From positions 31,351 through 95,350 of IMG/VR virus record IMGVR_UViG_3300020045_001036: a stretch of 64,000 nt of DNA; one strand, written 5' to 3'. Position 1 is the stretch's first letter. Each line of letters begins with the position of its first letter. Made by a program: the position numbers and the translations under genes. The notes under the pieces were generated by a model. The model had not been told where the DNA came from. It was given only the letters and a program-made list of their open reading frames with translations, and made no database searches. Origin of the DNA: a virus. Of this stretch, positions 1 through 64,000 are shown piece after piece.

Positions 1-10
1 TTGCACAACA

Positions 11-89
11 AAATAGAGTAGTTAAAGTTAAGTTACTTCAAAAAATATGGATTTTTAAACAACAAACTTAACTCCTGTTCTCTCTATTT
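11..89 (+). ncRNA. Structured repeat RNA copy 1 (Y RNA/YrlA-like)
   Basis: Outer stem AAATAGAG/CTCTATTT, internal loop TAGTTA / CCTGTTCT, inner stem AGTTAAGTT/AACTTAACT, conserved AGTTACTTCAA at 31-41. Confidence 0.7.
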
Positions 90-93
90 AAAT

Positions 94-167
94 TCCTCTC
101 TAGCTCAATTGGTTAGAGCTCCGCACTGTTAATGCGGAGGTTCCTGGTTCGAGCCCAGGGAGAGGAG
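94..167 (+). tRNA. tRNA-Asn(GTT)
   Basis: Acceptor TCCTCTC/GAGAGGA, anticodon arm CCGCA-CTGTTAA-TGCGG, T loop TTCGAGC. Confidence 0.95.
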
Positions 168-178
168 CAATAAAAACT

Positions 179-250
179 GGGGGAAACGATAGTTCGAACC
201 TATCTGGGGCCACAATAGTGTGGTTCTATCGTCTAGGGGATAGGACGCCC
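179..250 (+). ncRNA. Circularly permuted tRNA-like module without an anticodon loop
   Basis: Order is T arm GATAG-TTCGAAC-CTATC (188-204), acceptor stem TGGGGCCACA/TGTGGTTCTA closed by ATAG loop (205-228), then D arm GTC-TAGGGGATAG-GAC (231-246); GGG/CCC closes the ends. Confidence 0.7.
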
Positions 251-260
251 TAAAATTACA

Positions 261-383
261 AATACAAGGTAGTTATAACTAAGTTACTTCAACTTTAGCT
301 CATAGAGCAAATAACTTTTAATTATTCGGAACCAGTTAAATCTGGTATTTTGCAAACACCTTAGTTAGCATTCTCCTTGTATT
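261..383 (+). ncRNA. Structured repeat RNA copy 2 with embedded degenerate tRNA-Lys(TTT)-like body
   Basis: Outer stem AATACAAGG/CCTTGTATT, inner stem TAACTAAG/CTTAGTTA, AGTTACTTCAA at 282-292; loop has TAGCTCATAGAGCA, AATAA-CTTTTAA-TTATT and ACCAG-TTAAAT-CTGGT. Confidence 0.7.
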
Positions 384-411
384 ATTATTTCTTTATGTGA
401 ATTATATGTTG

Positions 412-419
412 TACCTTTG
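412..419 (+). promoter_or_regulatory. Bacteroidota primary-sigma -7 element TAnnTTTG (TACCTTTG) inside a hairpin
   Basis: Matches TAnnTTTG about 20 nt upstream of the ATG at 440; flanked by inverted repeat ATGTGAATTA...TAATTCACAT (395-436). Confidence 0.55.
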
Positions 420-439
420 TACATATTAATTCACATGTT

Positions 440-904
440 ATGAACACAGAACAATTTATACCTTGGTTTACAGGGTTATTTGAAGGAGAAGGATCCTTCT
501 ACATTACAAAAGGTATAGCAAAAGGCTTATCCTTGACATCTACAGATTTAGATGTGTTAGAGAGAATACAAGAGCATTTAGGTGGCAATATCTGTGCAAG
601 TACAACAAAGAGAGAGCATTGGAAACAAGCCTATATTTGGACTATACACGGTATAAATGCTAAAAGGGTTGTAGAAAATATGCAACCATACCTTTTAAAT
701 AGAAGATTAAATAGATCCCAGGAATGGATATCTTTATATGATGCTAATGTAGAAATACAAGCAACTAAGAAATTAGAACAAGAACAAAAAATTCAACAAA
801 TTTTAATTTTAAGTGAAACAGGTTTAACACATTCTCAAATAGCTTCACAAATGGGTTATGAAAGAAGTAGTGTAACTAAGATCATTAACAAGATTAGACC
901 TTAG
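440..904 (+). CDS. LAGLIDADG-family homing endonuclease with C-terminal HTH
   Basis: N-terminal WFTGLFEGEGSF motif; C-terminal GLTHSQIASQMGYERSSVTKI helix-turn-helix. Confidence 0.8.
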   Translation: MNTEQFIPWFTGLFEGEGSFYITKGIAKGLSLTSTDLDVLERIQEHLGGNICASTTKREHWKQAYIWTIHGINAKRVVENMQPYLLNRRLNRSQEWISLYDANVEIQATKKLEQEQKIQQILILSETGLTHSQIASQMGYERSSVTKIINKIRP

Positions 905-933
905 TCTCACCTTTCACACTAATCTTTATTATT

Positions 934-1119
934 ATGAGCAGAACTTTAAGAAGATCAAAAAAAGATAATAAAATATATCCAGAAGGACAATTTCCTAAAG
1001 TCTTTAGATATGTATGTAGATGTTCTTATTGTACAGGAGTAGATAAACAGACTCTAGTTAATAAGATTCAAAAAAAAGAGTTAAAACAATTAATAAACTA
1101 CAATGCAACATGGATTTAA
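934..1119 (+). CDS. Small basic hypothetical protein (CRCSYC)
   Basis: ORF track; AT-rich leader. Confidence 0.55.
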   Translation: MSRTLRRSKKDNKIYPEGQFPKVFRYVCRCSYCTGVDKQTLVNKIQKKELKQLINYNATWI

Positions 1120-1214
1120 ATAAATATCTAGTATTAGGAATATTAGGTTTAAATATTGCATTATATCTTTATATCTATATCGTAGATATAAAGAAAAATA
1201 AGATAACACAATAG
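1110..1214 (+). CDS. Possible 34-aa membrane peptide
   Basis: Manual translation MDLNKYLVLGILGLNIALYLYIYIVDIKKNKITQ; start overlaps the end of the preceding ORF. Confidence 0.35.
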   Translation: MDLNKYLVLGILGLNIALYLYIYIVDIKKNKITQ

Positions 1215-1288
1215 TAATGAGAAAGTTACTTCAACAAAATCTGTAACATTTTATAAAACCAACTTTCTTAAATGTTCTTTGTGTTTAT
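1203..1288 (+). ncRNA. Structured repeat RNA copy 3 with Tyr(GTA)-like anticodon stem-loop
   Basis: Outer stem AACACAA/TTGTGTT, inner stem TGAGAAAGTT/AACTTTCTTA, AGTTACTTCAA at 1224-1234, loop hairpin AAAAT-CTGTAAC-ATTTT (1236-1252). Confidence 0.7.
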
Positions 1289-1362
1289 GGCCCTTTAGCT
1301 CAGCTTGGTAGAGCAGTTGACTCATAATCAAAAGGTCTCAGGTTCAAATCCTGGAGGGGCCA
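1289..1362 (+). tRNA. tRNA with CAT anticodon, probably Ile2 (lysidine) rather than Met
   Basis: GGCCCTT/AGGGGCC-type acceptor typical of Ile2, loop CTCATAA, T loop TTCAAAT. Confidence 0.85.
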
Positions 1363-1393
1363 CAACTAATTAATTAACTAAACAATTAAAATC

Positions 1394-1537
1394 ATGCCTA
1401 AAGTAAAAATAAAACAACAGACTCCACAAGAACGCGCTGATGCGTTCCATAATTGGATGCAAAATAAAGTCAAATCTGTACATCTAGCTGATAATGCTAA
1501 AATGTCGGAAGCTTATGTAAAAGTATATAAAGCATAG
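1394..1537 (+). CDS. 47-aa hypothetical protein
   Basis: Manual translation MPKVKIKQQTPQERADAFHNWMQNKVKSVHLADNAKMSEAYVKVYKA; A-rich leader; followed by a hairpin at about 1536-1563. Confidence 0.55.
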   Translation: MPKVKIKQQTPQERADAFHNWMQNKVKSVHLADNAKMSEAYVKVYKA

Positions 1538-1642
1538 CCCTATACTTGATGGCTATAGGGTTTAAGTAAGCACATACATTCAGATAACATTACACACTAA
1601 GAACAATTGAATGTTCATTCTGACGTATGTGCTTTAAAATAT

Positions 1643-1713
1643 AGGATATAGTTATAAGTAAGTTACTTCAAAAACGCTATTTTTAAAAAAAACTTACTTA
1701 GCTTTCTTATCCT
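1643..1713 (+). ncRNA. Structured repeat RNA copy 4 (Y RNA/YrlA-like)
   Basis: Outer stem AGGATA/TATCCT, internal loop TAGTTA / GCTTTCT, perfect inner stem TAAGTAAGTT/AACTTACTTA, AGTTACTTCAA at 1661-1671. Confidence 0.7.
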
Positions 1714-1837
1714 TAAACTTAATGAGAGAACCGTGATATGCACCTTTAGGTAGTATAGAGCAAACGTCATACTCATTACAATACTAGTCCATACGGGTAG
1801 ATGGTTAACTTGCTAATACCATGCAAGCTAGTAAAAT

Positions 1838-1908
1838 TGGGATATGGTGTAATGGTAACACAACTGTTTTTGGTGCAGTCTTTCAAGGTTCGAGTCCTTG
1901 TATCCCTA
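1838..1908 (+). tRNA. tRNA-Gln(TTG)
   Basis: TGGGATA/TATCCCT acceptor, ACTGT-TTTTGGT-GCAGT anticodon arm, TTCGAGT T loop. Confidence 0.9.
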
Positions 1909-2092
1909 CTACTCTGTTTACACCTTTGTCATACAAAGTGGGGAGCCATGCCCAGAACACTGGTGAGTTTTGTATGTTATGTAGAAATTTAAACATTCAG
2001 GTCTTAGTTACTTGCAAATAACTAAGATAACAGTTAAGAAGTATATATCAGTATGTGCGAGTACACAGAACTATAGAGAGCTTAACTTTAAT

Positions 2093-2174
2093 GGCTATGT
2101 GGCGGAATTGGTAGACGCACTAGATTTAGGATCTAGCACCGTAAGGTTTGTGGGTTCGAGTCCCACCTAGGCCA
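2093..2174 (+). tRNA. tRNA-Leu(TAG)
   Basis: D arm GCGGAATTGGTAGACGC, CTAGA-TTTAGGA-TCTAG, long variable arm, TTCGAGT; two acceptor-stem mismatches. Confidence 0.88.
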
Positions 2175-2299
2175 CAGCAGTTACTTGATTCTCGTATAGT
2201 ACAGTAACAATTATCAGGATATGAGATGTCCATGGATAGTCCTTTAGTGATGTGGAATTCCATCCTAACATGCCTGAGTAGGAAAGCTTAGGCACCAAT

Positions 2300-2370
2300 G
2301 CGTGGGTGATGTAATGGTAACATGGTGGTCTCCAAAACCATTCTTAGAGGTTCGAGTCCTTTCCTGCGCG
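2300..2370 (+). tRNA. tRNA-Trp(CCA)
   Basis: GTGGT-CTCCAAA-ACCAT anticodon arm, TTCGAGT T loop. Confidence 0.92.
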
Positions 2371-2487
2371 CAAAGAGATAGTATATTTAAGTATATAGTA
2401 ACTAGTATAACTGTTAGAGTAATTAATAATGTATGCGAAATAGTTATTCAATTCTGAAAGCAATTTCTCTTTTTAAATGAAAAGTAT

Positions 2488-2649
2488 ATGGGATACAAAG
2501 ATGAAAATACAAAGCACAGAGTAGGAGTGTTAACACCTAAAAAAGGTTTTAAATGTCCTAAATGTGGCGATGATAAAATTAAAGTTAAAGCTACACTTGT
2601 AGTATGTCCTTCTTGTAAGAAGATAGTAGACGGTAAATATTTAAAATAA
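2488..2649 (+). CDS. 53-aa zinc-ribbon protein
   Basis: Manual translation MGYKDENTKHRVGVLTPKKGFKCPKCGDDKIKVKATLVVCPSCKKIVDGKYLK with two CxxC. Confidence 0.65.
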   Translation: MGYKDENTKHRVGVLTPKKGFKCPKCGDDKIKVKATLVVCPSCKKIVDGKYLK

Positions 2650-2716
2650 AGATTAAGGGTCTTGTAATGTATACACATCTAAGATTGTCACTTATCCATG
2701 TGGGTATCTTTATTAT

Positions 2717-2789
2717 GGTCCTGTAGCTCAGTTGGTAGAGCACCTGCCTGAAGAGCGGGGTGTCAGAAGTTCGAGTCTTCTTGGGACCA
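2717..2789 (+). tRNA. tRNA-Phe(GAA)
   Basis: GGTCCTG/TGGGACC acceptor, CCTGC-CTGAAGA-GCGGG. Confidence 0.93.
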
Positions 2790-2850
2790 CAAATGTGATT
2801 AAACTTTTTCTATGGGGTCACAAAGAGATATATCTCTACATAGAAGCAAT

Positions 2851-2922
2851 GGCCTATTCGTCTATTGGTTAGGACCCCAGGTTTTCAGCCTGGTAAGAAC
2901 AGTTCGACTCTGTTATAGGCTA
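2851..2922 (+). tRNA. tRNA-Glu(TTC)
   Basis: GGCCTAT/ATAGGCT acceptor, CCAGG-TTTTCAG-CCTGG. Confidence 0.93.
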
Positions 2923-2927
2923 CAAAT

Positions 2928-3001
2928 CGTGAGGTAGAGCAGATGGTTAGCTTGCTGGGCTCATAACCCAGAGGTCGGTGGTTCGAATCCACCCCTCGCA
3001 A
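2928..3001 (+). tRNA. Initiator tRNA-fMet(CAT)
   Basis: C1:A72 mismatch and three G-C pairs in CTGGG-CTCATAA-CCCAG. Confidence 0.93.
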
Positions 3002-3057
3002 CTAAAGTGGAGTATACGTGTAGTAACCACAAGATTGATATCATCTACTACACTCTA

Positions 3058-3136
3058 GGGTTTATGGCAGAGCGGTCGAATGCGGCAGACTGTAAATCTG
3101 TTATCCCACACCGTGGTTCGAATCCACGTGGACCCA
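3058..3136 (+). tRNA. tRNA-Tyr(GTA)
   Basis: GGGTTTA/TGGACCC acceptor, GCAGA-CTGTAAA-TCTGT, TTCGAAT. Confidence 0.9.
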
Positions 3137-3184
3137 CAACAAGTCCCTCTAGACATGGATTGTTAAGTTTGTTATTAGTTAATT

Positions 3185-3214
3185 AACCCTGCATAGCAAT
3201 ATGTGGGGTTTTTT
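3185..3214 (+). terminator. Intrinsic terminator ending the tRNA cluster
   Basis: AACCCTGCATA-GCAA-TATGTGGGGTT followed by a T run. Confidence 0.8.
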
Positions 3215-3247
3215 GTGTCTAGTAGGTCAAGATTAAATTTGAGAATT

Positions 3248-3913
3248 ATGTTGAAGAAGAATAAAAAAAGTAGAGTACTAATAATAGGAGATCTACATGA
3301 ACCTTTTAGTTTAAAAGGGTATATGAAACATTGTAAAGATGTTTACAAAAAACACAATTGTGATACAGTAGTATTTATAGGCGATATCATTGACAATCAT
3401 GCTAGTTCTTATCATGAGTCTGACCCTGATGGGCATAGTGCGGGGAGTGAGTTAGATTTAGCAATTAATAAAATTAAATGTTGGTATAGAGCTTTTCCTA
3501 AAGCCACTGTGATTATAGGTAATCATGATAGACTAATATTCAGAAAAGCATTTAGTTCCGGCATTCCAAAAAGATGGATTAAGAACTATTCAGAAATATT
3601 AAAAACTCCAGGATGGGATTTTAGGGAATCTGTTGAGATAGATGGTATATCTTATATTCACGGAGAAGGTGGTACAGCTAGAAATAGAGTTAGAAAAGAT
3701 CTTTGTTCTATAGTGCAAGGTCACTTACATACACAATCTTATACAGAATGGGTAGTAGGTAAAAACTTCAAAATATTTGCTATGCAAGTAGGTTGTGGTA
3801 TTGATGCTAAGGCCTATGCTATGGCTTATGCTAAAAACTTTCCAAAACCTGCAATTAGTTGTGGAGTAGTCTTAGAAGGAGACACAGCATTAAATGAAAT
3901 GATGAATTTATAA
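3248..3913 (+). CDS. Calcineurin-like metallophosphoesterase
   Basis: GDLH, GDIID, GNHD, HG, GHLH motifs; start moved to ATG 3248 because 3203 lies inside the terminator. Confidence 0.88.
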   Translation: MLKKNKKSRVLIIGDLHEPFSLKGYMKHCKDVYKKHNCDTVVFIGDIIDNHASSYHESDPDGHSAGSELDLAINKIKCWYRAFPKATVIIGNHDRLIFRKAFSSGIPKRWIKNYSEILKTPGWDFRESVEIDGISYIHGEGGTARNRVRKDLCSIVQGHLHTQSYTEWVVGKNFKIFAMQVGCGIDAKAYAMAYAKNFPKPAISCGVVLEGDTALNEMMNL

Positions 3914-3931
3914 TTTTCATAAAAAGTTAAA

Positions 3932-4330
3932 AACAAGTTGGTGATACTACACACCTAAGCTCTATGCATCTCAACAAATAGTATAAATTATAGTACAAAC
4001 TTGTCTGAAAGGACTTGGCTTTTATCTATTAGATAGAAGCTGAGTCCTTTACAGAAGAAGGTATTGGTGTCTTTTGTATTAGACAGATGGTTGAACATGA
4101 TCCAACTTGGTTTTATTTATTTTGAGTATTTCTTCCCAGTTATATTTACCCCGTTAGAAACTGTATGCACTTGTGCTACACTAACAAAAATTTAGTTTCT
4201 AACAGTATTCTTTGGAAACCCTCTATTTACAATATCTTATTTATTGATAACACTCTCTGCTTAGAGTGTTTACCAATGATCAGATAACGTAGATTTAGGG
4301 TTTCCTTTTTTCTTTTTCTCAAGGGATACT
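3932..4330 (+). ncRNA. Candidate large structured RNA or structured leader upstream of polA
   Basis: At least five consecutive stems with many G-U pairs on the + strand and no ORF. Confidence 0.45.
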
Positions 4331-4359
4331 AGAAGGAATGTAAATTAAATTGAGGAAAT

Positions 4360-6228
4360 ATGAGATATTGTGTATTTGACCTTGAGTCAGACGGTCTTAT
4401 AGATACTGTAACTAAAATACATTGTCTTAGTTATGCTATTTATGTAGACAACATACTTATAAGCAAAGGTTCACTAAGAAACTATATTGAAATTGGTAAC
4501 TTCATATTAGGTCAAACCATATTAGTGGGCCATAATATTATTAGGTATGATGTACCGGTATTAGAAAAAATACTAGGTATTAAGATTACAGCCAGGCTTA
4601 TAGATACATTGGCATTGTCATGGTATTTATATCCTAACAGAATTAAACATGGATTAGAAGGATTTGGTGAAGAGTTTGGCATACTAAAACCAACTATTAA
4701 CGATTGGACTAATTTAAGTGTAGAAGAGTATATACATAGATGTAATAGAGACGTTGAGATTAATTCAAAACTTTTTATTAATCAGATGCATTATCTAATG
4801 AGAATTTATATTGGTGATACAATTAAAGTTAATCAATTATTAGATTATTTAACATTTAAGTTGGATTGTGCTAGAGAGCAAGAAGAAATAGGGTGTAGAA
4901 TAGATCTAGAATTGATTAACAAATCATTAGATGAGTTATATGTACTTCAAAATGAAAAAACTCTAGCTCTTATAGAAGCAATGCCAAAAAACATTACTTA
5001 TAAAGAGTATAGAAAACCTAGTAAAATGTATAAGAAAGATTTAAGTCTATCTAGTACAGGTTATAAATGGTTAACTTTATTAGAACAAAATAATTTATCT
5101 GAAGATTTTAATGATGTGCTAACTTTACCTATACTTGAAGAAGATGGTAATCCTAGTTCTACACAACAATTGAAAAGCTGGCTAGATTCATTAGGTTGGG
5201 AACCTTGTACATTTGTCTTTAATAAAGATAAAGATGGGAATCCTAAATCAGTACCACAAATTTATGTGAGTGATGAAGTATGTATATCTATTAAAAGATT
5301 ATATAGTATAGAACCGGCATTAGAGAATCTAGATATGCTATCCTTGATTAAGCATAGAATAGGAATCTTTAAAGGTTTATTAGAAGCTCAATATAAACCA
5401 GGTTGGGTAAGAGCTGAAATAGCTGGGCTAACCAATACATTAAGGTTTAAACATAAGAAGCCTATAGTAAATCTTCCTAAAGTTTTTAAATTCTATGGGG
5501 AACAAATTAGAGGTAGTATAGTAGCACCTAGTGATAGTTATGTACTGTGCGGTAGTGATATGAGCTCATTAGAAGATAGTACTAAGCAGCACTATATGTA
5601 CTTCTATGATCCAGATTATGTGATTCAAATGAGGACACCAGGTTTTGATCCTCACTTAGATATTGGAATCTTAGCTAATATGTTAACTGTTGAACAAGCA
5701 GATAGACATAAGGCTAAAGAAGAAGATTTCTCACAGATAAGAAACCTAGCTAAAGTAGTAAACTTTAGTGCAGTATATGGAGCAGGACCACCTAAAATTG
5801 CCCAATCTACTGGCATGTCTCTACAGGAGGCTCAGGCTCTACATAGAACTTATTGGAATAGAAATAAATCAGTAAAGTTTATAGCTAGAGATGCTGTAAC
5901 TAAGACAGTAGATGGCCAGATGTGGCAGTTCAATCCAGTATCAGGATTTTGGTATACTCTAAGATTTGAAAAAGATAAATTCAGTACATTAAATCAAGGT
6001 ACGGGAGTATTTTGTTTTGATATGTGGGTTAGACAACTTAGAGCTAGAGGTATTAAAATTATGATCCAATACCATGATGAAGTAGTTATACCACTAGAGA
6101 AAGGTAGAGAAGAAGAGATTAAAGAAAAAATTGAAGAGTCTATTCAAACTGTTAATAGTATAGTCAAATTGAATGTACCATTAGGAGTATCCGTAGACTT
6201 AGGTATTAATTATGCAAAAATTCACTAG
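4360..6228 (+). CDS. polA: Family A DNA polymerase (3'-5' exonuclease + polymerase)
   Basis: Exo motifs FDLESD and GHNIIRYD; polymerase motifs DMSSLE, AKVVNFSAVYG, YHDE. Confidence 0.95.
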   Translation: MRYCVFDLESDGLIDTVTKIHCLSYAIYVDNILISKGSLRNYIEIGNFILGQTILVGHNIIRYDVPVLEKILGIKITARLIDTLALSWYLYPNRIKHGLEGFGEEFGILKPTINDWTNLSVEEYIHRCNRDVEINSKLFINQMHYLMRIYIGDTIKVNQLLDYLTFKLDCAREQEEIGCRIDLELINKSLDELYVLQNEKTLALIEAMPKNITYKEYRKPSKMYKKDLSLSSTGYKWLTLLEQNNLSEDFNDVLTLPILEEDGNPSSTQQLKSWLDSLGWEPCTFVFNKDKDGNPKSVPQIYVSDEVCISIKRLYSIEPALENLDMLSLIKHRIGIFKGLLEAQYKPGWVRAEIAGLTNTLRFKHKKPIVNLPKVFKFYGEQIRGSIVAPSDSYVLCGSDMSSLEDSTKQHYMYFYDPDYVIQMRTPGFDPHLDIGILANMLTVEQADRHKAKEEDFSQIRNLAKVVNFSAVYGAGPPKIAQSTGMSLQEAQALHRTYWNRNKSVKFIARDAVTKTVDGQMWQFNPVSGFWYTLRFEKDKFSTLNQGTGVFCFDMWVRQLRARGIKIMIQYHDEVVIPLEKGREEEIKEKIEESIQTVNSIVKLNVPLGVSVDLGINYAKIH

Positions 6229-7334
6229 TGAGTACAGAGAATGCCCAAATAACTATTTTAAATAGTTTAGCTGTGAATCCGCATGGCATTCTTAATCTAA
6301 GTCCCAGATTTGGTAAGACTAAGCTTGTCTTAGATCTCATCAAAAGAGATAAACCAAAGAAGATACTTTGGGTAACTCCTAATGCTCAGTTAAGAGATGT
6401 GGACATACCAGCAGAGTATAAAAAGTGGAAAGCATTGTTATATCTAAAAAAAACAGATATAGTGTGTTGGGGAAGTTTACATAGAGTTAGAGGTAGTTAT
6501 GATTTAGTAGTTCTAGATGAAATACAATTTATAACTATCAACAATTCTATTGGATTGCTAAATAAGATTAAGATTAAATATAAGAATATTATAGGACTCA
6601 CAGGTACAATGCCTAAACATAAAGAGAAACTTAAGTTGTATCAAACATTAAGACTTGAAGTGTTAAATAGTGTATCAATAGAGGAAGCTGTAGATCAAGG
6701 TCTAATAGCAGACTATAATATTACAATTGTAGAATGTATGCTTGACAATAAAGACAAGTATATATCTGCAGGCTCAGCAGCAGTAAAGTTTAAACAAACC
6801 GAACAAGGCCAATATGACTATTATTCTAAAACTATATCTAAGTTTAAGGATGCAGACAGATTAGTTCCTACATGGTTACTTTTACAAAGAATGAGATTCA
6901 TGTATACATTGAAGTCTAAATATCTAATAGCTAAAAGGCTGATTAGTAAATTAGAAGGTAGAACTTTAATATTTACAGGTGGAATACCTCAAGCTGAGTT
7001 CATGTGTCCACATTATTATCATTCCAAAACTGATACAACTAGTTTAGATAAATTCTTAGCAGGAACTATAAATATACTAGCTTGTGTTAATGCCGGAGGA
7101 GTAGGGTTTACCTACAGAGGAGTTGATAATTTTGTTATTGTACAAGTGGACAGTAATAAAAGTGGGAACTCAATTCAAAAGATTGCAAGATCACTAGTTC
7201 TTCAAGATGACTATAAAGCTAATATCTACATTTTAGTAGTAAAAAATACGGTTGATGAACAGTGGAAAGATTTAGCATTAGAAGAATTGAATCCTGATAA
7301 GATAACATACATAAGTTATAAAAATTATGAGTAA
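6228..7334 (+). CDS. SF2 (DExD/H-like) helicase
   Basis: PRFGKT Walker A, LDEIQ Walker B, GLTGT motif III, QKIARSL motif VI-like. Confidence 0.85.
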   Translation: MSTENAQITILNSLAVNPHGILNLSPRFGKTKLVLDLIKRDKPKKILWVTPNAQLRDVDIPAEYKKWKALLYLKKTDIVCWGSLHRVRGSYDLVVLDEIQFITINNSIGLLNKIKIKYKNIIGLTGTMPKHKEKLKLYQTLRLEVLNSVSIEEAVDQGLIADYNITIVECMLDNKDKYISAGSAAVKFKQTEQGQYDYYSKTISKFKDADRLVPTWLLLQRMRFMYTLKSKYLIAKRLISKLEGRTLIFTGGIPQAEFMCPHYYHSKTDTTSLDKFLAGTINILACVNAGGVGFTYRGVDNFVIVQVDSNKSGNSIQKIARSLVLQDDYKANIYILVVKNTVDEQWKDLALEELNPDKITYISYKNYE

Positions 7335-7860
7335 AGAAGTAATGCTAAAACCTAATTCTAGGATTAAGGTTTTACTTGATACACACAACATACCCTATTC
7401 AGATGGTTTAGCATATTTAATATGCTTACATTATGGTATAAGACCTTCATATTTACCAGAAGGACTCGAAAGGAAGGTACTGGCTACTGGAATAATTTCT
7501 ATAGATTATAGCAATAGTGTGATAAAATGGAATGAATCTCTTTTTGAAGAGACAGAAATAGGATTTGAATGGGTAACTGAATGGATGGATTTATTCAAAA
7601 GAGTTGGTGGCCCAGATAGAAGAGGTACAAAAGCAGATGTGATTAGAAGAATGAAAAAATTCTTTATTAATCATCCAGCTGTTAGAAAAGATGATGTATT
7701 TGCTGCAACTAACAAGTATTTGTTAACTGTTAGCAACCCTATTTACTGTAAAAAGTCACACAAGTTTATCTATGAAATGGATGGTAGTTCAATGTTATTG
7801 GATTATGTAGAACAAACAAAAGAAGCTAGCTCAAGCGACTATAATGATGATGTAATATGA
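7327..7860 (+). CDS. Hypothetical protein, replication module
   Basis: Overlapping start/stop between two helicase genes. Confidence 0.7.
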   Translation: MSKEVMLKPNSRIKVLLDTHNIPYSDGLAYLICLHYGIRPSYLPEGLERKVLATGIISIDYSNSVIKWNESLFEETEIGFEWVTEWMDLFKRVGGPDRRGTKADVIRRMKKFFINHPAVRKDDVFAATNKYLLTVSNPIYCKKSHKFIYEMDGSSMLLDYVEQTKEASSSDYNDDVI

Positions 7861-9011
7861 ATTTTCAAGACATCATAGGAGAAATCCAACAGAATAGTGC
7901 TAACCATGCTACCGGTTATTACAATTGTATTCCATTCGTAGGAATGGACAGATTAGAAAGGTATATACCCGGTATTGAAAACAGTACTTATTATGCAATA
8001 ATAGCAGGTACTGGAGTTGGTAAAAGTAAGTTAGCTAGATATTTGTTCATGCATAACCCAATGATGTATATGGAAGAACATCCAGATTCAGGAGTTGAAG
8101 TAACAATTAAATACTTCTCATTAGAAGAATCTAAGAAAAAGATTATTCTAGCTGAAATAAGTAAATATTTGTTTACTAAGTATGAGATGGTAATTAGTGT
8201 AAAACAATTACAATCTATTGGTAGGTACAATACACTTACTGCGGAACAACTAGAAAAGATTAGAGAGGCTGAACAACATATAAATTCTTTTTTAAGTAAA
8301 GTAGATATTATAGATACAATAAAGAATCCTACAGGTATATTTAAATATATCAGAGATTTTGCATTGACTATTGGTAAATACTACACTAAAGAAGGTAGAG
8401 CATTAACTCCACAAGAACATGAAAATGTTAGGAATGGTAAAGAAGATGCATATAAGTTGGTAGCGTATTATAAGAAGGATAATCCTAAGCACTTTGTTAT
8501 TGTGCTTATAGATCATATTTCTTTAATACAACCAGAATTATCAGATGGTAAAATGTTAACTCAGCATCAAGCTATGAGTAAACTATCTTCTGATTATTGT
8601 CTAACTTTCAGAGACAAATTTGGATTTACCCCTGTAGTAGTTCAACAACTAGCTATGGATAAAGAAAATGTAGAAACAAATTTTCAAGGTAAAACCATAG
8701 AACAAAAACTAGAACCTAGCTTAAATGCCCTAGGAGACAATAAGACCATAGGAAGAGATTACAATGTAGTGTTAGGTCTGTTTAATCCAGAAAGGTATGG
8801 TATCAACAGTCATAATGGATATGATTTAAGCTTACTGAAAAGTAGGTATAGATCTCTTAGTATCTTAAAGGATAGAGAAGGTGTAGCTGATAAAAAAGTT
8901 CCCTTATTCTTTAATGGTGCAGTAGATTTCTTTAAAGAGTTACCAAAATCTGATGATGCCCCAAGACTAGCTATAGTCCACGCACATGTAGCAGAATTAA
9001 ACAGAATATAA
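7857..9011 (+). CDS. DnaB-like (SF4) replicative helicase
   Basis: AGTGVGKS, FSLEES, LIDHISL, VVQQL, LKDREG motifs. Confidence 0.88.
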   Translation: MNFQDIIGEIQQNSANHATGYYNCIPFVGMDRLERYIPGIENSTYYAIIAGTGVGKSKLARYLFMHNPMMYMEEHPDSGVEVTIKYFSLEESKKKIILAEISKYLFTKYEMVISVKQLQSIGRYNTLTAEQLEKIREAEQHINSFLSKVDIIDTIKNPTGIFKYIRDFALTIGKYYTKEGRALTPQEHENVRNGKEDAYKLVAYYKKDNPKHFVIVLIDHISLIQPELSDGKMLTQHQAMSKLSSDYCLTFRDKFGFTPVVVQQLAMDKENVETNFQGKTIEQKLEPSLNALGDNKTIGRDYNVVLGLFNPERYGINSHNGYDLSLLKSRYRSLSILKDREGVADKKVPLFFNGAVDFFKELPKSDDAPRLAIVHAHVAELNRI

Positions 9012-9022
9012 ATAAAAAGATT

Positions 9023-9736
9023 ATGGCAAATGCAATTGCAATTGTTGGGGAAAGTGGCTCTGGGAAGAGTTCTAGTATAATGCCCGACGAAACTTTAGGA
9101 CTGATAGGTTTAAACCCTACAGAAACATTTATTATCAATGTGAAAGATAAACCTCTTCCAATGAGAGGATATAAGAAGATGTACACTCCAATTCCAGTTG
9201 GTGCACCACCTACAACAGGTAATTATTTTGCATCTACAGATTCACAAGCTATCATTAAAGTGATAGGGTATCTGGGAGCAAATAGACCTGATATTAAGAA
9301 TGTTGTATTAGATGATGGACAGTATATTATGTCAGAAGAATTCATGGCTAATGCATTAAAAGCAGGTTATGATAAGTTTAATAAGATGGCTAAGAACATG
9401 TATGATGTAATCAATGCAGGTTTATCATTGCCAGTTAATAAAAACTTTATCTTATTGACTCACTCAGAAGAAAATGATGGTAAAACAGAGATTAAGACTT
9501 TAGGTAAGATGTTATCTGATAAAGTGAATCTATCTGGTCTATTTACTTTAGTGTTATACACTAATGTTAAGACAAATATGCAAGGTTCCACTTATAGTTT
9601 TATTACCAATCAACATATTGATGATAGAGGAATTTACATTATGGCTAAATCTCCTAGAGGAATGTTTGAAGAAAAACTAATCCCTAATGATATGGGAGTA
9701 GTATTAAAACAAATTGAAGATTACAATAACGGTTAA
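9023..9736 (+). CDS. AAA-family ATPase (Sak4-like recombinase)
   Basis: GESGSGKS, VVLDDGQY, LTH, AKSP motifs. Confidence 0.8.
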   Translation: MANAIAIVGESGSGKSSSIMPDETLGLIGLNPTETFIINVKDKPLPMRGYKKMYTPIPVGAPPTTGNYFASTDSQAIIKVIGYLGANRPDIKNVVLDDGQYIMSEEFMANALKAGYDKFNKMAKNMYDVINAGLSLPVNKNFILLTHSEENDGKTEIKTLGKMLSDKVNLSGLFTLVLYTNVKTNMQGSTYSFITNQHIDDRGIYIMAKSPRGMFEEKLIPNDMGVVLKQIEDYNNG

Positions 9737-9746
9737 AATAAATAAA

Positions 9747-10097
9747 ATGGCAAGAGAAATCACAATTAGTGACCTTAAATCTAAGGTAGATGAAGGATGG
9801 AAAAAAATAGCTTTGGCAGATCATTATGGTCTACCTATGGCCCAAATGACTAGATTGTTACAAGAAGCAGGACTTAAAATTAGAAAGTTTCATGCACCAT
9901 TATACACATTAGTGGATGATACTACAACAGTAGTTGAGAATACAAGTGTTACTGCTCAAGAATCACAAGATATGTCTGTAGGACAAGAAGTAGACATTAT
10001 TCCTGTAATAACACCTGAACATCAAACAATACCTATCCAAGAAGAAGAACAAGTATTGGAGACAGTAGATTCAGCAGTAGCTAATCAAACATGGTAG
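9747..10097 (+). CDS. Hypothetical protein with HTH-like N-terminus and acidic tail
   Basis: ATG at 9747; GWKKIALADHYGLPMAQMTRLL looks HTH-like. Confidence 0.6.
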   Translation: MAREITISDLKSKVDEGWKKIALADHYGLPMAQMTRLLQEAGLKIRKFHAPLYTLVDDTTTVVENTSVTAQESQDMSVGQEVDIIPVITPEHQTIPIQEEEQVLETVDSAVANQTW

Positions 10098-10321
10098 TCA
10101 GTAGTAAAAAAAAAGAAGAAACTTTTAAACCTTTTACAATAGAGCTCTTAATAGAGACAGAAGAGGAAAGAGCAGCTCTTGAAAATATCGTAGGTAGAAC
10201 TTCAGTAATAGCATTATTAAAGTGTAGTGCCACTGAGGCAGTTCCTTATCACGGTATAAGAACTAGAGTTAGTACTACATTTTTAGATGGTATATATAAA
10301 GCTCTAAAAGACAATAAATAA
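10091..10321 (+). CDS. Hypothetical protein
   Basis: ORF track, in operon. Confidence 0.6.
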   Translation: MVVSSKKKEETFKPFTIELLIETEEERAALENIVGRTSVIALLKCSATEAVPYHGIRTRVSTTFLDGIYKALKDNK

Positions 10322-10351
10322 AAGAACAAAACAACAATTAAATATATAAAT

Positions 10352-11080
10352 ATGTACGGATTTCAAGAAAGCGCAGAAGTAGGACCAGGAAAAGAAGGTG
10401 GAAAATTTGGTTTAAACCAAGGAGTAGTTACCAAATTTGAATATAATCCTCTATCTGGAGCGGGTAAAACAGCAGGTGATGCTATTGATATTACTGTTCA
10501 AATAGGAGAAAAAGAATTTATGAAAAGATTCTTTCCAGTAGGTAAAGTATATGCTAAAAAAGGTGGAGGAGAATTAACTGATGTTACTAGTGATGCTTAT
10601 AAAGCAGCACATAAAGAAGCAATGGATTTATTTAATGCTACATTGACTGATATTGTATTAACCTTTGTTGAGAAAGCTGACTTAATGGCAGCATTAGCTC
10701 ATCCAATAGCTGACTTTAAAGCTTACGCTTCATTGCTACAAAGACTAGTACAATCTAGTCCAGCATTTATTGCTAAAGCACCGGTGGATATCTTCTTAGA
10801 ATATCAATCTAAACCATCTGGAGAAAATACAAGGACATTTTTACAACTACCTAAAGATGTAAAACATGGTCAATGGATTTGTAGACATCAAGGACCTGGA
10901 TTTGTAGAGGATAAAGCTACAACTCACATAAGATATAATTTAGGTGAAGTTGTACACCCTTTCAAAAGAGGTGAATGGTATATGGGTTCTACATTTGCTA
11001 AAGTAATTAACTTAGGTAATGATGGAGAAGCAGCACCAGCAGGTGCACCAGCAGCAACTACCGGAGGAACAGGTTGGTAA
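10352..11080 (+). CDS. Probable single-stranded DNA-binding protein
   Basis: Lies between the Sak4-like ATPase and primase; flexible Ala/Gly/Pro tail ending in Trp. Confidence 0.5.
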   Translation: MYGFQESAEVGPGKEGGKFGLNQGVVTKFEYNPLSGAGKTAGDAIDITVQIGEKEFMKRFFPVGKVYAKKGGGELTDVTSDAYKAAHKEAMDLFNATLTDIVLTFVEKADLMAALAHPIADFKAYASLLQRLVQSSPAFIAKAPVDIFLEYQSKPSGENTRTFLQLPKDVKHGQWICRHQGPGFVEDKATTHIRYNLGEVVHPFKRGEWYMGSTFAKVINLGNDGEAAPAGAPAATTGGTGW

Positions 11081-11093
11081 AATAATATAGAGT

Positions 11094-12161
11094 ATGTATG
11101 GTTATAAAGAGTTATCACCTCTAACAAATGAGGATATCTTAAATGAAGTATCTGAAGAAGATATTTTCAAAATAATCATTAAGGAACCTATATTAAAAGA
11201 TAAAGGGGCCCTTTATAGAGCCCCTTATAGAGAAGATAGTAACCCAGAATGTTACTTTGAAAATTATAATGGTGTACTTACATTTGTAGATTTTGCAGAT
11301 TATCAAAGTAGTAAAAACTGCTTTATGTTTCTGCAAAGAGTGTTAAAACTAACACATAATGAAGTACTACAATACATATATAGTCATTTTAATCTTGGTA
11401 CAGGTGATAGCAAGTTTAGATTAAAAGATAAACAAGAAAATGACTATGTAGAAGAAGAGAAATTAGTAAAATCCTTTAAGGAAAGAACCATCACCATCTT
11501 ACCAAGAGAGTTTGGGCACAAAGATAAGCAATTCTGGTCACAATATGGTATAAGTAAAGAAAATTTAATTCAAGATGGAGTTATAGCTATACAAATGTAT
11601 AGATCAACTTCTAAATATGGTAAGTATTTTACCATATCTTGTATGGACGAATCTTATGCTTATACTAAATTTGTTACTCTTAAGGGTAAAATAAAACCAG
11701 GGAAGGTTAAGATCTATAGACCACATGCAGGTAAGGATGCCAAATGGTTTACTAACTGTAATCAAAATGATATAGGGTCTTTAGAGAAATTACCTACTGA
11801 AGGAGATTTACTTCTTATTACTAAAGCTTATAAAGATTGTAGAATTGCTGCAAACTTTGGTATAATATCTTGTTGGTTTCAAGCAGAAGGTATATTTCCG
11901 AGTAAAGAAATTCTCTTAGAATTATGTATTAGATTTAAAAAAATCATAGTATGGTTTGATAATGATAGTACAGGTATAGCTCATAGTGCTAGGTTAGTAT
12001 CTATTATTAATAATATTGTCCCTGATAAGGCAAGTTTAATGATGGTGCCACCAAAACTATTAAAAGAATCTGTGAAAGACCTATCAGATTTTTATGCAAA
12101 GAAAGGCAGAGAAAAAACAATTAAATTCCTCTTAGATAGAGGTATAACAATAAATATATAA
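11094..12161 (+). CDS. DNA primase (TOPRIM)
   Basis: APYREDSNP...FVDF degenerate Zn-binding domain; ITKAYKD, WFDND.TG, KDLSDF motifs. Confidence 0.85.
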   Translation: MYGYKELSPLTNEDILNEVSEEDIFKIIIKEPILKDKGALYRAPYREDSNPECYFENYNGVLTFVDFADYQSSKNCFMFLQRVLKLTHNEVLQYIYSHFNLGTGDSKFRLKDKQENDYVEEEKLVKSFKERTITILPREFGHKDKQFWSQYGISKENLIQDGVIAIQMYRSTSKYGKYFTISCMDESYAYTKFVTLKGKIKPGKVKIYRPHAGKDAKWFTNCNQNDIGSLEKLPTEGDLLLITKAYKDCRIAANFGIISCWFQAEGIFPSKEILLELCIRFKKIIVWFDNDSTGIAHSARLVSIINNIVPDKASLMMVPPKLLKESVKDLSDFYAKKGREKTIKFLLDRGITINI

Positions 12162-12164
12162 ATT

Positions 12165-12479
12165 ATGTCAAATACAAGACCAGCTACTGCTGTAGCAAAA
12201 CCAACTTACTTAGAGTTAATTTCACAAGATGAAAAAGAAGTAAAAATTGAAGGATTGAAAATTGAAGCTCAAAGAGCATCTATTGGGGTACAAACAGTTG
12301 TTTTGGAACTAAATGGTAAAATCTCATTAGCTAAAATTGCACTTTCTGCAGCTCAAAAAAGAGTTCCTTATAGTGTACAAGCAGAATTTGATGCAGTTCA
12401 AGCTTTAGAGAGCTTAGAATCTAAATTAGAGTTTGCTAAAACTATCAAAGATGAAAGATTCTCAGATGTAACAATCTAA
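12165..12479 (+). CDS. Coiled-coil hypothetical protein
   Basis: Heptad-rich helical sequence immediately upstream of the Ubl gene. Confidence 0.65.
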   Translation: MSNTRPATAVAKPTYLELISQDEKEVKIEGLKIEAQRASIGVQTVVLELNGKISLAKIALSAAQKRVPYSVQAEFDAVQALESLESKLEFAKTIKDERFSDVTI

Positions 12480-12525
12480 GAATAAAAAGTTAAGTTAAGT
12501 ATTAAATAAATTAAATAAGAATAAG

Positions 12526-12945
12526 ATGAGAGTTATTAAAGTATATTCAACAGTAGGTGCATCAGGAGAAGTTGTAACAAATGTAGAAACATTAAGAGAA
12601 TTGAAGCCAATTCTAACAAGTAAAGGTATTGATATTACTGGTATGAAACTAGTGGTAGGGGAAACAAGAAATGAGTTATCTATTGATGAAGCAGTTCTTC
12701 CAACGGGGGATTTCAAATTATATTTGATGCCTCAAAAGACTAAATCTGGTAGCCTTGAGGATCAAGTAGAAGAAGTTGAAAGTATTGTGTATAGAATTGA
12801 AGGTAAGTTAGATACTGTTTTATCTATATTACAAAAAGGAGTAGGAGCTTCTAGCAGCCCATCTTTAAAAGTTCTAAGAAGTGCAGAAGATGAAGCAGCT
12901 ATGAGAGATATGGCAGCATTATCTGGTGAAAACAGAGAATGGTAA
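12526..12945 (+). CDS. Ubiquitin-like (beta-grasp) protein precursor with C-terminal extension
   Basis: Residues 1-75 follow a beta-beta-alpha-beta-beta-beta pattern (RVIKVY..., TLRELKPIL, MKLVVG, FKLYLMP) ending KTKSG75; context of E2/JAB/E1 genes. Confidence 0.65.
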   Translation: MRVIKVYSTVGASGEVVTNVETLRELKPILTSKGIDITGMKLVVGETRNELSIDEAVLPTGDFKLYLMPQKTKSGSLEDQVEEVESIVYRIEGKLDTVLSILQKGVGASSSPSLKVLRSAEDEAAMRDMAALSGENREW

Positions 12946-12953
12946 TAATAACT

Positions 12954-12995
12954 AAGAGAGAGGCTATCCATTAGGGTGGTCTCTTTCTTTTTTTT
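12954..12995 (+). terminator. Intrinsic terminator between the Ubl and E2-like genes
   Basis: AAGAGAGAGGCTATCC-ATTA-GGGTGGTCTCTTTCTT followed by a T run. Confidence 0.8.
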
Positions 12996-13004
12996 AACTA
13001 CAAC

Positions 13005-14207
13005 ATGAATATAGAAATATTAGAAAGAAAGTTAAGAACTGGGTCTAGATCTAGAGATTTTCAATGGTATAGAAAATTGTTTGTAAAAGATCGATTGTAT
13101 ATAGGAGCTGATCCTATGACTGCGGCAGTTTTTGAACATTTTAGACTAGCAGTAAAAACTGTAGAAGAAATATACCCGGGAGCTTGGGATATAGAATTTG
13201 GTGTGGATAGTTATCAATACCTAGATAATAAAGTTATAATAAATCTTAGAGGTATAAATATAAAATTTCCAGAAGTTACAATAAGAAATTCTGTAAGAAA
13301 AAGTCATTTAATTAAAGATCTATTTATATTGACTAGATTTAGAATCTATGATAATAAATTAAGAATAGAAGGTGTGTATGGTACCAGAACTACTTTAACC
13401 TATGCAGAATATAATAGTAGATACCTACATAGTCACCTAAATAAAAATAGAATAGATCCTTCGTATGAACATTTTTATTTCCAAAAATTCTGTACAGGAT
13501 CTGGTTCTATTAATATTGCTATGGCGGATTTGAATGCCCAAGGATTTAATGCTGAAAGATTTATAAGTTATCTTTTAAATTTAGATACATTAGCTTCATG
13601 GGAATCTTTAGAGGGAGTACCTTATGTAAAGATAGCTAGTATTAATTCTTTAGAAGAAGGTACACAAATGTATAACTCAGCTAGAAGTGATGTTGCAAAA
13701 ATGTTTATTACTGCTTTAAAAAGATTTGCAACTAGTGTTTATAAACCGGAAATTGATTTTATGTTAGAACACTCTGGAGTATCTCTTGCAGATAATGATA
13801 GGTATAAAGAATTTTTACACAGAGTGCCTTTAACAGACACAGATAAGAAATACTTATTATGCTTTAAGAGTGAAGAGGGTGTATATTACTCTTATGGACA
13901 AACTCCAAGAGCTGCACCATTACTTTTATATCCTAATAAATATCTATTTCAAGGAGAAGAAATAGAAATTAAAATAACAAATCCTCCAGAAAATGCAACT
14001 ACTGAAATACAGTATGAGTTTCATCCAAAAATTAAATTAGAAATTAAAAAACAATTAGAATATGCAGCCAATAAAGCAATCCTTAGAAAGACTACAGTTG
14101 ACAGATACAAAAATTCAACTAGTGATATCAGAGAGAATCCTCAACCAGATCCAGTACCTGTGCCAACAGATAGCGAAAGTGGAGTGGAGTGGGATATTGT
14201 ATTATAG
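13005..14207 (+). CDS. Putative prokaryotic E2/UBC-like conjugating enzyme
   Basis: YLHSHL...QKFCTG (HxH/HPN-like motif followed by Cys), then helix and WESLEGVPY; sits between Ubl and JAB genes. Confidence 0.55.
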   Translation: MNIEILERKLRTGSRSRDFQWYRKLFVKDRLYIGADPMTAAVFEHFRLAVKTVEEIYPGAWDIEFGVDSYQYLDNKVIINLRGINIKFPEVTIRNSVRKSHLIKDLFILTRFRIYDNKLRIEGVYGTRTTLTYAEYNSRYLHSHLNKNRIDPSYEHFYFQKFCTGSGSINIAMADLNAQGFNAERFISYLLNLDTLASWESLEGVPYVKIASINSLEEGTQMYNSARSDVAKMFITALKRFATSVYKPEIDFMLEHSGVSLADNDRYKEFLHRVPLTDTDKKYLLCFKSEEGVYYSYGQTPRAAPLLLYPNKYLFQGEEIEIKITNPPENATTEIQYEFHPKIKLEIKKQLEYAANKAILRKTTVDRYKNSTSDIRENPQPDPVPVPTDSESGVEWDIVL

Positions 14208-15276
14208 TATAAATGGGTCAATTAAAGATCCTGGTGCTATGATATTAACAGTAGAAGATATTCTACCAATGAATAAAGGTACACAAGCTTACACAGAATA
14301 TAATTTAGATGAAAGAGTTATCGATTATATGATGGATAATGAAACTATGGAAAAAGGTTGGAAAATGGGGCACATACATAGCCATAATACCATGGGAGTA
14401 TTCTTTAGTGGTACAGATTGGTCTGAACTAGAAGATAATGCACCACATCATAATTTCTATTTATCTCTTATTGTAAACAACTTTATGGACTTTTGTGCTA
14501 AAGTATGTTTCATATCTGAAGTAAAAGGTACTAAAGATTTTGAGTTCATGGCTAAAGATGAGGAAGGTAATGAATATGTGTATATGGCCAAACCTTATGA
14601 AGTTAAACAAAAGAAACTAATAGTATTTGACTGTGATATTAAATCACCAGTATCAGCTATAGCAATAGAAGAAAGTTTCAGAACTAAAGTAACAGGTATT
14701 ATTACAGATGCAGAAAAGAAAGCTGCAGCACTTGTAGCAGCTAGAGCTGCTAATCCATCTACTACATCTTATGCTGGATGGGATGGAGGACAAAGAGGTG
14801 TTATTCAAGACCCTAAGAAACATATGGGTAAAGTTATTCCAATGACTCCTGCACATGGCTCAGAGATTAAAAGATGGACACAAGCAGATTTTAGTTCTTC
14901 TGTAAAAACATCTGTGGGAGATGCACAAGATTTAGAAGATACAATAGAAGATTTTGCTCAACATATACTATTATTAGGTAAAGATTTGGAAACTTTTGTA
15001 GACTTAGAAGATGTATGTGAACATTATGCTAAATATAAAGTGTCCCATGATTTTGTAGCGGGAGAAGTTGTAAAACAATATTTTGAGTTGTATAGTAGTT
15101 TCTTTAAAGATTCTAAAGAAGAAGATGAGATGACTGCATTTATAGTTAACACTGAACTAGTAATAGATGAGTATAGACATGAAGTTAAAATGGCAGATTC
15201 TGACGATGTATCCGGATTACTTACTAAAGTAGCTGATAGTTTAGATATTATGCTATCTGCATTTAAAACAATTTAG
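14062..15276 (+). CDS. JAB/MPN+ metallo-isopeptidase with long C-terminal extension
   Basis: EWSG catalytic Glu and HIHSHNTMGVFFSGTD = HxH-x7-S-xx-D JAMM motif. Confidence 0.88.
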   Translation: MQPIKQSLERLQLTDTKIQLVISERILNQIQYLCQQIAKVEWSGILYYSINGSIKDPGAMILTVEDILPMNKGTQAYTEYNLDERVIDYMMDNETMEKGWKMGHIHSHNTMGVFFSGTDWSELEDNAPHHNFYLSLIVNNFMDFCAKVCFISEVKGTKDFEFMAKDEEGNEYVYMAKPYEVKQKKLIVFDCDIKSPVSAIAIEESFRTKVTGIITDAEKKAAALVAARAANPSTTSYAGWDGGQRGVIQDPKKHMGKVIPMTPAHGSEIKRWTQADFSSSVKTSVGDAQDLEDTIEDFAQHILLLGKDLETFVDLEDVCEHYAKYKVSHDFVAGEVVKQYFELYSSFFKDSKEEDEMTAFIVNTELVIDEYRHEVKMADSDDVSGLLTKVADSLDIMLSAFKTI

Positions 15277-15277
15277 T

Positions 15278-15391
15278 ATGAAATGTGAACATTGTAAAAA
15301 AGAAAAAGAGACAGTAGAAACAAGACCTACCAGAAATGGAGATTGTAACTATTGTGAAGAATGTTATGAGGTACAAATATTAATGAGTTAA
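15278..15391 (+). CDS. 37-aa zinc-finger microprotein
   Basis: Manual translation MKCEHCKKEKETVETRPTRNGDCNYCEECYEVQILMS; fills the gap between JAB and E1 genes. Confidence 0.6.
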   Translation: MKCEHCKKEKETVETRPTRNGDCNYCEECYEVQILMS

Positions 15392-15394
15392 AAT

Positions 15395-16120
15395 ATGAAT
15401 TTAGAACAAGCAGGTAGATTTAAAGATGCACCATGGTTCCCTCTAGATGAGGTAAATGTAATTGTAGGTGGTGTAGGTGGTATAGGTTCATGGTTAACAT
15501 TAATGTTATCTAGAGCCGGATTTATACCAATGGTGTATGATTTTGACACATTTGAGATACATAATATGTCAGGTCAGTTAGTACCGGAAAGATTAATAGG
15601 TACAATTAAAGTAGATGCAGTAGCAGAAGTAGTAAAAGAATTTACTGGAACTACGATACATACCTTCAATGAGAAGTATACAGCTGAGTCAATGTCTCAT
15701 CACTATGTATTCTCTGGGTTTGATAATATGCAAGCTAGAAAGGATATGTTTAAAGCTTGGTGTGATTATGTAGTAGATTGGCAAGCTGAAGGGCATAAAG
15801 CTAAAATGTTAGACACTACATATCTTCAAGACATACCAATCTTTATAGATGGTAGACTCTTAATGGAGCAAATGCAGATATTCTGTGTTACTCCAGATAG
15901 AATTGAAGACTATAAGAAACATTTGTTTGATGATGCTGAGGTAGCAGAAGCTCCTTGTACATTGAAACAAACATCACATTCAGCAGCTATGATAGCTTCT
16001 CATATGGTAGGCTTCTTTACTAACCACATGACTAATGTATATGCTAAGGATGTGATTAGAAATGTTCCATTTCAATGGGAATACTTTATTCCTCTTGATT
16101 TAATAACAGTAGAAGAATGA
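15395..16120 (+). CDS. ThiF/E1-like adenylating enzyme
   Basis: VGGVGGIGS, YDFDTFEIHNMSGQ, K..AV, FDNMQAR, FIDGR motifs and candidate catalytic Cys in EAPCTLK. Confidence 0.9.
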   Translation: MNLEQAGRFKDAPWFPLDEVNVIVGGVGGIGSWLTLMLSRAGFIPMVYDFDTFEIHNMSGQLVPERLIGTIKVDAVAEVVKEFTGTTIHTFNEKYTAESMSHHYVFSGFDNMQARKDMFKAWCDYVVDWQAEGHKAKMLDTTYLQDIPIFIDGRLLMEQMQIFCVTPDRIEDYKKHLFDDAEVAEAPCTLKQTSHSAAMIASHMVGFFTNHMTNVYAKDVIRNVPFQWEYFIPLDLITVEE

Positions 16121-16797
16121 CAGCATCACAAATAATTTACATTCCAGATCTTTCCAGTTATGTATATACCAACTCTACTTACTTAACTCATTTTAGAGGT
16201 TCTAAAACAGGAACCTCTGATTGTAACTTTTATGTGCCACTACATGCTATAATGGCACATGAATTACTTACATTTGATGTTGGTATTAGAGTGATGGAAT
16301 ATAAAACTTGTAGTATACCTATAGACTATCAAAGGTCATGTTTTAGTAGATATGATGCATTTTTAAGTATACTACTAAATGGTACTTATGCAGGAAGTTT
16401 TAAGTACTCTGTAGCAGGAGAGATCTGCTATGTTATAGTACAAAGAGGTATTATTTTAAATACTGAAGGAGAGATTCTTATGTGCTTAGCACTAGATAGG
16501 GATTATGTGATGAATACAGATACAAATACAATTAGGAATAACCCTGATGCAAAGAAAGGTGCTGTATTTATTAGTAATGACTATGTAAACAATCCTAAAT
16601 ATAAGAATTTAAAAAAGAAAATAGACGCAATATATGTAGCTGAATGTTTAGCTTTAGGTATGGATGTTATCCAAACTGAGAAGATAGATAAATGGCTATA
16701 TAAGAACAACTTTAGTGCAATGAAATTTAAAACAGTTGCTGCACAGCAAAAGTTTTTAAAAGAAGATGTGCCTAAAGAAATGATAAAAGAATTATAA
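16117..16797 (+). CDS. Hypothetical protein coupled to the E1 gene
   Basis: ATGA overlap with the E1 stop codon. Confidence 0.7.
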   Translation: MTASQIIYIPDLSSYVYTNSTYLTHFRGSKTGTSDCNFYVPLHAIMAHELLTFDVGIRVMEYKTCSIPIDYQRSCFSRYDAFLSILLNGTYAGSFKYSVAGEICYVIVQRGIILNTEGEILMCLALDRDYVMNTDTNTIRNNPDAKKGAVFISNDYVNNPKYKNLKKKIDAIYVAECLALGMDVIQTEKIDKWLYKNNFSAMKFKTVAAQQKFLKEDVPKEMIKEL

Positions 16798-17231
16798 TGG
16801 CAGAAGAAGTAAAATTAACTCCAAACAAGGAGGTTAATAGAGCAAAATTGGGTAAAACTAACAAAAGAAAAGGTTCTAATGCTGAAAGGCATTATGCTAT
16901 TATCTTTAGAGATGATTTAGGATTTAAGCACTGCAAAACTGCAAGAATGGGTTCTAAGCTACATGATGATGCTGGGATAGATTTAATATTTATCCCATAC
17001 AATATTCAAATTAAAGCTGGAAAACAAGTTGGCTTAAACTTTGGAAGAGAATTGACTTATATGAAGACTAGGATGATTGAATTATTCCCAGAAACTTCAT
17101 TAGAGCATGGATATCCAAGACTAGTTATTCATAAAAAAGAGGTAGGAGCAGGTAAAAGAAGAACCGATGAAGATGAGTTAGTTTGTATGACCTTTGTTGA
17201 TTTCTGTAGAATAATTAAAGCACAAGGATAA
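16797..17231 (+). CDS. Holliday-junction resolvase-like PD-(D/E)XK nuclease
   Basis: NKRKGSNAER...GIDL...IQIK pattern. Confidence 0.7.
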   Translation: MAEEVKLTPNKEVNRAKLGKTNKRKGSNAERHYAIIFRDDLGFKHCKTARMGSKLHDDAGIDLIFIPYNIQIKAGKQVGLNFGRELTYMKTRMIELFPETSLEHGYPRLVIHKKEVGAGKRRTDEDELVCMTFVDFCRIIKAQG

Positions 17232-17860
17232 TGGAGGTAAGTAATGGGAAGTTATACGCCAATAGGACTTGGAAATATCTAGTACCTTGTTTAAAGGATT
17301 ATGAAGCAGATTTAGTATTGAATTTAGCTTCATTCTTTAAATTAGGAGTAGGTATAGCAGATTTTAATTTCAAGACAGAAGAAGAGAATTGTATTTATAT
17401 ATTAATAGATACAAAAACTTTAGTTTCTAGTGACAGAACTCTTCAAGAATATCAGGAGAGATTTGCTAGATTTTTAGATTGGTTGACACATAAATATTAT
17501 TTTGTAGCAGAGTATCCTTATGATACTAGTGGCAAACATATGGTAGTCCTAAGAATACCTCTAAAACATAGAGATATATTAGGTAAATTCATAGAAGGTA
17601 AGTACAGTGAATTATACACAAGTACAGATATGAATGCATATTTTAAATTTTGTGTGATAGCTAATAAGAAAACTGAAGAAGAAAAAAATAAATCTATTAC
17701 ACATACTAGAAATATTTTAACTAAAGATAAGAAATATATTTCTATCTTTGTAGATATTGTGAAAGAAAAATATGTATGTGATGCATATGTAGAAGACTTT
17801 CAAGAATGTGAATTAGATTTTCCACCTAAATTAGAAGAAGAAATTTTTAATTATGAGTGA
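17231..17860 (+). CDS. Hypothetical protein
   Basis: ORF track, coupled start/stop. Confidence 0.7.
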   Translation: MEVSNGKLYANRTWKYLVPCLKDYEADLVLNLASFFKLGVGIADFNFKTEEENCIYILIDTKTLVSSDRTLQEYQERFARFLDWLTHKYYFVAEYPYDTSGKHMVVLRIPLKHRDILGKFIEGKYSELYTSTDMNAYFKFCVIANKKTEEEKNKSITHTRNILTKDKKYISIFVDIVKEKYVCDAYVEDFQECELDFPPKLEEEIFNYE

Positions 17861-18047
17861 ATTTAAACCAGGTCAAGTAGTAACAGTACTAAATACTGAT
17901 AATTACAAAGCAAGTTATGCTGAACCTGTACCATTTCAAGCAAGGATAAGTGAGGTTACTCCTCATCCTTGTGTTTGGGTGGTAAGTTTAGTAACTGAGA
18001 AGCTTTATGAATTGTATTTAGATCAAGTAGAAGAAAACAATGAGTAG
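17853..18047 (+). CDS. Small SH3-like hypothetical protein
   Basis: FKPGQVV start and beta-rich pattern. Confidence 0.55.
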   Translation: MSEFKPGQVVTVLNTDNYKASYAEPVPFQARISEVTPHPCVWVVSLVTEKLYELYLDQVEENNE

Positions 18048-18408
18048 TAAAAAAGAAATGGGTGCAAGAGCCAATATAGGTAAACCAAAATGGTCTTTAT
18101 TACCACAGTCTACCTTAATACCTATGATTAGAGTGTTAGAGTTTGGGGCTGTAAAATATGGAGCACTTAATTGGCAAAAAGGATTAAGTGTCACAGAGAT
18201 ATGTGAGAGTCTTAAAAGACACTTAGATTCCTTTATGGAAGGAGAAGATTTTGATAAAGAATCTTTAATTCATCATGTTGGGCATATACAGTGTAATGCT
18301 ATGTTTTTAGCATGGATGTTACAACATAGAACAGATTTAGATGATAGAGTTTTTTCTATGGAAGATACTATTTCTATAGAATATAAAATACCAACACATG
18401 AAGAATAA
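18040..18408 (+). CDS. dATP/dGTP diphosphohydrolase-domain protein (DUF5664-like)
   Basis: GKPKWSLLP...VLEFGAVKYG..NWQKG...RHL...GEDFDKES.IHH.GH..CN..FL. Confidence 0.85.
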   Translation: MSSKKEMGARANIGKPKWSLLPQSTLIPMIRVLEFGAVKYGALNWQKGLSVTEICESLKRHLDSFMEGEDFDKESLIHHVGHIQCNAMFLAWMLQHRTDLDDRVFSMEDTISIEYKIPTHEE

Positions 18409-19120
18409 AATAGAATTATTAGGTTATTATGGTTCAGATGAAATCATAGCTTGTTCAGCTTGGACAAGTACCTCTAGAGATTTATCAGAAGATAAGAAAG
18501 CCAGAGTACCGGCTTTAATCAATATGTTATGGAGTGATGGACATGAAACTCCTTTTGAAAAAGGTATAGTTCATTTTTTAGTAGATACAGATATAGCTAG
18601 TCACATTCATTTATTGAAGCACAGGATTAGTTCTATGAATGCCGAATCAGCTAGGTATAAAGAACTTAAAGAGGATAAAACATATCTTCCAGAAGATTGG
18701 ATAGGTATTACATTGTCTGAACCTTTATTTATACACGATGATGCTCCGGATGGAGCTGAATTGTCTTGGAATGCAGGTTCTGAATGGATAGGTGTATTAG
18801 AGGAATATACTGCAATAGGAAATTATTTATATCATAACGCTTTAAAAGACTTGACACCAGTATTAGGTAGAAAGAGAGCTAAAGAATCAGCTAGATATTT
18901 TAAAACTTATAACAGTATGATTCAAGCAGATGTTAGTTTTAATATGAGAAGTTTTGCTAATTTCTTAAAATTAAGAAATAGTGAGCATGCACAAGTTGAA
19001 ATTAGAGAGATAGCTGCTGCAATGCTTAAAATAGTACAAGAAATTCCAGGAAATCCTTTTGAGTATACCTTAAAAGCATTTGAAACAAAAAATAAAAAAC
19101 ATACACTATGTGGGAAATAA
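18398..19120 (+). CDS. thyX: Flavin-dependent thymidylate synthase
   Basis: GHETPFE, KHRISSMNAESARY, ESARY, NMRSF..F..LR..HAQ.EIR. Confidence 0.92.
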   Translation: MKNKIELLGYYGSDEIIACSAWTSTSRDLSEDKKARVPALINMLWSDGHETPFEKGIVHFLVDTDIASHIHLLKHRISSMNAESARYKELKEDKTYLPEDWIGITLSEPLFIHDDAPDGAELSWNAGSEWIGVLEEYTAIGNYLYHNALKDLTPVLGRKRAKESARYFKTYNSMIQADVSFNMRSFANFLKLRNSEHAQVEIREIAAAMLKIVQEIPGNPFEYTLKAFETKNKKHTLCGK

Positions 19121-19281
19121 TTATAACAATACTTATACTGTATATTTTACTCTATTTAACTACTGGATCAGTGTTTACTATAGATAGTGAAGGCTTTTCT
19201 TTGTGGTATTGGAAAAAGGATGCAATAGGTATTTGGAGGCCAAAACAAATCCTCCTATGGAAAAGGAATAATAAAAAGTAA
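19108..19281 (+). CDS. 57-aa membrane protein
   Basis: Manual translation MWEIIITILILYILLYLTTG...; fills the thyX-nrdJ gap. Confidence 0.55.
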   Translation: MWEIIITILILYILLYLTTGSVFTIDSEGFSLWYWKKDAIGIWRPKQILLWKRNNKK

Positions 19282-19286
19282 ATAGA

Positions 19287-21464
19287 ATGAACAAAGGGAA
19301 GAATTTATTAGGGAATCTTAAATTTTATGATTCATATAGCAAGTATTTAGAGGATAAAGGTAGAAAAGAAACTTGGAAAGAGTCTGCTGTAGATGTAATG
19401 TCTATGCACTATAACAAATTTGGCCACATAAAAGAGGTAGTACCTTATCTAGATCTTGCAACAGAGGCTTATATAAATAAGCAGGTATTAGCCTCACAAA
19501 GAAATTTACAATATAGAGAAACACAGATCTTAAAACATAACACAAGATTATTTAACTGTAGTTCAACTTTCATAGATAGACCTGAAGTATTTAAGCAGAT
19601 ACTTTATATCTTATTGACTGGTTGTGGTGCCGGATATTCTGTAGAACAAAGATTTATTGACAAATTACCTTCTATTCAAAAGAGAATGGATCATACCGTA
19701 ACTCATGTAATAGAAGATACTATAGAAGGATGGGCACTAGCACTAGATGCATTAATGAACTCATTCTTTTATGGTACAGAACAAATTAGATTTGATGGTT
19801 CTCTTGTTAGAGCCGAAGGTTCATTCATATCAGGAGGATTTAAAGCTCCTGGATATGCTCCTTTGAAATTAGCTTTAGAAAAGATTGAGAGTTTATTACA
19901 ATCTAAAGTACATGCTGGTGAAACTAGATTAACATCATTAGATGCACATAGAATTATTTGTTTCTCTGCAGATTCAGTACTTAGTGCTGGAGTGAGAAGA
20001 TCCGCATTGATTTGTTTGTTTGACAAAGATGATTTGTTAATGAGAAACTGTAAGACTGGTAATTGGTTTGATACCAATCCAGAATTATCTAGAGCTAATA
20101 ATACTATCAAATTAATTGAAGGAGAGTTTACTAAAGAAGAATTTGATGGATTAAAAGAATCTGTTAAACAATTTGGTGAACCGGGTATAGCTTTGGTTAA
20201 AGATAGAGATTTTACAACTAATCCGTGTTTTGAAATAGGATTTATTCCTATTAATCCAAATAATGGTAAGTCTTGTATTAGTTTCTGTAATCTTAATGAA
20301 GTTAATGGAGGTCATTGTGATACTGAAGAAAAGTTTTATGCGGCATGTAAAGCAGCTGCTATTATTGGAACTTTACAGGCATCATATACTGATATGCCAT
20401 TCTTAGGACAAGATACTAAAGAGCTTATAGAGCATGAGGCTTTATTGGGTATATCTATTACAGGTATAATGGATAATCCACATATCTTACTTAACCCTAC
20501 TATCTTACAAGAAGGCGCTAGAATTGTTAAAGAAACAAATGCTTTTATAGCTGAATTGATTGGCATTAATCCAGCAGCTAGAACTACTTGTGTTAAACCA
20601 TCTGGTAATGCGTCTGTATTATTAGGTACTTCATCAGGTATTCATCCAGCTCACTCTAAAAGATATTTTAGAGTTATGCAAATGAACAGACATACAGAGA
20701 TGGCTAAGTTCTTAAAAGACTTTAATCCTGTATTATTAGAAGATTCAGCATATGGCCCAGAAGACTACGCAACTTATATTCCTACTATAGAGCCAGAAGG
20801 TTCCATTACTAAAGATGAATTAAGAGATGTAGAATTTACTGCGCATGTTAAAACAGTGTATCAAAACTGGGTTCTTCCAGGCACTAATTGGGAGAGAGGA
20901 TATTCTAACAGAGTAACTCACAATGTATCTAATACTATCACTGTATCTGACTGGGATAAAGTCTTTGACTATATCTATGAGAACAAAGAATCATTCTGTG
21001 GTTTATCTTTTATAGGTGCTTCAGGTGGTAGACAATACAGACAAGCTCCTATGACTGAAGTAGCAACCTTTGAAGAGATAGTATCTAAATATGGTAAAGG
21101 AGTTTTATTTGCTTCTGGATTGATTGTAGATGCTATACATGCATTTAGAGGAGATTTGTGGGGAGCTTGTGAAGCTGTAGAAGATAAAACTATAGAATTT
21201 ACAGGTGATAGAGTTACTGTATTAGTGAAGAAGGATATTGTAAAAAGAATTAAAAAGTTTGCTAAAAATAACTTTAAAGGAAATTTAAGTAAAACTGTAT
21301 TATGCCTTAAAGATGTGCATCTACTTCATAAGTGGGAGTTAGTAGATAGAGAATTCAAGGAAATTGATTTCACTAAACTAGATATGAAACCATCTTATAA
21401 AGATGCTAATAGTTTTGCTGGAGCAGCTTGTGCTGGTGGAGCATGTGAATTAGAAGTATTATAA
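19287..21464 (+). CDS. nrdJ: Class II (B12-dependent) ribonucleotide reductase
   Basis: FNCS, GVRRSA, GEPG, TNPCFEI, FCNL, TCVKPSG, C-terminal CAGGAC; no beta-subunit gene nearby. Confidence 0.88.
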   Translation: MNKGKNLLGNLKFYDSYSKYLEDKGRKETWKESAVDVMSMHYNKFGHIKEVVPYLDLATEAYINKQVLASQRNLQYRETQILKHNTRLFNCSSTFIDRPEVFKQILYILLTGCGAGYSVEQRFIDKLPSIQKRMDHTVTHVIEDTIEGWALALDALMNSFFYGTEQIRFDGSLVRAEGSFISGGFKAPGYAPLKLALEKIESLLQSKVHAGETRLTSLDAHRIICFSADSVLSAGVRRSALICLFDKDDLLMRNCKTGNWFDTNPELSRANNTIKLIEGEFTKEEFDGLKESVKQFGEPGIALVKDRDFTTNPCFEIGFIPINPNNGKSCISFCNLNEVNGGHCDTEEKFYAACKAAAIIGTLQASYTDMPFLGQDTKELIEHEALLGISITGIMDNPHILLNPTILQEGARIVKETNAFIAELIGINPAARTTCVKPSGNASVLLGTSSGIHPAHSKRYFRVMQMNRHTEMAKFLKDFNPVLLEDSAYGPEDYATYIPTIEPEGSITKDELRDVEFTAHVKTVYQNWVLPGTNWERGYSNRVTHNVSNTITVSDWDKVFDYIYENKESFCGLSFIGASGGRQYRQAPMTEVATFEEIVSKYGKGVLFASGLIVDAIHAFRGDLWGACEAVEDKTIEFTGDRVTVLVKKDIVKRIKKFAKNNFKGNLSKTVLCLKDVHLLHKWELVDREFKEIDFTKLDMKPSYKDANSFAGAACAGGACELEVL

Positions 21465-21760
21465 TGAGTTGGGTAGTAGATTTATACCATAAAGAACAAA
21501 GAGCCTTGAAAGAGGCTCTTTTAAAAAAAGAAAAGATGAAAACAATTAAAGTATTTACAAAAGAGGGTTGCCCTCCATGTGCAGCATTAAAACCTATAAT
21601 TAGTGAGTTTAAGAATGTAACATTTCATGATGCTATAGAGAATATGTCATTGTATGGTCTAAGACAAGCACCAACTACTATTGTATATGAAGGTGGTGTA
21701 GAAGTCTGTAGATTTACTGGATTTAGAACTAAAGAAGAAATAGAATTATTAATAGCTTAA
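21464..21760 (+). CDS. Thioredoxin/glutaredoxin-like protein
   Basis: CPPC motif and APT cis-Pro, downstream of RNR. Confidence 0.85.
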   Translation: MSWVVDLYHKEQRALKEALLKKEKMKTIKVFTKEGCPPCAALKPIISEFKNVTFHDAIENMSLYGLRQAPTTIVYEGGVEVCRFTGFRTKEEIELLIA

Positions 21761-21761
21761 G

Positions 21762-22007
21762 ATGACTAAAGAACAGTATATAAGTTTTAGGCAAACAAAT
21801 GATTTCTTAAGTATTGCATTTGAATCCTATAAGGAAAGATTAAAAGAGAAAGGAATACAAACAGGAATGGGTAAAGATTTATTTAGTACCACATTCAGTA
21901 TATGGCCTTTCAATCAACAAGCTATTAATGACGTCATTGCTTATTATGATGCACAATTTAGTGTAACTACAATAGATAAAGACGGTAAAACAATTAAAAT
22001 ATCATGA
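21762..22007 (+). CDS. Hypothetical protein
   Basis: ORF track. Confidence 0.6.
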   Translation: MTKEQYISFRQTNDFLSIAFESYKERLKEKGIQTGMGKDLFSTTFSIWPFNQQAINDVIAYYDAQFSVTTIDKDGKTIKIS

Positions 22008-22717
22008 CAGAAATACAAAAATTTAAAGTAAAAGCTATATCAGTAATGTTACTTGTAATATTTGGAATTGTGTACTTATTATTACAGGTACCTTCAAATC
22101 CTAAAACTAATGGTACAGAACATGTAGCTGTAGCTCCCAAAGTATGGAAAGATAAGGATAGTGCCATTCATCATGTGAGTGCTCCTATTATGGCTAGCAA
22201 TCCTAAAGAATTTCTTAAGATTCAAGCACAAGATAAAATCATTCAAGATCTACAAAAAGAAGTAACTAAGTATAAGAGACAACTAGGTAAGAAAGGATCT
22301 GCTACTGTAGTGCAAGGTACTAACAGTATAGATACTGTATATGTAAAAGTAATGACACCTAGTCCTAATTTTATATGGAGTGATAGTATACATAATAAGT
22401 ACATTGATTGGACTTATACAGTAAATAAAGATTCCACTAAAGCTCAAATAGGATTTAAGCTTAAAACTGTTGATGACTTAGTTATTATTAACAAAGTACA
22501 ATCTAATGGTTGGTTTAAAGCTAAAACAGTAGTTACAGAAGTGATTAATAAGAACCCTTATTCTAAGACAGTTAATTCTGCTACTTTTAATATAGATACT
22601 AAGGTCCCTAAAAGACCTTGGAGTGTAGGTCCATACGTAGGATATGGATTTAGTGATGAATTAACACCTAAAGTTAATTTTGGTGTAAGTTTACAATATG
22701 GATTTATAAGATTCTAA
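22004..22717 (+). CDS. Membrane-anchored protein, possibly spanin-like
   Basis: N-terminal TM helix, coiled coil, C-terminal amphipathic beta hairpin (WSVGPYVGYG...GVSLQYGFIRF). Confidence 0.55.
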   Translation: MTEIQKFKVKAISVMLLVIFGIVYLLLQVPSNPKTNGTEHVAVAPKVWKDKDSAIHHVSAPIMASNPKEFLKIQAQDKIIQDLQKEVTKYKRQLGKKGSATVVQGTNSIDTVYVKVMTPSPNFIWSDSIHNKYIDWTYTVNKDSTKAQIGFKLKTVDDLVIINKVQSNGWFKAKTVVTEVINKNPYSKTVNSATFNIDTKVPKRPWSVGPYVGYGFSDELTPKVNFGVSLQYGFIRF

Positions 22718-23226
22718 TGAGCACTTTTTATATTTCAGACCTTCATCTTGGCCATTTAAATATGGCCATTAAAAGAGGTTTTGCAACAGTGGAAGAACAT
22801 GATAATCATATTATTAAATGTTGGAATAAGGTAGTACATAAAAAGGATACTGTTTATATTCTAGGAGATCTTACAATGGAAAGAGATACTTATAGTATCT
22901 ATTTACCTAAATTACTAGGGTATAAGAAAGTTATACTTGGTAATCACGATAAACCTCAACATATACCTTCATTACTTAGATATGTGAATAGTGTATGTTC
23001 TTGTCTTTATGTTAAAAATAAAGAGTTTGGTAAATTTGTGTTATCACACATACCAATACATCCTACAGAGTTATCTTATAGATATGGTACTAATATACAT
23101 GGCCATGTTCATGAGAAAACATTAGAAGACAGTAGGTATATTAATGTATCTTGTGAAGTAGTGGATTTTACTCCACAAACATTAGAACAATTAATAGATA
23201 GACAATTTAAAAAAGAATTAATATGA
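22717..23226 (+). CDS. Metallophosphoesterase
   Basis: SDLHLGH, LGD, GNHD, SHIP, HGHVH. Confidence 0.88.
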   Translation: MSTFYISDLHLGHLNMAIKRGFATVEEHDNHIIKCWNKVVHKKDTVYILGDLTMERDTYSIYLPKLLGYKKVILGNHDKPQHIPSLLRYVNSVCSCLYVKNKEFGKFVLSHIPIHPTELSYRYGTNIHGHVHEKTLEDSRYINVSCEVVDFTPQTLEQLIDRQFKKELI

Positions 23227-23426
23227 GATATTTAGTAACAGAAGAATTAAAAACTTCTTTCCTTTTGAAGGTAAAGAGGTTTTTTAGATTAGCAAAACCT
23301 CGAATGGAATTTTTTGCAAATTCTTATGCTACAGGATTTTATCCTGAAGACAAGTCCTACTATATGTGTAGGAATACAGTAAAAATAATTAAAAGAGCAA
23401 AACAAAGATTAGTATGGAAGCAGTAA
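23223..23426 (+). CDS. Hypothetical protein
   Basis: ORF track, coupled. Confidence 0.5.
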   Translation: MRYLVTEELKTSFLLKVKRFFRLAKPRMEFFANSYATGFYPEDKSYYMCRNTVKIIKRAKQRLVWKQ

Positions 23427-24583
23427 TTTTAGTGACAATAAAAAATAAAATTCCTTTATTTAAGGGGAAAGATAAGGCAACTTCAATTGAGTTAATTGAA
23501 TTAGAAGAAGTAGGTTATGAACTAGTTTCTCAAAAAGATTTATATGCGGTAGGAGATAAAGCTATATTAGTACAGCCAGATTATTGTGTAAGTGATACAG
23601 AATTGTTTGAATCGTTTATTAGACCAGATGGTAATGAGTCCAAATCTATGTTGGGTAAAGTAGGAGGATTACCAAGAAGAATTAGAGCTAAGAAATTTAC
23701 TCTATCTAAAGAACCTGAAGGAGCTCCCGTATATTCTAATGGTATCTTACTGAGATACAAAGATGTAGTTAGATATATTGGTAAAGAAATGGATAGCACT
23801 ACTATTACAGCAGACTTAGGAATCACTAAATATGAAGAACCAGAAGCTGGTACTCCAGGGTTAGCTGGTAGAGGTGGTAGAGATTTTCCAACATGGTTGT
23901 ATAAAACAGATGAAACTAACATCAATAACTTGTGGAATCATTTAGAGAAAGTTGTTAAGTGGCCTGTATTCCTTGTGGGTACAGAAAAAGAAGATGGTTC
24001 TAGTATTACTATAGGTAGAAAGGATATGGATGAATACGTATGTTCTAGAAACTTAATTAAACCTTTTGTAGAGACTAGATTTAGTCATATGAGAGATCTT
24101 ACACTTAAGGAAAGATTTAATAAGTTCTTTACTGGTTTAACACCTAACTTAGCTACTTATAAAAAGGTACCTACTACAGACACATTTGTATTGCAAGGTA
24201 AGCCTTACTTAGAACAATTAGAAGGTTATGATAATTTCTTCTTAAGAGGAGAGTTAAATGGTTCTAGTGCTAAAGGATCCGGAAATAAAAACAATCCCGC
24301 AGCTAAAAGAGAATTAAACATCAAATTCTTTGGATTAGATTATATCAATGAAGTTGGTATAGCTGTTAAAGCTAGTAAAGAACAATTTGATAAGTTCTGT
24401 GTAATCAATGAACTACCTCAAGTTAAAACAGTGTTTAGAAAGAAATTCAAAAACAAAGCAGCTCTTGTAAAAGAATGTGAAGCTTATTTCAAAAAGAATC
24501 TTATTGAAGGTATTGTTGTTAGAACTTTGGATAGCTCTTTTAGTGCTAAATACATGAATCTAGAGTATGATTCTAAAAAATAA
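23414..24583 (+). CDS. RNA ligase (Rnl2/DRB0094-like with N-terminal OB domain)
   Basis: KTDE, TEKEDGSS (motif I), CSRN, RGEL.G, EGIVVR, AKY. Confidence 0.85.
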   Translation: MEAVILVTIKNKIPLFKGKDKATSIELIELEEVGYELVSQKDLYAVGDKAILVQPDYCVSDTELFESFIRPDGNESKSMLGKVGGLPRRIRAKKFTLSKEPEGAPVYSNGILLRYKDVVRYIGKEMDSTTITADLGITKYEEPEAGTPGLAGRGGRDFPTWLYKTDETNINNLWNHLEKVVKWPVFLVGTEKEDGSSITIGRKDMDEYVCSRNLIKPFVETRFSHMRDLTLKERFNKFFTGLTPNLATYKKVPTTDTFVLQGKPYLEQLEGYDNFFLRGELNGSSAKGSGNKNNPAAKRELNIKFFGLDYINEVGIAVKASKEQFDKFCVINELPQVKTVFRKKFKNKAALVKECEAYFKKNLIEGIVVRTLDSSFSAKYMNLEYDSKK

Positions 24584-24588
24584 AAATT

Positions 24589-25035
24589 ATGTCAGGAAGA
24601 GCACCACATAAAGTGTATGAGTATGACTTTGAGGGTAATTACCTTCAAAGTTATGCTAACATACAATTAGTAAGAGTAAAGTATTATTCAGAAGATCAAG
24701 GTTCTAGACCTATTTTTGTTAAACAGGAAATGGGGGAAGATTACCATATTACATTTAATAATACAATACTAATTAAAAATAGAATAGGTAGAGAAAATAT
24801 TGTATTTCTATTAAGAAGGATACAATCTCAATATTCATATCTATCAGAATGGGAGGATAGGCCAGTAGAAGTTTACAATATTAGAGGTGAACTTTTAGCT
24901 GAATTTCCTAATGCATTAACGGCATCTAGATTGATGCCACAAATATCTTATAACTTAATAATGAAACATCTTAGATCTCCTAGAAGAGCTAGATATCATA
25001 AGAGTTTAGATTTAACCTTTAAATACAAAGAGTAA
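24589..25035 (+). CDS. NUMOD1-like repeat DNA-binding protein
   Basis: Two repeats KVYEYDFEGNYLQSY / PVEVYNIRGELLAEFPN..TA. Confidence 0.55.
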   Translation: MSGRAPHKVYEYDFEGNYLQSYANIQLVRVKYYSEDQGSRPIFVKQEMGEDYHITFNNTILIKNRIGRENIVFLLRRIQSQYSYLSEWEDRPVEVYNIRGELLAEFPNALTASRLMPQISYNLIMKHLRSPRRARYHKSLDLTFKYKE

Positions 25036-25250
25036 TGGTAGGTATACAAAAACACGAATACTTATTAAAAGAGGAATTTTATGAGTTTCAACATGTAGGT
25101 ACTAGAGCTAGATCAGATAAACAGTGTGGTCATTGTGGAAAAATTATACCTAAAGGTGAACCACACTTAAGGGCTAAATTCTATCCTGAGTTTGAAGGTC
25201 CTGCAATACATGAAGAGTGTGAAAAAGATTTTTTAAAAAGTTTAAACTAA
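25035..25250 (+). CDS. Small zinc-finger protein
   Basis: RARSDKQCGHCGKIIPKGE...HEEC. Confidence 0.65.
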   Translation: MVGIQKHEYLLKEEFYEFQHVGTRARSDKQCGHCGKIIPKGEPHLRAKFYPEFEGPAIHEECEKDFLKSLN

Positions 25251-25255
25251 AAGAT

Positions 25256-26083
25256 ATGCTAATAGATTTAACACAAGGTTATGGTGAGTTTAGTACTCAC
25301 AAGCTATTCCAATTTCCTGATGGTTCAATTAAATTTGAATTATCAGTGTACATAGATCCTTCTGACAGTTTTAGAGGAGATACTATTGTAAAAACTAGGT
25401 TAAGAAATCATGAGGATATTTTCACTCTAGCATTAGTAAAAGATGTATTAGACAGAAGATTACCTACACAAACACATAGAGTTAAGATAGATTATATGAT
25501 GTATCAACAAGATGATAGATTATTTGATATTAAAGAATCTTTTGGTCTTAAAGTTGTATGTAAATTCATTAATGATATGAAGTGGGATGAAGTAATTATA
25601 TTTGCTCCACATTCTGATAAAGTAGAATTTATTGACAAGGTAAGAATTGTAGATAACGAATTATTTGTAGCTCAGGCTTTAAGAGAAATAGAATTTGGGC
25701 ATGGAGCTGTATGGGTAATACCTGATGCTGGAGCTTTTAAAACTCAAATGAAGATGATTCAAAAAATGCATCATAAAAGATTTATTTCTTGTTCTAAGTC
25801 TAGAGATTCTAAAACAGGTGTCATAACTACTAGTATACCAGATGGGGATTTAGGTGGACAAGATTGTTTTATAGTAGATGATATTTGTTTAGGTGGAGCT
25901 ACATTTGTAGCTATAGCTGAGAAATTAAAAGCGCAGAACTGTGGTAAAATATATCTTGTAATATCTCATGGTATATTTAATAGAGGTTTAACACATTTAT
26001 TTGATGAATTTGAATATATCTATACTACAAATTCTATCTGTGATTATGAAGGATCTGGTAACTTAAAAGTATTCAAGATATGA
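25256..26083 (+). CDS. Ribose-phosphate pyrophosphokinase-like (probable ADPR-PP synthetase, NARP1 Adps)
   Basis: FPDG, QDDR, PHS, PDAGA, KSRD, IVDDICLGGATF, SHGIF. Confidence 0.85.
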   Translation: MLIDLTQGYGEFSTHKLFQFPDGSIKFELSVYIDPSDSFRGDTIVKTRLRNHEDIFTLALVKDVLDRRLPTQTHRVKIDYMMYQQDDRLFDIKESFGLKVVCKFINDMKWDEVIIFAPHSDKVEFIDKVRIVDNELFVAQALREIEFGHGAVWVIPDAGAFKTQMKMIQKMHHKRFISCSKSRDSKTGVITTSIPDGDLGGQDCFIVDDICLGGATFVAIAEKLKAQNCGKIYLVISHGIFNRGLTHLFDEFEYIYTTNSICDYEGSGNLKVFKI

Positions 26084-26229
26084 AAAAACAATTAGAAAGA
26101 GAGTATTTAGAATGCCCTAGATGTAAACTAAACAACTTCGATGAGTCTGAATTTTGGGGTTGTCCTAGAGGTTCTTGTGAAGTAGAGTGTAAAGGAACTT
26201 TAGTAACTACAGTAGAAGTTATAGAATGA
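26080..26229 (+). CDS. 49-aa Cys-rich microprotein
   Basis: Manual translation MKKQLEREYLECPRCKLNNFDESEFWGCPRGSCEVECKG...; ATGA overlaps at both ends. Confidence 0.6.
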   Translation: MKKQLEREYLECPRCKLNNFDESEFWGCPRGSCEVECKGTLVTTVEVIE

Positions 26230-26417
26230 TGAAAGACTATAATAAGCTGGTTAGAGAAATAGAAAAAGATCCTGCTTATGTCCTTAATAAATCTGGAAGA
26301 AGGAATACGATGAAGTTAACTCATATTGAGACTAATCAAATGTATTCCATTCATCCGGGTAATAACGCAGTAATGCCATTAAAAAGATGGATGGCTAAAA
26401 TAAAAAACAATGAGTAA
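26226..26417 (+). CDS. Small protein, HicA-like pattern
   Basis: KLVREIEK...SG..TMKLTH.....SIHPG alpha-beta-beta-beta-alpha pattern. Confidence 0.4.
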   Translation: MMKDYNKLVREIEKDPAYVLNKSGRRNTMKLTHIETNQMYSIHPGNNAVMPLKRWMAKIKNNE

Positions 26418-27198
26418 AAGATTTGTAATGGGAGACATTCATGGGAATTATAAAGCTCTTATGCAATGTCTAGAAAGATCTGGTTTTGATTATGAAAAAG
26501 ATACACTAATCCAATTAGGAGATGTAGTAGATGGTCATTCAGAATCTTTTGAAGTAGTAGAGGAACTACTTAAAATAAAAAACCTCATAAGTATTAAAGG
26601 TAATCATGATGATTGGTTCTTTAAGTGGATACAAACTGGAATTAATCCTTCGGGATGGGCACAAGGTCAAAAGGCCACGGGATTAAGTTACTTAACTCAA
26701 GCTAAACCAGCTTGGCCTTGGATGGTTTCTAATGAAGATTTATCAGGATTTACAGAAGCTATAGTAGTAACAGATATACCTTACAGACATAAAGAATTCT
26801 TTAAAAATCAGTTATCTTATTATAGAGATGAAGAGAATAATCTCTTTATCCACGGTGGATTTAATAGACATTTCTATCTTAAAGAACAAATTCAAGAAAC
26901 TTTTTGGTGGGATAGAGACTTATGGAATGCGGCTCTATCTTTTGGGCACATGTCAGAAATGGAAGGTACACCCAAGTATAAGTTTAAGATGATAGAGAAC
27001 TTTAAAGAAGTTTTTATTGGTCATACAACTACAGAATGTTGGAAGAAAACAGTACCTATGCATGCAGCTAATATCTGGAATTTAGATACTGGTGCTGGAA
27101 TGTTTGGTAAGTTATCTATCATGAATGTAGACACTAAAGAATATTTCCAAAGTGATACAGGAAAAGAGTTGTATCCAGAATATACAGGAAGAAACTAG
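26410..27198 (+). CDS. Ser/Thr phosphatase-like metallophosphoesterase
   Basis: GDIHG, GDVVD, GNHD, HGG, GHT, LDTG. Confidence 0.88.
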   Translation: MSKRFVMGDIHGNYKALMQCLERSGFDYEKDTLIQLGDVVDGHSESFEVVEELLKIKNLISIKGNHDDWFFKWIQTGINPSGWAQGQKATGLSYLTQAKPAWPWMVSNEDLSGFTEAIVVTDIPYRHKEFFKNQLSYYRDEENNLFIHGGFNRHFYLKEQIQETFWWDRDLWNAALSFGHMSEMEGTPKYKFKMIENFKEVFIGHTTTECWKKTVPMHAANIWNLDTGAGMFGKLSIMNVDTKEYFQSDTGKELYPEYTGRN

Positions 27199-28250
27199 TG
27201 GAACAAACAGTTTATAAAATAGATAGTAAAGGTAAATTAAGATTTATTACTATTTCAGCAGTAGATGATACTATAGTACAAATAAGTGGATTACTGGGTG
27301 GTAACCCAGTTTCCAATATAAGTAAGTGTGAAGGAAAAAATATAGGAAAAACTAATTCTACAACACCTCAAGAACAAGCTATAGTAGAAACTGCAGCTAA
27401 GATTAAGAAAAAACTTGATGAAGGTTACTATATAACTACAGAAGAAGCTATTCAAGGTACTCTTATCTTACCAATGTTAGCTAAGGAATTTCAAGATGAT
27501 AAAGTAATTTATCCTTGTTATGTACAACCTAAACTAGATGGTATGAGATGCTTAAAGGAGAGAGCTTCTATGAGATCCAGAAAAAATAAAGAGATAGAAA
27601 CTGTAGGCCATATAGCCAAAGAAGATAGTGGAGATATTATTCTAGATGGAGAATTATATTCTCATGGATTAAGTTTTCAAGAAAATATGAAGCTTATTAA
27701 GAAGTATAGAAAGAATGTGACTGAAGCCATAAGATATCATGTGTATGATGTAGTTCTAGATAAACCTTTTAGAGAAAGAATGATAATCTTACAAGAATTA
27801 CTACTTACTTTAAAATCTAATGTTATACTACTTGTACCTACATATACGGTGAATAATAAGAAGGAGTTAGAAGCATATCATATTCAGTTTATACAAGAAG
27901 GATATGAAGGTACTATAGTAAGACATACAGAGGCTTCTTATGAAATTAATAAAAGAAGTTCACAATTGCTTAAGTATAAAGATTTCTTAGATGAAACTTT
28001 TACTATTGTAGATATATTACCTTCTGAAAGTAGACCGGAGCAAGGTGTTATACATTGCGTAGGAATAGGTAATCAAAACCAAGCTTTTACTTTTGGTTGT
28101 GGTATGAAATTTTCTCATGCTGAAAGAGAAGAATTTTTAATTAATAAAATAGACTACATAGGAAAGACTGCTGAGGTAAGATTCTTTGAACTTACTGATA
28201 ATGGTATACCAAGATTTCCTGTATGTGTAGGTATAAGGTTAGATAAATAA
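27198..28250 (+). CDS. ATP-dependent DNA ligase
   Basis: PMLA, PKLDGMR, LDGELY, YDV, GYEG, LLKYK, PRFP. Confidence 0.93.
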   Translation: MEQTVYKIDSKGKLRFITISAVDDTIVQISGLLGGNPVSNISKCEGKNIGKTNSTTPQEQAIVETAAKIKKKLDEGYYITTEEAIQGTLILPMLAKEFQDDKVIYPCYVQPKLDGMRCLKERASMRSRKNKEIETVGHIAKEDSGDIILDGELYSHGLSFQENMKLIKKYRKNVTEAIRYHVYDVVLDKPFRERMIILQELLLTLKSNVILLVPTYTVNNKKELEAYHIQFIQEGYEGTIVRHTEASYEINKRSSQLLKYKDFLDETFTIVDILPSESRPEQGVIHCVGIGNQNQAFTFGCGMKFSHAEREEFLINKIDYIGKTAEVRFFELTDNGIPRFPVCVGIRLDK

Positions 28251-28262
28251 TAAAGATAAAAA

Positions 28263-28559
28263 ATGCAAACTAGTAAAGAGTATAAGGCAATTAAAAATTT
28301 CTTTCACAATGATCTTGGATTAAGTAGAGAAGAAATTAGAAAAATAGCTGTTGAAGCTATTAAAGAAGAAGCTCAATCTGTAGTTCATAGATTTGTACAA
28401 ACAAAAGAAATTAGTGTAAGCACTATTTTAGAGGATCAACTTAAAAAAGAAATCAATAGACTTTTAAATGGATCTACGTACAACTCTCAATCTAGAGAAT
28501 TAATGGGTATGATTGGTACACAGATAGCTAAACAAATTGAAATAAAAGTTAAGGTATGA
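28263..28559 (+). CDS. Hypothetical protein
   Basis: ORF track. Confidence 0.6.
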   Translation: MQTSKEYKAIKNFFHNDLGLSREEIRKIAVEAIKEEAQSVVHRFVQTKEISVSTILEDQLKKEINRLLNGSTYNSQSRELMGMIGTQIAKQIEIKVKV

Positions 28560-28849
28560 CAGCAACAGAATTTAATACTAAATACGATAAGTTCATAGAG
28601 AGAAGAACTTACTTGAATAAGTACAGTGAACTTATAGAACAAAAATTTGATGGATTAGAGTTTGATATTCCTGAAGTAACAGAGTATTTAGATGTGGCAT
28701 TCACACCTTTAGTTCTAATGCCAGGATTTACATTTACTCAAATTAAGTTAAAATTTGGAAGTGCTAGAGTTTATACTACAGCCCCTGGGGATATTAATCT
28801 TACAATAGAAAGAACAATCGATAAAATAATCAAAGAATTAAAAGTATGA
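28556..28849 (+). CDS. Hypothetical protein (QIKLKFG.ARVY)
   Basis: ORF track, coupled. Confidence 0.6.
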   Translation: MTATEFNTKYDKFIERRTYLNKYSELIEQKFDGLEFDIPEVTEYLDVAFTPLVLMPGFTFTQIKLKFGSARVYTTAPGDINLTIERTIDKIIKELKV

Positions 28850-30405
28850 TAGCAATGATAGCAGCCTTCCTTGCAGATGGCTACAAATTTGGCCATGCGC
28901 CAATGTTTCCTGTTGGAACAGAATATGCATATAGTAACTTTACTCCTAGAAGTAATAAATACGCACCTAAAGGATGTGATGAAGTAGTAGTATTTGGTAC
29001 TACTTATGCAATGAAACAAATTCATAATGCATTTAAACATAGTTTCTTTGATATTCCTAAGAGTCTTGTATTAGATCAAATTGAAGAAGTGTTAACTCCA
29101 TACTTTGGTATGCCGTATGATTCAACTCCATTTGCTAAATTACATGATTTAGGTTATTTACCTATCAGGGTTAAAGCTTTACCGGAAGGTAGCTTATGCC
29201 CTATGAAAGTACCTATGTTGACTATAATAAATACTCATAAAGAGTTTTATTGGTTACCTAACTTCTTAGAAACTATTCTTAGTAATTCTATGTGGAAACC
29301 AATGACATCTGCTACTATAGCATTTGGTTACAAGAAACTGTTAACTAAATGGGCTTTAGCTACAGATAAGGATAATGTCGGATTTGTAGACTTTCAAGCA
29401 CATGATTTCTCTATGAGAGGACTTGATAGTGTAGATGCTACTATTGCTTCAGGATTGGGCCATTTAACTTCATTTAAAGGAACAGATAGTCTACCTGCTA
29501 TTATAGGAGCTAGACAATATTACAATGCTACTGGATTTGTAGCTGGTAGTGTACCTGCTTCTGAGCATTCAGTAATGTGTGCAGGAGGTAAAGAATCTGA
29601 GATTGAAACATTCAGAAGACTACTTAGAACTTTTGCTAAAGCTCCTGTATTATCTGTAGTTTCAGATACATGGGACTTATGGAAAGTAGTAGGACCTGGT
29701 GGATATGTAGAGCAACTTAAAGAAGAGATACTAGCTGGTAATACTAAGTTAGTTATTAGGCCTGATAGTGGTGATCCAGTAGATATTATCTGTGGAGAAC
29801 AAGTATTTGAGCATAAAGGTAAACTTTGTGTCGAAAGAGAAGTTAATCATTTTCCAGGTTTAGAAACAATACCATTAACTGATGAAAGAGTTTCTACTAA
29901 TCAAGTAAAAGGAGTAATTGAACTTCTATGGGATACTTTTGGAGGTACCGTTAATGAACAAGGTTATAAAGTATTACACCCTAAGATTGGAGCTATCTAT
30001 GGTGATAGTATTACTCTTGATAGAGCTGAAGCTATATGTTCTAGATTAGCAGCTAAAGGATTTGCTAGTACTAATATTGTATTAGGAGTAGGTTCTTATA
30101 CCTATCAAATGAATACTAGAGATACTTTTGGATTTGCTATGAAAGCTACTTGGGTTCAAGTAAATGGATTAGGTATTAGTATCTTTAAAGATCCTATTAC
30201 TGATGATGGTATGAAGAAATCTGCTAGAGGTTTAATTCAAATTATCAAACAAGATGGAAAACTTAAACTTAGAGATGGTATTGGTTGGAAAGAAGAGAGA
30301 GAAGGAGAATTAAAAGATCTTTATGTAGATGGAGTATTTTCTAATAAAGTAACTCTAGATCAAATTAGAGAGAAACTAAGTGATAAAGTATTAGGATGGA
30401 CATAA
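28846..30405 (+). CDS. Nicotinamide phosphoribosyltransferase-like (probable NARP1 Namat)
   Basis: DGYKFGH, HDFSMRG, PASEHSVM, SVVSDTWD, IRPDSG, IYGDSIT, KDPITD. Confidence 0.9.
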   Translation: MIAMIAAFLADGYKFGHAPMFPVGTEYAYSNFTPRSNKYAPKGCDEVVVFGTTYAMKQIHNAFKHSFFDIPKSLVLDQIEEVLTPYFGMPYDSTPFAKLHDLGYLPIRVKALPEGSLCPMKVPMLTIINTHKEFYWLPNFLETILSNSMWKPMTSATIAFGYKKLLTKWALATDKDNVGFVDFQAHDFSMRGLDSVDATIASGLGHLTSFKGTDSLPAIIGARQYYNATGFVAGSVPASEHSVMCAGGKESEIETFRRLLRTFAKAPVLSVVSDTWDLWKVVGPGGYVEQLKEEILAGNTKLVIRPDSGDPVDIICGEQVFEHKGKLCVEREVNHFPGLETIPLTDERVSTNQVKGVIELLWDTFGGTVNEQGYKVLHPKIGAIYGDSITLDRAEAICSRLAAKGFASTNIVLGVGSYTYQMNTRDTFGFAMKATWVQVNGLGISIFKDPITDDGMKKSARGLIQIIKQDGKLKLRDGIGWKEEREGELKDLYVDGVFSNKVTLDQIREKLSDKVLGWT

Positions 30406-30614
30406 GAACGGATATAATTGGTAGAATAATAGAAATAGGTTGCAGGGTAGTTTATAATCCTCCTTATTATAAAGGTATAAAGGTTGCTATAGTTGTGGGC
30501 TTTGCTAAATCAGGCTTACCTATAATTGTGCCACAAGATCAGTATGAAGAGTATTTAGAAGATAATCACGGTTATAATGATACACCTAAAACAGGATTTG
30601 CAAGAATAGATTAA
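30396..30614 (+). CDS. Hypothetical protein
   Basis: ORF track; last gene of the + arm. Confidence 0.6.
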   Translation: MDIRTDIIGRIIEIGCRVVYNPPYYKGIKVAIVVGFAKSGLPIIVPQDQYEEYLEDNHGYNDTPKTGFARID

Positions 30615-30617
30615 AAC

Positions 30618-30663
30618 AAAAAAGAGAGATGTACCTTACGGTATGTCTCTCTTTATTTTTTTT
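30618..30663. terminator. Bidirectional terminator between convergent genome arms
   Basis: A run, AAAGAGAGATGTACC-TTAC-GGTATGTCTCTCTTT, T run. Confidence 0.85.
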
Positions 30664-33600
30664 CTAATATGAACTTTTTCTTTTCTTATGTCCAACTGAA
30701 CCTTGTTGTCCTGATTCTATTCTTTCCATTATAGAAATATTAGACTCATCTTTTTTCTTTCTTGGGAATTTCTTTCTCATAGCTTTCTTAACAGCTTTAT
30801 CTTTTTCTTCTTGAGGTAAGTTTGAATATTCTTCTTCAAATACAGTTCTAGCATCTTCTCTAAGAGCTTCATATCTCTTAGTAGCAATATATTCATCACC
30901 ACCTTCACCATGTGTCTTAGCATAAGTATCAGTCCATTGAGTTTGATTAAACTCATAAGAATCATGCCAAGGTAATTCTCCTTTAGTTAAAATACTAGGT
31001 AATGGAGATATTTTAGCTAAATCTTTCATAAATTTACCCTTCTCATTACCTGTCATTATATCTCCCATAACCTTCTTAGTATTTACTAGATATTCAAAGA
31101 AAGCTAATCTTTGAGCTGTAGTATATAATGCAGTAGGATCTGACCAAAGATTAAATGAATCCACCATTCTAGATACTTGATTATCAAAGAAGGTGGCTAA
31201 TTTTTTATCCTCATCGTCATCATCCGGACCAGTTAATAATGACTTACCTGCCCATAATAGAGCTACAAAAGTTAACTTAATAGCTACTTCTTTAGAGATA
31301 GCTTGTAGATTATTAATATCTGTTTGATTTAAATTAGTTCTTTCATCTAAAGGAACTTGTTCCTCAAGGCCTACCATTTTCTTTAAAGATACATTAGCAT
31401 TGACAAATTCTAATGGATAATTTAAAGTATTGAATACCACATCAATAGCAAAATCAGTTAGACTATATAAAGTTTGAGCTTCAGCTACTAAATTTTTCTT
31501 ATTATAATATTTTTTAGCCTGATCATAGCCTACACCTATAGCAATAGAACTTGCAGCTATACTCACTGGGATAGCACCTATACCAAAACCAGCAATAGCA
31601 CTTAATCCTAATACAGGAAACATGATATTCTTATTAGCCCATAAAGATCTATATCTACCTTTTAATTTAGCCTCTCCTGTAGTTAAATCAAATCCTTCCC
31701 CAGAAGCATATCTTTGCATAAAATGCTCAGGCATCCATCTCATAAACATAGTAGACATTTTACCTAATAGATTGTTGGTAGCTTGAGTTACATCTAAGTT
31801 ATCATAATTACCTTGTGATCTAGAGATAGCATTCTTAATCTTCATCCTAGTTAGGAAGTAAGAGTTATTTGAGGCATCTTGTTCATCTATATTAAAGTAC
31901 TCCCAAGTAGTTAAATTCTTCTCTGTGGCAAATTCAGATTTAAGAACTAAGTTACCCTCTTTTACCTCATGTGCTGGGAATCCTTTTCCATCAAATATGG
32001 AAACTTCATTACCATCTTTATCTGTAATTTTAGTATCTTTTAAAATACTTAATAGGATAGCTCCTTGATTTTTCATTTCAGGATTATCTACAGCAAATTG
32101 AAAAGGATTTAACTTCTCTTCTATAATACCTGTTATACCAGATCCTGTACTTTTTTCTAAATCACTTTTTCTATCTTGTATAAGACCCATACCATTAACA
32201 AGCATTTGAAACTTCTTTAATTCCTGTATGTGTTTATTTTTTAAACTATCTAAACCTGTAACTTTCATAAAATTACTACCAGCCATAAATTGATTAGCTT
32301 CTTGTAAATTACCTTTAGTCCAATACTTACCGGAAGCATCCATTATAAGTCCGGAATTCATACCTTCAATTCTATTAAAGACACCTGAAATAGGATTTAA
32401 GGCCATAGACTTTAACATTATTATTTTCATAATACCTTGAGCTATACCTGCAGCACTTGTATGTAATCCTAAAGATTCTATATGAGCATCAATTGTAGCT
32501 TTATCTAAACCTTCTATATCTCTACCTTTTAAATCTTGTAAATGTTTAAGCAATTCCTTCTCATTATCTGAAAGTAAGGCAGTACTTTTTGTATTTAGAT
32601 AGTCTTTAAGCCAAGGTATAGTACCTGTTTTATCTAGTATCATATCTAATAAGCTTTCTTTACTCATTGATTGACCTAGTACACTTTCTGAACCTCTGGC
32701 CTTATCATTTTGACTTTTAATAACTCTATTTATATAGTTTTCCATTCTAGCTATACTTCTTTTTCTTTTACCATCAGAAGCAATGCTATGTGCATCTAAA
32801 ATCAGATTAGCCACTGGTAATGTATCCTCTTTAGCTTTTTGAAGAGCTGTCATAGATAGTATAGCAGATGTCACTTTATTTATATCTGAAGAGTAATTAC
32901 TAAGAACTTGATTTGTTGCTATAGCTTTTGCTAAAGCAGCTTTATCTTTATATACTTTAGGATTAGGTACTATACCTTCTTTAATAGCTAATTCTTCTAA
33001 TTCTGTTTGAGTTTTCAAAACAAGTACACTAGCTAATCTAGATATTTCAAATTTACTTTTATCTCTATAAGCTTTTTTAACTTCATTGGAATCTTCTGGT
33101 TTAGAACCTACCTCATAGAAATATTCTTTAAAACCTTTTATAGCATTGCCAACAGCTTTACCAACCTTAGCAACACCTTGAGCACTAGCAATAGTTTCTA
33201 AGTAGTTTTCTTCAAACTTGGCATAAGATAAATCCTTTACACCGGATTTAGTATTAAATACAGGATTAACATAATCTCCATATATCTCAGTCATAAGTTG
33301 CCAATAAGCTAACTTGTTAGGATCACTTTGTATTTCATTAAAATCTGTATTGTAGTAACCGGAAGCCTTTTTAATAGGCACTTCTTCAAAATCATCAGTT
33401 TCTTCGTTATATTCAGATACCCAATCTGATATTACATCTTTTTTAGGTATAAATCTAGTACTAGATATATCTGGGTATACAAATTCAGTATTACCAGATG
33501 GTGTACTATATGGCATAATCTCATTTTTCTTATCACTATTAAAGTGTTTAATGAAACTCCAAGGATCTATTCTAGCTGTATTTTTATGTTTAAATTGATC

Positions 33601-35115
33601 TTCAGATTCTTTTAGAGCTTCTTTAGATTCCTGATAATTTTCTAATGCATTTAATAGCTTATCTATTTCTGAATCATATAGTGGCCCTAACTTATCTTTA
33701 AGTTCTCTCTCATAAGTATCCATCTCTTCTTGAGTGTGAGTAAAATATTGACTATACCTATCCTCATATAATTGTTTTACTATATTAAGTTTAGTTTGGT
33801 CTATTACTTCAGCATTGTCAGAAAGCCATTGAACTTTTTGTTTATACTTAGATTCAGCATCTAATAGTTTATTATGATTTATTTGAGAGTAAGCATATAA
33901 CTTACCTCTATATAAAGGAGAAAACACAGATACTATGTTACCTGTCTTTCTACCTTGTACATCTTTTTCAAAAATAAAGTCAAAGTTATCCCCTAATTTT
34001 TTTATTAATGTATTTAATCTGGTTTCATAACTTTTAGCCTCTGACTCTCTAATAGTAACTTTTTCTTCTAATGTAGATTTAAGTATTTGAGGTAAGACAG
34101 TATCATTAGTAGAGGATTCTGTGATACCTAAAAATATGGACTCTAAAGCATTAATGTCCCCTTTAGTCTCAAACATAGCTTCCATTTGTTCTGGAGATAC
34201 AGTATCATTATTAGTTACATTATTGATAAAAGATATATTAGATTCAATAATTTCTTTTTTAAAATTTTCTAACTCAGCTCTATACTTTAAATTTAAATCA
34301 TCTAGAGCTAAAGATATTTTTTCAAAATCCGGATGATTAAATCCTTTTAAATGTTCTATGCCTAAATCTTTTCTATCATCTATAGAAGTGCCTTTAACAA
34401 ATTTATATAGAAATCCTAATCTTTCTTTAAAGTCCACAATGTTATTATTGTTACTAATATCTAGAGATCTACTTAAATCTTTAATTTCTTTGTCTATAGA
34501 ATAAAACATAAGGGCTACATCTTTTTTATCTAAAGCTTCTATGTCATTCTCCAAATCAGATTTCATAATGACTAACTTCTTAATACTCTCCATCGTCTTA
34601 GTCAAATCTTTTTTAGGATTCTTTTTATCTTGTTTATAAGATTTAAGTAATCCTTCCACTCTGTTTAATTGAGCTTCTTTATGATTTCTATACTCTGTAA
34701 AGTTATCTGTAAGTGGTCTTTTAGCATTCTGTTGTAATCTTGGGGAGAATGCATACTCTTCTTCTTGATCTCTTAGAGCTTCGTCACCCATGTAAAAATC
34801 AGGGCCCATTTCATCTATAATGTTTTGAGCATACATAGCATCCGCTAAATCTTGATTTGGCACAAATTCTACAGTAATACCAAAGTCATTTTTAGTCATT
34901 TTCTTAAAATTAGACCCAAATACTTTAGAATTAAATTCAGCATCTACTTCATCAATAGCAGTCTTAACTTGACTAGCTAATTTCTCTTTATTACTAGTAT
35001 TATAAGCAGCAAAAACTGCTGACCCACCATTGATGGGTCTAGCAGTCCTTAGCTTATCTACTAGCTTGTTGGATATTTCTTTAAAGATATCCTTTATATT
35101 CACCTCACAAGCCAT
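30664..35115 (-). CDS. Large virion cargo/ejection protein
   Basis: About 1483 aa (ATG at 35115), helical with hydrophobic segments near the C-terminus; directly downstream of the virion RNAP as in crAss-like phages. Confidence 0.7.
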   Translation of the reverse strand: MACEVNIKDIFKEISNKLVDKLRTARPINGGSAVFAAYNTSNKEKLASQVKTAIDEVDAEFNSKVFGSNFKKMTKNDFGITVEFVPNQDLADAMYAQNIIDEMGPDFYMGDEALRDQEEEYAFSPRLQQNAKRPLTDNFTEYRNHKEAQLNRVEGLLKSYKQDKKNPKKDLTKTMESIKKLVIMKSDLENDIEALDKKDVALMFYSIDKEIKDLSRSLDISNNNNIVDFKERLGFLYKFVKGTSIDDRKDLGIEHLKGFNHPDFEKISLALDDLNLKYRAELENFKKEIIESNISFINNVTNNDTVSPEQMEAMFETKGDINALESIFLGITESSTNDTVLPQILKSTLEEKVTIRESEAKSYETRLNTLIKKLGDNFDFIFEKDVQGRKTGNIVSVFSPLYRGKLYAYSQINHNKLLDAESKYKQKVQWLSDNAEVIDQTKLNIVKQLYEDRYSQYFTHTQEEMDTYERELKDKLGPLYDSEIDKLLNALENYQESKEALKESEDQFKHKNTARIDPWSFIKHFNSDKKNEIMPYSTPSGNTEFVYPDISSTRFIPKKDVISDWVSEYNEETDDFEEVPIKKASGYYNTDFNEIQSDPNKLAYWQLMTEIYGDYVNPVFNTKSGVKDLSYAKFEENYLETIASAQGVAKVGKAVGNAIKGFKEYFYEVGSKPEDSNEVKKAYRDKSKFEISRLASVLVLKTQTELEELAIKEGIVPNPKVYKDKAALAKAIATNQVLSNYSSDINKVTSAILSMTALQKAKEDTLPVANLILDAHSIASDGKRKRSIARMENYINRVIKSQNDKARGSESVLGQSMSKESLLDMILDKTGTIPWLKDYLNTKSTALLSDNEKELLKHLQDLKGRDIEGLDKATIDAHIESLGLHTSAAGIAQGIMKIIMLKSMALNPISGVFNRIEGMNSGLIMDASGKYWTKGNLQEANQFMAGSNFMKVTGLDSLKNKHIQELKKFQMLVNGMGLIQDRKSDLEKSTGSGITGIIEEKLNPFQFAVDNPEMKNQGAILLSILKDTKITDKDGNEVSIFDGKGFPAHEVKEGNLVLKSEFATEKNLTTWEYFNIDEQDASNNSYFLTRMKIKNAISRSQGNYDNLDVTQATNNLLGKMSTMFMRWMPEHFMQRYASGEGFDLTTGEAKLKGRYRSLWANKNIMFPVLGLSAIAGFGIGAIPVSIAASSIAIGVGYDQAKKYYNKKNLVAEAQTLYSLTDFAIDVVFNTLNYPLEFVNANVSLKKMVGLEEQVPLDERTNLNQTDINNLQAISKEVAIKLTFVALLWAGKSLLTGPDDDDEDKKLATFFDNQVSRMVDSFNLWSDPTALYTTAQRLAFFEYLVNTKKVMGDIMTGNEKGKFMKDLAKISPLPSILTKGELPWHDSYEFNQTQWTDTYAKTHGEGGDEYIATKRYEALREDARTVFEEEYSNLPQEEKDKAVKKAMRKKFPRKKKDESNISIMERIESGQQGSVGHKKRKSSY

Positions 35116-35143
35116 TGGCAATTGTTTTAATATTAATATTATA

Positions 35144-35151
35144 CAAAGTTA
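35144..35151 (-). promoter_or_regulatory. TAnnTTTG -7 promoter element (TAACTTTG)
   Basis: In the short gap between the RNAP and cargo genes, about 30 nt upstream of the ATG. Confidence 0.5.
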
Positions 35152-35158
35152 AACATTT

Positions 35159-38100
35159 TTATTTACACTTCTTAATCTCAGGCAATCTAAATTCCTGTGC
35201 GCTATAACTATCCGGCCCACCAGAACTAAAATTAAATCCTCCTATAGATATTGTAGCAGCTACTACAGTTTTAGGTTTCATTTTAATAGTTTGAGTATTC
35301 TCATCTATAGTCTTAATATCAACTAAATCAGTAGGAGTAACTCCTTGTTGTTTGGCTAAAACACCTAAATGAGCTAGTATATCTTGCATGTATAGATACT
35401 CAGCAGAACCTCCTAACCTCTTTTTAGAAGGAGTAATAGTAAACTCAGTACCATTATCTAACATAACTAACAACCTTTTAGAATTATCTTCAGAATAATT
35501 ACCAGAAGTTTTAAGATTAGTTATACTTGTTTTAGGAGTTAACTTATCTAATTCTTCTTCTATTTTATCATCACCTTTTTTCAAAGTCTCCATAGGATTC
35601 TTACTAGATGCCTCTATATGTTCCGGCTTAGTATAATCTAATAATTCATATACGGAATTGACTACTTCATCTGAATAAGTAGAACCTGTTATAGTTCTAA
35701 GTAAACTAGCAATGATATTTTTAAAGTGCTCAAACATAGACTTACCGTTATAAGTAGCACTATCTAAAGACTCTTTAAATGAATCAGATACAAATGCACC
35801 TGCTACAAACTCATATATATCTTTAGTATAGTAATTTTCACCAGTTATCTCATTGTAAGGTAATGTAGCTTGAGCTACAGTAAATAATTTAGATAGTCTA
35901 GTTATAAATGCTGGGGCATCTTCATTAGGTGTATACACACTTCCCAATTTAGTTCCAAATTTATCTAGCTGTGAAATGGTCATACTGTGTACTAACTCTT
36001 CCATTACAACTTCTTCTAAGATATCCATAGTATTTTCAGGGTGTGTTTGAGTTAATTTATCTATGATAGATGGGCTGATAAAAATAGTATTACTAGATTT
36101 TTCATATACGCCGGTATTCAATACATTACCATTAATAATTTTATCCTCAATAGATATTTTAGTACTGTTATCTATGAAAGGAGCTAACTTCTGAGCAAAT
36201 TCTTTATATCTAGCATTAGGAGAAGCATTGAATTGTTCTAATACTGAAACTACACCATCACTTGTATCTAAGGCTTCTTCAACGTTAACACCTGTAATTT
36301 GTTTACTTATAGGTTGTTCTTGTACTATATCTCTACCTACACTAGGATACATTAAAGATTTTTGATTGATACTATCAGGATTGTACTCATTGAATCCAAA
36401 AGATCCAAGTACCGGTATTCTAACATATCTATTACCTACCTTTTGATATAATCTATAACCTTTAGTAGATTTCTCTATAGAGTTATCCTCAATAGTTACA
36501 AAAGCATCTGTTACACCTTCCATAGCAAATTCCTCTAAGTTTTGGAAGAACGTATGAGGTTCTTCTATTTTAGCCTCAGGATTAGTCATTTTAAAAGTAG
36601 ACAATTTAGATTTTCTACTAATAGGTCTAGCTTCCTGTGGATTATGTTGGAAGAATTGAGTAGTAAAATTAGATACTTGTTGGCTTAATGAACCTAAATC
36701 CTTAGTTACATCTCTCATATTTTTGGATACTCCGATAGCTTCTAAATATTTCACATTAATGAAATCTCTAAATCCTACTGCACCACTTTCATTATTAGCT
36801 AGATAAGCATATGATGCCAAGTCTTGTGCTAATTTTCTAGGTGTCATAACTTCACCATTAAACTCACCTAATATAGTACTATTATCTTGTAGTAACTCTA
36901 AGTAAGCATTATACTCATCTGTTCTATCAAAGTTAGTATTAGTACCAGAGATATGTTTAATTATAGAAGGAGCTCCTATAATACTTATACCATCAAATCC
37001 TAAGTTTTTGATTAACTCGTTGTTCTCCAATAAAGGATGATTACCACTCTCTATTGTTTCTTTTAAGTATTTAGCTAAAGAAGTATTATTAGGAGTATCA
37101 AAGAATAATCTCTGTCTCTCCTGATTAATATCCCCTTGGAAGATTCCTAAAGATGGTATAGAGTACATAAAATCTTTTAATGCATCTTTAATTTGGTATC
37201 TTAATTCTAGCTTTCTTTTCTTACCTATGTTTTCACCTTTAAGAGCTAACACATTTTCTATACTCTCATCTATAATAGATTGTTTGTATGGAAATAGTGG
37301 GTCCATAATACTTTCTGCAGAAGATAAAGCTTGAACTAACATAGTTCCTTCAGTAGTAGTAGGTTTAATATAATAGTCACCTATCAATGTATACCCACCT
37401 TTATCTTCAGGTACTAAACCAGTCTCTGGATCTATAAAGGTATCTACATGTATAAAATCCCCTACTAAGTCTCTAACATTAGATATACTCTCTTCTTCAC
37501 CCATTTCATTTAAGGTCTGAATTCTATCTAATACATTAAAGTAAGATATACCTAATCCAGATGTAGATAGATTTAACATTCCAGTATATTTAGTAAGTAA
37601 CTTAGCTTCCTTATCTATTTCAAAGAACTTTTGTAATACAGCTAACTGTATATCTGATTCAGCAGACTCTTTGACCAAATTAGTATATAGAGCATCTCCA
37701 GTCATTTTCTTAGAAGCTGAAGCATATAGTTTATCATCTAAGAATTTTAAACCATCTATATTACCTTCACCATCTCTTTTAATCTCATGTTTATCTATAT
37801 TAAATTCCTCAATCAGTTGATTCAAAATAGCTTTTTCTTTATTTGCAGTAAAGTCAGAAGTAAGTGATTTAGATTGTTCTTGTAACTCTACATATCTTCT
37901 TAAGATAGGTTGAGCAATAAACAATGAAGGTACTTGCACTTCTGTTAACTTACTACTATTAGGTATAGTGAACTTAGCTTGGTCAAATCCTCTGAAAGTT
38001 AACTGAATAAGAACATTCATAGTATATGGATTCTCATTCCTTTTACCCATAATCTGAGCTTTGATGTTATCTGTAGCAGAGTTTTGATTCTCTGTATGCA

Positions 38101-41100
38101 CATCTCCAACAGATCTAGCTCCATCTAAGGTGCTAACTGCACCTAAAATTCCATTAGATACTAAATCTCCTATTACTAATTCTGAATTTCTATATTCAGA
38201 CATAAATACTGTCCTACCTTGACCTATCATCTGGCCGGCACTATTTGTTTTAAAAGCTTTAATAGGCTCTTTCTTTTTAAGAATCAAAGGTTTAGCTAAT
38301 CTTTCCATTTGAGCTTGTGCTGTTACTGCATTGGAGTGACCTCCAATACCAGTTTTACCATCAGCACCTAACTTCATTTGTTCTCTCTGATACTCATCTG
38401 TATAAGTAGAGAAGTTTGATTCATCTTTACTAGAGTTAACTTTATTATTAATTAAATTAGCTGTATCAGATGCTACATCAAAAGATAAAATCTTATTAAC
38501 TTTCTTTTGTACTTCTACACTAGGAGATTGATAAACTGACTTGTAAATATCAATCATAGCATTCTCCAATACTTTAGCCTTATCTTTAGATCTAGCTTTT
38601 TCATTGTATAATTGCTTAATAATTTTACCATCTTTATCTACTACATAGTTAGATTTGTATAATGTTCTTTTATCAACATCATAATCCTCTCCTAACTGAA
38701 CTGTTTGTTCTTTAGGTACCACAAGCATATCCCCAGAAGCTTCAGGTAAGAATCCTACAACTTTTAAAATAGCTCCAGACTGATGAGAAGAAGTTGGAAT
38801 CCTAAATGAGAAATTAGATAACAATGCATCTTCAATCATTTCTTTGTTAAGGATCAATCTACCATCAACCATATTAGAATAAGGTGCTTTAGTTAAATCT
38901 ATTAACTTAGTTTTACCATCTTTAGTAACTCTAAATTTAGATTGAATCAATACTTCAGCTTCTTTTAATTTACCATCTACTGTAGTAGCTTTTAAATCTC
39001 CTGTATGATTAGGATCAACCCAAACTACACCAGATTTAATACTAGTATCTACATCATCCATATTAGTAACTCTACTAAATCCTTCAGAAGATGCTGATAT
39101 ATGTTGGTTACCCGGTAACTTAATTTTAATTAGTCTAGTAGTTATAATAGATTGTAGTAAAGATTCAAACTTGTTACTACTATTAGATAACCAGATAGGT
39201 AGTAAGAATTCAGCTTCTGCTTGGTCTTTAACTAAACCTAAATTGTCCATAACAGCTTCTGGATATTGCCCACTAGCAGTTTCTTTTAATAATAACTCAT
39301 GTACTTTTTTAATAGTCTCACTTCTATCTATAGGTAAACCATTGGTCCCTATTCCTAACTCATCCATTAAGCTTTGTTTCTGTATGTCAAAGTACATTTT
39401 CTCAGCATGGAATTTGATCTGATCAAGATCTTTACCTGAAACCATTCCGTTACTAGGTATAATAGGTTTATCTCCTACTAACATATTTATGTGTGCTATT
39501 AAAGCTTGATCAAATATATTAGGAAATACTTTCTCAGATATCTTATTGATACCATTACCTAGTATAATCTTCCACATTTGAGATCCCATTGTAGTAGAAT
39601 CATCTTTACCAGCTTTAAGATTCTTAGCAGTCTTGTATGGAGTATCTTGTTGTATTCTAAAGTTATCTCTATCTAGTTCTAAGAAAGAGTTACCTAAATT
39701 ACCTTTCATTACTTCATCAAATGTACTGTGATATAAATCATCAACAGTCAACTTAGTATCTATAGCTCCTACTTTATTAGCAGTTTGATAAGATAATCTA
39801 ACATTTTTACCATGTAAACTTTGTAAGTTTTCCATGTGTTGTCTAATCTTATCTAATTGGAAATCTCTAGTTAATTGTGGTAACAATGGAAAACTAGATG
39901 ATTTGATATATACAATTCTATTTACATTAGGTTTACCGGTATTATCATTAAACATATTATTACCAGAGTAAACTGGTTTAATAGGATTCATTACTACTGA
40001 TAGTTCATCTTGATTTAAATCTTCACCTCTCTCTAATTTCTTGTAAGCAGATTGTAAGATATTTTGATCTTTTTCTGTAAGTCTACCTTGTCTAAACAAT
40101 ACATCTACATGTTCTTTCCAAGTAGTATATTCTTGAGCATCTGTCCCTTCTATAGAGAAGTAACCACTAATATCAGGATTACTTTGAGCTAACTCTTTAA
40201 GTACAGCATCCATATCATCTTTAACATTTGATATAGCTTTCTTAGTAGCTTCACTTGTACTAGCTCCTTTATATAATTGCTCTAATATGTCTTCTAAATT
40301 CTCTAAAGTTTGAAGTGATCTTTCTTTAGATTCTGATACAGTACCATAATATTGTTTAATTAACTCCCTAGCAGTACTAGTCATTTTAACTGAGTCATTC
40401 AAGAAAATTTGTAAATACTTATCTCCTTTAGAATTGGCTAACTTACTACCCGGTGCAATCAACATTGCCATCCTTTTAGTGATAGACTCCCCAGTCATTT
40501 TAACTAACTTCAAGAAATCAACTTTTTTAGTGGCTTTGTTAGTAGCTTTACCTATAGATGGTGCATATAATGCCATATCTCCAGCAACTAATTGATAAGT
40601 CATATGTTGGTTCAAAAACTGATTTACAACAAAGTCATAAGCAGCTATTTGAGCTAAAGCATCGTTAGATATTTTAGTATTATTACCTCTCTTTCTAGCT
40701 AAATATTGTCCATCAAAATATTTAATTTGAGTTTCTTGACCAGATTTAATTAAGAAACCAGCTTCATACCAACTACCTTTACCTTCAGCTATATTAACTT
40801 TACTTTTAACATTTGCTTCCAAAGTTTCCTTAACTACACTTCTAGCTTGATTTAACACTTCAGCTTTAACAACTTCTACAGCTGCAGGACTATGAGCAGC
40901 TTCTTGCATTGCAGTAAAGATATCCTTACCCTTAAAAGTTATATTATTTAACTTAGGTATAGATAAAAATCTTTTAGCAGCTCCATCATAATTTTTAATA
41001 TTAGTAGGGTTGTTAAATGTACTAATGATTCTATCAAACTCTGAACCAAATACTTGATCAGTAACAAAATCATTAACATCTTCTCCTAACACTACAGCAC

Positions 41101-44100
41101 TACCATTAATAGTATAATTACTGTAATCAGTATCTACTAATGCAGTAGTATATAATATCATTTGTTCTTTATCAGATAAAGAAGGATTAAACATTTGACC
41201 CATTCTAAATTGTAATGAAGAACCTGGTAATTGTTGACCTATTTCTTTTTGTGTATTCTGAAAGAATGCATATTGAGTTAACATATGATCTGTAGTAGTA
41301 AGTTTATTTACTTTTTTATCTCCAGAATCTTTTTGTTTCATTTTCTTAATAGCTTGTAAGGATACAAAACCTATATCAAAATTCTTTCTAAACTTGTCTC
41401 CTACTTCACCTTCAAGACCTAAGAAGTTTAATATGTAGTTATTAGCAGAATAAGGTATTTGTTTTAAATCTTGGAATAATTGAGAAGTAGGATCTTTTAA
41501 TCCTTCCTTAATTTCATATACCATCATCTTTTGGATAGCTCCTTGTATAGATTTACCAGCAGTTCTAAATGACTTAGCCACTTTAGTACCATTAATTTCT
41601 ATTTCTTTTTGAATCAAACTATTGATTACTCCTTTAGCATCAGTATAAGGATTGTTATCCTCTAATAATACTTCAGAATCTTTATTATTATTTAAAGCAT
41701 TTCTAATATCCACTTTAAATAGATATAGTATACCTGTCTTATCTTTATATAAACCATTCTTTTGTTCATCTAAAATTCTAGATAGTGTACTATCAGAAAT
41801 TCTAACTCCTATTCTTTCCATTATAGGTTTTACTGTATCTAAGTTAGCAGAGGATAACTGTGGTATAGAACTTAATCCTTCTATATCAGCTAGTAATTTC
41901 TCCATTGCAGGTTTATCATACACTCTTTGATCTTTAATAGATTTCATTAAAGAAGAGTTACTAAAGTTAGCATTCCATTCTAATTTCATTTTAACTTCAG
42001 AAGCTGAACTATTAGGATTAATTACTTTTAAAGAGAAAGCTCCTTCTTTCTGATTTACTGTAACCATATACATATCTAATTTAGATTGTATCATTTTGTA
42101 TAATAACTCATTCTGAATATCTGTAGGAGCAGTTCTAACTTTTCTTAATACATCACCATATATTGGTAAAAACTGTTTAGTTTCTAATACATCTAATAAA
42201 GATTGTTTATCAGAAGCTAATCCAACCATAACTTCAGTTAAAGACTGTATTACAGTATCTACTGATTCATAGTCTGGCAAATAAGAAAAGTTTCTAGCTG
42301 TCTTATTAGATACAGGATCCTTTTTCATTACACCAGCAAAAAATACTTTCAAGTTACTTGAGAAACTTAGTTTAACATCTTTTTCCAAAGCTGTAGCACT
42401 AAAATCATTTTCTGTTTCCCCAGTATCATTAATATCTTCTAATGTAGTTTCTTCTGTAATATCTTCACTTAAGAAAGCTTGTATTTTTCTAACTAAATCT
42501 CCTTTATTACCTACTTCAGTACTGGTTAACTTATCTTGTTGTTTTAAAACAGATTCTAATCTCTTAGCTTGGTTGTTTAAATTATCAATAAGAGGTTGAG
42601 CTGAAACTCCGGAAGTCTCTATTTGAGATACGAAAGCTTTCAACCTATCAATCTCAGGTTGTAGTAAATCATTAGGAGCATTCTTAACTTTATCTAAAAT
42701 GTCTTGAACATTAATAGTTCCTTTCTTTAAAGATATACTAGCCAATACTTCATTAAACATAGAATTAACTAACTGCTTTTGTTGTAACACAGTAAGACCA
42801 ATCATTTGATTATTCTTAAGTCCTTCAATAGCGTTAACTTCAGCAGTACCTAACTCTCTTCTAGAAAAAGTTACATCATCATTAAAATCTTCAATTCTAA
42901 ATTCAGACATTCTATCTCTTAAATCTTGAGGTAAAGAGTTAATAGCTTCTTGTATAGACACTTTTTCTTTAGTAGGTATAGTAGCTTCTACTACAGGAAC
43001 TTCTCTGATCTCTTGATCAAGTTCTTTAGCTGTAGCTTCAGTAGCTAATTTAGCAGGTTCTACTTGAGTAGCTTCTACAGGTCTTTCAATTTCTACATTG
43101 GCACCAGCTGATTTATAGTAAACCATTGGTTGTATATCAGTAATCCATTTAGTATTACCTTCAGCATTTTTAATGGGGAAGGATTTGATATTACTTTTTA
43201 CATTATCTTTAATGAAATCATCATATGTATTACCAGTTCCCTTAGCATTTTTATACTCTAATACAGAACCTGTTTCTGTTATTTTATGGAAAGGTATGTG
43301 TTTACCTAGATGTTCCACACTAGCATTGAAAGAAGATTTTCTAAAATTACCTGTAGCTCCTCCAAAATTTTCATCAAATACTTTAAAAGCCATAGCTACA
43401 GCTCTATCAGACATTGATTTATAATTAAATCCTTGTAAAGCATCATACTTAGGATTTTTAGGATTTCTAGGAACAGGGTTACCATCTTTATTAGCAATTT
43501 TAATAATTCCTGAAGCTTCTACTGTAATATAATTTACCCCTACAGGATATTTTAAATTAACAGAATCCTTCTTAGTCTCAATACTTTCTAAGTTAGATAT
43601 AAACTGATCATTCTTGAAATCTACTCTAGCAAATAAATTTATGTAATTTTGAATAGAGTGTTCTATATCTATACCAGTAGACTCCATCACTGATTTTTGT
43701 ATAGCTCTAGCTTTAACTAAATCCATACTTCTAGCTTCTAATTGAGACAATACGTCTGGTCTAGTAGCGTGGTTTAGAGTTATACCGGCTAAAATAGCAA
43801 ACTTAGTGTTATAATAAGCTGTATCATTAATCATTTCACCATTAACTACATTATTAGTAAGTACAGGCAAAGCAATATGTTCTCCTGTATTAACCTTTCT
43901 AACTTCATATAGTTGGCCAGGATTAAAATCTTTTTGATTTACAAACTTCAAATTAGTTTGATCAGTTCTACCTGCTCTTAAATTACTAACTCCTGTAGCT
44001 ATAGCTAAGTTAGTATCTCCAGTAGCCTCACTTAAAACTAAAGGTTGATTATTTTCTTTAAGGGTATTAATTCTAAATACTTGACCAAACTTTCTTTCTT

Positions 44101-47100
44101 CAATTTCTATTGTATTATTACCTGCTAAGATTTGACCTCTTATGTTTTGAGTTTGCATCTTACCAGATTTAATGTTGGCCATTTGATCTGCTGTATCAAT
44201 ACCAGACATATTCTTAGTATTATACCAATCAGTATCATGTATTAAGAAAATACCTTTACCTTCTACACTAGCTACCATAGGTACCTTATTATTATATTTC
44301 AAAGAACCTGGAGTAGCATTATTTCTTTTTGCCCAATCTCCAAAAGACATAGTCTCTTTAACCAAAACATTCTCATCATTTAAAGTCCATTGAGATACAG
44401 GGTGTGAATCCACATTCTCCGGTACTTTAACTTCTAATTTCAAACCTACTTTAGTAAAAGTAGGATCTAGTACTAAATGATTATCTATTGTAGTTGATTC
44501 ATTAAGTTGAGCCAATACCGGTACATTAACTTCACCGTTCTCTGTTTGTACAGTAGTATACTCCATCCCTAAGAATGCAGCTTTAGGTGTAGCTATAGAG
44601 GTTTTACTTTTACTTGTATTAGTACCATCTTTGACTATAGGTTGATTGTTAATATCAAATGTAGCAATCTTAGAAGATTCAATAATAGCAGGAACTACAG
44701 TATTAGTAGTATCCTCCACGAATTCTTCTGTATCAAAAAACATACCTGCCATATCTAAAAAGTTTTCTCTGGCACTCAAATATTTATTATATACTTCCTG
44801 TGCATTAGAAACATCTCTACCAGATAACTCCCAACCTAACTTATATACTTCAAAAGCTTCATCTACTTTTTTCATAGAGGATCTTTCGATAAGATCTTTA
44901 ACTACATCATCAAATGTAGGGGTCTTACTTAATTCTCTTTCTAAGAAATCAGCATAAGTATTTGTAGTACTTATCATTTGTTGCTTTTTAGCATTTGAGA
45001 TATTCTTATCTATCTCTCTAGGAGAGAAAGCTTGTTCGTCAAATCCCCCTTGTGAGAAGTTGAATCCTCCTATTGATATCATACCACTAGCTTCAGGAGT
45101 CATTTCTTTAGATCCCTCTATAACTTCAGGGATATTAACCTCGGGCATTGTTACATTATTAGGTGTAAACTCTGGTACTACATCTGCTAATATTACTTGT
45201 GTTTCTAATTGATTTTTCTTTTCAGCTAATCCTGCAATAGTAGGAGTAGATTGTTCTACTCTAACTTCTCCTGTAGTAGTATTAGTTACTTCTACAATAG
45301 GGATGCCATCTACATTTTTAACCTCTACAGACTCTTCTTCAGTAGCTTCTACTAGATCTCTAGTTAAAGCATCTGCATCTTCTATAGTTCTTATAGCTTG
45401 AGGTTGGGCATCTATAGCTTCTTCTTGAGCTTTTTTTAATTTTGCTTTAATAGCAGATAAATTCTTTCTATTAGTTTGATAAGCTAATTCTTCAGTATTT
45501 TTAATAGCATGCTCATTAGTAATAGCTAAACCGGCTTGTAATTCAACTAATCTATCTAAATCTTCTCCAACAATAGAATTAACTACTGTAGGTATTTCTT
45601 TATTAGGTCCTTCTTCAGTTACATAAGGAATAGTTTCTACTAGTTGCGTATTTAGTATATTGTGTACATCAAAACTCTCAGGTACATGCCCTTGTTCTTT
45701 TAATTTAGCTACTTTATCACTAATACTTTTTTGAGTCTTAGTTATAGCTTCCTTATAATGTTTATTATCTAAACTATGTACTTGATCATTAGTAGCTAAC
45801 CTTTGAATAGTTTCATAGTTAGGTCTTTCTTTATACCTAAATTCTACATCTCTCATATTAGGAATGGTAGTAGCTAATGCTTCTTGAGCATTAGTTACAG
45901 TATCTTCATGTAATCCTCCATTCTTAGTCATTCTCTTCATAGCCAATTCAAATTCATCTAATGAATTTGTTCTTAAAGCTTGAGCAGCTAAATTTTGGAA
46001 TGCCATACTTTCTAACATCTTAGCTTCAGTTTCTTTACCTTTATTTCTAAGGTCAGCTACTTTACCTTCATATTGTGGCACACTATATAAAGTATTACCA
46101 GCTCTCATTGTAATAGAATCAGCTAATTCTTTATCAGTAGTATTTTTATCTAGCTTACCATAGAAATCACCTAAGTCTTCCATAGATTTTTTTTGTGCAT
46201 CATAGGCTTCTCTGTAATCAGAACTAGCTTTATAATTTACTTTATGTTGTGCTGCAGCTAGTGCAGCAGGTATACCTCCCATCAATATGGTAGATGCTGC
46301 TATTTGTGCATAGAAGTTAGGATCTTTAAATTGTTCTAATTGTTGATAATAATCTTTAATATTATATTCACCTTTTTCTGCATTGTAAGTAGGTACTACA
46401 CCAGTAACTAGCTCCTCCATAAATTCTTCGGGAACACTTTGAAATACTTCATTGAAATTAGTATGATACCCTAAAGCAGAAGTAATTTTACCCACTTTAG
46501 TTGTAGAGATACTAGGAGTTACTTTATTTAAAACTTTACCTACACCATTAACAAATGTTTCAGCATTGGTTCCAGCAATGGCTTTTTTAAGACTATGCCC
46601 AGTTTTACCAGCTAAAGGACCTACCCACATCTCAGAAGCTATTTCTTTAGCAGATTCTGTTGCAGCGTATATAGCAGCATTACTTTTAGTAATATCTTCA
46701 CTTACTTTATGTGTCTCTGGATCGTATATCCTAGACATACTATCAAAGATTTGATTCAACTGTGTTTGTAACTCTGCAGCTTCTTTAGAATTTCCTTGCC
46801 CTGCTTTTTGCAGTCTATTTAATTTCTCTGTAACTACCGCAGTGGCATTCATAGATTGTTTCTCAAAAGCTTCTTTTTGAGGTTTAGATGTAAGTATAAC
46901 TTCTCTTCCTTCTGCATCCTGTGTTACTACCATAGGGCTAGTAAATTTTTGTGCATATTGATTATAAGTGAAAGGTGTCATGGCAACCTGTGCTCCTAAA
47001 TCTATAGCACCTACTGCTGTTTTAACACCTATGTTCTTTATAGTGTTAGCAGCTCCTACATTAAAAGCTTCTAAAGCTAATGCTTTAGCTCCTTTAGTGA

Positions 47101-48121
47101 CTCCAGACCCAATACCCATTCCCATACCTAATTCCAAAGAAGTTTCTAGTCCTTCTCCTAATTGAGAATAAAATCCTTTCTCTCCTATAGATTTTTGTGT
47201 ATCTTGTTTATATGCTCCAGCATCTAATATAGTTTGTTCAGTAGGTGTAAGTAATTCTCCAGCTCTTTGCTTTTCCATTACTCTAGCTACTTTATAAGAA
47301 TCTATTGCAGGTATTACACCTACAGATAGTAAACTTTTAATTTTATTACCAGTATGCCCAAAAAATCCATTAAAGATATTATTTTTTTCATCTAAAGAAG
47401 ATTCTAATTCATCTCTTTCAGCCCAAGCTAAGTTGTTAGCAGTTTGTAAATTTCTAGCTTCATATCCTACACCAAATGTACCCCATCTTTCAGCTTCTTT
47501 GTCTATTCTTTTTACTAACTCATCATTTCTTTTAAGTCTAGCTTCTACAATAGGTCTGATAATTGTATTTTTTTTAGCTCTAAGTTGTTCTAGTTCTTTA
47601 CTTTGCTTCTCACTCATGTAAGCAGCATTAGGGGATAGCAATTCTGCTAACCCTAATGTTTTACCTACTATAACTTCAGATATATAATCTACAGGGGATT
47701 CAGTCAATTTAGTATCTTTAGTAACTGCTTTATAAGCTCTTTCAGTTTTACCAACTGTATTTAAATCTTCTAGTTGTTGTATTCTAGCTGTGATATCTTT
47801 TAGTCCTTTATATTGATCTGGTTCAAAGGTAGCTTTAGCTTCAACTTCTACAGCATTAGTAGGAGTTAAAGTTTCTTCTTCAGCTTGCTTATTAAGCAAT
47901 TCAATTTGAGCATCTTCTTCAGCTTGAATTGCAGCTTCATGATCTTGTATTTCTTTCATATTAGCTTGGTACTCTTCATCCATAGCTAATTGATCTACTA
48001 CAGATTCTGTCTTAGCTAAAGCTGCAGTATCTTTTACAGCTCTAAAAGATTGTAATCCTTGTCCACCATATCCACCTGCATAACCTGCATATTGATTATC
48101 TGTATACCTTTTTTTTCCCAT
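35159..48121 (-). CDS. Giant virion-packaged DNA-dependent RNA polymerase (crAss-like)
   Basis: 4320 aa; GEDYDVDK (DxDxD) at about 38672-38686, RIPTSSHQS, GTDAQ, KSSSFPL motifs of crAss-like double-psi-barrel RNAPs. Confidence 0.85.
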   Translation of the reverse strand: MGKKRYTDNQYAGYAGGYGGQGLQSFRAVKDTAALAKTESVVDQLAMDEEYQANMKEIQDHEAAIQAEEDAQIELLNKQAEEETLTPTNAVEVEAKATFEPDQYKGLKDITARIQQLEDLNTVGKTERAYKAVTKDTKLTESPVDYISEVIVGKTLGLAELLSPNAAYMSEKQSKELEQLRAKKNTIIRPIVEARLKRNDELVKRIDKEAERWGTFGVGYEARNLQTANNLAWAERDELESSLDEKNNIFNGFFGHTGNKIKSLLSVGVIPAIDSYKVARVMEKQRAGELLTPTEQTILDAGAYKQDTQKSIGEKGFYSQLGEGLETSLELGMGMGIGSGVTKGAKALALEAFNVGAANTIKNIGVKTAVGAIDLGAQVAMTPFTYNQYAQKFTSPMVVTQDAEGREVILTSKPQKEAFEKQSMNATAVVTEKLNRLQKAGQGNSKEAAELQTQLNQIFDSMSRIYDPETHKVSEDITKSNAAIYAATESAKEIASEMWVGPLAGKTGHSLKKAIAGTNAETFVNGVGKVLNKVTPSISTTKVGKITSALGYHTNFNEVFQSVPEEFMEELVTGVVPTYNAEKGEYNIKDYYQQLEQFKDPNFYAQIAASTILMGGIPAALAAAQHKVNYKASSDYREAYDAQKKSMEDLGDFYGKLDKNTTDKELADSITMRAGNTLYSVPQYEGKVADLRNKGKETEAKMLESMAFQNLAAQALRTNSLDEFELAMKRMTKNGGLHEDTVTNAQEALATTIPNMRDVEFRYKERPNYETIQRLATNDQVHSLDNKHYKEAITKTQKSISDKVAKLKEQGHVPESFDVHNILNTQLVETIPYVTEEGPNKEIPTVVNSIVGEDLDRLVELQAGLAITNEHAIKNTEELAYQTNRKNLSAIKAKLKKAQEEAIDAQPQAIRTIEDADALTRDLVEATEEESVEVKNVDGIPIVEVTNTTTGEVRVEQSTPTIAGLAEKKNQLETQVILADVVPEFTPNNVTMPEVNIPEVIEGSKEMTPEASGMISIGGFNFSQGGFDEQAFSPREIDKNISNAKKQQMISTTNTYADFLERELSKTPTFDDVVKDLIERSSMKKVDEAFEVYKLGWELSGRDVSNAQEVYNKYLSARENFLDMAGMFFDTEEFVEDTTNTVVPAIIESSKIATFDINNQPIVKDGTNTSKSKTSIATPKAAFLGMEYTTVQTENGEVNVPVLAQLNESTTIDNHLVLDPTFTKVGLKLEVKVPENVDSHPVSQWTLNDENVLVKETMSFGDWAKRNNATPGSLKYNNKVPMVASVEGKGIFLIHDTDWYNTKNMSGIDTADQMANIKSGKMQTQNIRGQILAGNNTIEIEERKFGQVFRINTLKENNQPLVLSEATGDTNLAIATGVSNLRAGRTDQTNLKFVNQKDFNPGQLYEVRKVNTGEHIALPVLTNNVVNGEMINDTAYYNTKFAILAGITLNHATRPDVLSQLEARSMDLVKARAIQKSVMESTGIDIEHSIQNYINLFARVDFKNDQFISNLESIETKKDSVNLKYPVGVNYITVEASGIIKIANKDGNPVPRNPKNPKYDALQGFNYKSMSDRAVAMAFKVFDENFGGATGNFRKSSFNASVEHLGKHIPFHKITETGSVLEYKNAKGTGNTYDDFIKDNVKSNIKSFPIKNAEGNTKWITDIQPMVYYKSAGANVEIERPVEATQVEPAKLATEATAKELDQEIREVPVVEATIPTKEKVSIQEAINSLPQDLRDRMSEFRIEDFNDDVTFSRRELGTAEVNAIEGLKNNQMIGLTVLQQKQLVNSMFNEVLASISLKKGTINVQDILDKVKNAPNDLLQPEIDRLKAFVSQIETSGVSAQPLIDNLNNQAKRLESVLKQQDKLTSTEVGNKGDLVRKIQAFLSEDITEETTLEDINDTGETENDFSATALEKDVKLSFSSNLKVFFAGVMKKDPVSNKTARNFSYLPDYESVDTVIQSLTEVMVGLASDKQSLLDVLETKQFLPIYGDVLRKVRTAPTDIQNELLYKMIQSKLDMYMVTVNQKEGAFSLKVINPNSSASEVKMKLEWNANFSNSSLMKSIKDQRVYDKPAMEKLLADIEGLSSIPQLSSANLDTVKPIMERIGVRISDSTLSRILDEQKNGLYKDKTGILYLFKVDIRNALNNNKDSEVLLEDNNPYTDAKGVINSLIQKEIEINGTKVAKSFRTAGKSIQGAIQKMMVYEIKEGLKDPTSQLFQDLKQIPYSANNYILNFLGLEGEVGDKFRKNFDIGFVSLQAIKKMKQKDSGDKKVNKLTTTDHMLTQYAFFQNTQKEIGQQLPGSSLQFRMGQMFNPSLSDKEQMILYTTALVDTDYSNYTINGSAVVLGEDVNDFVTDQVFGSEFDRIISTFNNPTNIKNYDGAAKRFLSIPKLNNITFKGKDIFTAMQEAAHSPAAVEVVKAEVLNQARSVVKETLEANVKSKVNIAEGKGSWYEAGFLIKSGQETQIKYFDGQYLARKRGNNTKISNDALAQIAAYDFVVNQFLNQHMTYQLVAGDMALYAPSIGKATNKATKKVDFLKLVKMTGESITKRMAMLIAPGSKLANSKGDKYLQIFLNDSVKMTSTARELIKQYYGTVSESKERSLQTLENLEDILEQLYKGASTSEATKKAISNVKDDMDAVLKELAQSNPDISGYFSIEGTDAQEYTTWKEHVDVLFRQGRLTEKDQNILQSAYKKLERGEDLNQDELSVVMNPIKPVYSGNNMFNDNTGKPNVNRIVYIKSSSFPLLPQLTRDFQLDKIRQHMENLQSLHGKNVRLSYQTANKVGAIDTKLTVDDLYHSTFDEVMKGNLGNSFLELDRDNFRIQQDTPYKTAKNLKAGKDDSTTMGSQMWKIILGNGINKISEKVFPNIFDQALIAHINMLVGDKPIIPSNGMVSGKDLDQIKFHAEKMYFDIQKQSLMDELGIGTNGLPIDRSETIKKVHELLLKETASGQYPEAVMDNLGLVKDQAEAEFLLPIWLSNSSNKFESLLQSIITTRLIKIKLPGNQHISASSEGFSRVTNMDDVDTSIKSGVVWVDPNHTGDLKATTVDGKLKEAEVLIQSKFRVTKDGKTKLIDLTKAPYSNMVDGRLILNKEMIEDALLSNFSFRIPTSSHQSGAILKVVGFLPEASGDMLVVPKEQTVQLGEDYDVDKRTLYKSNYVVDKDGKIIKQLYNEKARSKDKAKVLENAMIDIYKSVYQSPSVEVQKKVNKILSFDVASDTANLINNKVNSSKDESNFSTYTDEYQREQMKLGADGKTGIGGHSNAVTAQAQMERLAKPLILKKKEPIKAFKTNSAGQMIGQGRTVFMSEYRNSELVIGDLVSNGILGAVSTLDGARSVGDVHTENQNSATDNIKAQIMGKRNENPYTMNVLIQLTFRGFDQAKFTIPNSSKLTEVQVPSLFIAQPILRRYVELQEQSKSLTSDFTANKEKAILNQLIEEFNIDKHEIKRDGEGNIDGLKFLDDKLYASASKKMTGDALYTNLVKESAESDIQLAVLQKFFEIDKEAKLLTKYTGMLNLSTSGLGISYFNVLDRIQTLNEMGEEESISNVRDLVGDFIHVDTFIDPETGLVPEDKGGYTLIGDYYIKPTTTEGTMLVQALSSAESIMDPLFPYKQSIIDESIENVLALKGENIGKKRKLELRYQIKDALKDFMYSIPSLGIFQGDINQERQRLFFDTPNNTSLAKYLKETIESGNHPLLENNELIKNLGFDGISIIGAPSIIKHISGTNTNFDRTDEYNAYLELLQDNSTILGEFNGEVMTPRKLAQDLASYAYLANNESGAVGFRDFINVKYLEAIGVSKNMRDVTKDLGSLSQQVSNFTTQFFQHNPQEARPISRKSKLSTFKMTNPEAKIEEPHTFFQNLEEFAMEGVTDAFVTIEDNSIEKSTKGYRLYQKVGNRYVRIPVLGSFGFNEYNPDSINQKSLMYPSVGRDIVQEQPISKQITGVNVEEALDTSDGVVSVLEQFNASPNARYKEFAQKLAPFIDNSTKISIEDKIINGNVLNTGVYEKSSNTIFISPSIIDKLTQTHPENTMDILEEVVMEELVHSMTISQLDKFGTKLGSVYTPNEDAPAFITRLSKLFTVAQATLPYNEITGENYYTKDIYEFVAGAFVSDSFKESLDSATYNGKSMFEHFKNIIASLLRTITGSTYSDEVVNSVYELLDYTKPEHIEASSKNPMETLKKGDDKIEEELDKLTPKTSITNLKTSGNYSEDNSKRLLVMLDNGTEFTITPSKKRLGGSAEYLYMQDILAHLGVLAKQQGVTPTDLVDIKTIDENTQTIKMKPKTVVAATISIGGFNFSSGGPDSYSAQEFRLPEIKKCK

Positions 48122-48124
48122 GTT

Positions 48125-49777
48125 TTATTTTCTTTTTTGTGATGCATTTTGTGCCATCCCTATACCTAATTTTTCAAAACTTGCTTGTTGTGATATTGGA
48201 ATACCTTCTATGTTATATTCCATTTTCATATCATTATATCTCCATTCACTAGGATCTTCTGATACCATTACAGGCATTTCAGAACCTTGTACATAATAAT
48301 CTTTATATCCTTGTCTATCTAATAGTTCTCCATTAACATCCTTAGCAATACCTTTTATTCTAGCTATTTCTTCAGGATGTAACCCATATTTCTTATTCTC
48401 TGGGTGAGCTAGTAAATCTGTTATAGAAGTATCTGGTATTACTTTACCTCTAATAACTAAATCTCCTTTAACCGGATACAAAGCTCTTGGATCTGCTGTA
48501 TAAGTTGCAAATTGTTTTTGAGCTGAATCTGCATTCTCTACTCCAAAAGTATTAGCAAATGGTGCAAAGCCTGCTTGAGTTTTATTACCTACCCACATTC
48601 TACCAGTTTCTTGTAATTCTTTAGATAAACTTTCTAACTTCTTAAGAGTAGCAGGAGTAGCTCTAGGATTACTTCTAACTCTTTTAAGAGCTTTCCATAC
48701 ATCATTTATACTCAACATACCATCTCTACCTGTAGCTTTAGCACCTACTTGGCTTCCTATTGTAGTCAACCTTTGTCCAAATTCCTTGTTAAGGATATTT
48801 ATTTGTTGTTGAGAATTAACAATAGCCTCTTTTGTAGGACCAGATAGTAACACCATTTTAGCCGCCTTTTCAGCCTTGCTTCCCATATACTCCTCCCAAG
48901 AATGATCTCTAGCTTCTTTAGATAGAATATCTACTTTACTATCTACATCTTTCTTAGTTTGAGTATACTCTGCAGATTGTACATAATCTCCCATAGCACC
49001 TAAACTACTTCTTTTATCATCAAGACTCATTAGTTTACCTGTCTCCGGATCAAAGTAATTACCTAACCCAAACTGTTCTTGTTGTTGAAGATAAGGTTCA
49101 TATCCCTTAGCTTTAATAAAACTACCAAAAGCATTCTTTAATCCTTTTAATGCTGTAGTTGTAACTTTAGAAGTATTAATATAACCATCTTTCTTAAATT
49201 GTCTAATAGCCTCATCAGTGTCAGGATTACCTGTTTCTTTAAGTTCTTTTAAGAACTCACCAGTTAAATCTTTCTTATCATAAGTTTGATCATAACTAAA
49301 AACCCCATCTAAACTTCCTCTAGTTTGTTGATTAAACTTATTCAAATAAGCTTCTTTAGCTTTTTGTTTAGTGATAGGATCCTTAATAGTTTCTAAATGT
49401 TTATTCATTGCAGCATACTGAGCTGCTGAACCTTCTATTTTAGAAATATCACCTGTTTTATAATCAGCTTCTAACTCTCTTCCTAATTTAGTTAAAGCTG
49501 GCATTGATTGTCTCCAATCCATACCTGCAGTTTGCATTTGTTGTGTTAACTCATCTGCCTTTTGCGCATAGGCTTGACTAATTCTAGCAGCATTTTCTCT
49601 TTCTGCAGGAGTATCCATATGTTCTACATCTACACTACCAAATAAATTAGCTTTAGTTGTAGCTACATCATAGTCTCCTTGCTCTTTTTGTAAAACCTCC
49701 TTAGCTAATTCCCAAGGTGGTCTATACATTATGTCTTGAACAAACTCTGGTTGTGCTGTTTGATAATATCTTCCCAT
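48125..49777 (-). CDS. Virion cargo protein
   Basis: Position upstream of RNAP; MGRYY...YRPPWEL start and helical composition. Confidence 0.6.
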   Translation of the reverse strand: MGRYYQTAQPEFVQDIMYRPPWELAKEVLQKEQGDYDVATTKANLFGSVDVEHMDTPAERENAARISQAYAQKADELTQQMQTAGMDWRQSMPALTKLGRELEADYKTGDISKIEGSAAQYAAMNKHLETIKDPITKQKAKEAYLNKFNQQTRGSLDGVFSYDQTYDKKDLTGEFLKELKETGNPDTDEAIRQFKKDGYINTSKVTTTALKGLKNAFGSFIKAKGYEPYLQQQEQFGLGNYFDPETGKLMSLDDKRSSLGAMGDYVQSAEYTQTKKDVDSKVDILSKEARDHSWEEYMGSKAEKAAKMVLLSGPTKEAIVNSQQQINILNKEFGQRLTTIGSQVGAKATGRDGMLSINDVWKALKRVRSNPRATPATLKKLESLSKELQETGRMWVGNKTQAGFAPFANTFGVENADSAQKQFATYTADPRALYPVKGDLVIRGKVIPDTSITDLLAHPENKKYGLHPEEIARIKGIAKDVNGELLDRQGYKDYYVQGSEMPVMVSEDPSEWRYNDMKMEYNIEGIPISQQASFEKLGIGMAQNASQKRK

Positions 49778-52170
49778 TACTCTTTAGCTTTTATTTCTTT
49801 TTTAGTTTTCTTATCTAGTATTCTACCTGTACCCGGTTCTATATAGAAGGTACCTGCTTTAGCTACTGTAGTTCCATTTTTAGTTAAATGACCAGTCATT
49901 GGATCTACATCAAAATTCTCAGAGAGTTGATTTAACAATTTACCAGTAGTATCTCTAGTCTTCATTTCATTAATGTTTTTACCCATATATTGTAGACCTG
50001 TATTTTTAGTAGCAATATCTTTAGCCATTGCAGAGTAATAAGCATCCTTATCAGCTCTATCAGCAGCATCTCTACCTGCTTCTCCTTGCATAACTATTTG
50101 ATCTTGTTGATTGAGCATTCCAGCATTCTTTTCATATAGTCCTGCCATCATCTGATTAAACTGATTGTTTACAGCTTCTTTAGCTTTATTAGCCTGTGCA
50201 TCTGTAGCTATATCTAAAGCTCTTAATGTGTTAATTCCTCTAGCCCCTGCTCTATTTCTATTACTAGATGTAGTTCTATCTAAATTTATATCTTGTAAAG
50301 CACTAGCTTTTTGACCTGCTATATACCCTTTAGTTTTATCTAATTCTTCAATACCTCTTTTACCGTAATCTTTATAAGCATTTACATTAGGTACATCTGT
50401 AGCTCTTTGAGCTCTAGTATTTTTTAAAGGATCTGTAGAAGCTTTATACTGGCCATATAATCCTAAGGCATCCCCAGCAGTTATATTACCAAATACATTT
50501 CCTAAATCAAATCCTGGAGATTCTACAGTAGGATTAGCAGCTTCTAACTTATCTAAAGTTAAATTACTTTCTACAAAAGGAGTATCAACAGATGTATAGT
50601 CTGGAGCATTATTACCAAATAAATCAAAAGTAGGTACTTCTGGTTTAGGAAATCTATATTCCTCTGGACCAGCTACACCTCCATTAGCAAAGGTTTGACC
50701 TATTTGAGAGATCATCTGAGCTATTTTCATCTTATTCATATCCTGAGCATCAACTACAGCATTACCTTGTTTAGTTCTTTTAAAAGCATTCCTTAGTAAT
50801 TTATCTGAGGGAGCATCTTTTAAAGTTCTGCTTAATCTAGCTTCTTTACTTTCTCTTGCTTTTTTTCTTGTTGCCATAGTTTTACCATCAGGTCCTTTTA
50901 ATTGTTGTGAGTATATCTCAGTACCAGAAGGTACTTCCATATTTATTCCTCCTTCAGCATGTGAAGCTCCTTCAAGTTCTTGTGGTTCTCCACCCGGAGT
51001 CTCTATAATTTCTCCTCCTTCAGCATTAATAGGAACTCCTCCTGTAGCAAATTTAGTTCTTTTAGTTTTCTTTACTTGTCCACCTAAAGCAAAACTAGCT
51101 CCAGCCCCTGCTCCTTGTAATACACCAAATAGTGAATTTAATTCTCCTTGATTCTTATTAAGAAATCCTGCCATACCTTTACCATCTGCACCTTCACCTT
51201 TAGCTATACCTTGACTCATCATACCTTGTCCTACTTGCATAGCAAGATTCCCAAATATGTTTAAACCTTGTACCAAAGGATCTCCATTAGATTTAACCTG
51301 AGCTTTAACTTTAGATATTTGATCTCTCGTTAAAGCCATGTTAGGATCTTCTGGTACAGGAGAACCTAATGCATATTTCTTTCTCATAACTCCTCCATAT
51401 TTAGCGTAGGTAGGAGATTCTCCGTTACCTGTTTGTGCTATTGTATTTATTGCTTTTAATATCTTTTCATCATCAAATGTTTGGTAGAAGTTTTCAGTAT
51501 TAGCTCCAGCTGCTTTAGTTCTTTTTTGAAGATCTTTAACATCTTTAATAGTTTCTCCAGGTTTTAAACCTAGTTTTGTTCTATACTGATGAAAATTACC
51601 ATAAGCTTCTTCTGGTATACTCATATATCTTTTAACTTCTCTTTTAGCATTTTTAGAGGTCTGTTTTGTAGGATCTCCTAATACCTTCATAAGAGAAGGT
51701 CCTAATACTGTATCTTGACCACCTGCATGTATTCTTTCATGTGCTATAACATCTTTACCTACTCCAGGTTCATATATAATTTGTTCTTTAGGAGCAACAT
51801 CATAACCCTGAAATTCTGCTTGGCTATCTTCACCTAACAAAGGATATGATTTATTAGCTTTCTTAGTAGGAACTTTAGCACCATAAGATACTAAAGATTT
51901 TAAATCCTTTTCTTTTAACCCTGTATTTTTTTTAGCTCTACTCATTGTAGCAGGATTAGAGTACCAATCTATATACGCTTGTGTACCTGCTTGCACATTT
52001 GGATCAGCATTCTTAGCTGAAGGTATAATAGAACTACTTGGTATGTATCTAGGTACTACATGTTTCAACTGTTTAATAGGAGGTAATACTAATTCATTGT
52101 TAGAGTTATATTTAGGAGGCCCTACTGGACCTCCGTTAGCACATTTTTTTCTCATTACTTTTCTAGCCAT
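49777..52170 (-). CDS. Virion cargo protein with zincin-like HExxH segment
   Basis: IAHERIH...EE; NAEGGE and GASHAEGG motifs; repeated (F/Y/C)AxG(G). Confidence 0.65.
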   Translation of the reverse strand: MARKVMRKKCANGGPVGPPKYNSNNELVLPPIKQLKHVVPRYIPSSSIIPSAKNADPNVQAGTQAYIDWYSNPATMSRAKKNTGLKEKDLKSLVSYGAKVPTKKANKSYPLLGEDSQAEFQGYDVAPKEQIIYEPGVGKDVIAHERIHAGGQDTVLGPSLMKVLGDPTKQTSKNAKREVKRYMSIPEEAYGNFHQYRTKLGLKPGETIKDVKDLQKRTKAAGANTENFYQTFDDEKILKAINTIAQTGNGESPTYAKYGGVMRKKYALGSPVPEDPNMALTRDQISKVKAQVKSNGDPLVQGLNIFGNLAMQVGQGMMSQGIAKGEGADGKGMAGFLNKNQGELNSLFGVLQGAGAGASFALGGQVKKTKRTKFATGGVPINAEGGEIIETPGGEPQELEGASHAEGGINMEVPSGTEIYSQQLKGPDGKTMATRKKARESKEARLSRTLKDAPSDKLLRNAFKRTKQGNAVVDAQDMNKMKIAQMISQIGQTFANGGVAGPEEYRFPKPEVPTFDLFGNNAPDYTSVDTPFVESNLTLDKLEAANPTVESPGFDLGNVFGNITAGDALGLYGQYKASTDPLKNTRAQRATDVPNVNAYKDYGKRGIEELDKTKGYIAGQKASALQDINLDRTTSSNRNRAGARGINTLRALDIATDAQANKAKEAVNNQFNQMMAGLYEKNAGMLNQQDQIVMQGEAGRDAADRADKDAYYSAMAKDIATKNTGLQYMGKNINEMKTRDTTGKLLNQLSENFDVDPMTGHLTKNGTTVAKAGTFYIEPGTGRILDKKTKKEIKAKE

Positions 52171-52204
52171 TCTTTTTAATCTTTAATTTTTTAAATATTT
52201 ATAT

Positions 52205-55200
52205 TTAAGTAAAGGATTGTTGTTCATTTTCAATTGAAAAATTTGTAATGAGTTTTGTATTTGCAAAGTTATCAAATATTAACCTCACAAACAAGAACTT
52301 ATCCCTAAAACTTTCTAATTGTGTCCAATCTTTTAAAGGATCCATTGTAACTGTATTTAATACCTTATCTATATAGCCAGGTTGAGTTGCTAATAAACTA
52401 GAATCCCATACAGGTTGTGTATAATCTATCCTAATATCTCTTATATCATTCATATCCCAATCTCTCTCATTTCTATCTACAATAACAATATTGTTATTTG
52501 AATTTATAATTTGTTGAGTTAAATAGTTCTCAGAATTAGCTTGAGTATCTTTTGGTACTAAGTTTAATAATCCAGTACATTGTCTACTATTGTATAGCAC
52601 TGCTTTATTAAAAGTTCTATACCTTTGATCTACATATTCTTGTGTGTCAGTATCAAAAGATTTAGCTTCAGTTAATAATTTAATACTATTTGTAATCTTA
52701 GTCTCTAAAGGATTATTATTAGTCACGTACTCTACAATATGTGGATACTGTACTCCATAGAAATTTTGATACTCTCCTTTAACATTATGCTTCCATATTT
52801 TATTATCGTCTGATTTAATAGAATATAAAGCTTCTGGAGTAGATATATATATGTTAGGTAAATATGAATGCCATGAAATCCAAGAGTTAGCTTTTAAAGA
52901 AAAACTCATAGTTAAAGAAGTATTAGCCTCTATAGGATTTGGTACTATTACACCTGCTATAGAAGTGTAGTCTACAACAACCTTATCTACTAGCATACTA
53001 ATAGGATCCCCATTATCATCATATCTAATTTCTGTAACAGGAATTGTAGTTAATTTTTCAAATTGCAATTCAGAATCTTTTATACCTATATAGTTATATC
53101 CTAAAGCAGATTGATTTGCTATAGTAACACTGAAGTTAATAAAAGCTGTCATAATACCTGCTGTAACATCTATTTCAAAGTCATTACCAGCAGAGATGAT
53201 AGGACTTAAACTATAATCTTTTTTAGTAATTAATAATCTCTCTTTCTTAGTATCATATGTAGATATGTAACCAATACCTAATGGGTTAGAAGGGTTATCA
53301 TTATATTTGTAACTTTCTCCTAAAGCTTTATTGTATTGTTTGTCAGCTACTAACTCTATATGTTCCTTAAAGTAATTAGATAATCCTAAGTCACTCAACA
53401 CTTTTAAGCTAGCACCATTAAAAGAATAAATCTTTCTTTGATTTGCTGATACAAATAAATATCCTTGAGGTGTTTTTAAACCACTCCATTTATGTTGTAA
53501 CCCAGCAGAAGAACCTGTGTCATCATCTAGAATCTTTTGAGGTGGTATTTCAAAGTAAGAACCTGTACCTATAAAGGATACTATCTGATCTGTAACTCTT
53601 TCTTGATAGTTTTTAGGCATTTGCCATAAAGCTTCTTCTGTATGTAAAAACAAATTATTGTTTATCTTAAATACATTAGTGATAGGTCCAGTTTCACCAT
53701 CTATATCTCTATAGTTATTAGGTAAAAATATTCTGTAGTTATCTATAAGTTCTTCTTGAAAAGATTGTTCAGAATAATGAATCCTATGTGGAAATGTTTC
53801 AATACAATCAGAACAACAGTCATACTCTAAAGGTAGATGAAAATAAGACTTTTGTTTATTTAATCTTAAATAATCCGGATTTATTTTATAGTGTACACCT
53901 AAAGGAATTCCTAAATACAATCTATTATCCTTTCTTGTAGAATCGAATACTAAAAGTTTTCTATTACCATATGTATCTAATAAAGAAATAGGATATCTAG
54001 ATTTAGCATTCTCATAATGTATACCAAAATACTCCCAACCATTTAAAGGTTCTTTATTACCTGTTTCTCTTTTGCCTGGGGCATCTAAAAAAGTTGGTAC
54101 ATCAGATATCATCTTAGTTCTTAGACTCATATTAATCTGAGTTTCAAACCAAAGATCTGTAATAGAATCTGTAACCCATTGAATCTCATCATCAGAAGGA
54201 CCATCACTAGTATTACTATTACCTGTAGTTCCAAAATCAGAAGTATTTTGCTTATAGTATTTATCAACCCAATCATCTAAAGCTGTTTCTCTAAGGCCTT
54301 TACCCCACTCTTCAGTGTAAGCTTTATTATATGCATCTTTAGAAACACCTGAAGCTACTAAAAGAGCTCCACCACCTATTAAGGATATACCAGCACCTAG
54401 TACTAATAAAGAAGCTCCTCCAGTGAATATAGATAAAGCTGCACCTATAACAACTAATACAGCACCAGCTACATATTTCCAACCATTAGTTTTACCAGCT
54501 CTTCTAGCTATTCTGTTATCCCAGAATACTGTATTTGTATATCTCATAGGAGCTACATAAGAATCTCCATTAAATACACTACTAGTACTACCTGTAGATA
54601 TGTTAGCACTTTCCTTATAGTAAGGTAAAGTTCTAAAGTTAGAATAGTGATCAGCTAGGTTTCTTTTTAGTAGTACATAAGGTAATTTATCCTTACTAGC
54701 ATTTACTAAGTTATCTTCTGTAAGATGTATAAAACCTACTCTATTATCTGCAGCTATATTGTATACTGTATTGGCCCCATCATTGATATCCCTATTAGCT
54801 AAAGCTTTTAAATAGAATATTTCTTTAATCTGACTTTTAGTTATATTGAAGACTTTCTCTTTGAAAAATTTAGTAAAAGTATCTCTAAATATAATACCTA
54901 AACTCCAACCATCTTTAACAGCAGCATCGTCATTACCTCCTTTATGGTTTTCTGGATCATAAGAAGAACCCTCTTGTACATCATTATACCTAGTCTTACT
55001 ATAAGTTTTAGATGTTGGTGAACTTAATCCAAAATAACCCTCCTGTTCTATATTATCAAAATCTGTGAACTCCTTATTAAAGAACTTGTGTTCAGGAGAT
55101 ATTAACCCATAAACTCTTTTATCAATTTTAGAAGCATCTACATCTGGATTTAATAATCCATGGGCACTGTACTTAGTCCCTGGGTTTATTACATTAGGAA

Positions 55201-57166
55201 CCAATACTGCTGAATCTATAATAGTTTTTTCAGAATCTGTTCTTTCACTTCTTACAATATAATATCCAACACATTGCATTCCTGCTGTATCTGTAATATC
55301 AGGTAAATCTACTCCAGAAAATTTAGCTCCAAATATTTGTGTACTATATAAATCAGATCCTATGACAGTGGTATTAGTTATAATACTATCAGTATAGACT
55401 GATCCCATTTGAGAAGTCCCTGGATTAGCTATTAAATCTATAGTAGAACCATCTGGTTGTAACTCTTCAATCTTAGTTACTACTATACTATTGCTAGCGT
55501 AATAAGGAGAAAAGAATGTTTCATCTACACTAGAACCCGGTGGGTATAAAGCTATATCTATAACAAAAGTAAATATTTGAGATTGCCCATCTACAGTATA
55601 AGAGACATTTACAGGAAATGAACTTGTAACTAAAGCTGTTAAGGTAACTTGTATGTTAATACTTAAACTATAGTAATTACTAGGAGTACTAGTAGTAGCT
55701 TCAATAGTAACTAAATCTAAATCTAAATCTGATCTTTTAGGAAATCTATGATGTCTTACAGGAGTATTTTTTAAAGAGACTCCTTCAGAATCCAGTCCCC
55801 AATAATCTGAATTAGGACAAGTACCCAAATCTACATATAAATCACTAGTACTAGTGTTGTTAACATTAGACATAGGGTAAGCTGTGATAGGATCTGTATA
55901 AGTTAGTTTATTACTCACTAAAGGACTCTTACCTGGTATATGATAAGTAGGTGATACAGAACCATCTTCAAACACATATACAATACCAAACGAATATATC
56001 TCACCAGGCATATAACCTGTGTTATGAATTCTATGAGAAGGATTCTTAGGATTACTTAAATCTTTTATATCATTTAAAAGAACTTTTTGTAACACTACAT
56101 CAGTCTTAATTCTAGAGGCATATTTCTGTAGATCGCAAAATTGTATTTGAGGACCTTTAGTATTAGCTAATAGTAATCTATTTTCTAATTGTTCTATAGA
56201 ACCTGCAGTATGTATTGTAGAGTTAAAGAAAGCTATCTCTTCAGCTGTACCTGTAGTTTCTGCATTAATACCTGTATACACATAGTATGTTTTACTAGTG
56301 GGTATAACTCCAGTTATCTTTACTGCATTAATAACACCAGAACCGGTACTAGCCTCTATAAAAGCTAATCTATAAAAAGGAAACTCTAAATCTAAATTAT
56401 CTAAATCTACTCTAATAGCTTTAGAAGTTATTGGAAAGTTTTCAGCTTCTACATCTGAATGTATACTTCCTTGTATATCTAAAAATTCCTGTGTAATGCT
56501 GTCATTATATACATAAAGTATTTCAGAAGTTGTTATCCACTCTGTAGGATTTAAACCTGAATCTACATATTGTATAGCTACATTATAAGAACCAGGAAAG
56601 ATTTCTCCACCAGAATCTAAGACTTGTATATCTGTAAATGTAGGTATCATAGAGTATTCCCTAACTAAGGAAAACTTTCTAGCTACAAACTCTCCAGCAG
56701 TTTGAAAATCTTCTGGTTTATTAAAATTAAAGTATCTAGGTCTATTGTAATTATCTGTAAAGTAGATAGTTTTTTCTCCACCTCTTCTTAATCTATAACT
56801 AGCTTGTATTTGTTTAGATACTTTGAAATTAAGTTTATCTATTGTATCACTAGTAGAATCATTTACATATACTTCATACTTACCATTATCTTTTAGTATA
56901 CCTATTTCAGATATAGTATCATCTTTAGATACAGAGAATATACCTGTTTCATTATCTCCTAGGTATACTTTTCCTATTATAATAAAATTAGGTTTTATTG
57001 TGGAAAAGATAGTATTACTTTCTTCATTACCTATAAATGAAAGATCCCCTAACTCAGTTTCATTAACTGAATTAAGGGCAAATCTATAAGTATCCTGTGG
57101 TTGCAAGATAGGAGAATTATCTAAATGTAATCCTCTACCTAATGTTGTTGGTTTATTTTGCGCCAT
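52205..57166 (-). CDS. Tail stabilisation/muzzle protein (P22 gp10-like)
   Basis: GLHLD.SP..QP.DTYRFALN start, YFTDNYNRPR, W.SWHSY.P; internal hydrophobic stretch. Confidence 0.7.
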   Translation of the reverse strand: MAQNKPTTLGRGLHLDNSPILQPQDTYRFALNSVNETELGDLSFIGNEESNTIFSTIKPNFIIIGKVYLGDNETGIFSVSKDDTISEIGILKDNGKYEVYVNDSTSDTIDKLNFKVSKQIQASYRLRRGGEKTIYFTDNYNRPRYFNFNKPEDFQTAGEFVARKFSLVREYSMIPTFTDIQVLDSGGEIFPGSYNVAIQYVDSGLNPTEWITTSEILYVYNDSITQEFLDIQGSIHSDVEAENFPITSKAIRVDLDNLDLEFPFYRLAFIEASTGSGVINAVKITGVIPTSKTYYVYTGINAETTGTAEEIAFFNSTIHTAGSIEQLENRLLLANTKGPQIQFCDLQKYASRIKTDVVLQKVLLNDIKDLSNPKNPSHRIHNTGYMPGEIYSFGIVYVFEDGSVSPTYHIPGKSPLVSNKLTYTDPITAYPMSNVNNTSTSDLYVDLGTCPNSDYWGLDSEGVSLKNTPVRHHRFPKRSDLDLDLVTIEATTSTPSNYYSLSINIQVTLTALVTSSFPVNVSYTVDGQSQIFTFVIDIALYPPGSSVDETFFSPYYASNSIVVTKIEELQPDGSTIDLIANPGTSQMGSVYTDSIITNTTVIGSDLYSTQIFGAKFSGVDLPDITDTAGMQCVGYYIVRSERTDSEKTIIDSAVLVPNVINPGTKYSAHGLLNPDVDASKIDKRVYGLISPEHKFFNKEFTDFDNIEQEGYFGLSSPTSKTYSKTRYNDVQEGSSYDPENHKGGNDDAAVKDGWSLGIIFRDTFTKFFKEKVFNITKSQIKEIFYLKALANRDINDGANTVYNIAADNRVGFIHLTEDNLVNASKDKLPYVLLKRNLADHYSNFRTLPYYKESANISTGSTSSVFNGDSYVAPMRYTNTVFWDNRIARRAGKTNGWKYVAGAVLVVIGAALSIFTGGASLLVLGAGISLIGGGALLVASGVSKDAYNKAYTEEWGKGLRETALDDWVDKYYKQNTSDFGTTGNSNTSDGPSDDEIQWVTDSITDLWFETQINMSLRTKMISDVPTFLDAPGKRETGNKEPLNGWEYFGIHYENAKSRYPISLLDTYGNRKLLVFDSTRKDNRLYLGIPLGVHYKINPDYLRLNKQKSYFHLPLEYDCCSDCIETFPHRIHYSEQSFQEELIDNYRIFLPNNYRDIDGETGPITNVFKINNNLFLHTEEALWQMPKNYQERVTDQIVSFIGTGSYFEIPPQKILDDDTGSSAGLQHKWSGLKTPQGYLFVSANQRKIYSFNGASLKVLSDLGLSNYFKEHIELVADKQYNKALGESYKYNDNPSNPLGIGYISTYDTKKERLLITKKDYSLSPIISAGNDFEIDVTAGIMTAFINFSVTIANQSALGYNYIGIKDSELQFEKLTTIPVTEIRYDDNGDPISMLVDKVVVDYTSIAGVIVPNPIEANTSLTMSFSLKANSWISWHSYLPNIYISTPEALYSIKSDDNKIWKHNVKGEYQNFYGVQYPHIVEYVTNNNPLETKITNSIKLLTEAKSFDTDTQEYVDQRYRTFNKAVLYNSRQCTGLLNLVPKDTQANSENYLTQQIINSNNNIVIVDRNERDWDMNDIRDIRIDYTQPVWDSSLLATQPGYIDKVLNTVTMDPLKDWTQLESFRDKFLFVRLIFDNFANTKLITNFSIENEQQSFT

Positions 57167-58098
57167 TATCTTCTATTAGTTAAGTGAGTACCTCCATGAA
57201 GGTTACCTCTAGTCCAACCTTGATCTTGATTCCTACCAAGATTACCAAAAAAACCATAATATTTATTATGCCTAGGAATCATTTGCTTTCTACCTTCTAG
57301 TATATTTTGGAAATCATCTTCTCCATAAGGAGCCATCAAAGTATTACCGGCTTGTTTACAATACCAGTGCCAATCTTGTTCGGCTTTTTGAAATTTATCT
57401 GCATAACCTTCTCTGCCTAAATACCACAACCTCCCCATATACTTCATTGTAACATACATAGTAATAGCTGTAGTGACTGAGTAGTCATCTGGTATTAACG
57501 GATATCCAGTATCTGAATCTGTCATAGTTCTATGGTAAGCTATAGCAACTATACCTTCTTTAAAAGAAAATCTTATTTGATCTTGAATAATATTATATTC
57601 ATCATTACCAAATGAATCATATATTTCTGAACCTGATCCTATAGTATTAAAAAAAGTGTGTGTGGATTTTCTAATAGGAGAGTATCTTTTGTAAAATGTA
57701 GAATTAGACCAACCGTCATATTCACCTTTAAGATCAAAATTAGGTTTATAGTAAGTTTGTTCTATAGGTAGCATAAAGGTACTACAATCAAACACTTTAG
57801 GATCATATGTAGATATACTTTCTACAAGTTCCTTTTTTATAACTTGTATATCATTACAAGTACTATTGTCTCTAGCTATCTGAATTACAGAATGTAAACC
57901 ACAAGGTATCTCTACTTTATGATTTTTTACTTCAGCAAATGTTACAGCTTCTTCATAAAGATTAATCACTCCAATAGCTTCTAAAGCTTCTCCAGACCAT
58001 TCTACAATATCAGTTTCTGAAATTTCTTCAAGCCCTAAGTCTCTATATAATTTAGAAATTACTCTATCTATAGGAACCCATTGCAATTCTTTTGCCAT
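57166..58098 (-). CDS. Tail ring/tubular protein
   Basis: Synteny and I.IAY....D..GYPLIPDD pattern. Confidence 0.6.
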   Translation of the reverse strand: MAKELQWVPIDRVISKLYRDLGLEEISETDIVEWSGEALEAIGVINLYEEAVTFAEVKNHKVEIPCGLHSVIQIARDNSTCNDIQVIKKELVESISTYDPKVFDCSTFMLPIEQTYYKPNFDLKGEYDGWSNSTFYKRYSPIRKSTHTFFNTIGSGSEIYDSFGNDEYNIIQDQIRFSFKEGIVAIAYHRTMTDSDTGYPLIPDDYSVTTAITMYVTMKYMGRLWYLGREGYADKFQKAEQDWHWYCKQAGNTLMAPYGEDDFQNILEGRKQMIPRHNKYYGFFGNLGRNQDQGWTRGNLHGGTHLTNRR

Positions 58099-58101
58099 GT
58101 T

Positions 58102-58563
58102 TTATTTTATTAAATATTCTTTTCCTTGCTTTACTAAGGCAGACAAGGCCCTTTTATTTGCTCTACACATTCTAATAGAATAAAGTGTTTTATTAGAAAC
58201 CATAACTCTATTCTTACTCCATCTAAATCTATACCTAACTCCGGCTGTATCCTCATTAAAATGATATACTAAAGTTTTATTAATTTTAGCTTCATTATCA
58301 TTATCCCACAATTGTTTAGTTTTAGCCCAATCTGGAGCTAGACCTTTAATTTCACCATCTATTATTTCTACAGTAGGTTTATGGCCTATTATATCTATAT
58401 TTCCCAATCTTTCAGGTAACATAACTTCTCCTCTATGAAATAACTTTGTTACTATAAACTTCATGAACCCATTAACAATTGATATATAAATTTTAATATC
58501 AACAGGTTCTTCTACTTGAATTTTATAATCTTTATAACTGGTTCTTAAGTTATGTCTATCCAT
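58102..58563 (-). CDS. IHF/HU-like protein of the crAss-like tail module
   Basis: GEVMLPERLG.I.I...DW.KT pattern and synteny. Confidence 0.6.
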   Translation of the reverse strand: MDRHNLRTSYKDYKIQVEEPVDIKIYISIVNGFMKFIVTKLFHRGEVMLPERLGNIDIIGHKPTVEIIDGEIKGLAPDWAKTKQLWDNDNEAKINKTLVYHFNEDTAGVRYRFRWSKNRVMVSNKTLYSIRMCRANKRALSALVKQGKEYLIK

Positions 58564-59258
58564 TATTTAGTTTGTTGTGTAGACTCTACACTATCATTAT
58601 AATTATCCGGTGCAATTTGTTTATACATTTGTACTAATTCTTGAGAGATTAATTCTATCATAGTATCAACTTGATCTAAACTTATAGGAAATTCAATCTC
58701 ATTATAATCTAAACAAGTATCACAAGTATCACAATCACACATATTAGCAAACTTAACTACTTCTATAGGGTCCTCAAATAGTCCTTGAATAGCTACTACT
58801 TTAATTTTTTTAGGTGTACTAATATATAAGTATCCTTCTAATATAAAGTAATTCATTTTTCTAGCACTATATTTATTACCTCTACTACTTTTATAAGCAT
58901 TTAAAGTAATGTAATCTATCTTATGTTCTAAATCTATTGTGGTTACAGATCTAATTAAATCATTAGATAATCCTGTCAAAGGACTAGGTAACACATGTTT
59001 ACTCCTAAGAATAGTACATCCACTTGCAGGTAAACAAGGACACATATGAGTGGGCACTTCTATAAGTTCTACACAAGGTATATAACTATAGTCCCAATCT
59101 CCTACCCTCTGTTTTTTAGATACTGACTGTGTGATTAATTTACTTCTCACAGTTAGCATCTTATTAAATATTAATTGTGAGCTAAGTCTCACATCATCAC
59201 TAGGAATCCCAGAACTATATAAAGCCTGTACCCTACTGATTATTTCTCCTATTACCAT
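58563..59258 (-). CDS. Tail ring/adaptor protein
   Basis: Synteny; CVELIEV...C..C..LRS..LP, GYLYI, FEDP, EFPI pattern. Confidence 0.6.
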   Translation of the reverse strand: MVIGEIISRVQALYSSGIPSDDVRLSSQLIFNKMLTVRSKLITQSVSKKQRVGDWDYSYIPCVELIEVPTHMCPCLPASGCTILRSKHVLPSPLTGLSNDLIRSVTTIDLEHKIDYITLNAYKSSRGNKYSARKMNYFILEGYLYISTPKKIKVVAIQGLFEDPIEVVKFANMCDCDTCDTCLDYNEIEFPISLDQVDTMIELISQELVQMYKQIAPDNYNDSVESTQQTK

Positions 59259-59274
59259 AATTTTAATTTTTTAA

Positions 59275-59979
59275 TTACCAACCTTCTTTTAATTCTTTTG
59301 TATAATCCTCACAGTTCAACATATCGTAAGTACCATCTGGTTTAACCCATACTATAATTCTTCTAGAAACCTTAATACCAGGTATTTGTTCTATCATATT
59401 TTGGTAGTAACTTAATTGTAATTGATACTTATTAAAACTATTATCTAGTAAGTGTGAGAACTTACCTGTCATTTTTTTACCTTTAAAATTTTTATAAAGA
59501 TCTTGATTAGTTTTCCAATCTATAATATAATAAGTATCTGTTATTGTACAATATCCTAAACAATCTAAAGTACCAGCAAACAAATTAACCTTATCTACCA
59601 TTCTAAGTTCAGCTGTAATATATTTAATAGACTTAGGGGTATTATCAAAGAATCTTTTAATAGCTATTTCTTCTATACAACTTGGTAATACTGTTCTATC
59701 TGATTGATACATTTCAGCAAAGTAGTGAATACTAGTTCCTCTATCTGTAGCTATCTTACCTTTAGCTGCCCATTCTGCTAATATCACATCTGCAGTAGTA
59801 TTTTGTTTTCTAGCTACATATCCTGCTATTCTTGGTGCATCAAATTCTTCATAGAATTTTTTTAGTTTACCTGATACTGATTTGGATATTTTAATACCAT
59901 TATAATGATATACGTGTTCTACTTCATTGAATTCAAGACCTTTAAAAAAGTCTTTTAAATATTGTTCTGAATATTCCAT
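59275..59979 (-). CDS. PD-(D/E)XK exonuclease (Cas4/RecB-like)
   Basis: F.EVEHVY, RGTSIH, AGTLD, IIDWKTN, YQLQLSYY. Confidence 0.85.
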   Translation of the reverse strand: MEYSEQYLKDFFKGLEFNEVEHVYHYNGIKISKSVSGKLKKFYEEFDAPRIAGYVARKQNTTADVILAEWAAKGKIATDRGTSIHYFAEMYQSDRTVLPSCIEEIAIKRFFDNTPKSIKYITAELRMVDKVNLFAGTLDCLGYCTITDTYYIIDWKTNQDLYKNFKGKKMTGKFSHLLDNSFNKYQLQLSYYQNMIEQIPGIKVSRRIIVWVKPDGTYDMLNCEDYTKELKEGW

Positions 59980-60013
59980 AATTTTGTTATTTATATATTA
60001 ACTTTTGTGAATA

Positions 60014-60021
60014 CAAAAGTA
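60014..60021 (-). promoter_or_regulatory. TAnnTTTG -7 promoter element (TACTTTTG)
   Basis: About 35 nt upstream of the nuclease ATG, just after a terminator. Confidence 0.55.
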
Positions 60022-60050
60022 CAATAAATATTTGACAATAAAGCTATATA

Positions 60051-60082
60051 AAACAAAAATCCCCAGATTTCTCTGAGGATTA
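60051..60082 (-). terminator. Intrinsic terminator after the holin-like genes
   Basis: Minus strand AATCCTCAGA-GAAA-TCTGGGGATT followed by T-rich tract. Confidence 0.7.
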
Positions 60083-60084
60083 TT

Positions 60085-60483
60085 TTACTTATTATGTAAT
60101 AATCTATTAACCCAAGTTCTACCATGTAATGCTTCACCTGTAAGTACTAATAGAAATATAAAGTTTAAACCTAACATGCCAAATTTTATAGGGTAGAATA
60201 AGCCTAACGAGGCACATACAAAAATACCTATATATTTAATCTTACAGATCCACTCTTCAAAATCTGTCATCTTATCATCTAATTTATGTATTAATACCAG
60301 TATTGACATTATCATTACTAGAAATAGTAATATATAATTTAATGTAAATATTTCTAAAGGAACATTTGCTACATGTCCTAATACATTCTTGACATGTAGT
60401 GATGCATGCCCTGATGTAGGTATCGAATCTAAGGCTATGTTGTTTGCATCTATTATTTTAAAGTTACTAATTATCTTACTCAT
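60085..60483 (-). CDS. Membrane protein (three TM segments), lysis-module candidate
   Basis: Hydrophobic segments; overlaps the holin-like gene. Confidence 0.6.
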   Translation of the reverse strand: MSKIISNFKIIDANNIALDSIPTSGHASLHVKNVLGHVANVPLEIFTLNYILLFLVMIMSILVLIHKLDDKMTDFEEWICKIKYIGIFVCASLGLFYPIKFGMLGLNFIFLLVLTGEALHGRTWVNRLLHNK

Positions 60484-60799
60484 CTTTATTCTTATTAAGT
60501 TTATCTACTATATATTTTTTTAATGTAGAAATTCCAATAACACCTATTAATCCAGCTATAGCAAAAGAACTCCCTTGAGATACTTTTAATCCTAAGTTAG
60601 ATAATATTTCCAATACTAAAGGTGTAAGTATTGTGCACATTATAGTAGTTAGTATTACCAATGTAGTCTTCTGTAATTTACTTTTAATATTCTTAGGAAT
60701 ATTAAGAAGTGTACCAATAAGAGCTGCAACTATTAAGTGTTTTTGTATTCCTATACTTTCTAAATCTATACTAGAAAACCACTCCATCATTTTTTCCAT
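60476..60799 (-). CDS. Holin-like protein
   Basis: 107 aa, three hydrophobic helices, charged C-terminus, multiple Met starts (MEKMME). Confidence 0.6.
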   Translation of the reverse strand: MEKMMEWFSSIDLESIGIQKHLIVAALIGTLLNIPKNIKSKLQKTTLVILTTIMCTILTPLVLEILSNLGLKVSQGSSFAIAGLIGVIGISTLKKYIVDKLNKNKDE

Positions 60800-60812
60800 A
60801 TTTTTTATTTAA

Positions 60813-60840
60813 ACTCAAGAGTTATTACTAACTCTTGAGT
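60813..60840 (-). terminator. Hairpin / probable terminator after the tail fibre gene
   Basis: Perfect 12-bp stem ACTCAAGAGTTA/TAACTCTTGAGT; poly-U tail weak. Confidence 0.5.
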
Positions 60841-60853
60841 ATATTATTATTTA

Positions 60854-63853
60854 TTACACTAAACTTATTGTTTTAGTTACTCCTGCGATTCTTATTTTTA
60901 ATCCTGTGTTTGTATTCGACTCTAACCATATGTCACCATCATTTGGAGAAGTAGGAGCAACACCAACATTAAGTTTTATCTGTGCTCTTGAAGTAGTTCC
61001 TGCTGCTAAAGTCAATAAAGCTGTTATTGAAGTTGTTAATCCTACACCTAACTTACCACCTCCTGCTACAACGGATACATCACCAGTATTATAAGAATTT
61101 ATATATACAGGTGCACTAACTCCTTTTGTTTTAGCTCCTTCTATAACCAAATCAGTCTCTCCAGATATACTTGCAAAATTTGGTGTTCTCCTAACTCCAA
61201 GCATGGCATCACCTAAAGTAGAACCAGGGATACTTAGCGCAGCAGTAGTATTAATTCTCATTATACCTGTACTCGTCTGTTGAATTAAAGCTCTAGGTTG
61301 ACCTGCATTATTCCAAACATCCCCAGCTGAAGCGGATGCTGGTGCATACTGCATTTGCCAAAAAGAATCACCAATTGCCAACCAAGTAGCGTCTTTAGTA
61401 TTGTCATAAAACCTGTGAACTCCTGGACTTGTTGTGTAATCCATATTAGTAGACATATTCATCTCATAGCTACCTAATGCTCCTACAGTACCTCTTATAT
61501 TGAATCCTGTTTTTGGAAATTCTATGACCGATGGGTTTGACCCGTTTGTTATAGTCATTTGTGGTTGTGTAGTATTTGTAGATGTTCCAAACTGCCCATA
61601 AGTAGTATACAAGCTTCCATCATGCTTAATACCACCCGTAGTCACTTCATTCTTTGAAAATTGTAATAAATCACCTAGACTTCCTGTTTTAGAATCTAAT
61701 GCGAGCAGTGTTCCTATAGACTGATTAAATCCATAACCTCCCCATCCTAAAGATTGATTGTCAAAGTGAAAGCCTATTCCTCCAAAATTATTTTGAATAC
61801 TTAAAGGAACGTTATCTACTGTTCTGTTGTTAGATACTGAATTATAACTATTTACAAAATCAAAATAATTAGTTCTTGTATAAACATTATTATTTATAGT
61901 CTTAGCTCCACCTATAGTTTCGTTACCTGTTGTATGTATTACGTTTGCGTCATTAGCAGGAGTATATCCATTCCAAGATGTACCTATAACAGCTCCATTA
62001 CCATCTATACTTGCTGTTTCTGTTCCTGCTAGATTCTGAACAGCTAAAACTTTTATTGTATTGTTTGCTCCTCCTTCTTTAAATGTTACTGCTCCAGCAT
62101 TAGTCTCTATTTGAGGTATTAAAGATATATTATAACTTGTTTGTAATGTAGGTGTCACACTTCCTGTTACTCCTGTACTCGTTACGTCTCTAAAAGAGTA
62201 GTCAACTCCATTAGTACCAGTACCACCTGTACCCCAAGAAGTATTTCTTCTAAATATAATCCATCCTATATGGATACCATTTCTTAAACCATTTGGAGAA
62301 TCCACATAAGGGTCTCTAAAAATACCTACAGATGCTTCATCATAATTAGCGTAAGAATATTGTCCTCTTTGTATTCTAATTAAACCTGATGAAAATTTCC
62401 ATACTTTACATGCACCAAATCTATTATTATTTGCTAATGCTGTAGTAACTCCAGCCACATCTATATTTAAAACATCTAATGTTTGTGTATCTGCACCTTC
62501 TACATCATTTTGATTTCTCATTCTAAATGTAGAGTCAACAGCACCAATTAAAGATAAAACAGGTCTTTTAGTTGTATTACCTATTCCACTTTTAAGTACA
62601 TTACCTCCTGTATGGGTAACTCTAGTACCTGTAGTACCAGGACTAACTATATTAGTTCCTTTAAATTTACTAAAACCTAAGAAATATAGTAACTGATTAA
62701 ATTTTGTTCCAATCCCATCAGCATAATATGGAAAAGAGTTGATAATATTTATAGTACTTAAATTAGAGTGTATTAATACCCAATATCCTATTATACTATC
62801 TAATTGCATCGTATCTGGAGGAACTAAGCTTTGAATAACTGTTCCTGTACTATCTACCCACACAAAACTCTCCGTTTGCGTTGTTCTATATGTAGCTAAT
62901 ATTCCCGTAGTGTTAACATTAATATTTGTAGGAATAAAAGTTATAGGGTCTACAATTTCTCCAACTACTTGTATATCAAACTTAGTAGTATCTGCATTTA
63001 TAGTAACTCCTGTACCACTAATAAATCTAGTGACTTGTAAGTAATTTGATTGTTTTTGTAATAAACTAATTGCGTTTTGTAGTGTTGTACTTGTAGTTAC
63101 TCTTGCCCATGTAATTGCAGAGTTGAATCCTGTTAAAACAACATTTCTCACATCTGTAGCTAAATCTCTAAATGTTTTATTACCTGACCAAAAATCAGTA
63201 ATACTTCCTGAAGCAGTTATGCTAGATTCTTTACTATTTAATTGAGTTTGTATACTACTTGTAGCATCGTTATAGAGTTTTTGACTATCTGTTTGGTAAT
63301 TTTTATTTGTGGCTTCTGTAACTAAAGCTGTAGTGTAATCTCCTGATTGTGCTACTACTGCTCCAGCTCTTCCAAAAACTGAATTTACATCATCAGCCCC
63401 TCCTTTAGACTTTTCCCAAATAGTTCCGTTATATATGGCATAATCGCTTACTTTAAAATTTAAACTATTAACTCCTAATCCTGCTACAGTTGTTTTATAA
63501 ACATCTCCTGTATTACCAATACCATCTACAAGTGTGGGAATATTGGTTGAAGCATTATAAAGACCTTTATACTCCATTATAGAATTTGGTAGTTGAGATA
63601 CTGGTACTTTACCTCCACTATCTAAACTTGCATAGCCATTTGAAACACCTTTACTAACTTTATCTTCTTTTAAATTTAAAGCATCGTATACTATATTTTG
63701 AGATGGAGCTTTAGTTGTAACTCCATCTACTATAATATCCTCAACTTGTATTTCTGTAGAGGTAGCTGTTTCTACTATTTTAAGTCTTTCATGTATATTT
63801 AATAACATATGGGAGATTTGATCCCTATTCCTTACAGCACTTTTTAAATCCAT
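60854..63853 (-). CDS. Tail fibre/spike protein
   Basis: NGYASLDSGGKVP..QLP, SVFGRAGAV, GNETIGGAKT fibre motifs; Thr/Gly/Asn-rich; C-terminal APTSPNDGDIW. Confidence 0.8.
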   Translation of the reverse strand: MDLKSAVRNRDQISHMLLNIHERLKIVETATSTEIQVEDIIVDGVTTKAPSQNIVYDALNLKEDKVSKGVSNGYASLDSGGKVPVSQLPNSIMEYKGLYNASTNIPTLVDGIGNTGDVYKTTVAGLGVNSLNFKVSDYAIYNGTIWEKSKGGADDVNSVFGRAGAVVAQSGDYTTALVTEATNKNYQTDSQKLYNDATSSIQTQLNSKESSITASGSITDFWSGNKTFRDLATDVRNVVLTGFNSAITWARVTTSTTLQNAISLLQKQSNYLQVTRFISGTGVTINADTTKFDIQVVGEIVDPITFIPTNINVNTTGILATYRTTQTESFVWVDSTGTVIQSLVPPDTMQLDSIIGYWVLIHSNLSTINIINSFPYYADGIGTKFNQLLYFLGFSKFKGTNIVSPGTTGTRVTHTGGNVLKSGIGNTTKRPVLSLIGAVDSTFRMRNQNDVEGADTQTLDVLNIDVAGVTTALANNNRFGACKVWKFSSGLIRIQRGQYSYANYDEASVGIFRDPYVDSPNGLRNGIHIGWIIFRRNTSWGTGGTGTNGVDYSFRDVTSTGVTGSVTPTLQTSYNISLIPQIETNAGAVTFKEGGANNTIKVLAVQNLAGTETASIDGNGAVIGTSWNGYTPANDANVIHTTGNETIGGAKTINNNVYTRTNYFDFVNSYNSVSNNRTVDNVPLSIQNNFGGIGFHFDNQSLGWGGYGFNQSIGTLLALDSKTGSLGDLLQFSKNEVTTGGIKHDGSLYTTYGQFGTSTNTTQPQMTITNGSNPSVIEFPKTGFNIRGTVGALGSYEMNMSTNMDYTTSPGVHRFYDNTKDATWLAIGDSFWQMQYAPASASAGDVWNNAGQPRALIQQTSTGIMRINTTAALSIPGSTLGDAMLGVRRTPNFASISGETDLVIEGAKTKGVSAPVYINSYNTGDVSVVAGGGKLGVGLTTSITALLTLAAGTTSRAQIKLNVGVAPTSPNDGDIWLESNTNTGLKIRIAGVTKTISLV

Positions 63854-63872
63854 TATATATATAATTATATGA

Positions 63873-64000
63873 TTAAATAACTACTCTTAGTTCTCCTGTA
63901 GCTGTTTTGTACCAATTATCTACTACAAGTCCTCCTGTAATAGCTGATGCATTATCTGCATATGTAGACAAGGGTGCTTGTATATCGTCTAAAGTGGCTA
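63873..64000 (-). CDS. C-terminal end of another fibre-like protein (partial)
   Basis: Manual translation ...ATLDDIQAPLSTYADNASAITGGLVVDNWYKTATGELRVVI*. Confidence 0.6.
   Translation of the reverse strand, partial: ATLDDIQAPLSTYADNASAITGGLVVDNWYKTATGELRVVI

What the first reader, a model, noticed from the sequence alone, without database searches (positions are those of the whole stretch)
11..1713. Four-copy covarying ncRNA family (AGTTACTTCAA) interleaved with tRNAs, Y RNA/YrlA-like
Seen: copies at 11-89, 261-383, 1203-1288 and 1643-1713 share one architecture: outer stem, TAGT(T/A)A opposite ..TTCT internal loop, 8-10 bp inner stem, invariant ACTTCAA, then a variable loop. Stem sequences differ between copies but stay paired (AGTTAAGTT/AACTTAACT, TAACTAAG/CTTAGTTA, TGAGAAAGTT/AACTTTCTTA, TAAGTAAGTT/AACTTACTTA), which is compensatory change. 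Known: bacterial Y RNAs have an end-to-end Ro60-binding stem plus a tRNA-like effector module and occur near RNA-repair genes. Inference: a constant protein-binding handle with swappable cargo loops. No Ro60/TROVE ORF is visible in this window, so the partner is outside it, host-encoded, or different.
Basis: partly seen in the sequence, partly recalled or inferred. Interest (0 to 1): 0.85.

Follow-up and report, generated by a model that had tools for sequence, protein, structure and literature searches.

The report
Phage Ro60-partner (Y-like) RNA family
Four small structured RNA genes scattered among this crAss-like phage's tRNA genes belong to a widespread RNA family, absent from Rfam, that sits beside phage copies of the ring-shaped RNA-binding protein Ro60, so they are most likely its partner "Y RNAs": a known kind of particle in a new, modular form.

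Summary
Four copies (11-89, 261-383, 1203-1288, 1643-1713, + strand) share an outer stem, a UAGU(U/A)A / ..UUCU internal loop, an inner stem, ACUUCAA and a variable head. The combined motif occurs 4 times against 0.01 expected.

The family is real and widespread. A covariance model finds over 100 copies in uncultured phages and one in cultured Bacteroides phage crAss001. About 90% of stem cells pair against 58-61% after shuffling, and 15-16 of 16 pairs show changes on both sides.

A 545-aa Ro60 (TROVE+vWA) gene sits 1.9 kb upstream on the same strand.
- Ro60 and the RNA co-occur: 22/33 against 0/21 records, and 11/11 against 0/17 among records at least 50% complete.
- 24 of 31 loci seeded by Ro60 alone carry the RNA, always on Ro60's strand and often flanking the gene.

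Heads vary: short hairpins, normal-order tRNA-like bodies, or permuted tRNA mimics as in YrlA.

It is not a member of Rfam YrlA, and the GNCGAA motif is absent. Binding, expression and processing are untested. Verdict: a new variant of the Ro60/Y-RNA kind. This scan noted the same handle earlier on other phage DNA.

The parts
11..89 (+). Copy 1: handle RNA with a short head (weak A-U hairpin plus AAACAACA tail). It ends 4 nt before tRNA-Asn.
   Evidence: Pattern match; fold; model R1 78.9 bits, E 2.6e-14 at 13-87. Orthologous copies in relatives at L123:8151-8227 and L126:7115-7190.
261..383 (+). Copy 2: handle RNA whose head is a normal-order tRNA-like body. It has a D arm, an anticodon arm with loop CUUUUAA (Lys-UUU-like), a T arm with an atypical loop and a weak acceptor.
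   Evidence: R1 38.7 bits, E 3.5e-5 at 264-380. Rfam tRNA 36.3 bits at 289-354, but not called by ARAGORN. Cargo listing.
1203..1288 (+). Copy 3: handle RNA with a short head containing a 5-bp hairpin with 7-nt loop CUGUAAC (6/7 identical to the loop of the phage's own tRNA-Tyr). It abuts tRNA-Met at 1289.
   Evidence: R1 62.1 bits, E 1.7e-10 at 1206-1284; fold; tRNA-Tyr loop seen.
1643..1713 (+). Copy 4: handle RNA with the shortest head (20 nt).
   Evidence: R1 69.3 bits, E 3.8e-12; fold.
94..168 (+). tRNA-Asn directly downstream of copy 1. Its 5' processing would define the 3' end of copy 1 (inferred).
   Evidence: ARAGORN and Rfam; neighbour distances.
1289..1363 (+). tRNA-Met directly downstream of copy 3. 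Its 5' processing would define the 3' end of copy 3 (inferred).
   Evidence: ARAGORN and Rfam; neighbour distances.
178..252 (+). Handle-less, circularly permuted tRNA-like module (T arm, capped acceptor hairpin, D-like arm inside a closing stem) between tRNA-Asn and copy 2. Possibly a fifth Ro60-related RNA.
   Evidence: Sequence reading and MFE fold of 169-262 (-26.1 kcal/mol, z -2.4). No Rfam YrlA hit. No BLAST relatives.

Best explanation
The four elements are genes for small non-coding RNAs of a Y RNA-like family, the partner RNAs of the phage's own Ro60 protein. That protein is 545 aa (TROVE ring plus vWA domain), encoded at G000 27,851-29,488, which is 1.9 kb upstream of window position 1 on the same strand. 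The RNAs are transcribed with the phage tRNA array. Where a tRNA abuts them they are probably cut out by the tRNA-processing enzymes (inferred). The 5' and 3' ends pair into a constant two-helix handle. Its nearly invariant unpaired nucleotides (5' UAGYAA, GUUACUUC at the top of the inner helix, 3' AYUUUCU) are the likely docking site for the Ro60 ring (inferred from linkage and from analogy with Rsr-YrlA and phiLo Ro60-Yrl). The variable head is a short hairpin, an anticodon-arm look-alike or a tRNA-like body. It would be the effector end that brings a tRNA-binding or RNA-decay host factor (for example PNPase, as in known Ro60 particles) to the ring, or that is itself displayed as a tRNA mimic (speculative). 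Shown here: the family, its covariation, its restriction to Ro60-bearing phages, and its linkage and strand agreement with the Ro60 gene. Not shown: binding, transcription, processing and biological role.
For: Ro60 gene in the own genome: Pfam TROVE 23.1 bits (cut-off 23) and vWA_Ro60 24.2 bits. A profile of five phage orthologs hits Xenopus Ro60 1yvp at E 1.9e-8, phage phiLo Ro60, human RO60 and D. radiodurans Rsr. The top 13 Foldseek hits of the AF2 model are all Ro60/Rsr, E 1e-12 to 1e-10. Co-occurrence: TROVE is present in 22/33 element-bearing viral records against 0/21 records without elements (p = 3e-7), and in 11/11 against 0/17 among records at least 50% complete. Six polymerase-relatives of this phage that lack the RNA also lack Ro60 and the tRNA array. 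Reverse direction: of 31 loci found by Ro60 protein alone, 21 (E <= 1e-3) to 24 (E <= 0.01) carry the RNA within 10 kb. Every hit is on Ro60's strand and many directly flank the gene. Ro60 is the only protein shared by the neighbourhoods of seven divergent carriers. In cultured crAss001 a copy lies right downstream of gp96, annotated 'TROVE domain-containing protein'. Covariation is given. A YrlA-type permuted tRNA module is the head in some relatives (Rfam YrlA 31 bits, model positions 23-86). Specificity of the model: 0 hits in 731 kb of bacterial DNA that matches the bare sequence pattern.
Against: None of the copies matches Rfam YrlA or Y_RNA at the curated score. The published Rsr-recognition motif GNCGAAN0-1G (PMC4201824) is absent from the 5' strand. 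In this phage the RNAs are 1.9-3.6 kb from Ro60 with a tmRNA gene and small ORFs in between, not directly adjacent. 7-10 of the 31 Ro60-seeded loci show no hit. The TROVE Pfam score sits exactly at the cut-off and the AF2 model is poor in the N-terminal half (mean pLDDT 58.7). Much of the alignment was fitted to the model's structure, which leans counts towards pairing.
Confidence: 0.78

Rival explanations
1. The elements are processing stalks. These would be leader-trailer helices with an asymmetric internal loop, cut by RNase III or another host nuclease to punctuate the polycistronic tRNA/mRNA transcript, like the RNase III sites of phage T7 early RNA. They would have no function as free RNAs.
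For: Stem / internal loop / stem geometry. The elements are embedded in a tRNA operon, and 42 of 116 copies have a tRNA starting within 20 nt downstream. Some heads contain tRNA-like bodies.
Against: It does not explain the near-invariant loop nucleotides or the ACUUC motif at the head. It does not explain the strict co-occurrence and strand agreement with Ro60. It does not explain copies that flank Ro60 far from any tRNA array, as in crAss001, where the array is at 1.7-5.8 kb and the RNA at 96.7 kb.
Confidence: 0.08
2. The RNA is a partner of some protein other than the phage Ro60, such as a host tRNA-binding or RNA-decay enzyme. Its linkage with Ro60 would then reflect a shared RNA-metabolism gene island rather than direct binding.
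For: The handle lacks the published Ro60/Rsr recognition motif. In this phage a tmRNA and tRNAs share the same island. One convincing bacterial copy (L431:1501-1579) is not next to that genome's TROVE gene.
Against: Ro60 is the only protein conserved around the RNAs in seven divergent phages. The RNAs often touch the Ro60 gene on both sides. The one bacterial genome with a convincing copy is one of only 5 of 151 sampled that encode TROVE.
Confidence: 0.1
3. The elements are tRNA genes or decaying tRNA pseudogenes with unusually long paired flanks, and are not a distinct RNA class.
For: Copy 2 passes Rfam's tRNA gathering score (36.3 against 29). ARAGORN calls tRNAs inside some relatives' elements (L123 3782-3856, L124 3823-3895). 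ACUUCG takes the place of the acceptor 5' strand in tRNA-like heads.
Against: About half the copies have heads of only 11-36 nt with no tRNA features, yet keep the handle under strong covariation. The acceptor is 4-5 bp with a fixed 5' strand and no free 3' end. Permuted heads cannot be charged. ARAGORN does not call copy 2.
Confidence: 0.03
4. A DNA-level element (operator, recombination or homing site) built on the AGTAA...TTACT inverted repeat.
For: AGUAA in the 5' loop is complementary to UUACU of the conserved motif, forming a short palindrome (sequence reading). A LAGLIDADG endonuclease ORF lies between copies 2 and 3.
Against: Two long helices are kept by compensatory changes, including G-U pairs, while their sequences drift. 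All copies are on the strand of the tRNAs and of Ro60. A DNA palindrome would not be strand-specific.
Confidence: 0.01

Closest known systems
Bacterial and mycobacteriophage YrlA/YrlB Y RNAs bound by Rsr (Ro60); Rfam RF02553; Chen et al. 2014, PMC4201824
   Same: Small RNAs encoded beside a Ro60 ortholog. The 5' and 3' ends pair into a stem. Several paralogs occur per genome, some with a tRNA-like module and some without (as YrlA against YrlB). In some relatives the module has the YrlA order T arm / capped acceptor / D arm.
   Different: The handle differs (UAGYAA, GUUACUUC, AYUUUCU) and lacks GNCGAAN0-1G. No copy reaches the Rfam gathering score. tRNA-like heads occur in normal order and in several different permutations. 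The genes are interleaved with a phage tRNA array. No RtcB/RtcA is present.
Thermus phage phiLo Ro60 with Yrl1/Yrl2 (PDB 9KOP, 9L5Y; PMC12135203)
   Same: A phage-encoded Ro60 with phage-encoded Y-like RNAs next to the gene. The protein is among the best sequence and fold matches.
   Different: phiLo's RNAs were picked by a CGAA motif in a large internal bulge. Here there is no CGAA in the handle, there are many more copies, and the heads are tRNA-mimicking.
Vertebrate Y RNAs (Rfam RF00019)
   Same: Terminal stem / internal loop / second stem / variable loop architecture. Conserved nucleotides concentrate on the 5' strand.
   Different: No significant similarity (12 bits, E 5.9). Vertebrate Y RNAs have no tRNA-like module.
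Stable 'species 1 and 2' RNAs (rnaC, rnaD) in the tRNA cluster of phage T4 (from my own knowledge, not tested here)
   Same: Small stable RNAs of unknown function encoded between phage tRNA genes and released by tRNA processing.
   Different: T4 has no Ro60 gene, and no sequence or structure comparison was made here.
RNase III processing sites of phage T7 early RNA (from my own knowledge)
   Same: Two helices separated by an asymmetric internal loop within a polycistronic phage transcript.
   Different: T7 sites have no conserved motif at the head, no variable cargo and no Ro60 linkage.

Membership tests
Y RNA in the functional sense (Ro60-bound small RNA) | Physically bound by Ro60/Rsr | not testable with these tools
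   Needs EMSA, RIP or a structure. Only genomic linkage is available.
Y RNA in the functional sense (Ro60-bound small RNA) | In prokaryotes and phages: encoded close to the Ro60 gene | tested here: met
   The Ro60 gene lies 1.9 kb upstream on the same strand in this genome. The RNA lies 0.05-7 kb from Ro60 in other phages, with every hit on Ro60's strand. Co-occurrence is 22/33 against 0/21.
Y RNA in the functional sense (Ro60-bound small RNA) | 60-130 nt, with 5' and 3' ends paired into a long stem interrupted by an internal loop or bulge | tested here: met
   The copies are 71-123 nt. The nested stems are supported by folding and covariation.
Y RNA in the functional sense (Ro60-bound small RNA) | Conserved Ro60-recognition motif on the 5' strand (GGUCCGA in animals, GNCGAAN0-1G in bacteria; PMC4201824) | tested here: not met
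   The 5' strands read outer stem-UAGUWA-inner stem-ACUUCAA, with no CGAA. A different conserved 5'-strand motif is present instead.
Rfam YrlA (RF02553) | Score at or above the gathering threshold of 69 bits | tested here: not met
   No hit at E <= 1 for any window copy. The best relative scores 31 bits, covering only the tRNA-like part (model positions 23-86 of 114).
Rfam YrlA (RF02553) | tRNA-like domain in the order T arm, capped acceptor stem, D arm | tested here: not met
   Not present in the four window copies (copy 2 is in normal tRNA order; the others have no tRNA body). It is present in some relatives and, without the handle, at window 178-252.
tRNA (Rfam RF00005), for copy 2 only | Cloverleaf scoring above 29 bits, with a 7-bp acceptor and a free 3' end | tested here: inconclusive
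   It scores 36.3 bits. However, the acceptor pairs at only 4 of 7 positions, the T loop reads UUAAAUC, the D loop has no GG, the 3' end runs into the handle, and ARAGORN makes no call.
Ro60 / TROVE protein family (for the partner ORF, outside the window) | TROVE HEAT-repeat ring followed by a vWA domain, about 500-600 aa | tested here: met
   The ORF is 545 aa. TROVE scores 23.1 bits (cut-off 23) and vWA_Ro60 24.2 bits (cut-off 27.7). The profile against PDB gives Ro60 at E 1.9e-8. Fold-search top hits are all Ro60/Rsr over about 500-590 columns.
RNase III processing site (T7 type) | Cleavage by RNase III within the internal loop | not testable with these tools
   Only the geometry can be compared.

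The most novel reading that the evidence does not exclude
The Ro60 ring plus handle is a display scaffold. The phage uses it to present exonuclease-protected tRNA or anticodon-arm look-alikes (here Lys-UUU-like and Tyr-GUA-like loops). These would act as decoys or adaptors for host enzymes that recognise tRNAs, for example anticodon nucleases used in anti-phage defence, or tRNA-modifying and decay enzymes. The interchangeable heads, wired in several permutations, would then be a repertoire evolving against host factors.
Probability: 0.15. Interest if true: 0.88.

Novelty: new variant of a known kind. Interest (0 to 1): 0.68.

Why it matters
Ro60/Y-RNA particles are conserved from bacteria to humans, where Ro60 is a lupus and Sjogren autoantigen. 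Their function in bacteria and phages is still poorly understood.

This family shows that many large uncultured phages carry a Ro60 gene together with several partner-like RNAs. These phages include crAss-like phages, relatives of the most abundant viruses of the human gut. The RNAs are built on one handle with interchangeable, often tRNA-mimicking heads.

The handle is not in Rfam, and I found no paper describing it. The crAss001 literature mentions only the early-expressed TROVE protein as 'a possible ribonucleoprotein component' (PMC8375218).

Because a copy lies beside gp96 of the cultured phage crAss001, the question of what a phage Ro60 particle does becomes directly testable in an existing phage-host system. 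The variety of head topologies also gives a natural experiment on which parts of a tRNA shape matter to the particle.

Tried and rejected
1. The first scan of viral contigs used the window's own motif (TAGTWA..TTACTTCAA). It returned only single matches without the nested stems, so these were chance hits and the scan was wasted.
2. A loose descriptor search in polymerase relatives was too noisy. Reading the tRNA spacers directly revealed the ACTTCG variant.
3. The first two seed alignments (MAFFT over whole elements) had the 3' halves out of register (A3; A4). I rebuilt the seed (A5) from nine copies with equal segment lengths.
4. RtcB (PF01139) is absent from this and four related genomes, so there is no RNA-repair operon context.
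5. A Bacteroidetes-type promoter (TTTG-N19-TAtcTTTG) lies just upstream of copy 1. The motif is not enriched in the window (3 against 2.6 expected), so I do not rely on it.
6. The bare pattern in bacterial genomes gave 120 single hits. The model scored none of the 100 that were searched.
7. Bacterial TROVE neighbourhoods in Bacteroidales hold no copy. Four tandem hairpins in L430 score on both strands and lack UAGUAA, so they are probably unrelated repeats.
8. No close Ro60 relative exists among GenBank phage isolates (best 30% identity).
9. BLAST of the permuted tRNA-like module (169-262) against relatives found nothing.
10. An alternative pairing of AGUAA with UUACU cannot be tested by covariation, because both motifs hardly vary.
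Full report
THE OBSERVATION

The window is bases 31,351-95,350 of a complete 95,350-bp IMG/VR virus with direct terminal repeats. Its first 3.2 kb hold nine tRNA genes.

The combined motif TAGTWA-N6-12-TTACTTCAA occurs four times, all on the + strand, against 0.01 expected. It occurs nowhere else in the genome. Each copy folds into the nested architecture described: outer stem, asymmetric internal loop, inner stem, ACUUCAA, variable head.

THE FAMILY OUTSIDE THIS GENOME

Relatives found through the DNA polymerase split into two groups. Three complete phages, 61-66% identical in PolA, carry 18-24 tRNAs. Their tRNA spacers hold the same element with ACUUCG in place of ACUUCAA. More distant relatives have no tRNA array and no element.

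A scan of viral contigs with TAGTAA-N7-11-GTTACTTCG returned many contigs with two to four matches each. I built a covariance model (R1) from nine copies of equal segment length. It finds 69 copies in 35 loci. It finds none in 731 kb of bacterial DNA that matches the bare pattern.

On the 69-copy alignment:
- 89.2% of cells pair, against 60.6% after shuffling.
- All 16 pairs show changes on both sides. One outer-stem pair is UA 19, AU 17, CG 17, GC 16 with no mispairs.
- The covariation score is 0.758 against 0.204 (0 of 500 shuffles) and at most 0.13 for slid partners.

A second alignment holds 44 distinct copies found only by the model in loci seeded by the Ro60 protein, so it is free of pattern ascertainment. 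It gives 90.1% against 58.4%, and 0.849 against 0.211.

The nearly invariant unpaired nucleotides are 5' UAGYAA, GUUACUUC at the top of the inner helix, and 3' AYUUUCU. A G-C pair usually closes the loop. The 3' UUCU was never part of any search pattern, yet it is present in 69 of 69 copies.

THE PARTNER

Rfam gives no Y RNA or YrlA hit for the window copies, even at E <= 1. One relative's head does match the tRNA-like core of YrlA: 31 bits against a gathering score of 69, model positions 23-86 only, in the order T arm, capped acceptor, D arm.

That prompted a search for TROVE. This genome and four other complete element-bearing phages each encode one TROVE match inside a 541-565-aa ORF. In this genome the ORF is at 27,851-29,488 on the + strand, 1.9 kb upstream of window position 1.
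- It scores TROVE 23.1 bits (cut-off 23) and Ro60-type vWA 24.2 bits.
- A profile of the five orthologs hits Xenopus Ro60 (E 1.9e-8), Thermus phage phiLo Ro60, human RO60 and Deinococcus Rsr.
- The top 13 Foldseek hits of its AlphaFold model are all Ro60/Rsr structures, E 1e-12 to 1e-10. The model is poor in the N-terminal half.
- RtcB is absent.

LINKAGE TESTED IN BOTH DIRECTIONS

Starting from the RNA: of 33 element-bearing viral records, 22 encode TROVE. The 11 that do not are fragments estimated 1-38% complete. All 11 records at least 50% complete have it.

Of 21 records without elements, none has TROVE and none has a model hit. These comprise 15 chance pattern matches and 6 polymerase relatives of this phage, and 17 of them are at least 50% complete. 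The clade-specific profile gives the same result. Fisher p values are 3e-7 and 5e-8.

Starting from the protein: 31 loci were seeded by Ro60 alone. Of these, 21 have a model hit at E <= 1e-3 and 24 at E <= 0.01. Every hit lies on Ro60's strand, and many lie within 50-300 nt of either end of the gene.

In +-7 kb neighbourhoods of seven divergent carriers, Ro60 is the only shared protein.

CULTURED PHAGE crAss001

In the cultured Bacteroides phage crAss001, gp96 is annotated as a TROVE domain protein (96,870-98,288, - strand). It is followed on the same strand by a model hit at 96,691-96,772 (E 5.5e-5) carrying ACUUCAA, as in this window. A second copy, recognisable by eye, lies at about 96,601-96,680.

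The crAss001 literature records gp96 only as an early gene and 'a possible ribonucleoprotein component' (PMC8375218; PMC10136315). It does not mention partner RNAs. The capsid and terminase of the present phage are homologous to those of crAss001 (28-29% identity, E about 1e-37), so it is crAss-like.

BACTERIAL GENOMES

In a sample of 151 Bacteroidales genomes the model hits two and TROVE hits five, with one genome in common. Its RNA (L431:1501-1579) is a convincing copy but is not next to the TROVE gene. Within what was searched, the family is essentially a phage family.

HEADS

About half the copies have heads of 11-36 nt with little structure and an A/C-rich tail. The rest fall into two groups.

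The first group carries normal-order tRNA-like bodies. In these, ACUUCG takes the place of the acceptor 5' strand and pairs with CGARG after the T arm. A small GNRA-type hairpin follows.

The second group carries circularly permuted tRNA mimics: T arm, capped acceptor, D arm, with or without an anticodon arm. They join the handle at different points.

In this window:
- Copies 1 and 4 have short heads.
- Copy 3 carries a 5-bp hairpin with loop CUGUAAC, 6 of 7 identical to the loop of the phage's tRNA-Tyr.
- Copy 2 carries a degenerate normal-order tRNA body with a Lys-type loop.

Taken one at a time, these anticodon resemblances are not statistically significant.

BIOGENESIS (INFERRED)

In the three close relatives most elements fill the spacer between two tRNAs, with gaps of 1-11 nt. 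In the window, copy 1 ends 4 nt before tRNA-Asn and copy 3 abuts tRNA-Met. Overall, 42 of 116 copies have a same-strand tRNA starting within 20 nt downstream. Release by RNase P and 3' tRNA processing is therefore plausible. It is not general, since the crAss001 copies are far from that phage's tRNA array.

COMPARISON WITH WHAT IS KNOWN

Ro60 orthologs with adjacent Y-like RNAs are established in bacteria and some phages: Rsr-YrlA/YrlB and mycobacteriophages (PMC4201824), and Thermus phage phiLo Ro60 with Yrl1/Yrl2 (PMC12135203).

The present family works like these in every respect I could test: linkage, terminal stem with internal loop, several paralogs, and tRNA mimicry in some. It still fails membership of Rfam YrlA, and it lacks the GNCGAAN0-1G / CGAA motif used to define those RNAs. 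It has a different handle, many more head types, and is embedded in tRNA arrays. I found no paper on Ro60 RNAs in Crassvirales. I therefore rate it a new variant of a known kind.

Earlier notes of this scan describe the same handle beside Ro60 in other phage genomes. I re-derived the evidence independently and checked the crAss001 claim myself.

RIVALS

- Nuclease processing stalks do not explain the invariant loop nucleotides or the Ro60 linkage.
- Plain tRNA genes or pseudogenes do not explain the short-headed copies.
- A DNA-level palindrome does not explain compensatory changes or strand specificity.
- A partner other than Ro60 cannot be excluded without biochemistry.

LIMITS

E-values from the model are rough, since its calibration was shortened. 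Alignments made by the model lean towards its structure. Many viral records are fragments.

Noticed in passing
L001:845-1215 (G000 30,713-31,083; 267-637 nt upstream of window position 1): A phage-encoded tmRNA gene (Rfam RF00023, 56.5 bits, gathering 47) lies between the Ro60 gene and copy 1. More distant polymerase relatives that lack the tRNA array, the elements and Ro60 also carry tmRNA genes with long tag peptides.
   Followed up: partly
window 178-252: A circularly permuted tRNA-like module without the handle sits between tRNA-Asn and copy 2: T arm, capped 7-10-bp acceptor hairpin and D-like arm inside a closing stem. It folds as a four-way junction. It has no Rfam YrlA hit and no BLAST relatives.
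   Followed up: partly
window 440-904: A LAGLIDADG homing-endonuclease ORF with a C-terminal HTH lies inside the tRNA / Y-like RNA array, right after copy 2.
   Followed up: partly
window 2002-2027: The hairpin TCTTAGTTA-CTTGCAAA-TAACTAAGA uses nearly the same inner-stem sequence as copy 2, and its loop resembles ACTTCAA with an extra G. It may be a relic of a fifth copy; it has no outer stem and no model hit.
   Followed up: no
window copies 1-4 and all relatives (5' loop and top of inner helix): AGUAA of the 5' internal loop is complementary to UUACU of the conserved GUUACUUC motif. This could form an alternative hairpin that competes with the inner helix. Both motifs hardly vary, so covariation cannot judge it.
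   Followed up: no
L425:1501-1582 (-) and about L425:1411-1490 (-); MH675552 96,601-96,772: Cultured phage crAss001 has one model-supported copy and one copy recognised by eye (TAGTGT loop; ACTTCAA / ACATCAA; xTGTTCT). Both lie in the 900-nt unannotated gap just downstream of gp96 (TROVE protein).
   Followed up: partly
L431:1501-1579 (G117:C275:4665-4743): A convincing chromosomal copy of the handle RNA occurs in a Bacteroidales genome, between a peptidase M49 gene and a prismane-family gene. It has a TAnnTTTG-type promoter just upstream and a terminator-like hairpin downstream. That genome encodes a 478-aa TROVE protein on another contig.
   Followed up: partly
L430:1227-2245 (-): Four tandem hairpins spaced 270-400 nt apart lie next to a tRNA gene in a Bacteroidales chromosome. 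Most also score weakly on the opposite strand, and the best-scoring copy, which I read, lacks UAGUAA. They are probably an unrelated repeat family.
   Followed up: no
L001:510-845 (G000 30,378-30,713): About 330 nt just upstream of the tmRNA match look non-coding by eye (not checked with an ORF listing). I did not examine what they encode.
   Followed up: no
L124:8472-8548: ARAGORN calls a tRNA with anticodon CUA (amber suppressor type, labelled Pyl) in the tRNA array of a close relative. The window phage has no such tRNA call.
   Followed up: no

What the first reader, a model, noticed from the sequence alone, without database searches (positions are those of the whole stretch)
293..1252. Cargo loops of the repeat RNAs display tRNA anticodon mimics (Lys, Tyr)
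Seen: copy 2 holds a shrunken tRNA body with D-arm-like TAGCTCATAGAGCA (296-309), anticodon arm AATAA-CTTTTAA-TTATT (310-326, Lys TTT) and T-arm-like ACCAG-TTAAAT-CTGGT (331-346) but no free acceptor end. Copy 3 holds AAAAT-CTGTAAC-ATTTT (1236-1252, Tyr GTA). Copies 1 and 4 both contain an unpaired TTTTTAA, which is weak evidence in AT-rich DNA. No canonical tRNA-Lys is in the window. Known: PrrC and PARIS AriB cut tRNA-Lys; retron Eco7 PtuAB targets tRNA-Tyr. Inference: non-chargeable decoys for anticodon nucleases, or substrates/guides for an RNA-repair complex.
Basis: partly seen in the sequence, partly recalled or inferred. Interest (0 to 1): 0.78.

Follow-up and report, generated by a model that had tools for sequence, protein, structure and literature searches.

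The report
Phage Y-like RNAs carrying tRNA mimics
The four repeats are small structured RNAs that most likely partner a Ro60 protein of this crAss-like phage; one carries a worn-down tRNA-like body with an intact lysine-type anticodon arm, and relatives in many phages show this is a family trait.

Summary
Partly confirmed. Copy 2 (window 261-383) holds a tRNA-like body at 289-354. It scores 36.3 bits on Rfam's tRNA model (threshold 29). It has a D arm, a 5-bp anticodon arm with loop CUUUUAA and a T arm, but a degenerate acceptor and elbow. The copy 3 hairpin (1236-1252) exists, but it is AU-only and loses its 7-nt loop in a metagenomic relative. TTTTTAA in copies 1 and 4 is chance.

The four repeats share a covarying stem/internal-loop/stem scaffold. 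All lie 1.9-3.5 kb downstream of a phage Ro60 (TROVE) gene, on its strand. A covariance model finds exactly these four in the genome and 118 matches in 41 viral loci. All 98 that share a locus with Ro60 lie on its strand, and none occurs in 80 bacterial control loci.

Of 112 distinct members, 59 carry a canonical T arm. Of those, 54 have a 7-nt-loop hairpin in tRNA geometry and 49 show U33 plus a purine at 37, against about 2 in shuffles. The arms occur in natural order or in two circular permutations.

Best reading: a new, widespread phage variant of tRNA-mimicking Y RNAs (YrlA/Yrn1 type). Here the mimic includes an explicit anticodon arm. The anticodon-nuclease decoy role is untested.

The scan had already noted the Y-RNA-like family on this DNA.

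The parts
10..90 (+). Copy 1 of the Y-like RNA scaffold, with a short cargo of about 32 nt: a small hairpin with a UGG-containing loop, then an A-rich tail. It ends 3 nt before tRNA-Asn.
   Evidence: R1 covariance model 83.1 bits; fold. Orthologous cargo in L015:16020 and L014:14027 keeps the same hairpin type.
261..383 (+). Copy 2 of the scaffold, with a 73-nt cargo that is a degenerate tRNA-like domain in natural order.
   Evidence: R1 42.7 bits; fold z = -3.7. Bases 303-354 show no listed difference in contigs of two other runs; record 28 of run X7 covers 251-392 with 1 difference.
289..354 (+). tRNA-like body inside copy 2: degenerate acceptor 289-295/347-353, D arm 296-309, anticodon arm 310-326 (loop CUUUUAA, Lys-type UUU), variable 327-330, T arm 331-346.
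   Evidence: Rfam RF00005 36.3 bits against a threshold of 29, model positions 1-71. ARAGORN calls it only at the relaxed threshold.
1203..1287 (+). Copy 3 of the scaffold, with a 35-nt cargo. It ends 1 nt before tRNA-Met.
   Evidence: R1 71.8 bits; fold. G1219A in a relative turns a G-U pair of the inner stem into A-U.
1236..1252 (+). Weak AU-only hairpin in copy 3 with the 7-nt loop CUGUAAC (Tyr-type GUA). This is a doubtful anticodon mimic.
   Evidence: In the fold, but 0 kcal/mol alone. The loop is not conserved in the X3 relative or in positional orthologues. Four other family members do carry anticodon-arm-only cargo.
1640..1716 (+). Copy 4 of the scaffold, with a 28-nt A/U-rich cargo and no convincing structure.
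   Evidence: R1 69.7 bits; fold.

Best explanation
The four repeats are phage-encoded Y-RNA-like non-coding RNAs that partner the phage's own Ro60 (TROVE plus vWA) protein, encoded 1.9 kb upstream of copy 1 on the same strand.

Each RNA is closed by its 5' and 3' ends into the following scaffold:
- an outer stem;
- an invariant bulged U;
- an A-U and a G-C pair;
- a conserved internal loop (UAA on the 5' side, AYUUU on the 3' side);
- an inner stem;
- an invariant single-stranded UUACUUC(G).
This scaffold is inferred to be the Ro60-binding platform.

The apical 'cargo' is a swappable module. Across the family, more than half the cargos are tRNA-like domains with T, D, acceptor-like and anticodon arms. 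They are wired to the scaffold either at the acceptor end (natural order), between the D arm and the anticodon arm, or at the variable region (two circular permutations).

In this phage:
- Copy 2 is a worn-down natural-order module. Acceptor pairing and the D-loop/T-loop elbow are lost, but the 5-bp/7-nt Lys-type anticodon arm is intact.
- Copies 1 and 4 are short-cargo members.
- Copy 3 may or may not present a minimal anticodon-like hairpin.

By analogy with YrlA and Yrn1, the cargo would couple Ro60 to, or compete for, proteins that recognise tRNA.

Shown here: scaffold covariation, linkage to Ro60, tRNA-likeness, and the anticodon-loop signature. Inferred only: expression, Ro60 binding and the downstream role.
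For: Ro60 identity:
- The 545-aa ORF at L005:3852-5489 hits Pfam TROVE and vWA_Ro60 and PHROG 850 over its full length.
- It also hits the solved Ro60 structures 1YVP, 9KOP and 9NEN.

Scaffold:
- Nine short copies: 92.6% of cells paired against 42-58% when partners are slid, and 12 of 18 pairs have compensatory changes.
- 112 distinct members: 17 of 18 pairs are compensatory and 92% of cells are paired.
- Model R1 finds exactly 4 matches in the 95-kb genome, all on the + strand.

Linkage to Ro60:
- A 15-base pattern scan that did not use Ro60 gave 74 viral loci. 44 have R1 matches, and 26 of those 44 hold Ro60 in the fetched DNA, against 0 of the 30 without R1.
- 6 more of 15 full records have TROVE. 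The other 9 are fragments, 2-37% complete.
- 98 of 98 matches are on Ro60's strand. The median distance is 955 nt and 89 lie within 4 kb. Ro60 identity to the window's protein ranges from 27 to 61%.
- Several Ro60-plus-RNA loci have no tRNA genes.
- The same pattern in 80 bacterial loci gives 0 R1 matches.
- Cellulophaga phage phi14:2, the nearest cultured relative, has no Ro60 hit and no R1 match. crAssphage cr111_1 has Ro60 and an unannotated R1 match 670 nt upstream of it.

Cargo:
- 59 of 112 members have a canonical T arm. 54 of these have a 7-nt-loop hairpin in tRNA geometry, and 49 show U33 and R37. Shuffles give means of 12.8 and 2.0.
- The anticodon arm covaries in the class closest to copy 2.
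- Folds show the modular arms.
Against: - No expression data: no RNA run was listed as holding the sequence.
- The published bacterial Ro-binding motif GNCGAAN0-1G is absent from all 112 members.
- No Rfam family other than tRNA matches these elements.
- Ro60 binding is inferred only from genomic linkage.
- Part of the 5' motif's conservation is by ascertainment, because the retrieval pattern contained it.
- Many members are related, so the counts are not independent events.
- Alignment A3 is fitted to the model.
- Copy 2's own anticodon stem is all A-U and is not predicted to fold by thermodynamics alone.
Confidence: 0.78

Rival explanations
1. Anticodon-nuclease decoys. The RNAs, held stable on Ro60, present non-chargeable anticodon stem-loops. 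These soak up or competitively inhibit host tRNA-cleaving defence nucleases of the PrrC, RloC or PARIS AriB kind and so spare real tRNAs. This is a specific version of the role of the best explanation, not an alternative identity.
For: - Anticodon-type loops are nearly universal in tRNA-like members.
- Copy 2 keeps the anticodon arm while the acceptor and elbow have decayed.
- Some members carry an anticodon arm as their only cargo. Three have Lys-type loops: L080:5278, L091:3893 and L016:11279.
- Lys-type CUUUUAA recurs in natural, permuted and arm-only formats.
- 19 of 36 displayed anticodons duplicate a canonical tRNA in the same phage locus, so they are not filling decoding gaps.
- Hughes et al. 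2020 proposed competitive inhibition of an anticodon nuclease by YrlA.
Against: - There is no functional data.
- 26 different anticodons are displayed, with no focus on known nuclease targets.
- UUU is also favoured by the AT-rich base composition.
- From my own knowledge: PrrC-type nucleases depend on anticodon modifications, and the modification state of these RNAs is unknown.
- A stoichiometric decoy would have to be very abundant.
- Copy 3's loop is not conserved.
Confidence: 0.15
2. Genuine tRNA genes or their relics. Natural-order members would be real tRNA precursors whose leader and trailer pair and perhaps recruit Ro60 for quality control. On this view copy 2 is simply a dying tRNA-Lys gene with no role of its own.
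For: - ARAGORN at default settings calls at least 14 natural-order homologues as tRNAs, for example L013:10077-10149 as Leu(tag). That one scores 49.3 bits on Rfam.
- Copy 2 has lost its elbow and acceptor pairing.
- The phage has no other tRNA-Lys.
- M. smegmatis YrlA is cut by RNase P and receives CCA (PMC4201824).
Against: - 30 members are circular permutations with a capped acceptor stem, so they cannot be ordinary tRNAs.
- 44 members have no tRNA-like part, yet keep the scaffold next to Ro60.
- Acceptor stems are 5-6 bp, and no CCA or conserved discriminator is present.
- Half of the anticodons duplicate canonical tRNAs in the same locus.
- Copy 2's arms are unchanged in relatives whose flanking linker differs.
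Confidence: 0.12
3. Chance, for everything outside copy 2. The copy 3 hairpin and the TTTTTAA strings would be accidents of AT-rich sequence with no anticodon-mimic meaning.
For: - TTTTTAA occurs 53 times against 60 expected.
- The copy 3 stem is 5 A-U pairs and folds to 0 kcal/mol alone.
- The loop is 13 nt in the X3 relative.
- Positional orthologues upstream of tRNA-Met (L014:12081, L015:12260) have no such hairpin.
Against: - Among 53 members without a T arm, 10 have a 5-bp/7-nt hairpin with U33 and R37, against 0.7 expected. None of 500 shuffles reaches that count.
- L023:12481, another positional orthologue, has a near-hairpin with loop UUUUUAG.
Confidence: 0.6

Closest known systems
YrlA RNAs (Salmonella, Mycobacterium, mycobacteriophages; Chen et al. 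2014, PMC4201824)
   Same: - Non-coding RNA encoded within 4 kb of a Ro60 orthologue on the same strand.
- The ends pair into a stem.
- A tRNA-like domain with canonical T and D arms and a capped acceptor-like stem, in permuted T-acceptor-D order, as in 30 family members here.
   Different: - No GNCGAAN0-1G motif (0 of 112). The scaffold has its own conserved loop and UUACUUC(G).
- YrlA has no anticodon loop, whereas here a 5-bp/7-nt arm with U33 and R37 is the rule.
- There are three wiring topologies instead of one.
- There are 3-7 paralogues per locus, interleaved with tRNA genes.
- The window's own copy 2 is in natural order and degenerate.
Deinococcus radiodurans Yrn1 (Chen et al. 2013, 2014)
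   Same: - A Ro60-bound Y RNA that keeps both strands of the binding helix.
- A T arm.
- An 'anticodon arm' with a 5-bp stem between the D-like and T arms, in natural orientation as in copy 2.
   Different: - Yrn1's loop is 6 nt and its D arm is doubtful.
- Here the loops are 7 nt with the tRNA signature.
- Yrn1 tethers Ro60 to PNPase; no partner is known here.
Thermus phage phiLo Yrl1/Yrl2 with phiRo60 (PMC12135203)
   Same: - A phage-encoded Ro60 with adjacent Y-like RNAs of stem-bulge-stem form.
- This shows experimentally that a phage Ro60 binds its neighbouring RNAs and can engage host PNPase.
   Different: - Those RNAs were recognised by a CGAA motif in the bulge.
- In the passages I read, no tRNA-like cargo is described for them.
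- The phage and host lineage is different.
Phage tRNA arrays proposed to offset host tRNA-cleaving defences (recalled from my own knowledge, not checked here)
   Same: - Located in the phage tRNA cluster.
- Lys-type anticodon.
- Possible relevance to anticodon nucleases.
   Different: - Those are chargeable tRNAs that replace cleaved ones.
- Copy 2 has no usable acceptor end, and the permuted members cannot be charged as they stand.

Membership tests
Y RNA / Yrl (Ro60-associated non-coding RNA) | Encoded near (within about 4 kb of) a Ro60/TROVE gene, on the same strand | tested here: met
   The window copies lie 1875, 2126, 3068 and 3505 nt downstream of Ro60. Across the family, 98 of 98 are on Ro60's strand and 89 lie within 4 kb.
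Y RNA / Yrl (Ro60-associated non-coding RNA) | 5' and 3' ends pair into a stem interrupted by a conserved bulge or internal loop | tested here: met
   Folds. Covariation: 12 of 18 pairs compensatory in 9 sequences and 17 of 18 in 112. The bulged U is 99% conserved.
Y RNA / Yrl (Ro60-associated non-coding RNA) | Published Ro60-contact motif (bacterial GNCGAAN0-1G; CGAA in phage phiLo) | tested here: not met
   G.CGAA occurs in 0 of 112 members. CGAA occurs in 22 of 112, and only because UUACUUCG is sometimes followed by AA. The window copies read UUACUUCAA.
Y RNA / Yrl (Ro60-associated non-coding RNA) | Match to a curated Y-RNA model | tested here: not met
   Rfam 15 at E up to 1 gives only tRNA and tmRNA matches plus a few weak, unrelated ones far below their gathering scores over L005 and window 1-4000. 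I did not check whether a YrlA model exists in Rfam.
Y RNA / Yrl (Ro60-associated non-coding RNA) | Physical binding to Ro60 and accumulation as a stable small RNA | not testable with these tools
   No RNA run was listed. Contigs cannot show RNA ends.
YrlA-type tRNA mimic | Domain with canonical T arm and D arm able to form the tRNA elbow | tested here: inconclusive
   Met in 59 of 112 relatives. In window copy 2 the arms are present, but the D loop lacks GG and the T loop is UUAAAU.
Functional tRNA-Lys | 7-bp acceptor stem with a free 3' end, G18G19 in the D loop, and a UUCRANY T loop | tested here: not met
   Only 4 of 7 acceptor pairs form, the 3' side runs on into the scaffold, the D loop is 3 nt and the T loop 6 nt. 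ARAGORN does not call it at default settings.
Functional tRNA-Lys | Anticodon arm: 5-bp stem and 7-nt loop with U33 and a purine at 37 | tested here: met
   AAUAA-CUUUUAA-UUAUU at 310-326.
Anticodon-nuclease decoy (functional class) | Binds or is cleaved by a tRNA-targeting nuclease and protects tRNA or the phage | not testable with these tools
   Only indirect sequence evidence.

The most novel reading that the evidence does not exclude
Ro60-encoding phages, crAss-like ones among them, carry a panel of Ro60-bound RNAs. Each displays a different anticodon stem-loop on a common scaffold, in three circular permutations or as a bare arm. The panel would act as a programmable set of decoys or sensors against host defences that cleave or modify specific tRNAs. 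In this phage the Lys-type arm of copy 2 would be the working part that survived while the rest of the tRNA body decayed.
Probability: 0.15. Interest if true: 0.85.

Novelty: new variant of a known kind. Interest (0 to 1): 0.64.

Why it matters
What the tRNA-like module of bacterial Y RNAs is for has been open since 2014. This phage family offers a natural experiment on that question.
- One scaffold tied to Ro60 carries cargos that range from nothing, through a bare anticodon arm, to complete tRNA-like bodies in three wirings, with at least 26 different anticodon-type loops.
- The idea that Y RNAs compete with tRNAs for nucleases or other tRNA-binding proteins therefore becomes directly testable.
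- The RNAs occur in Crassvirales, including the published genome cr111_1, where the element is unannotated. Several relatives are currently called as ordinary tRNAs by ARAGORN, so phage tRNA counts and codon-usage arguments may be inflated.

Tried and rejected
The contigs of the closest Ro60 relatives (83-86% identity, P0002-P0005) could not be fetched, so conservation of copies 2 and 3 in near relatives rests only on Logan contigs.
- The look-up of sequencing runs: no RNA holder was listed and all holders had small shares.
- The window-specific 23-base pattern hit seven viral loci. All looked like matches inside coding sequence, with no 3' partner.
- With filters off, R1 missed most long-cargo members in L014-L018. 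With default filters it found them, and a hand-written descriptor also did.
- MAFFT misplaced window copy 2 in alignment A4, so its homology to the natural-order class rests on cmscan and on inspection.
- RtcB is absent from the genome. An RNA_ligase-family ORF exists but is 23 kb away.
- Phage csAssE-Sib has an annotated Ro60 but no R1 match.
- I considered and rejected three other identities for the repeats. Promoter or terminator elements and homing-endonuclease target repeats do not fit, because the scaffold covaries as RNA and tracks Ro60 on one strand only. A dependence on tRNA clusters does not fit either, because some Ro60-plus-RNA loci have no tRNA genes.
Full report
OBSERVATION

Copy 2. 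Rfam's tRNA covariance model aligns window 289-354 over its whole length at 36.3 bits (gathering score 29).
- Present: U8-A9, a 4-bp D stem, a 5-bp anticodon stem with loop CUUUUAA, a 4-nt variable region and a 5-bp T stem.
- Degenerate: the D loop has 3 nt and no GG, the T loop has 6 nt and no C56, and only 4 of 7 acceptor pairs form.
- ARAGORN misses it at default settings. It calls it Lys(ttt) only at a threshold that produces dozens of false calls.

Copy 3. The 5-bp/7-nt hairpin is part of the minimum-energy fold of the element. It is all A-U and does not fold on its own; the same is true of copy 2's anticodon arm.

Copies 1 and 4. TTTTTAA is at chance frequency, 53 seen against 60 expected.

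tRNA-Lys. The window and the whole 95,350-bp genome have nine canonical tRNAs and none for Lys.

WHAT THE REPEATS ARE

The window is bases 31351-95350 of a complete virus record with terminal repeats. Its nearest cultured relative is Cellulophaga phage phi14:2, of the Crassvirales.

The 12-mer AAGTTACTTCAA occurs exactly four times in the genome, all on the + strand and within 1.7 kb. Each copy folds into the same architecture:
- an outer stem;
- a bulged U;
- an A-U and a G-C pair;
- an internal loop;
- an inner stem;
- single-stranded UUACUUC;
- the cargo;
- the return strands.

Evidence that this structure is real:
- A related phage found through the neighbouring protein (L013) has at least five copies with different stem sequences.
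- In nine short-cargo copies from four phages, 92.6% of cells are paired, against 42-58% when partners are slid. Twelve of 18 pairs show compensatory changes.
- A covariance model built from them (R1) finds exactly the four window copies in the whole genome.
- R1 finds 118 matches (112 distinct) in 41 viral loci. There, 17 of 18 pairs are compensatory.

Caveat: that alignment is fitted to the model, and many of its members are related.

LINK TO Ro60

The 545-aa ORF ending 1,875 nt upstream of copy 1 (outside the window, at L005:3852-5489) is a Ro60 orthologue. It hits Pfam TROVE and vWA_Ro60, PHROG 850 over its full length, and the solved Ro60 structures from frog, human and Thermus phage phiLo.

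A phage tmRNA lies between Ro60 and copy 1.

Because the first related loci were chosen through Ro60, I also searched without it, using a 15-base pattern taken from the scaffold.
- The pattern gave 86 viral stretches.
- Of the 74 loci searched with R1, 44 have matches.
- Ro60 is in the fetched DNA of 26 of those 44, and of none of the other 30.
- TROVE is present elsewhere in 6 more of 15 full records. The remaining 9 are fragments, 2-37% complete.
- All 98 RNA matches that share a locus with Ro60 are on its strand. The median distance is 955 nt and 89 lie within 4 kb. The Ro60 proteins are as little as 27% identical to the window's.
- Some of these loci contain no tRNA gene, so the tie is to Ro60 and not to tRNA clusters.

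Controls:
- The same pattern in bacterial genomes gave 80 loci with no R1 match.
- phi14:2, which has no Ro60 hit, has no R1 match.
- The published crAssphage cr111_1 has a Ro60-like CDS annotated as hypothetical, and an unannotated R1 match 670 nt upstream of it.
- A 635-kb uncultured phage shows the same arrangement.

This meets the genomic criterion that Chen et al. 2014 used for bacterial and phage Y RNAs.

THE CARGO ACROSS THE FAMILY

The 112 distinct members fall into these classes:
- 44 have short cargos of 19-47 nt.
- 28 have a tRNA-like domain in natural order (D arm or a hairpin, anticodon arm, variable region, T arm, and a 5-6-bp acceptor-like stem).
- 20 are circularly permuted in the order anticodon arm, variable region, T arm, capped acceptor, D arm.
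- 10 are permuted in the order T arm, capped acceptor, D arm, anticodon arm.
- 9 are long with no canonical T arm. Window copy 2 is one of these.
- 1 has a T arm followed by other sequence.

Thermodynamic folds of representatives reproduce these modules.

The anticodon arm is a family feature:
- Of the 59 members with a canonical T arm, 54 have a hairpin with a 7-nt loop at the tRNA distance from the T arm. In the T-first class it follows the D arm.
- 49 of those loops have U at position 2 and a purine at position 6.
- When the sequence outside the T arm is shuffled, the means are 12.8 and 2.0, and the maxima are 27 and 6.
- Twenty-six different 'anticodons' occur. GUU, UGA, UUG, UAA, UUU and CAU are the most frequent.
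- In the natural-order class closest to copy 2, RNAalifold predicts the arm independently, and two of its pairs switch between G-C, A-U and U-A.

Among the 53 members without a T arm, 10 have a 5-bp/7-nt hairpin with this signature, against 0.7 expected.
- Three of the 10 are a different conserved hairpin with a UGG loop (copy 1 and its orthologues).
- Four or five carry an anticodon arm as essentially their only cargo. Three of these have Lys-type loops.

The enrichment is strong, but it belongs to tRNA-like and arm-only cargos and not to every copy.

BACK TO THE WINDOW

Copy 2 is a decayed member of the natural-order class. Its 3' acceptor strand and following linker resemble those of relatives such as L045:2528. 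Its 5' acceptor strand, D loop and T loop have drifted, while the anticodon arm is complete. Contigs from two other metagenomic runs show no listed difference in 303-354, although the linker and the scaffold loop differ. This is a weak hint of constraint over a short evolutionary distance.

Copy 3 is doubtful.
- Positional orthologues upstream of tRNA-Met either lack the hairpin or have a near-hairpin with a different loop.
- One relative's contig has six inserted bases in the loop.

Copies 1 and 4 carry no anticodon mimic.

MECHANISM

Established knowledge:
- Ro60 rings bind the stem of Y RNAs, and the rest of the RNA tethers or gates partners such as PNPase.
- YrlA's tRNA-like domain is modified by TruB and DusA, and in M. 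smegmatis it is cut by RNase P (PMC4201824).
- A phage Ro60 binds its neighbouring Yrl RNAs and host PNPase in vitro (PMC12135203).
- In Salmonella, the rsr-yrlBA-rtcBA operon is induced by tRNA halves made by an anticodon nuclease. Its authors suggested that YrlA might competitively inhibit that nuclease (PMC7790460).

I infer that the conserved scaffold docks Ro60 and that the cargo addresses tRNA-recognising proteins. The decoy version is attractive for four reasons:
- the anticodon arm is the best-kept part of copy 2;
- arm-only cargos exist;
- about half of the displayed anticodons duplicate a canonical tRNA in the same locus;
- permuted members cannot be ordinary tRNAs.

No step of the decoy version has been shown, and the diversity of anticodons argues against a single target. 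A role as true tRNA precursors cannot be excluded for some natural-order relatives that ARAGORN calls as tRNAs. It does not fit copy 2 or the permuted classes.

COMPARISON AND NOVELTY

In function and context this is a Y RNA of the tRNA-mimic kind. It fails two membership features: the GNCGAA motif (0 of 112) and any curated model. I therefore file it as a new variant of a known kind. Its distinguishing features are:
- a distinct scaffold;
- multi-copy arrays inside phage tRNA clusters;
- three wiring topologies;
- an explicit anticodon arm, which YrlA lacks and which Yrn1 has only in a 6-nt-loop form.

Earlier notes of this scan on the same DNA had already proposed the Y-RNA-like family and the nearby permuted tRNA. 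I had reached the Ro60/Y-RNA reading independently before that look-up.

LIMITS

- There is no expression or binding evidence.
- The counts are inflated by relatedness and by retrieval with a scaffold motif.

Noticed in passing
window 176-252: A circularly permuted tRNA-like element with no scaffold around it. It has a T arm, a 7-bp acceptor capped by a loop, and a D arm, closed by a short stem where the anticodon stem would be (YrlA-like topology). The minimum-energy fold gives this cloverleaf. One contig of run X2 joins 167 to 259 and so lacks the element.
   Followed up: partly
L005:6714-7084 (267-637 nt before the window's first base): A phage-encoded tmRNA (Rfam RF00023, 56.5 bits, full length) lies between Ro60 and copy 1. 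The related phage L013 has one at the same place, below threshold at 34.5 bits.
   Followed up: no
window 440-904: A free-standing LAGLIDADG homing-endonuclease ORF with a C-terminal HTH lies between copies 2 and 3. A relative's contig joins 408 to 894 and so lacks it, as expected of a mobile gene.
   Followed up: partly
window 2001-2028: A 10-bp hairpin (z = -3.0) whose arms use the same 8-mers as copy 2's inner stem, in swapped order. Its loop CUUGCAAA resembles the scaffold's UUACUUC motif. It may be a remnant or a partner of the repeat family.
   Followed up: no
L036:1600-1735, L045:2979-3111; L028, L048, L050, L075, L090: Some scaffold-embedded tRNA-like modules display stop-codon-reading anticodons: UCA, called tRNA-SeC, and UUA, called tRNA-Stop. 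Free suppressor-type tRNAs with anticodon CUA sit near Ro60 in five loci with distant Ro60. This may reflect stop-codon recoding in those phages.
   Followed up: no
window 23414-24583: A 389-aa ORF matching Pfam RNA_ligase (PF09414, 33.4 bits). The genome has no RtcB. I did not resolve whether this is an RNA-repair ligase or a DNA ligase.
   Followed up: no
window 1570-1640: Read directly from the sequence: a long-range 9-bp stem (AGCACAUAC with GUAUGUGCU) encloses about 50 nt just upstream of copy 4. It follows a terminator-like hairpin at about 1538-1560 that comes after the 47-aa ORF. It could be another small structured RNA.
   Followed up: no
L234:5223-5296 (NC_055880.1, crAssphage cr111_1): The published Crassvirales genome has an unannotated member of this RNA family (R1, 39.9 bits). 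It lies 670 nt upstream of a 552-aa CDS annotated 'hypothetical protein', which is the Ro60 homologue.
   Followed up: partly

Follow-up and report, generated by a model that had tools for sequence, protein, structure and literature searches.

Gene content and conservation of the locus

The stretch of DNA analysed here (the window, 64,000 nucleotides) belongs to the complete, 95,350 bp genome of a crAss-like phage. A sequence-only reading of it had grouped five plus-strand ORFs in the replication arm as a ubiquitin-like (Ubl) conjugation cassette, and all five were found where it had placed them (table 1). The assignment to the replication arm was also correct, since a DNA primase gene (PHROG match, 1.2e-57) adjoins the cassette upstream and a RusA-like resolvase is encoded downstream. 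The E2-like and JAB genes overlap by 146 nt, and the stop codon of the E1 gene overlaps the start of the next ORF (ATGA).

Table 1. Features of the cassette and of its surroundings, in window coordinates.
Feature	Position	Strand	Basis
Ubl precursor, 139 aa	12526..12945	+	AlphaFold and Foldseek, conserved K-x-K-[S/A]-G
Terminator-like hairpin and T-run	12954..12999	+	Consensus scan, RNAfold
E2-like protein, 400 aa	13005..14207	+	Predicted UBC/UEV-fold core, invariant His144/Cys163
JAB/JAMM metallopeptidase, 404 aa	14062..15276	+	Invariant JAMM motif, PADLOC JAB
CxxC...CxxC micro-ORF, 37 aa	15278..15391	+	This phage alone
Minimal ThiF-type E1, 241 aa	15395..16120	+	Pfam ThiF, hhalign, PDB profile
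Conserved downstream ORF, 226 aa	16117..16797	+	Iterated HMM across related loci

The genes for the Ubl, E2-like, JAB and E1 proteins were all present, and in the same order, in 68 of the 71 unique related loci that had enough flanking sequence to be informative. Because of this synteny the gene arrangement is not a matter of chance; it had been left to relatives to decide whether the genes belong together, and there they are strictly linked. GenBank phage records were matched equally often by the JAB and by the E1 protein (74 each), with an identical breakdown by organism name. Among cultured phages the cassette was found in crAss001 (gp79-gp76), DAC15 and FpV4, where its genes are labelled ThiF or 'thiamine biosynthesis protein', 'metalloprotease domain' or 'hypothetical'. 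The hosts of these three phages are Bacteroides intestinalis, B. thetaiotaomicron and Flavobacterium psychrophilum, respectively.

The fifth member of the supposed cassette did not hold up. No counterpart of the 37-aa Zn-finger ORF was present in 33 related loci, in which the JAB gene directly adjoins the ThiF gene or overlaps it; it was found in the window's own genome only. The conserved core therefore consists of four genes and not five, and the Zn-finger ORF is specific to this phage and no component of the cassette. On the far side of the E1 gene, the ORF at 16117 was tied by an iterated HMM to the post-ThiF ORF in 45 of 51 sequences (50 loci and the window). Its family has no invariant residue, and neither the PDB profile search nor the Atlas gave a lead; the product is possibly an accessory component of the cassette.

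The Ubl precursor and the JAMM peptidase

The AlphaFold model of the Ubl precursor (pLDDT about 95 over residues 1-70) had a beta-beta-alpha-beta-beta topology, and in Foldseek it matched NEDD8 and ubiquitin over about 75 columns with TM 0.66-0.70 and rmsd 2.6-2.9 Å (prob 1.0). The best matches were ubiquitin, NEDD8 and UBX, not ThiS or MoaD, and the beta-grasp suspected for this ORF is thus of ubiquitin type in the predicted model. It ends in a K-x-K-[S/A]-G motif, which was kept in 36 of the 36 homologues listed and reads K71-T-K-S-G75 in the window. This Gly75, like the H142-S-H144 and F162-C163-x-G165 motifs of the ORF at 13005, had been noticed from the letters alone.

Beyond the Gly, the tails of the homologues are between 1 and about 290 residues long, and they are poorly conserved and replaceable, whereas the beta-grasp and the terminal Gly are conserved. 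A conserved Gly end followed by a variable tail is what would be expected of a modifier that matures through cleavage. The predicted mature modifier comprises residues 1-75 (nt 12526-12750), and the helical acidic tail (residues 76-139) is predicted to be cleaved off.

The JAB protein consists of a catalytic domain (residues ~1-200) and a helical domain C-terminal to it, and its N-terminus, including Glu41, is encoded within the overlap with the E2-like gene. The complete JAMM motif E...HxHx7Sx2D (E41, H106-S-H108, S116, D119) was invariant in 35 sequences and aligned with that of an archaeal Rpn11-like JAMM protein. The PADLOC JAB model matched at 5e-5, and the Pfam Prok-JAB model stayed below threshold (13.5 bits against a gathering score of 25); the family is too diverged for the latter model, with its motif intact. 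The JAMM-motif peptidase of the sequence-only reading was therefore confirmed by its full, invariant motif despite the weak Pfam score.

Processing could in principle be all that the Ubl and JAB proteins do. The beta-grasp would then assist a tail protein as an N-terminal chaperone or solubility tag until the JAB peptidase frees that protein, for which ubiquitin-ribosomal protein fusions are a precedent, and the ThiF and UBC-fold proteins would have unrelated roles. Most Ubl homologues are long-tailed, with a YGKNYTNLS-like motif common to many tails, as this explanation would lead one to expect, yet in four lineages the Ubl stops one residue past the Gly and the entire cassette is retained. 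Lambda-type pairs of a TAPI Ubl and a JAB protein do function without E1 or E2 (PMC1779556). In the present family, however, conservation falls on the beta-grasp, the terminal Gly and the catalytic residues of the E1 and E2-like proteins instead of on the tails, and a role restricted to processing is highly improbable.

The Ubl gene is separated from the enzyme genes by a hairpin with a 16 bp stem and a 4-nt loop, followed by a T-run (folding energy -23.1 kcal/mol, RNAfold). Of 35 related loci, 31 had a hairpin and T-run at this intergenic position too, with a different stem sequence.

The E1 and E2-like proteins

The E1 protein was matched by Pfam ThiF (PF00899) with 50.4 bits (cut-off 28.1, E 2.2e-13), by MccB, UBA5, SAE2 and ThiF in a profile search of the PDB, and by E. 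coli MoeB in hhalign (prob 93.5). It is a single adenylation domain, with neither a ubiquitin-fold domain for E2 recruitment nor Zn-binding CxxC pairs. Invariant in 33 sequences were R8, GGxGGIG, D49xD51, N57, Q61, K72, D110-N111, R115 and C188. The ATP/Mg site (glycine-rich loop, acidic residue after strand 2, Lys and the DN...R Asp) is intact, with a single departure, Gly60 in place of the Arg in NLxRQ. Cys188 (nt 15956-15958) aligns with the position of the crossover-loop cysteine, E. coli ThiF Cys184, at the low-confidence end of a prob-75 hhalign match; Cys184 is the residue that forms the ThiF-ThiS acyl disulfide. A ThiF/E1 enzyme with a Cys after the adenylation core, as originally proposed, is supported by the Pfam match above threshold and by the invariance of Cys188.

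The alignment of Cys188 with ThiF would also agree with a sulfur carrier, in which the E1 turns the Ubl into a thiocarboxylate that passes sulfur to a cofactor, tRNA or DNA (ThiS/ThiF, MoaD/MoeB or TtuB/TtuC type), as would the thiamine label of the E1 gene in public records and the ThiF models that were its best NCBIfam matches (8e-11, far under cut-off). The sequence-only reading had argued against such a role from missing genes, and this argument extends to the full genome: PP-loop ATPase, rhodanese and cysteine desulfurase genes were absent from the whole 95,350 bp, while the same queries were positive in 13-14 of 14 control genomes. On unsystematic inspection, no acceptor gene of ThiG/MoaE type came to notice near the cassette. 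Furthermore, the beta-grasp lies nearest to ubiquitin, NEDD8 and UBX and not to ThiS or MoaD, and a sulfur relay offers no place for a UBC-fold protein that is strictly linked and bears a Cys of catalytic type. A sulfur carrier is very unlikely.

In the predicted model of the E2-like protein (pLDDT 80), a UBC/UEV-fold core (residues ~35-210) is followed by a C-terminal domain (~210-370) and a disordered end. The order of secondary structure in the core fits the UBC fold (helix 1, four-stranded antiparallel sheet, helices 2-3). When the core was compared with 48,161 chains by VIA-align, nearly all of the best 50 matches were UBC, UEV or RWD folds, with Z scores of 5.9 for Tsg101 UEV, 5.6 for UBE2S, 4.8 for BubB and 4.5 for Cap2. 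In a second look, 14 of the 14 top-ranked rows were Tsg101 UEV or UBE2S chains, the best match reaching Z 6.3 over 128 residues (rmsd 3.7 Å). These Z values are middling, and therefore the weight rests on the uniformity of the match list. Foldseek on the model gave an E of about 0.1, and the top single structural match of the core was a non-catalytic UEV domain.

The family is large (over 3,000 clusters at 50% identity), and H144, C163, E200, S201 and P206 were invariant in 148 non-redundant representatives of at most 50% identity. His144 (nt 13434-13436) and Cys163 (nt 13491-13493) sit in the predicted loop between strand 4 and helix 2, the loop that holds the catalytic Cys of E2 enzymes. Their spacing of 19 residues differs from that in the His-containing motif of E2 enzymes, HPN-x8-C. 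In a search with 35 members of the family (E up to 0.05), no Pfam family, whether UQ_con, Prok-E2_A to E or another, gave more than scattered single matches; a PDB profile search with the protein found no E2, and a PADLOC scan returned zero models. The E2-like call, which had been made from a His/Cys arrangement, is thus upheld by the UBC/UEV-fold core of the predicted model and by the invariance of Cys163 in the 148 relatives. Judging from the model, the protein is probably a new kind of E2-like enzyme.

Proposed pathway and relation to known systems

Because they carry a conserved Ubl/E2-like/JAMM/E1 gene set, the very abundant crAss-like phages probably tag proteins with a ubiquitin-like modifier of their own. 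We consider it fairly likely that with this cassette the phage encodes an autonomous pathway for the conjugation of a ubiquitin-like protein. The computational tests that the sequence-only reading had named as able to overturn it were all run, and none did so. We infer the chemical steps, the order of transfer and the target as follows. The JAMM peptidase would cut the 139-aa precursor after Gly75, and the minimal E1, acting as a homodimer, would adenylate the freed Gly75 carboxylate and then form a thioester on Cys188. The Ubl would next be handed to Cys163 of the UBC-fold protein and passed from there onto a lysine of a phage or host protein, perhaps picked out by the additional C-terminal domain that the E2-like protein carries. 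Host-defence proteins or the phage's own proteins are the proposed targets. The JAMM peptidase may also undo conjugates, and the hairpin after the Ubl gene might cause the modifier to be made in excess over the enzymes.

Host systems built of the same parts act against phages (PMC11601596), and the cassette could instead serve counter-defence. The JAB peptidase would then strip host conjugates, and the E1 and E2-like pair would sequester or mis-charge components of host Ubl immunity (Bil, type II CBASS). In a related variant, the Ubl would go to a non-protein acceptor (lipid or sugar), as in the transfer of ATG8 by ATG3. The non-catalytic UEV domain as nearest fold match of the E2-like core, the unexplained C-terminal domain of that protein and the fact that neither an E3 nor a target is visible would all suit such non-canonical roles. 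Pure deconjugation, however, needs no linked Ubl of the phage's own, which disfavours counter-defence, since the phage Ubl has a strictly conserved, activatable Gly and its gene stays with those of the enzymes in 68 of 71 loci. Moreover, His144 and Cys163 are invariant, unlike in a pseudo-E2, and the PADLOC Bil, Cap2 and Cap3 models matched only as weak partial E1 or JAB hits. These alternatives are therefore regarded as unlikely.

No description of the cassette was found in the searchable literature. For the wider proposal, that a large lineage of virulent Bacteroidota phages has its own complete minimal ubiquitination system, with an unrecognised E2 family and a capped Ubl, and modifies host or phage proteins with it during replication, the balance tips slightly in favour. 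Among its members are the FpV4-like Flavobacterium phages and, from the human gut, crAss-like phages of the Steigviridae. Bacterial Ubl conjugation has so far been known as a weapon of the host against its phages (Bil, type II CBASS and probably Bub). If the proposal is true, prokaryotic viruses would have yielded their first Ubl-conjugation machinery, one that mirrors the Bil and CBASS defences of the host, and a complete Ubl/E2/JAB/E1 set fixed in a large, ecologically dominant group of lytic phages would mean that phages exploit this chemistry themselves. A new E2 family and a very small E1 would likewise join the known repertoire, and the spread and simplification of ubiquitin-type systems would become easier to explain. 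The cultured phage-host pairs carrying the cassette make the idea directly testable.

The PRTRC and type II CBASS systems, which reside on mobile or defence loci, resemble the cassette in having E1-like and E2-like parts, joined in CBASS by a JAB part. Cap2 of CBASS is an E1-E2 fusion acting on a CD-NTase. Membership in PRTRC was rejected, the ThiF model scoring 22.3 bits where the cut-off is 144.75 and none of the remaining PRTRC models (A, C, D, E and F proteins) being matched. Membership in CBASS was rejected as well, the PADLOC E1-E2 matches spanning the nucleotide-binding stretch alone and no CD-NTase being present. One phage-borne beta-grasp/JAB pairing has been described earlier, namely the TAPI (Ubl) and TAPK (JAB-NlpC/P60) proteins of Lambda and T1 (PMC1779556). 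It shares the Gly-terminated beta-grasp, the JAB peptidase and a C-terminal extension with the cassette, but it lies among tail genes without E1 or E2, whereas the cassette lies in the replication block with both.

The phage E1 resembles those of the UBA5/UFC1 and ThiF/MoeB systems in its single adenylation domain with a Cys that aligns to the crossover-loop position, and UBA5, MccB, ThiF and MoeB were its best profile matches. It differs from UBA5 and ThiF-type enzymes by the missing Zn-binding CxxC pairs and by Gly60 in the NLxRQ motif, and its partner is a new UBC-fold family and not UFC1 or a sulfur acceptor.

Type I Bub (6E/DUF6527) consists of a Ubl fused to an E2 (BubAB), a JAB fused to an E1 (BubCD) and BubE, and its JAMM peptidase matures the Ubl by cutting the pre-protein after the terminal Gly (PMC11601596). 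The minimal, homodimeric, UBA5/ThiF-like E1 is a further likeness, as is the presence of BubB in the list of structures matched by the E2-like core. However, the Bub E1 has no catalytic Cys and the Bub E2 uses a Ser, whereas both Cys are invariant in the phage cassette, which also lacks the DUF6527/BubE protease and gene fusions; identity with Bub was rejected. In addition, the Ubl is capped by a variable tail in the phage and by the E2 in Bub.

The Bil (bacterial ISG15-like) anti-phage system is composed of BilA (Ubl), BilB (E2), BilC (JAB) and BilD (E1). Membership in Bil was rejected, with a partial PADLOC match to BilD (residues 46-128, 1.2e-5) and no PADLOC model for the E2-like protein. 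BilD has an inactive and an active adenylation domain and a Cys domain, whereas the phage E1 is one 241-aa domain. The cassette is like Bil in that the Ubl, E2 or E2-like protein, JAMM peptidase and E1 are separate genes of one operon and that the Ubl has a Gly end, the putative conjugating residue in the phage, but Bil serves host defence, whereas this cassette is carried in lytic phage genomes.

Genomic setting and linkage of the cassette genes

The window covers the final 64 kb of a complete virus record of 95,350 bp with direct terminal repeats; its G+C content is 31% and a strand switch lies near 30 kb. At the DNA level (Megablast), no match was obtained among GenBank phages. The nearest named relatives are FpV4-like Flavobacterium psychrophilum phages and Steigviridae crAss-like phages of Bacteroides. 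The five plus-strand ORFs that the sequence-only reading had assigned to a Ubl-conjugation cassette were all present, with their motifs, at the positions listed in the table. The cassette is flanked by a DNA primase (PHROG, 1.2e-57) and a RusA-like resolvase, and its placement in a replication arm was therefore correct.

Features of the window, with positions in nucleotides
Feature	Position	Strand	Remarks
Nine-tRNA cluster (Asn, Met x2, Gln, Leu, Trp, Phe, Glu, Tyr)	94-3137	+	start of window
Ubl ORF	12526-12945	+	
Terminator-like hairpin and T-run	12954-12999	+	strong 16-bp hairpin, directly 3' of Ubl gene
E2-like ORF	13005-14207	+	
JAB ORF	14062-15276	+	
E2-like/JAB overlap	14062-14207	+	146 nt, JAB in +1 frame
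Zn-finger ORF	15278-15391	+	37 aa, CxxC...CxxC, between JAB and E1
E1/ThiF ORF	15395-16120	+	
16117 ORF	16117-16797	+	226 aa, start overlaps E1 stop (ATGA)
4,320-aa ORF	35159-48121	-	largest single ORF of the window

With the E1 protein as query, 46 related IMG/VR loci were collected, and wherever the flank was long enough the genes stood in the order Ubl, E2-like, JAB, E1. When the E1 alignment was used for a broader search, 275 relatives were obtained, 80 of which were kept, and an E1-alignment scan of prokaryote genome assemblies gave 12 MAG contigs. HMMs of the four alignments were run on the unique loci that had 3.6 kb or more of upstream sequence, and all four genes were found in 68 of 71, in agreement with the earlier expectation that the cassette genes co-occur in relatives. 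In one exception (L063) the E2 slot was filled by a divergent 637-aa ORF, and in the other two (L064 and L065) the E1 matches were remote (27–29% identity). Among GenBank phages, JAB and E1 each matched 74 records, with an identical breakdown by organism name. In crAss001 the set consists of gp79 (Ubl), gp78 (E2-like), gp77 ('metalloprotease domain') and gp76 ('ThiF'), and adjoins the primase gp80.

A full cassette was also seen at about 281–298 kb of a contig from a Puia sp. MAG (DASYBV010000020.1, 373,651 bp). This contig is very long and was binned as a Chitinophagaceae genome; possible explanations are an integrated element, a phage of very large size and a chimeric assembly.

The hairpin between the Ubl and E2-like genes has counterparts, each followed by a T-run, in the same gap of 31 of 35 relatives, with unrelated stem sequences. 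Judged from these sequences, this suggests a conserved attenuation between the modifier gene and the enzyme genes, and would fit a modifier that is expressed above the enzymes.

E1, JAB and accessory ORFs

The E1 protein scored above the Pfam ThiF threshold. Its profile matched MccB, UBA5, SAE2, NAE1-UBA3, ThiF and MoeB in the PDB, and it was aligned to E. coli MoeB with a prob of 93.5. The nucleotide and Mg ligands were invariant, the one departure being the Arg of NLxRQ, which is Gly60. Cys188 was likewise invariant and aligned, at the weak end of the alignment, with Cys184, the crossover-loop cysteine of E. coli ThiF. The protein lacks a second adenylation domain, a Cys domain, a ubiquitin-fold domain and a Zn site. 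The crAss001 E1 (gp76, L053:23395-24546, 383 aa) keeps the Cys188 equivalent, and its ThiF domain is preceded by an additional N-terminal domain of about 145 residues.

In the JAB protein the residues E41, H106-S-H108, S116 and D119 were invariant and make up a complete JAMM motif. The PADLOC JAB model matched at 5e-5, and the Pfam model stayed below threshold. The catalytic Glu41 is encoded within the overlap with the E2-like gene, where the C-terminus of the E2-like protein is disordered and unconserved; in all five overlapping related loci examined by hand, the overlap was again long and JAB lay in the +1 frame. A programmed frameshift joining the two genes was considered, but conservation of the JAB N-terminus begins at the gene's own start codon.

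In the Flavobacterium phages Fpv1, Fpv2, Fpv20 and FpV21 the JAB match was interrupted, its two parts lying about 1 kb from each other on either side of an annotated endonuclease (records including KU599877, NC_031931 and NC_031912), and the gene was uninterrupted in FpV4 and Fpv3. The split looks like a mobile intron or a homing-endonuclease insertion.

The Zn-finger ORF had been counted as a component of the cassette, and this did not hold. No counterpart was detected by local tblastn in 33 related loci, where the JAB and E1 genes are directly adjacent or overlapping, and a role as a conserved E3 or adaptor was rejected; the ORF looks like a recent insertion. The 16117 ORF is homologous to the ORF following E1 in 45 of 51 sequences (50 loci and the window), within a family that has no invariant residue. 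No recognisable relative was found for it, the protein Atlas giving no usable lead and the PDB profile search one chance-level match; it may serve the cassette as an adaptor or be its substrate.

Predicted folds of the Ubl and E2-like proteins

Neither the Ubl nor the E2-like protein matched Pfam, NCBIfam or PADLOC, only PHROGs families of unknown function were hit, and profile searches of both alignments against the PDB gave chance matches only. With an alignment of 35 sequences as input, Ubl residues 1–70 were modeled at a pLDDT of about 95 in the order beta-beta-alpha-beta-beta. Foldseek placed this model close to NEDD8 and ubiquitin (TM 0.66–0.70, rmsd 2.6–2.9 A over about 75 columns, prob 1.0), supporting the beta-grasp assignment made from the sequence, and no ThiS or MoaD chain was among the matches listed.

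The conserved part of the Ubl comprises about 78 residues and terminates in K-x-K-[S/A]-G. Beyond the terminal Gly the homologues vary in length and content, the shortest tail having 1 residue and the longest about 290. A YGKNYTNLS-like motif recurs in many of the long tails and is missing from the helical, acidic 64-aa tail of the window's Ubl; the tail of an FpV4-like homologue gave no usable lead in the protein Atlas. In four lineages (L030, L057, L058 and L096) the Ubl stops one residue past the Gly. Since the fold and the terminal Gly are conserved and the cap is dispensable, the Ubl looks like a modifier that would be matured by proteolytic cleavage. Processing of the precursor as the sole role of the cassette is disfavoured, because the tail-less Ubl lineages retain all of its genes.

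The E2-like family is large (3,248 clusters at 50% identity and E <= 0.001, among 1.84 billion representatives), its database relatives are all unnamed, and the matches in BFVD were uncharacterised crAss-like proteins only. The model (pLDDT 80) shows a helix (40–56) and four long antiparallel strands (61–132), followed by a loop with H142-S-H144 and F162-C163-x-G165, two helices (168–179 and 183–198), and an additional domain to about residue 370. Foldseek gave nothing at E <= 0.001, with UEV, Cap2 and E2 chains among the weak matches. The fold call is based instead on exhaustive structural comparison with 48,161 chains (VIA-align), in which the top 50 were almost entirely UBC, UEV and RWD domains; single Z values were middling (Tsg101 UEV 5.9, UBE2S 5.6, bacterial BubB 4.8, Cap2 E2 domain 4.5), reaching 6.3 in a second comparison (128 residues, rmsd 3.7 A). 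Because the match list is uniform and the whole domain is covered, a UBC-type fold of the modeled core (about residues 35–210) is credible. Across 148 representatives sharing no more than 50% identity, H144, C163, E200, S201 and P206 were invariant. Cys163 lies between strand 4 and helix 2 of the model, and by position would be the site where E2 enzymes carry the catalytic Cys. Both the UBC fold and the conserved Cys had been anticipated for this ORF.

The same data bear on a sulfur-carrier pathway, against which the sequence-only reading had already argued. Such a role is disfavoured, as the Ubl resembles ubiquitin and not ThiS, a protein of predicted UBC fold and catalytic type is strictly linked, and genes for PP-loop ATPases, rhodaneses and cysteine desulfurases are missing throughout the genome.

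Comparison with known systems

The main alternative to a conjugation pathway is counter-defence, or transfer of the Ubl to a non-protein acceptor. No description of the cassette was found in the searchable literature, where coverage is incomplete and a prior description may exist; the nearest publications are a 2006 survey of prokaryotic Ubl systems (PMC1779556) and a 2026 preprint that devotes one sentence to a UBA5-like family of gut phages (bioRxiv 10.64898/2026.03.05.709809). The only phage precedent found is the TAPI-JAB tail-assembly pair of lambda and T1, which lacks E1 and E2 (PMC1779556). The parts list equals that of the bacterial Bil system, and the maturation step of type I Bub resembles the predicted Ubl maturation (PMC11601596). 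By domain architecture and model scores, the cassette falls outside Bil, Bub, PRTRC and Cap2/Cap3. At the computational level, these results support the original reading of a phage Ubl-conjugation cassette with predicted chemistry, namely a phage-borne variant of the Ubl/E2/JAB/E1-type systems with a new E2-like family.
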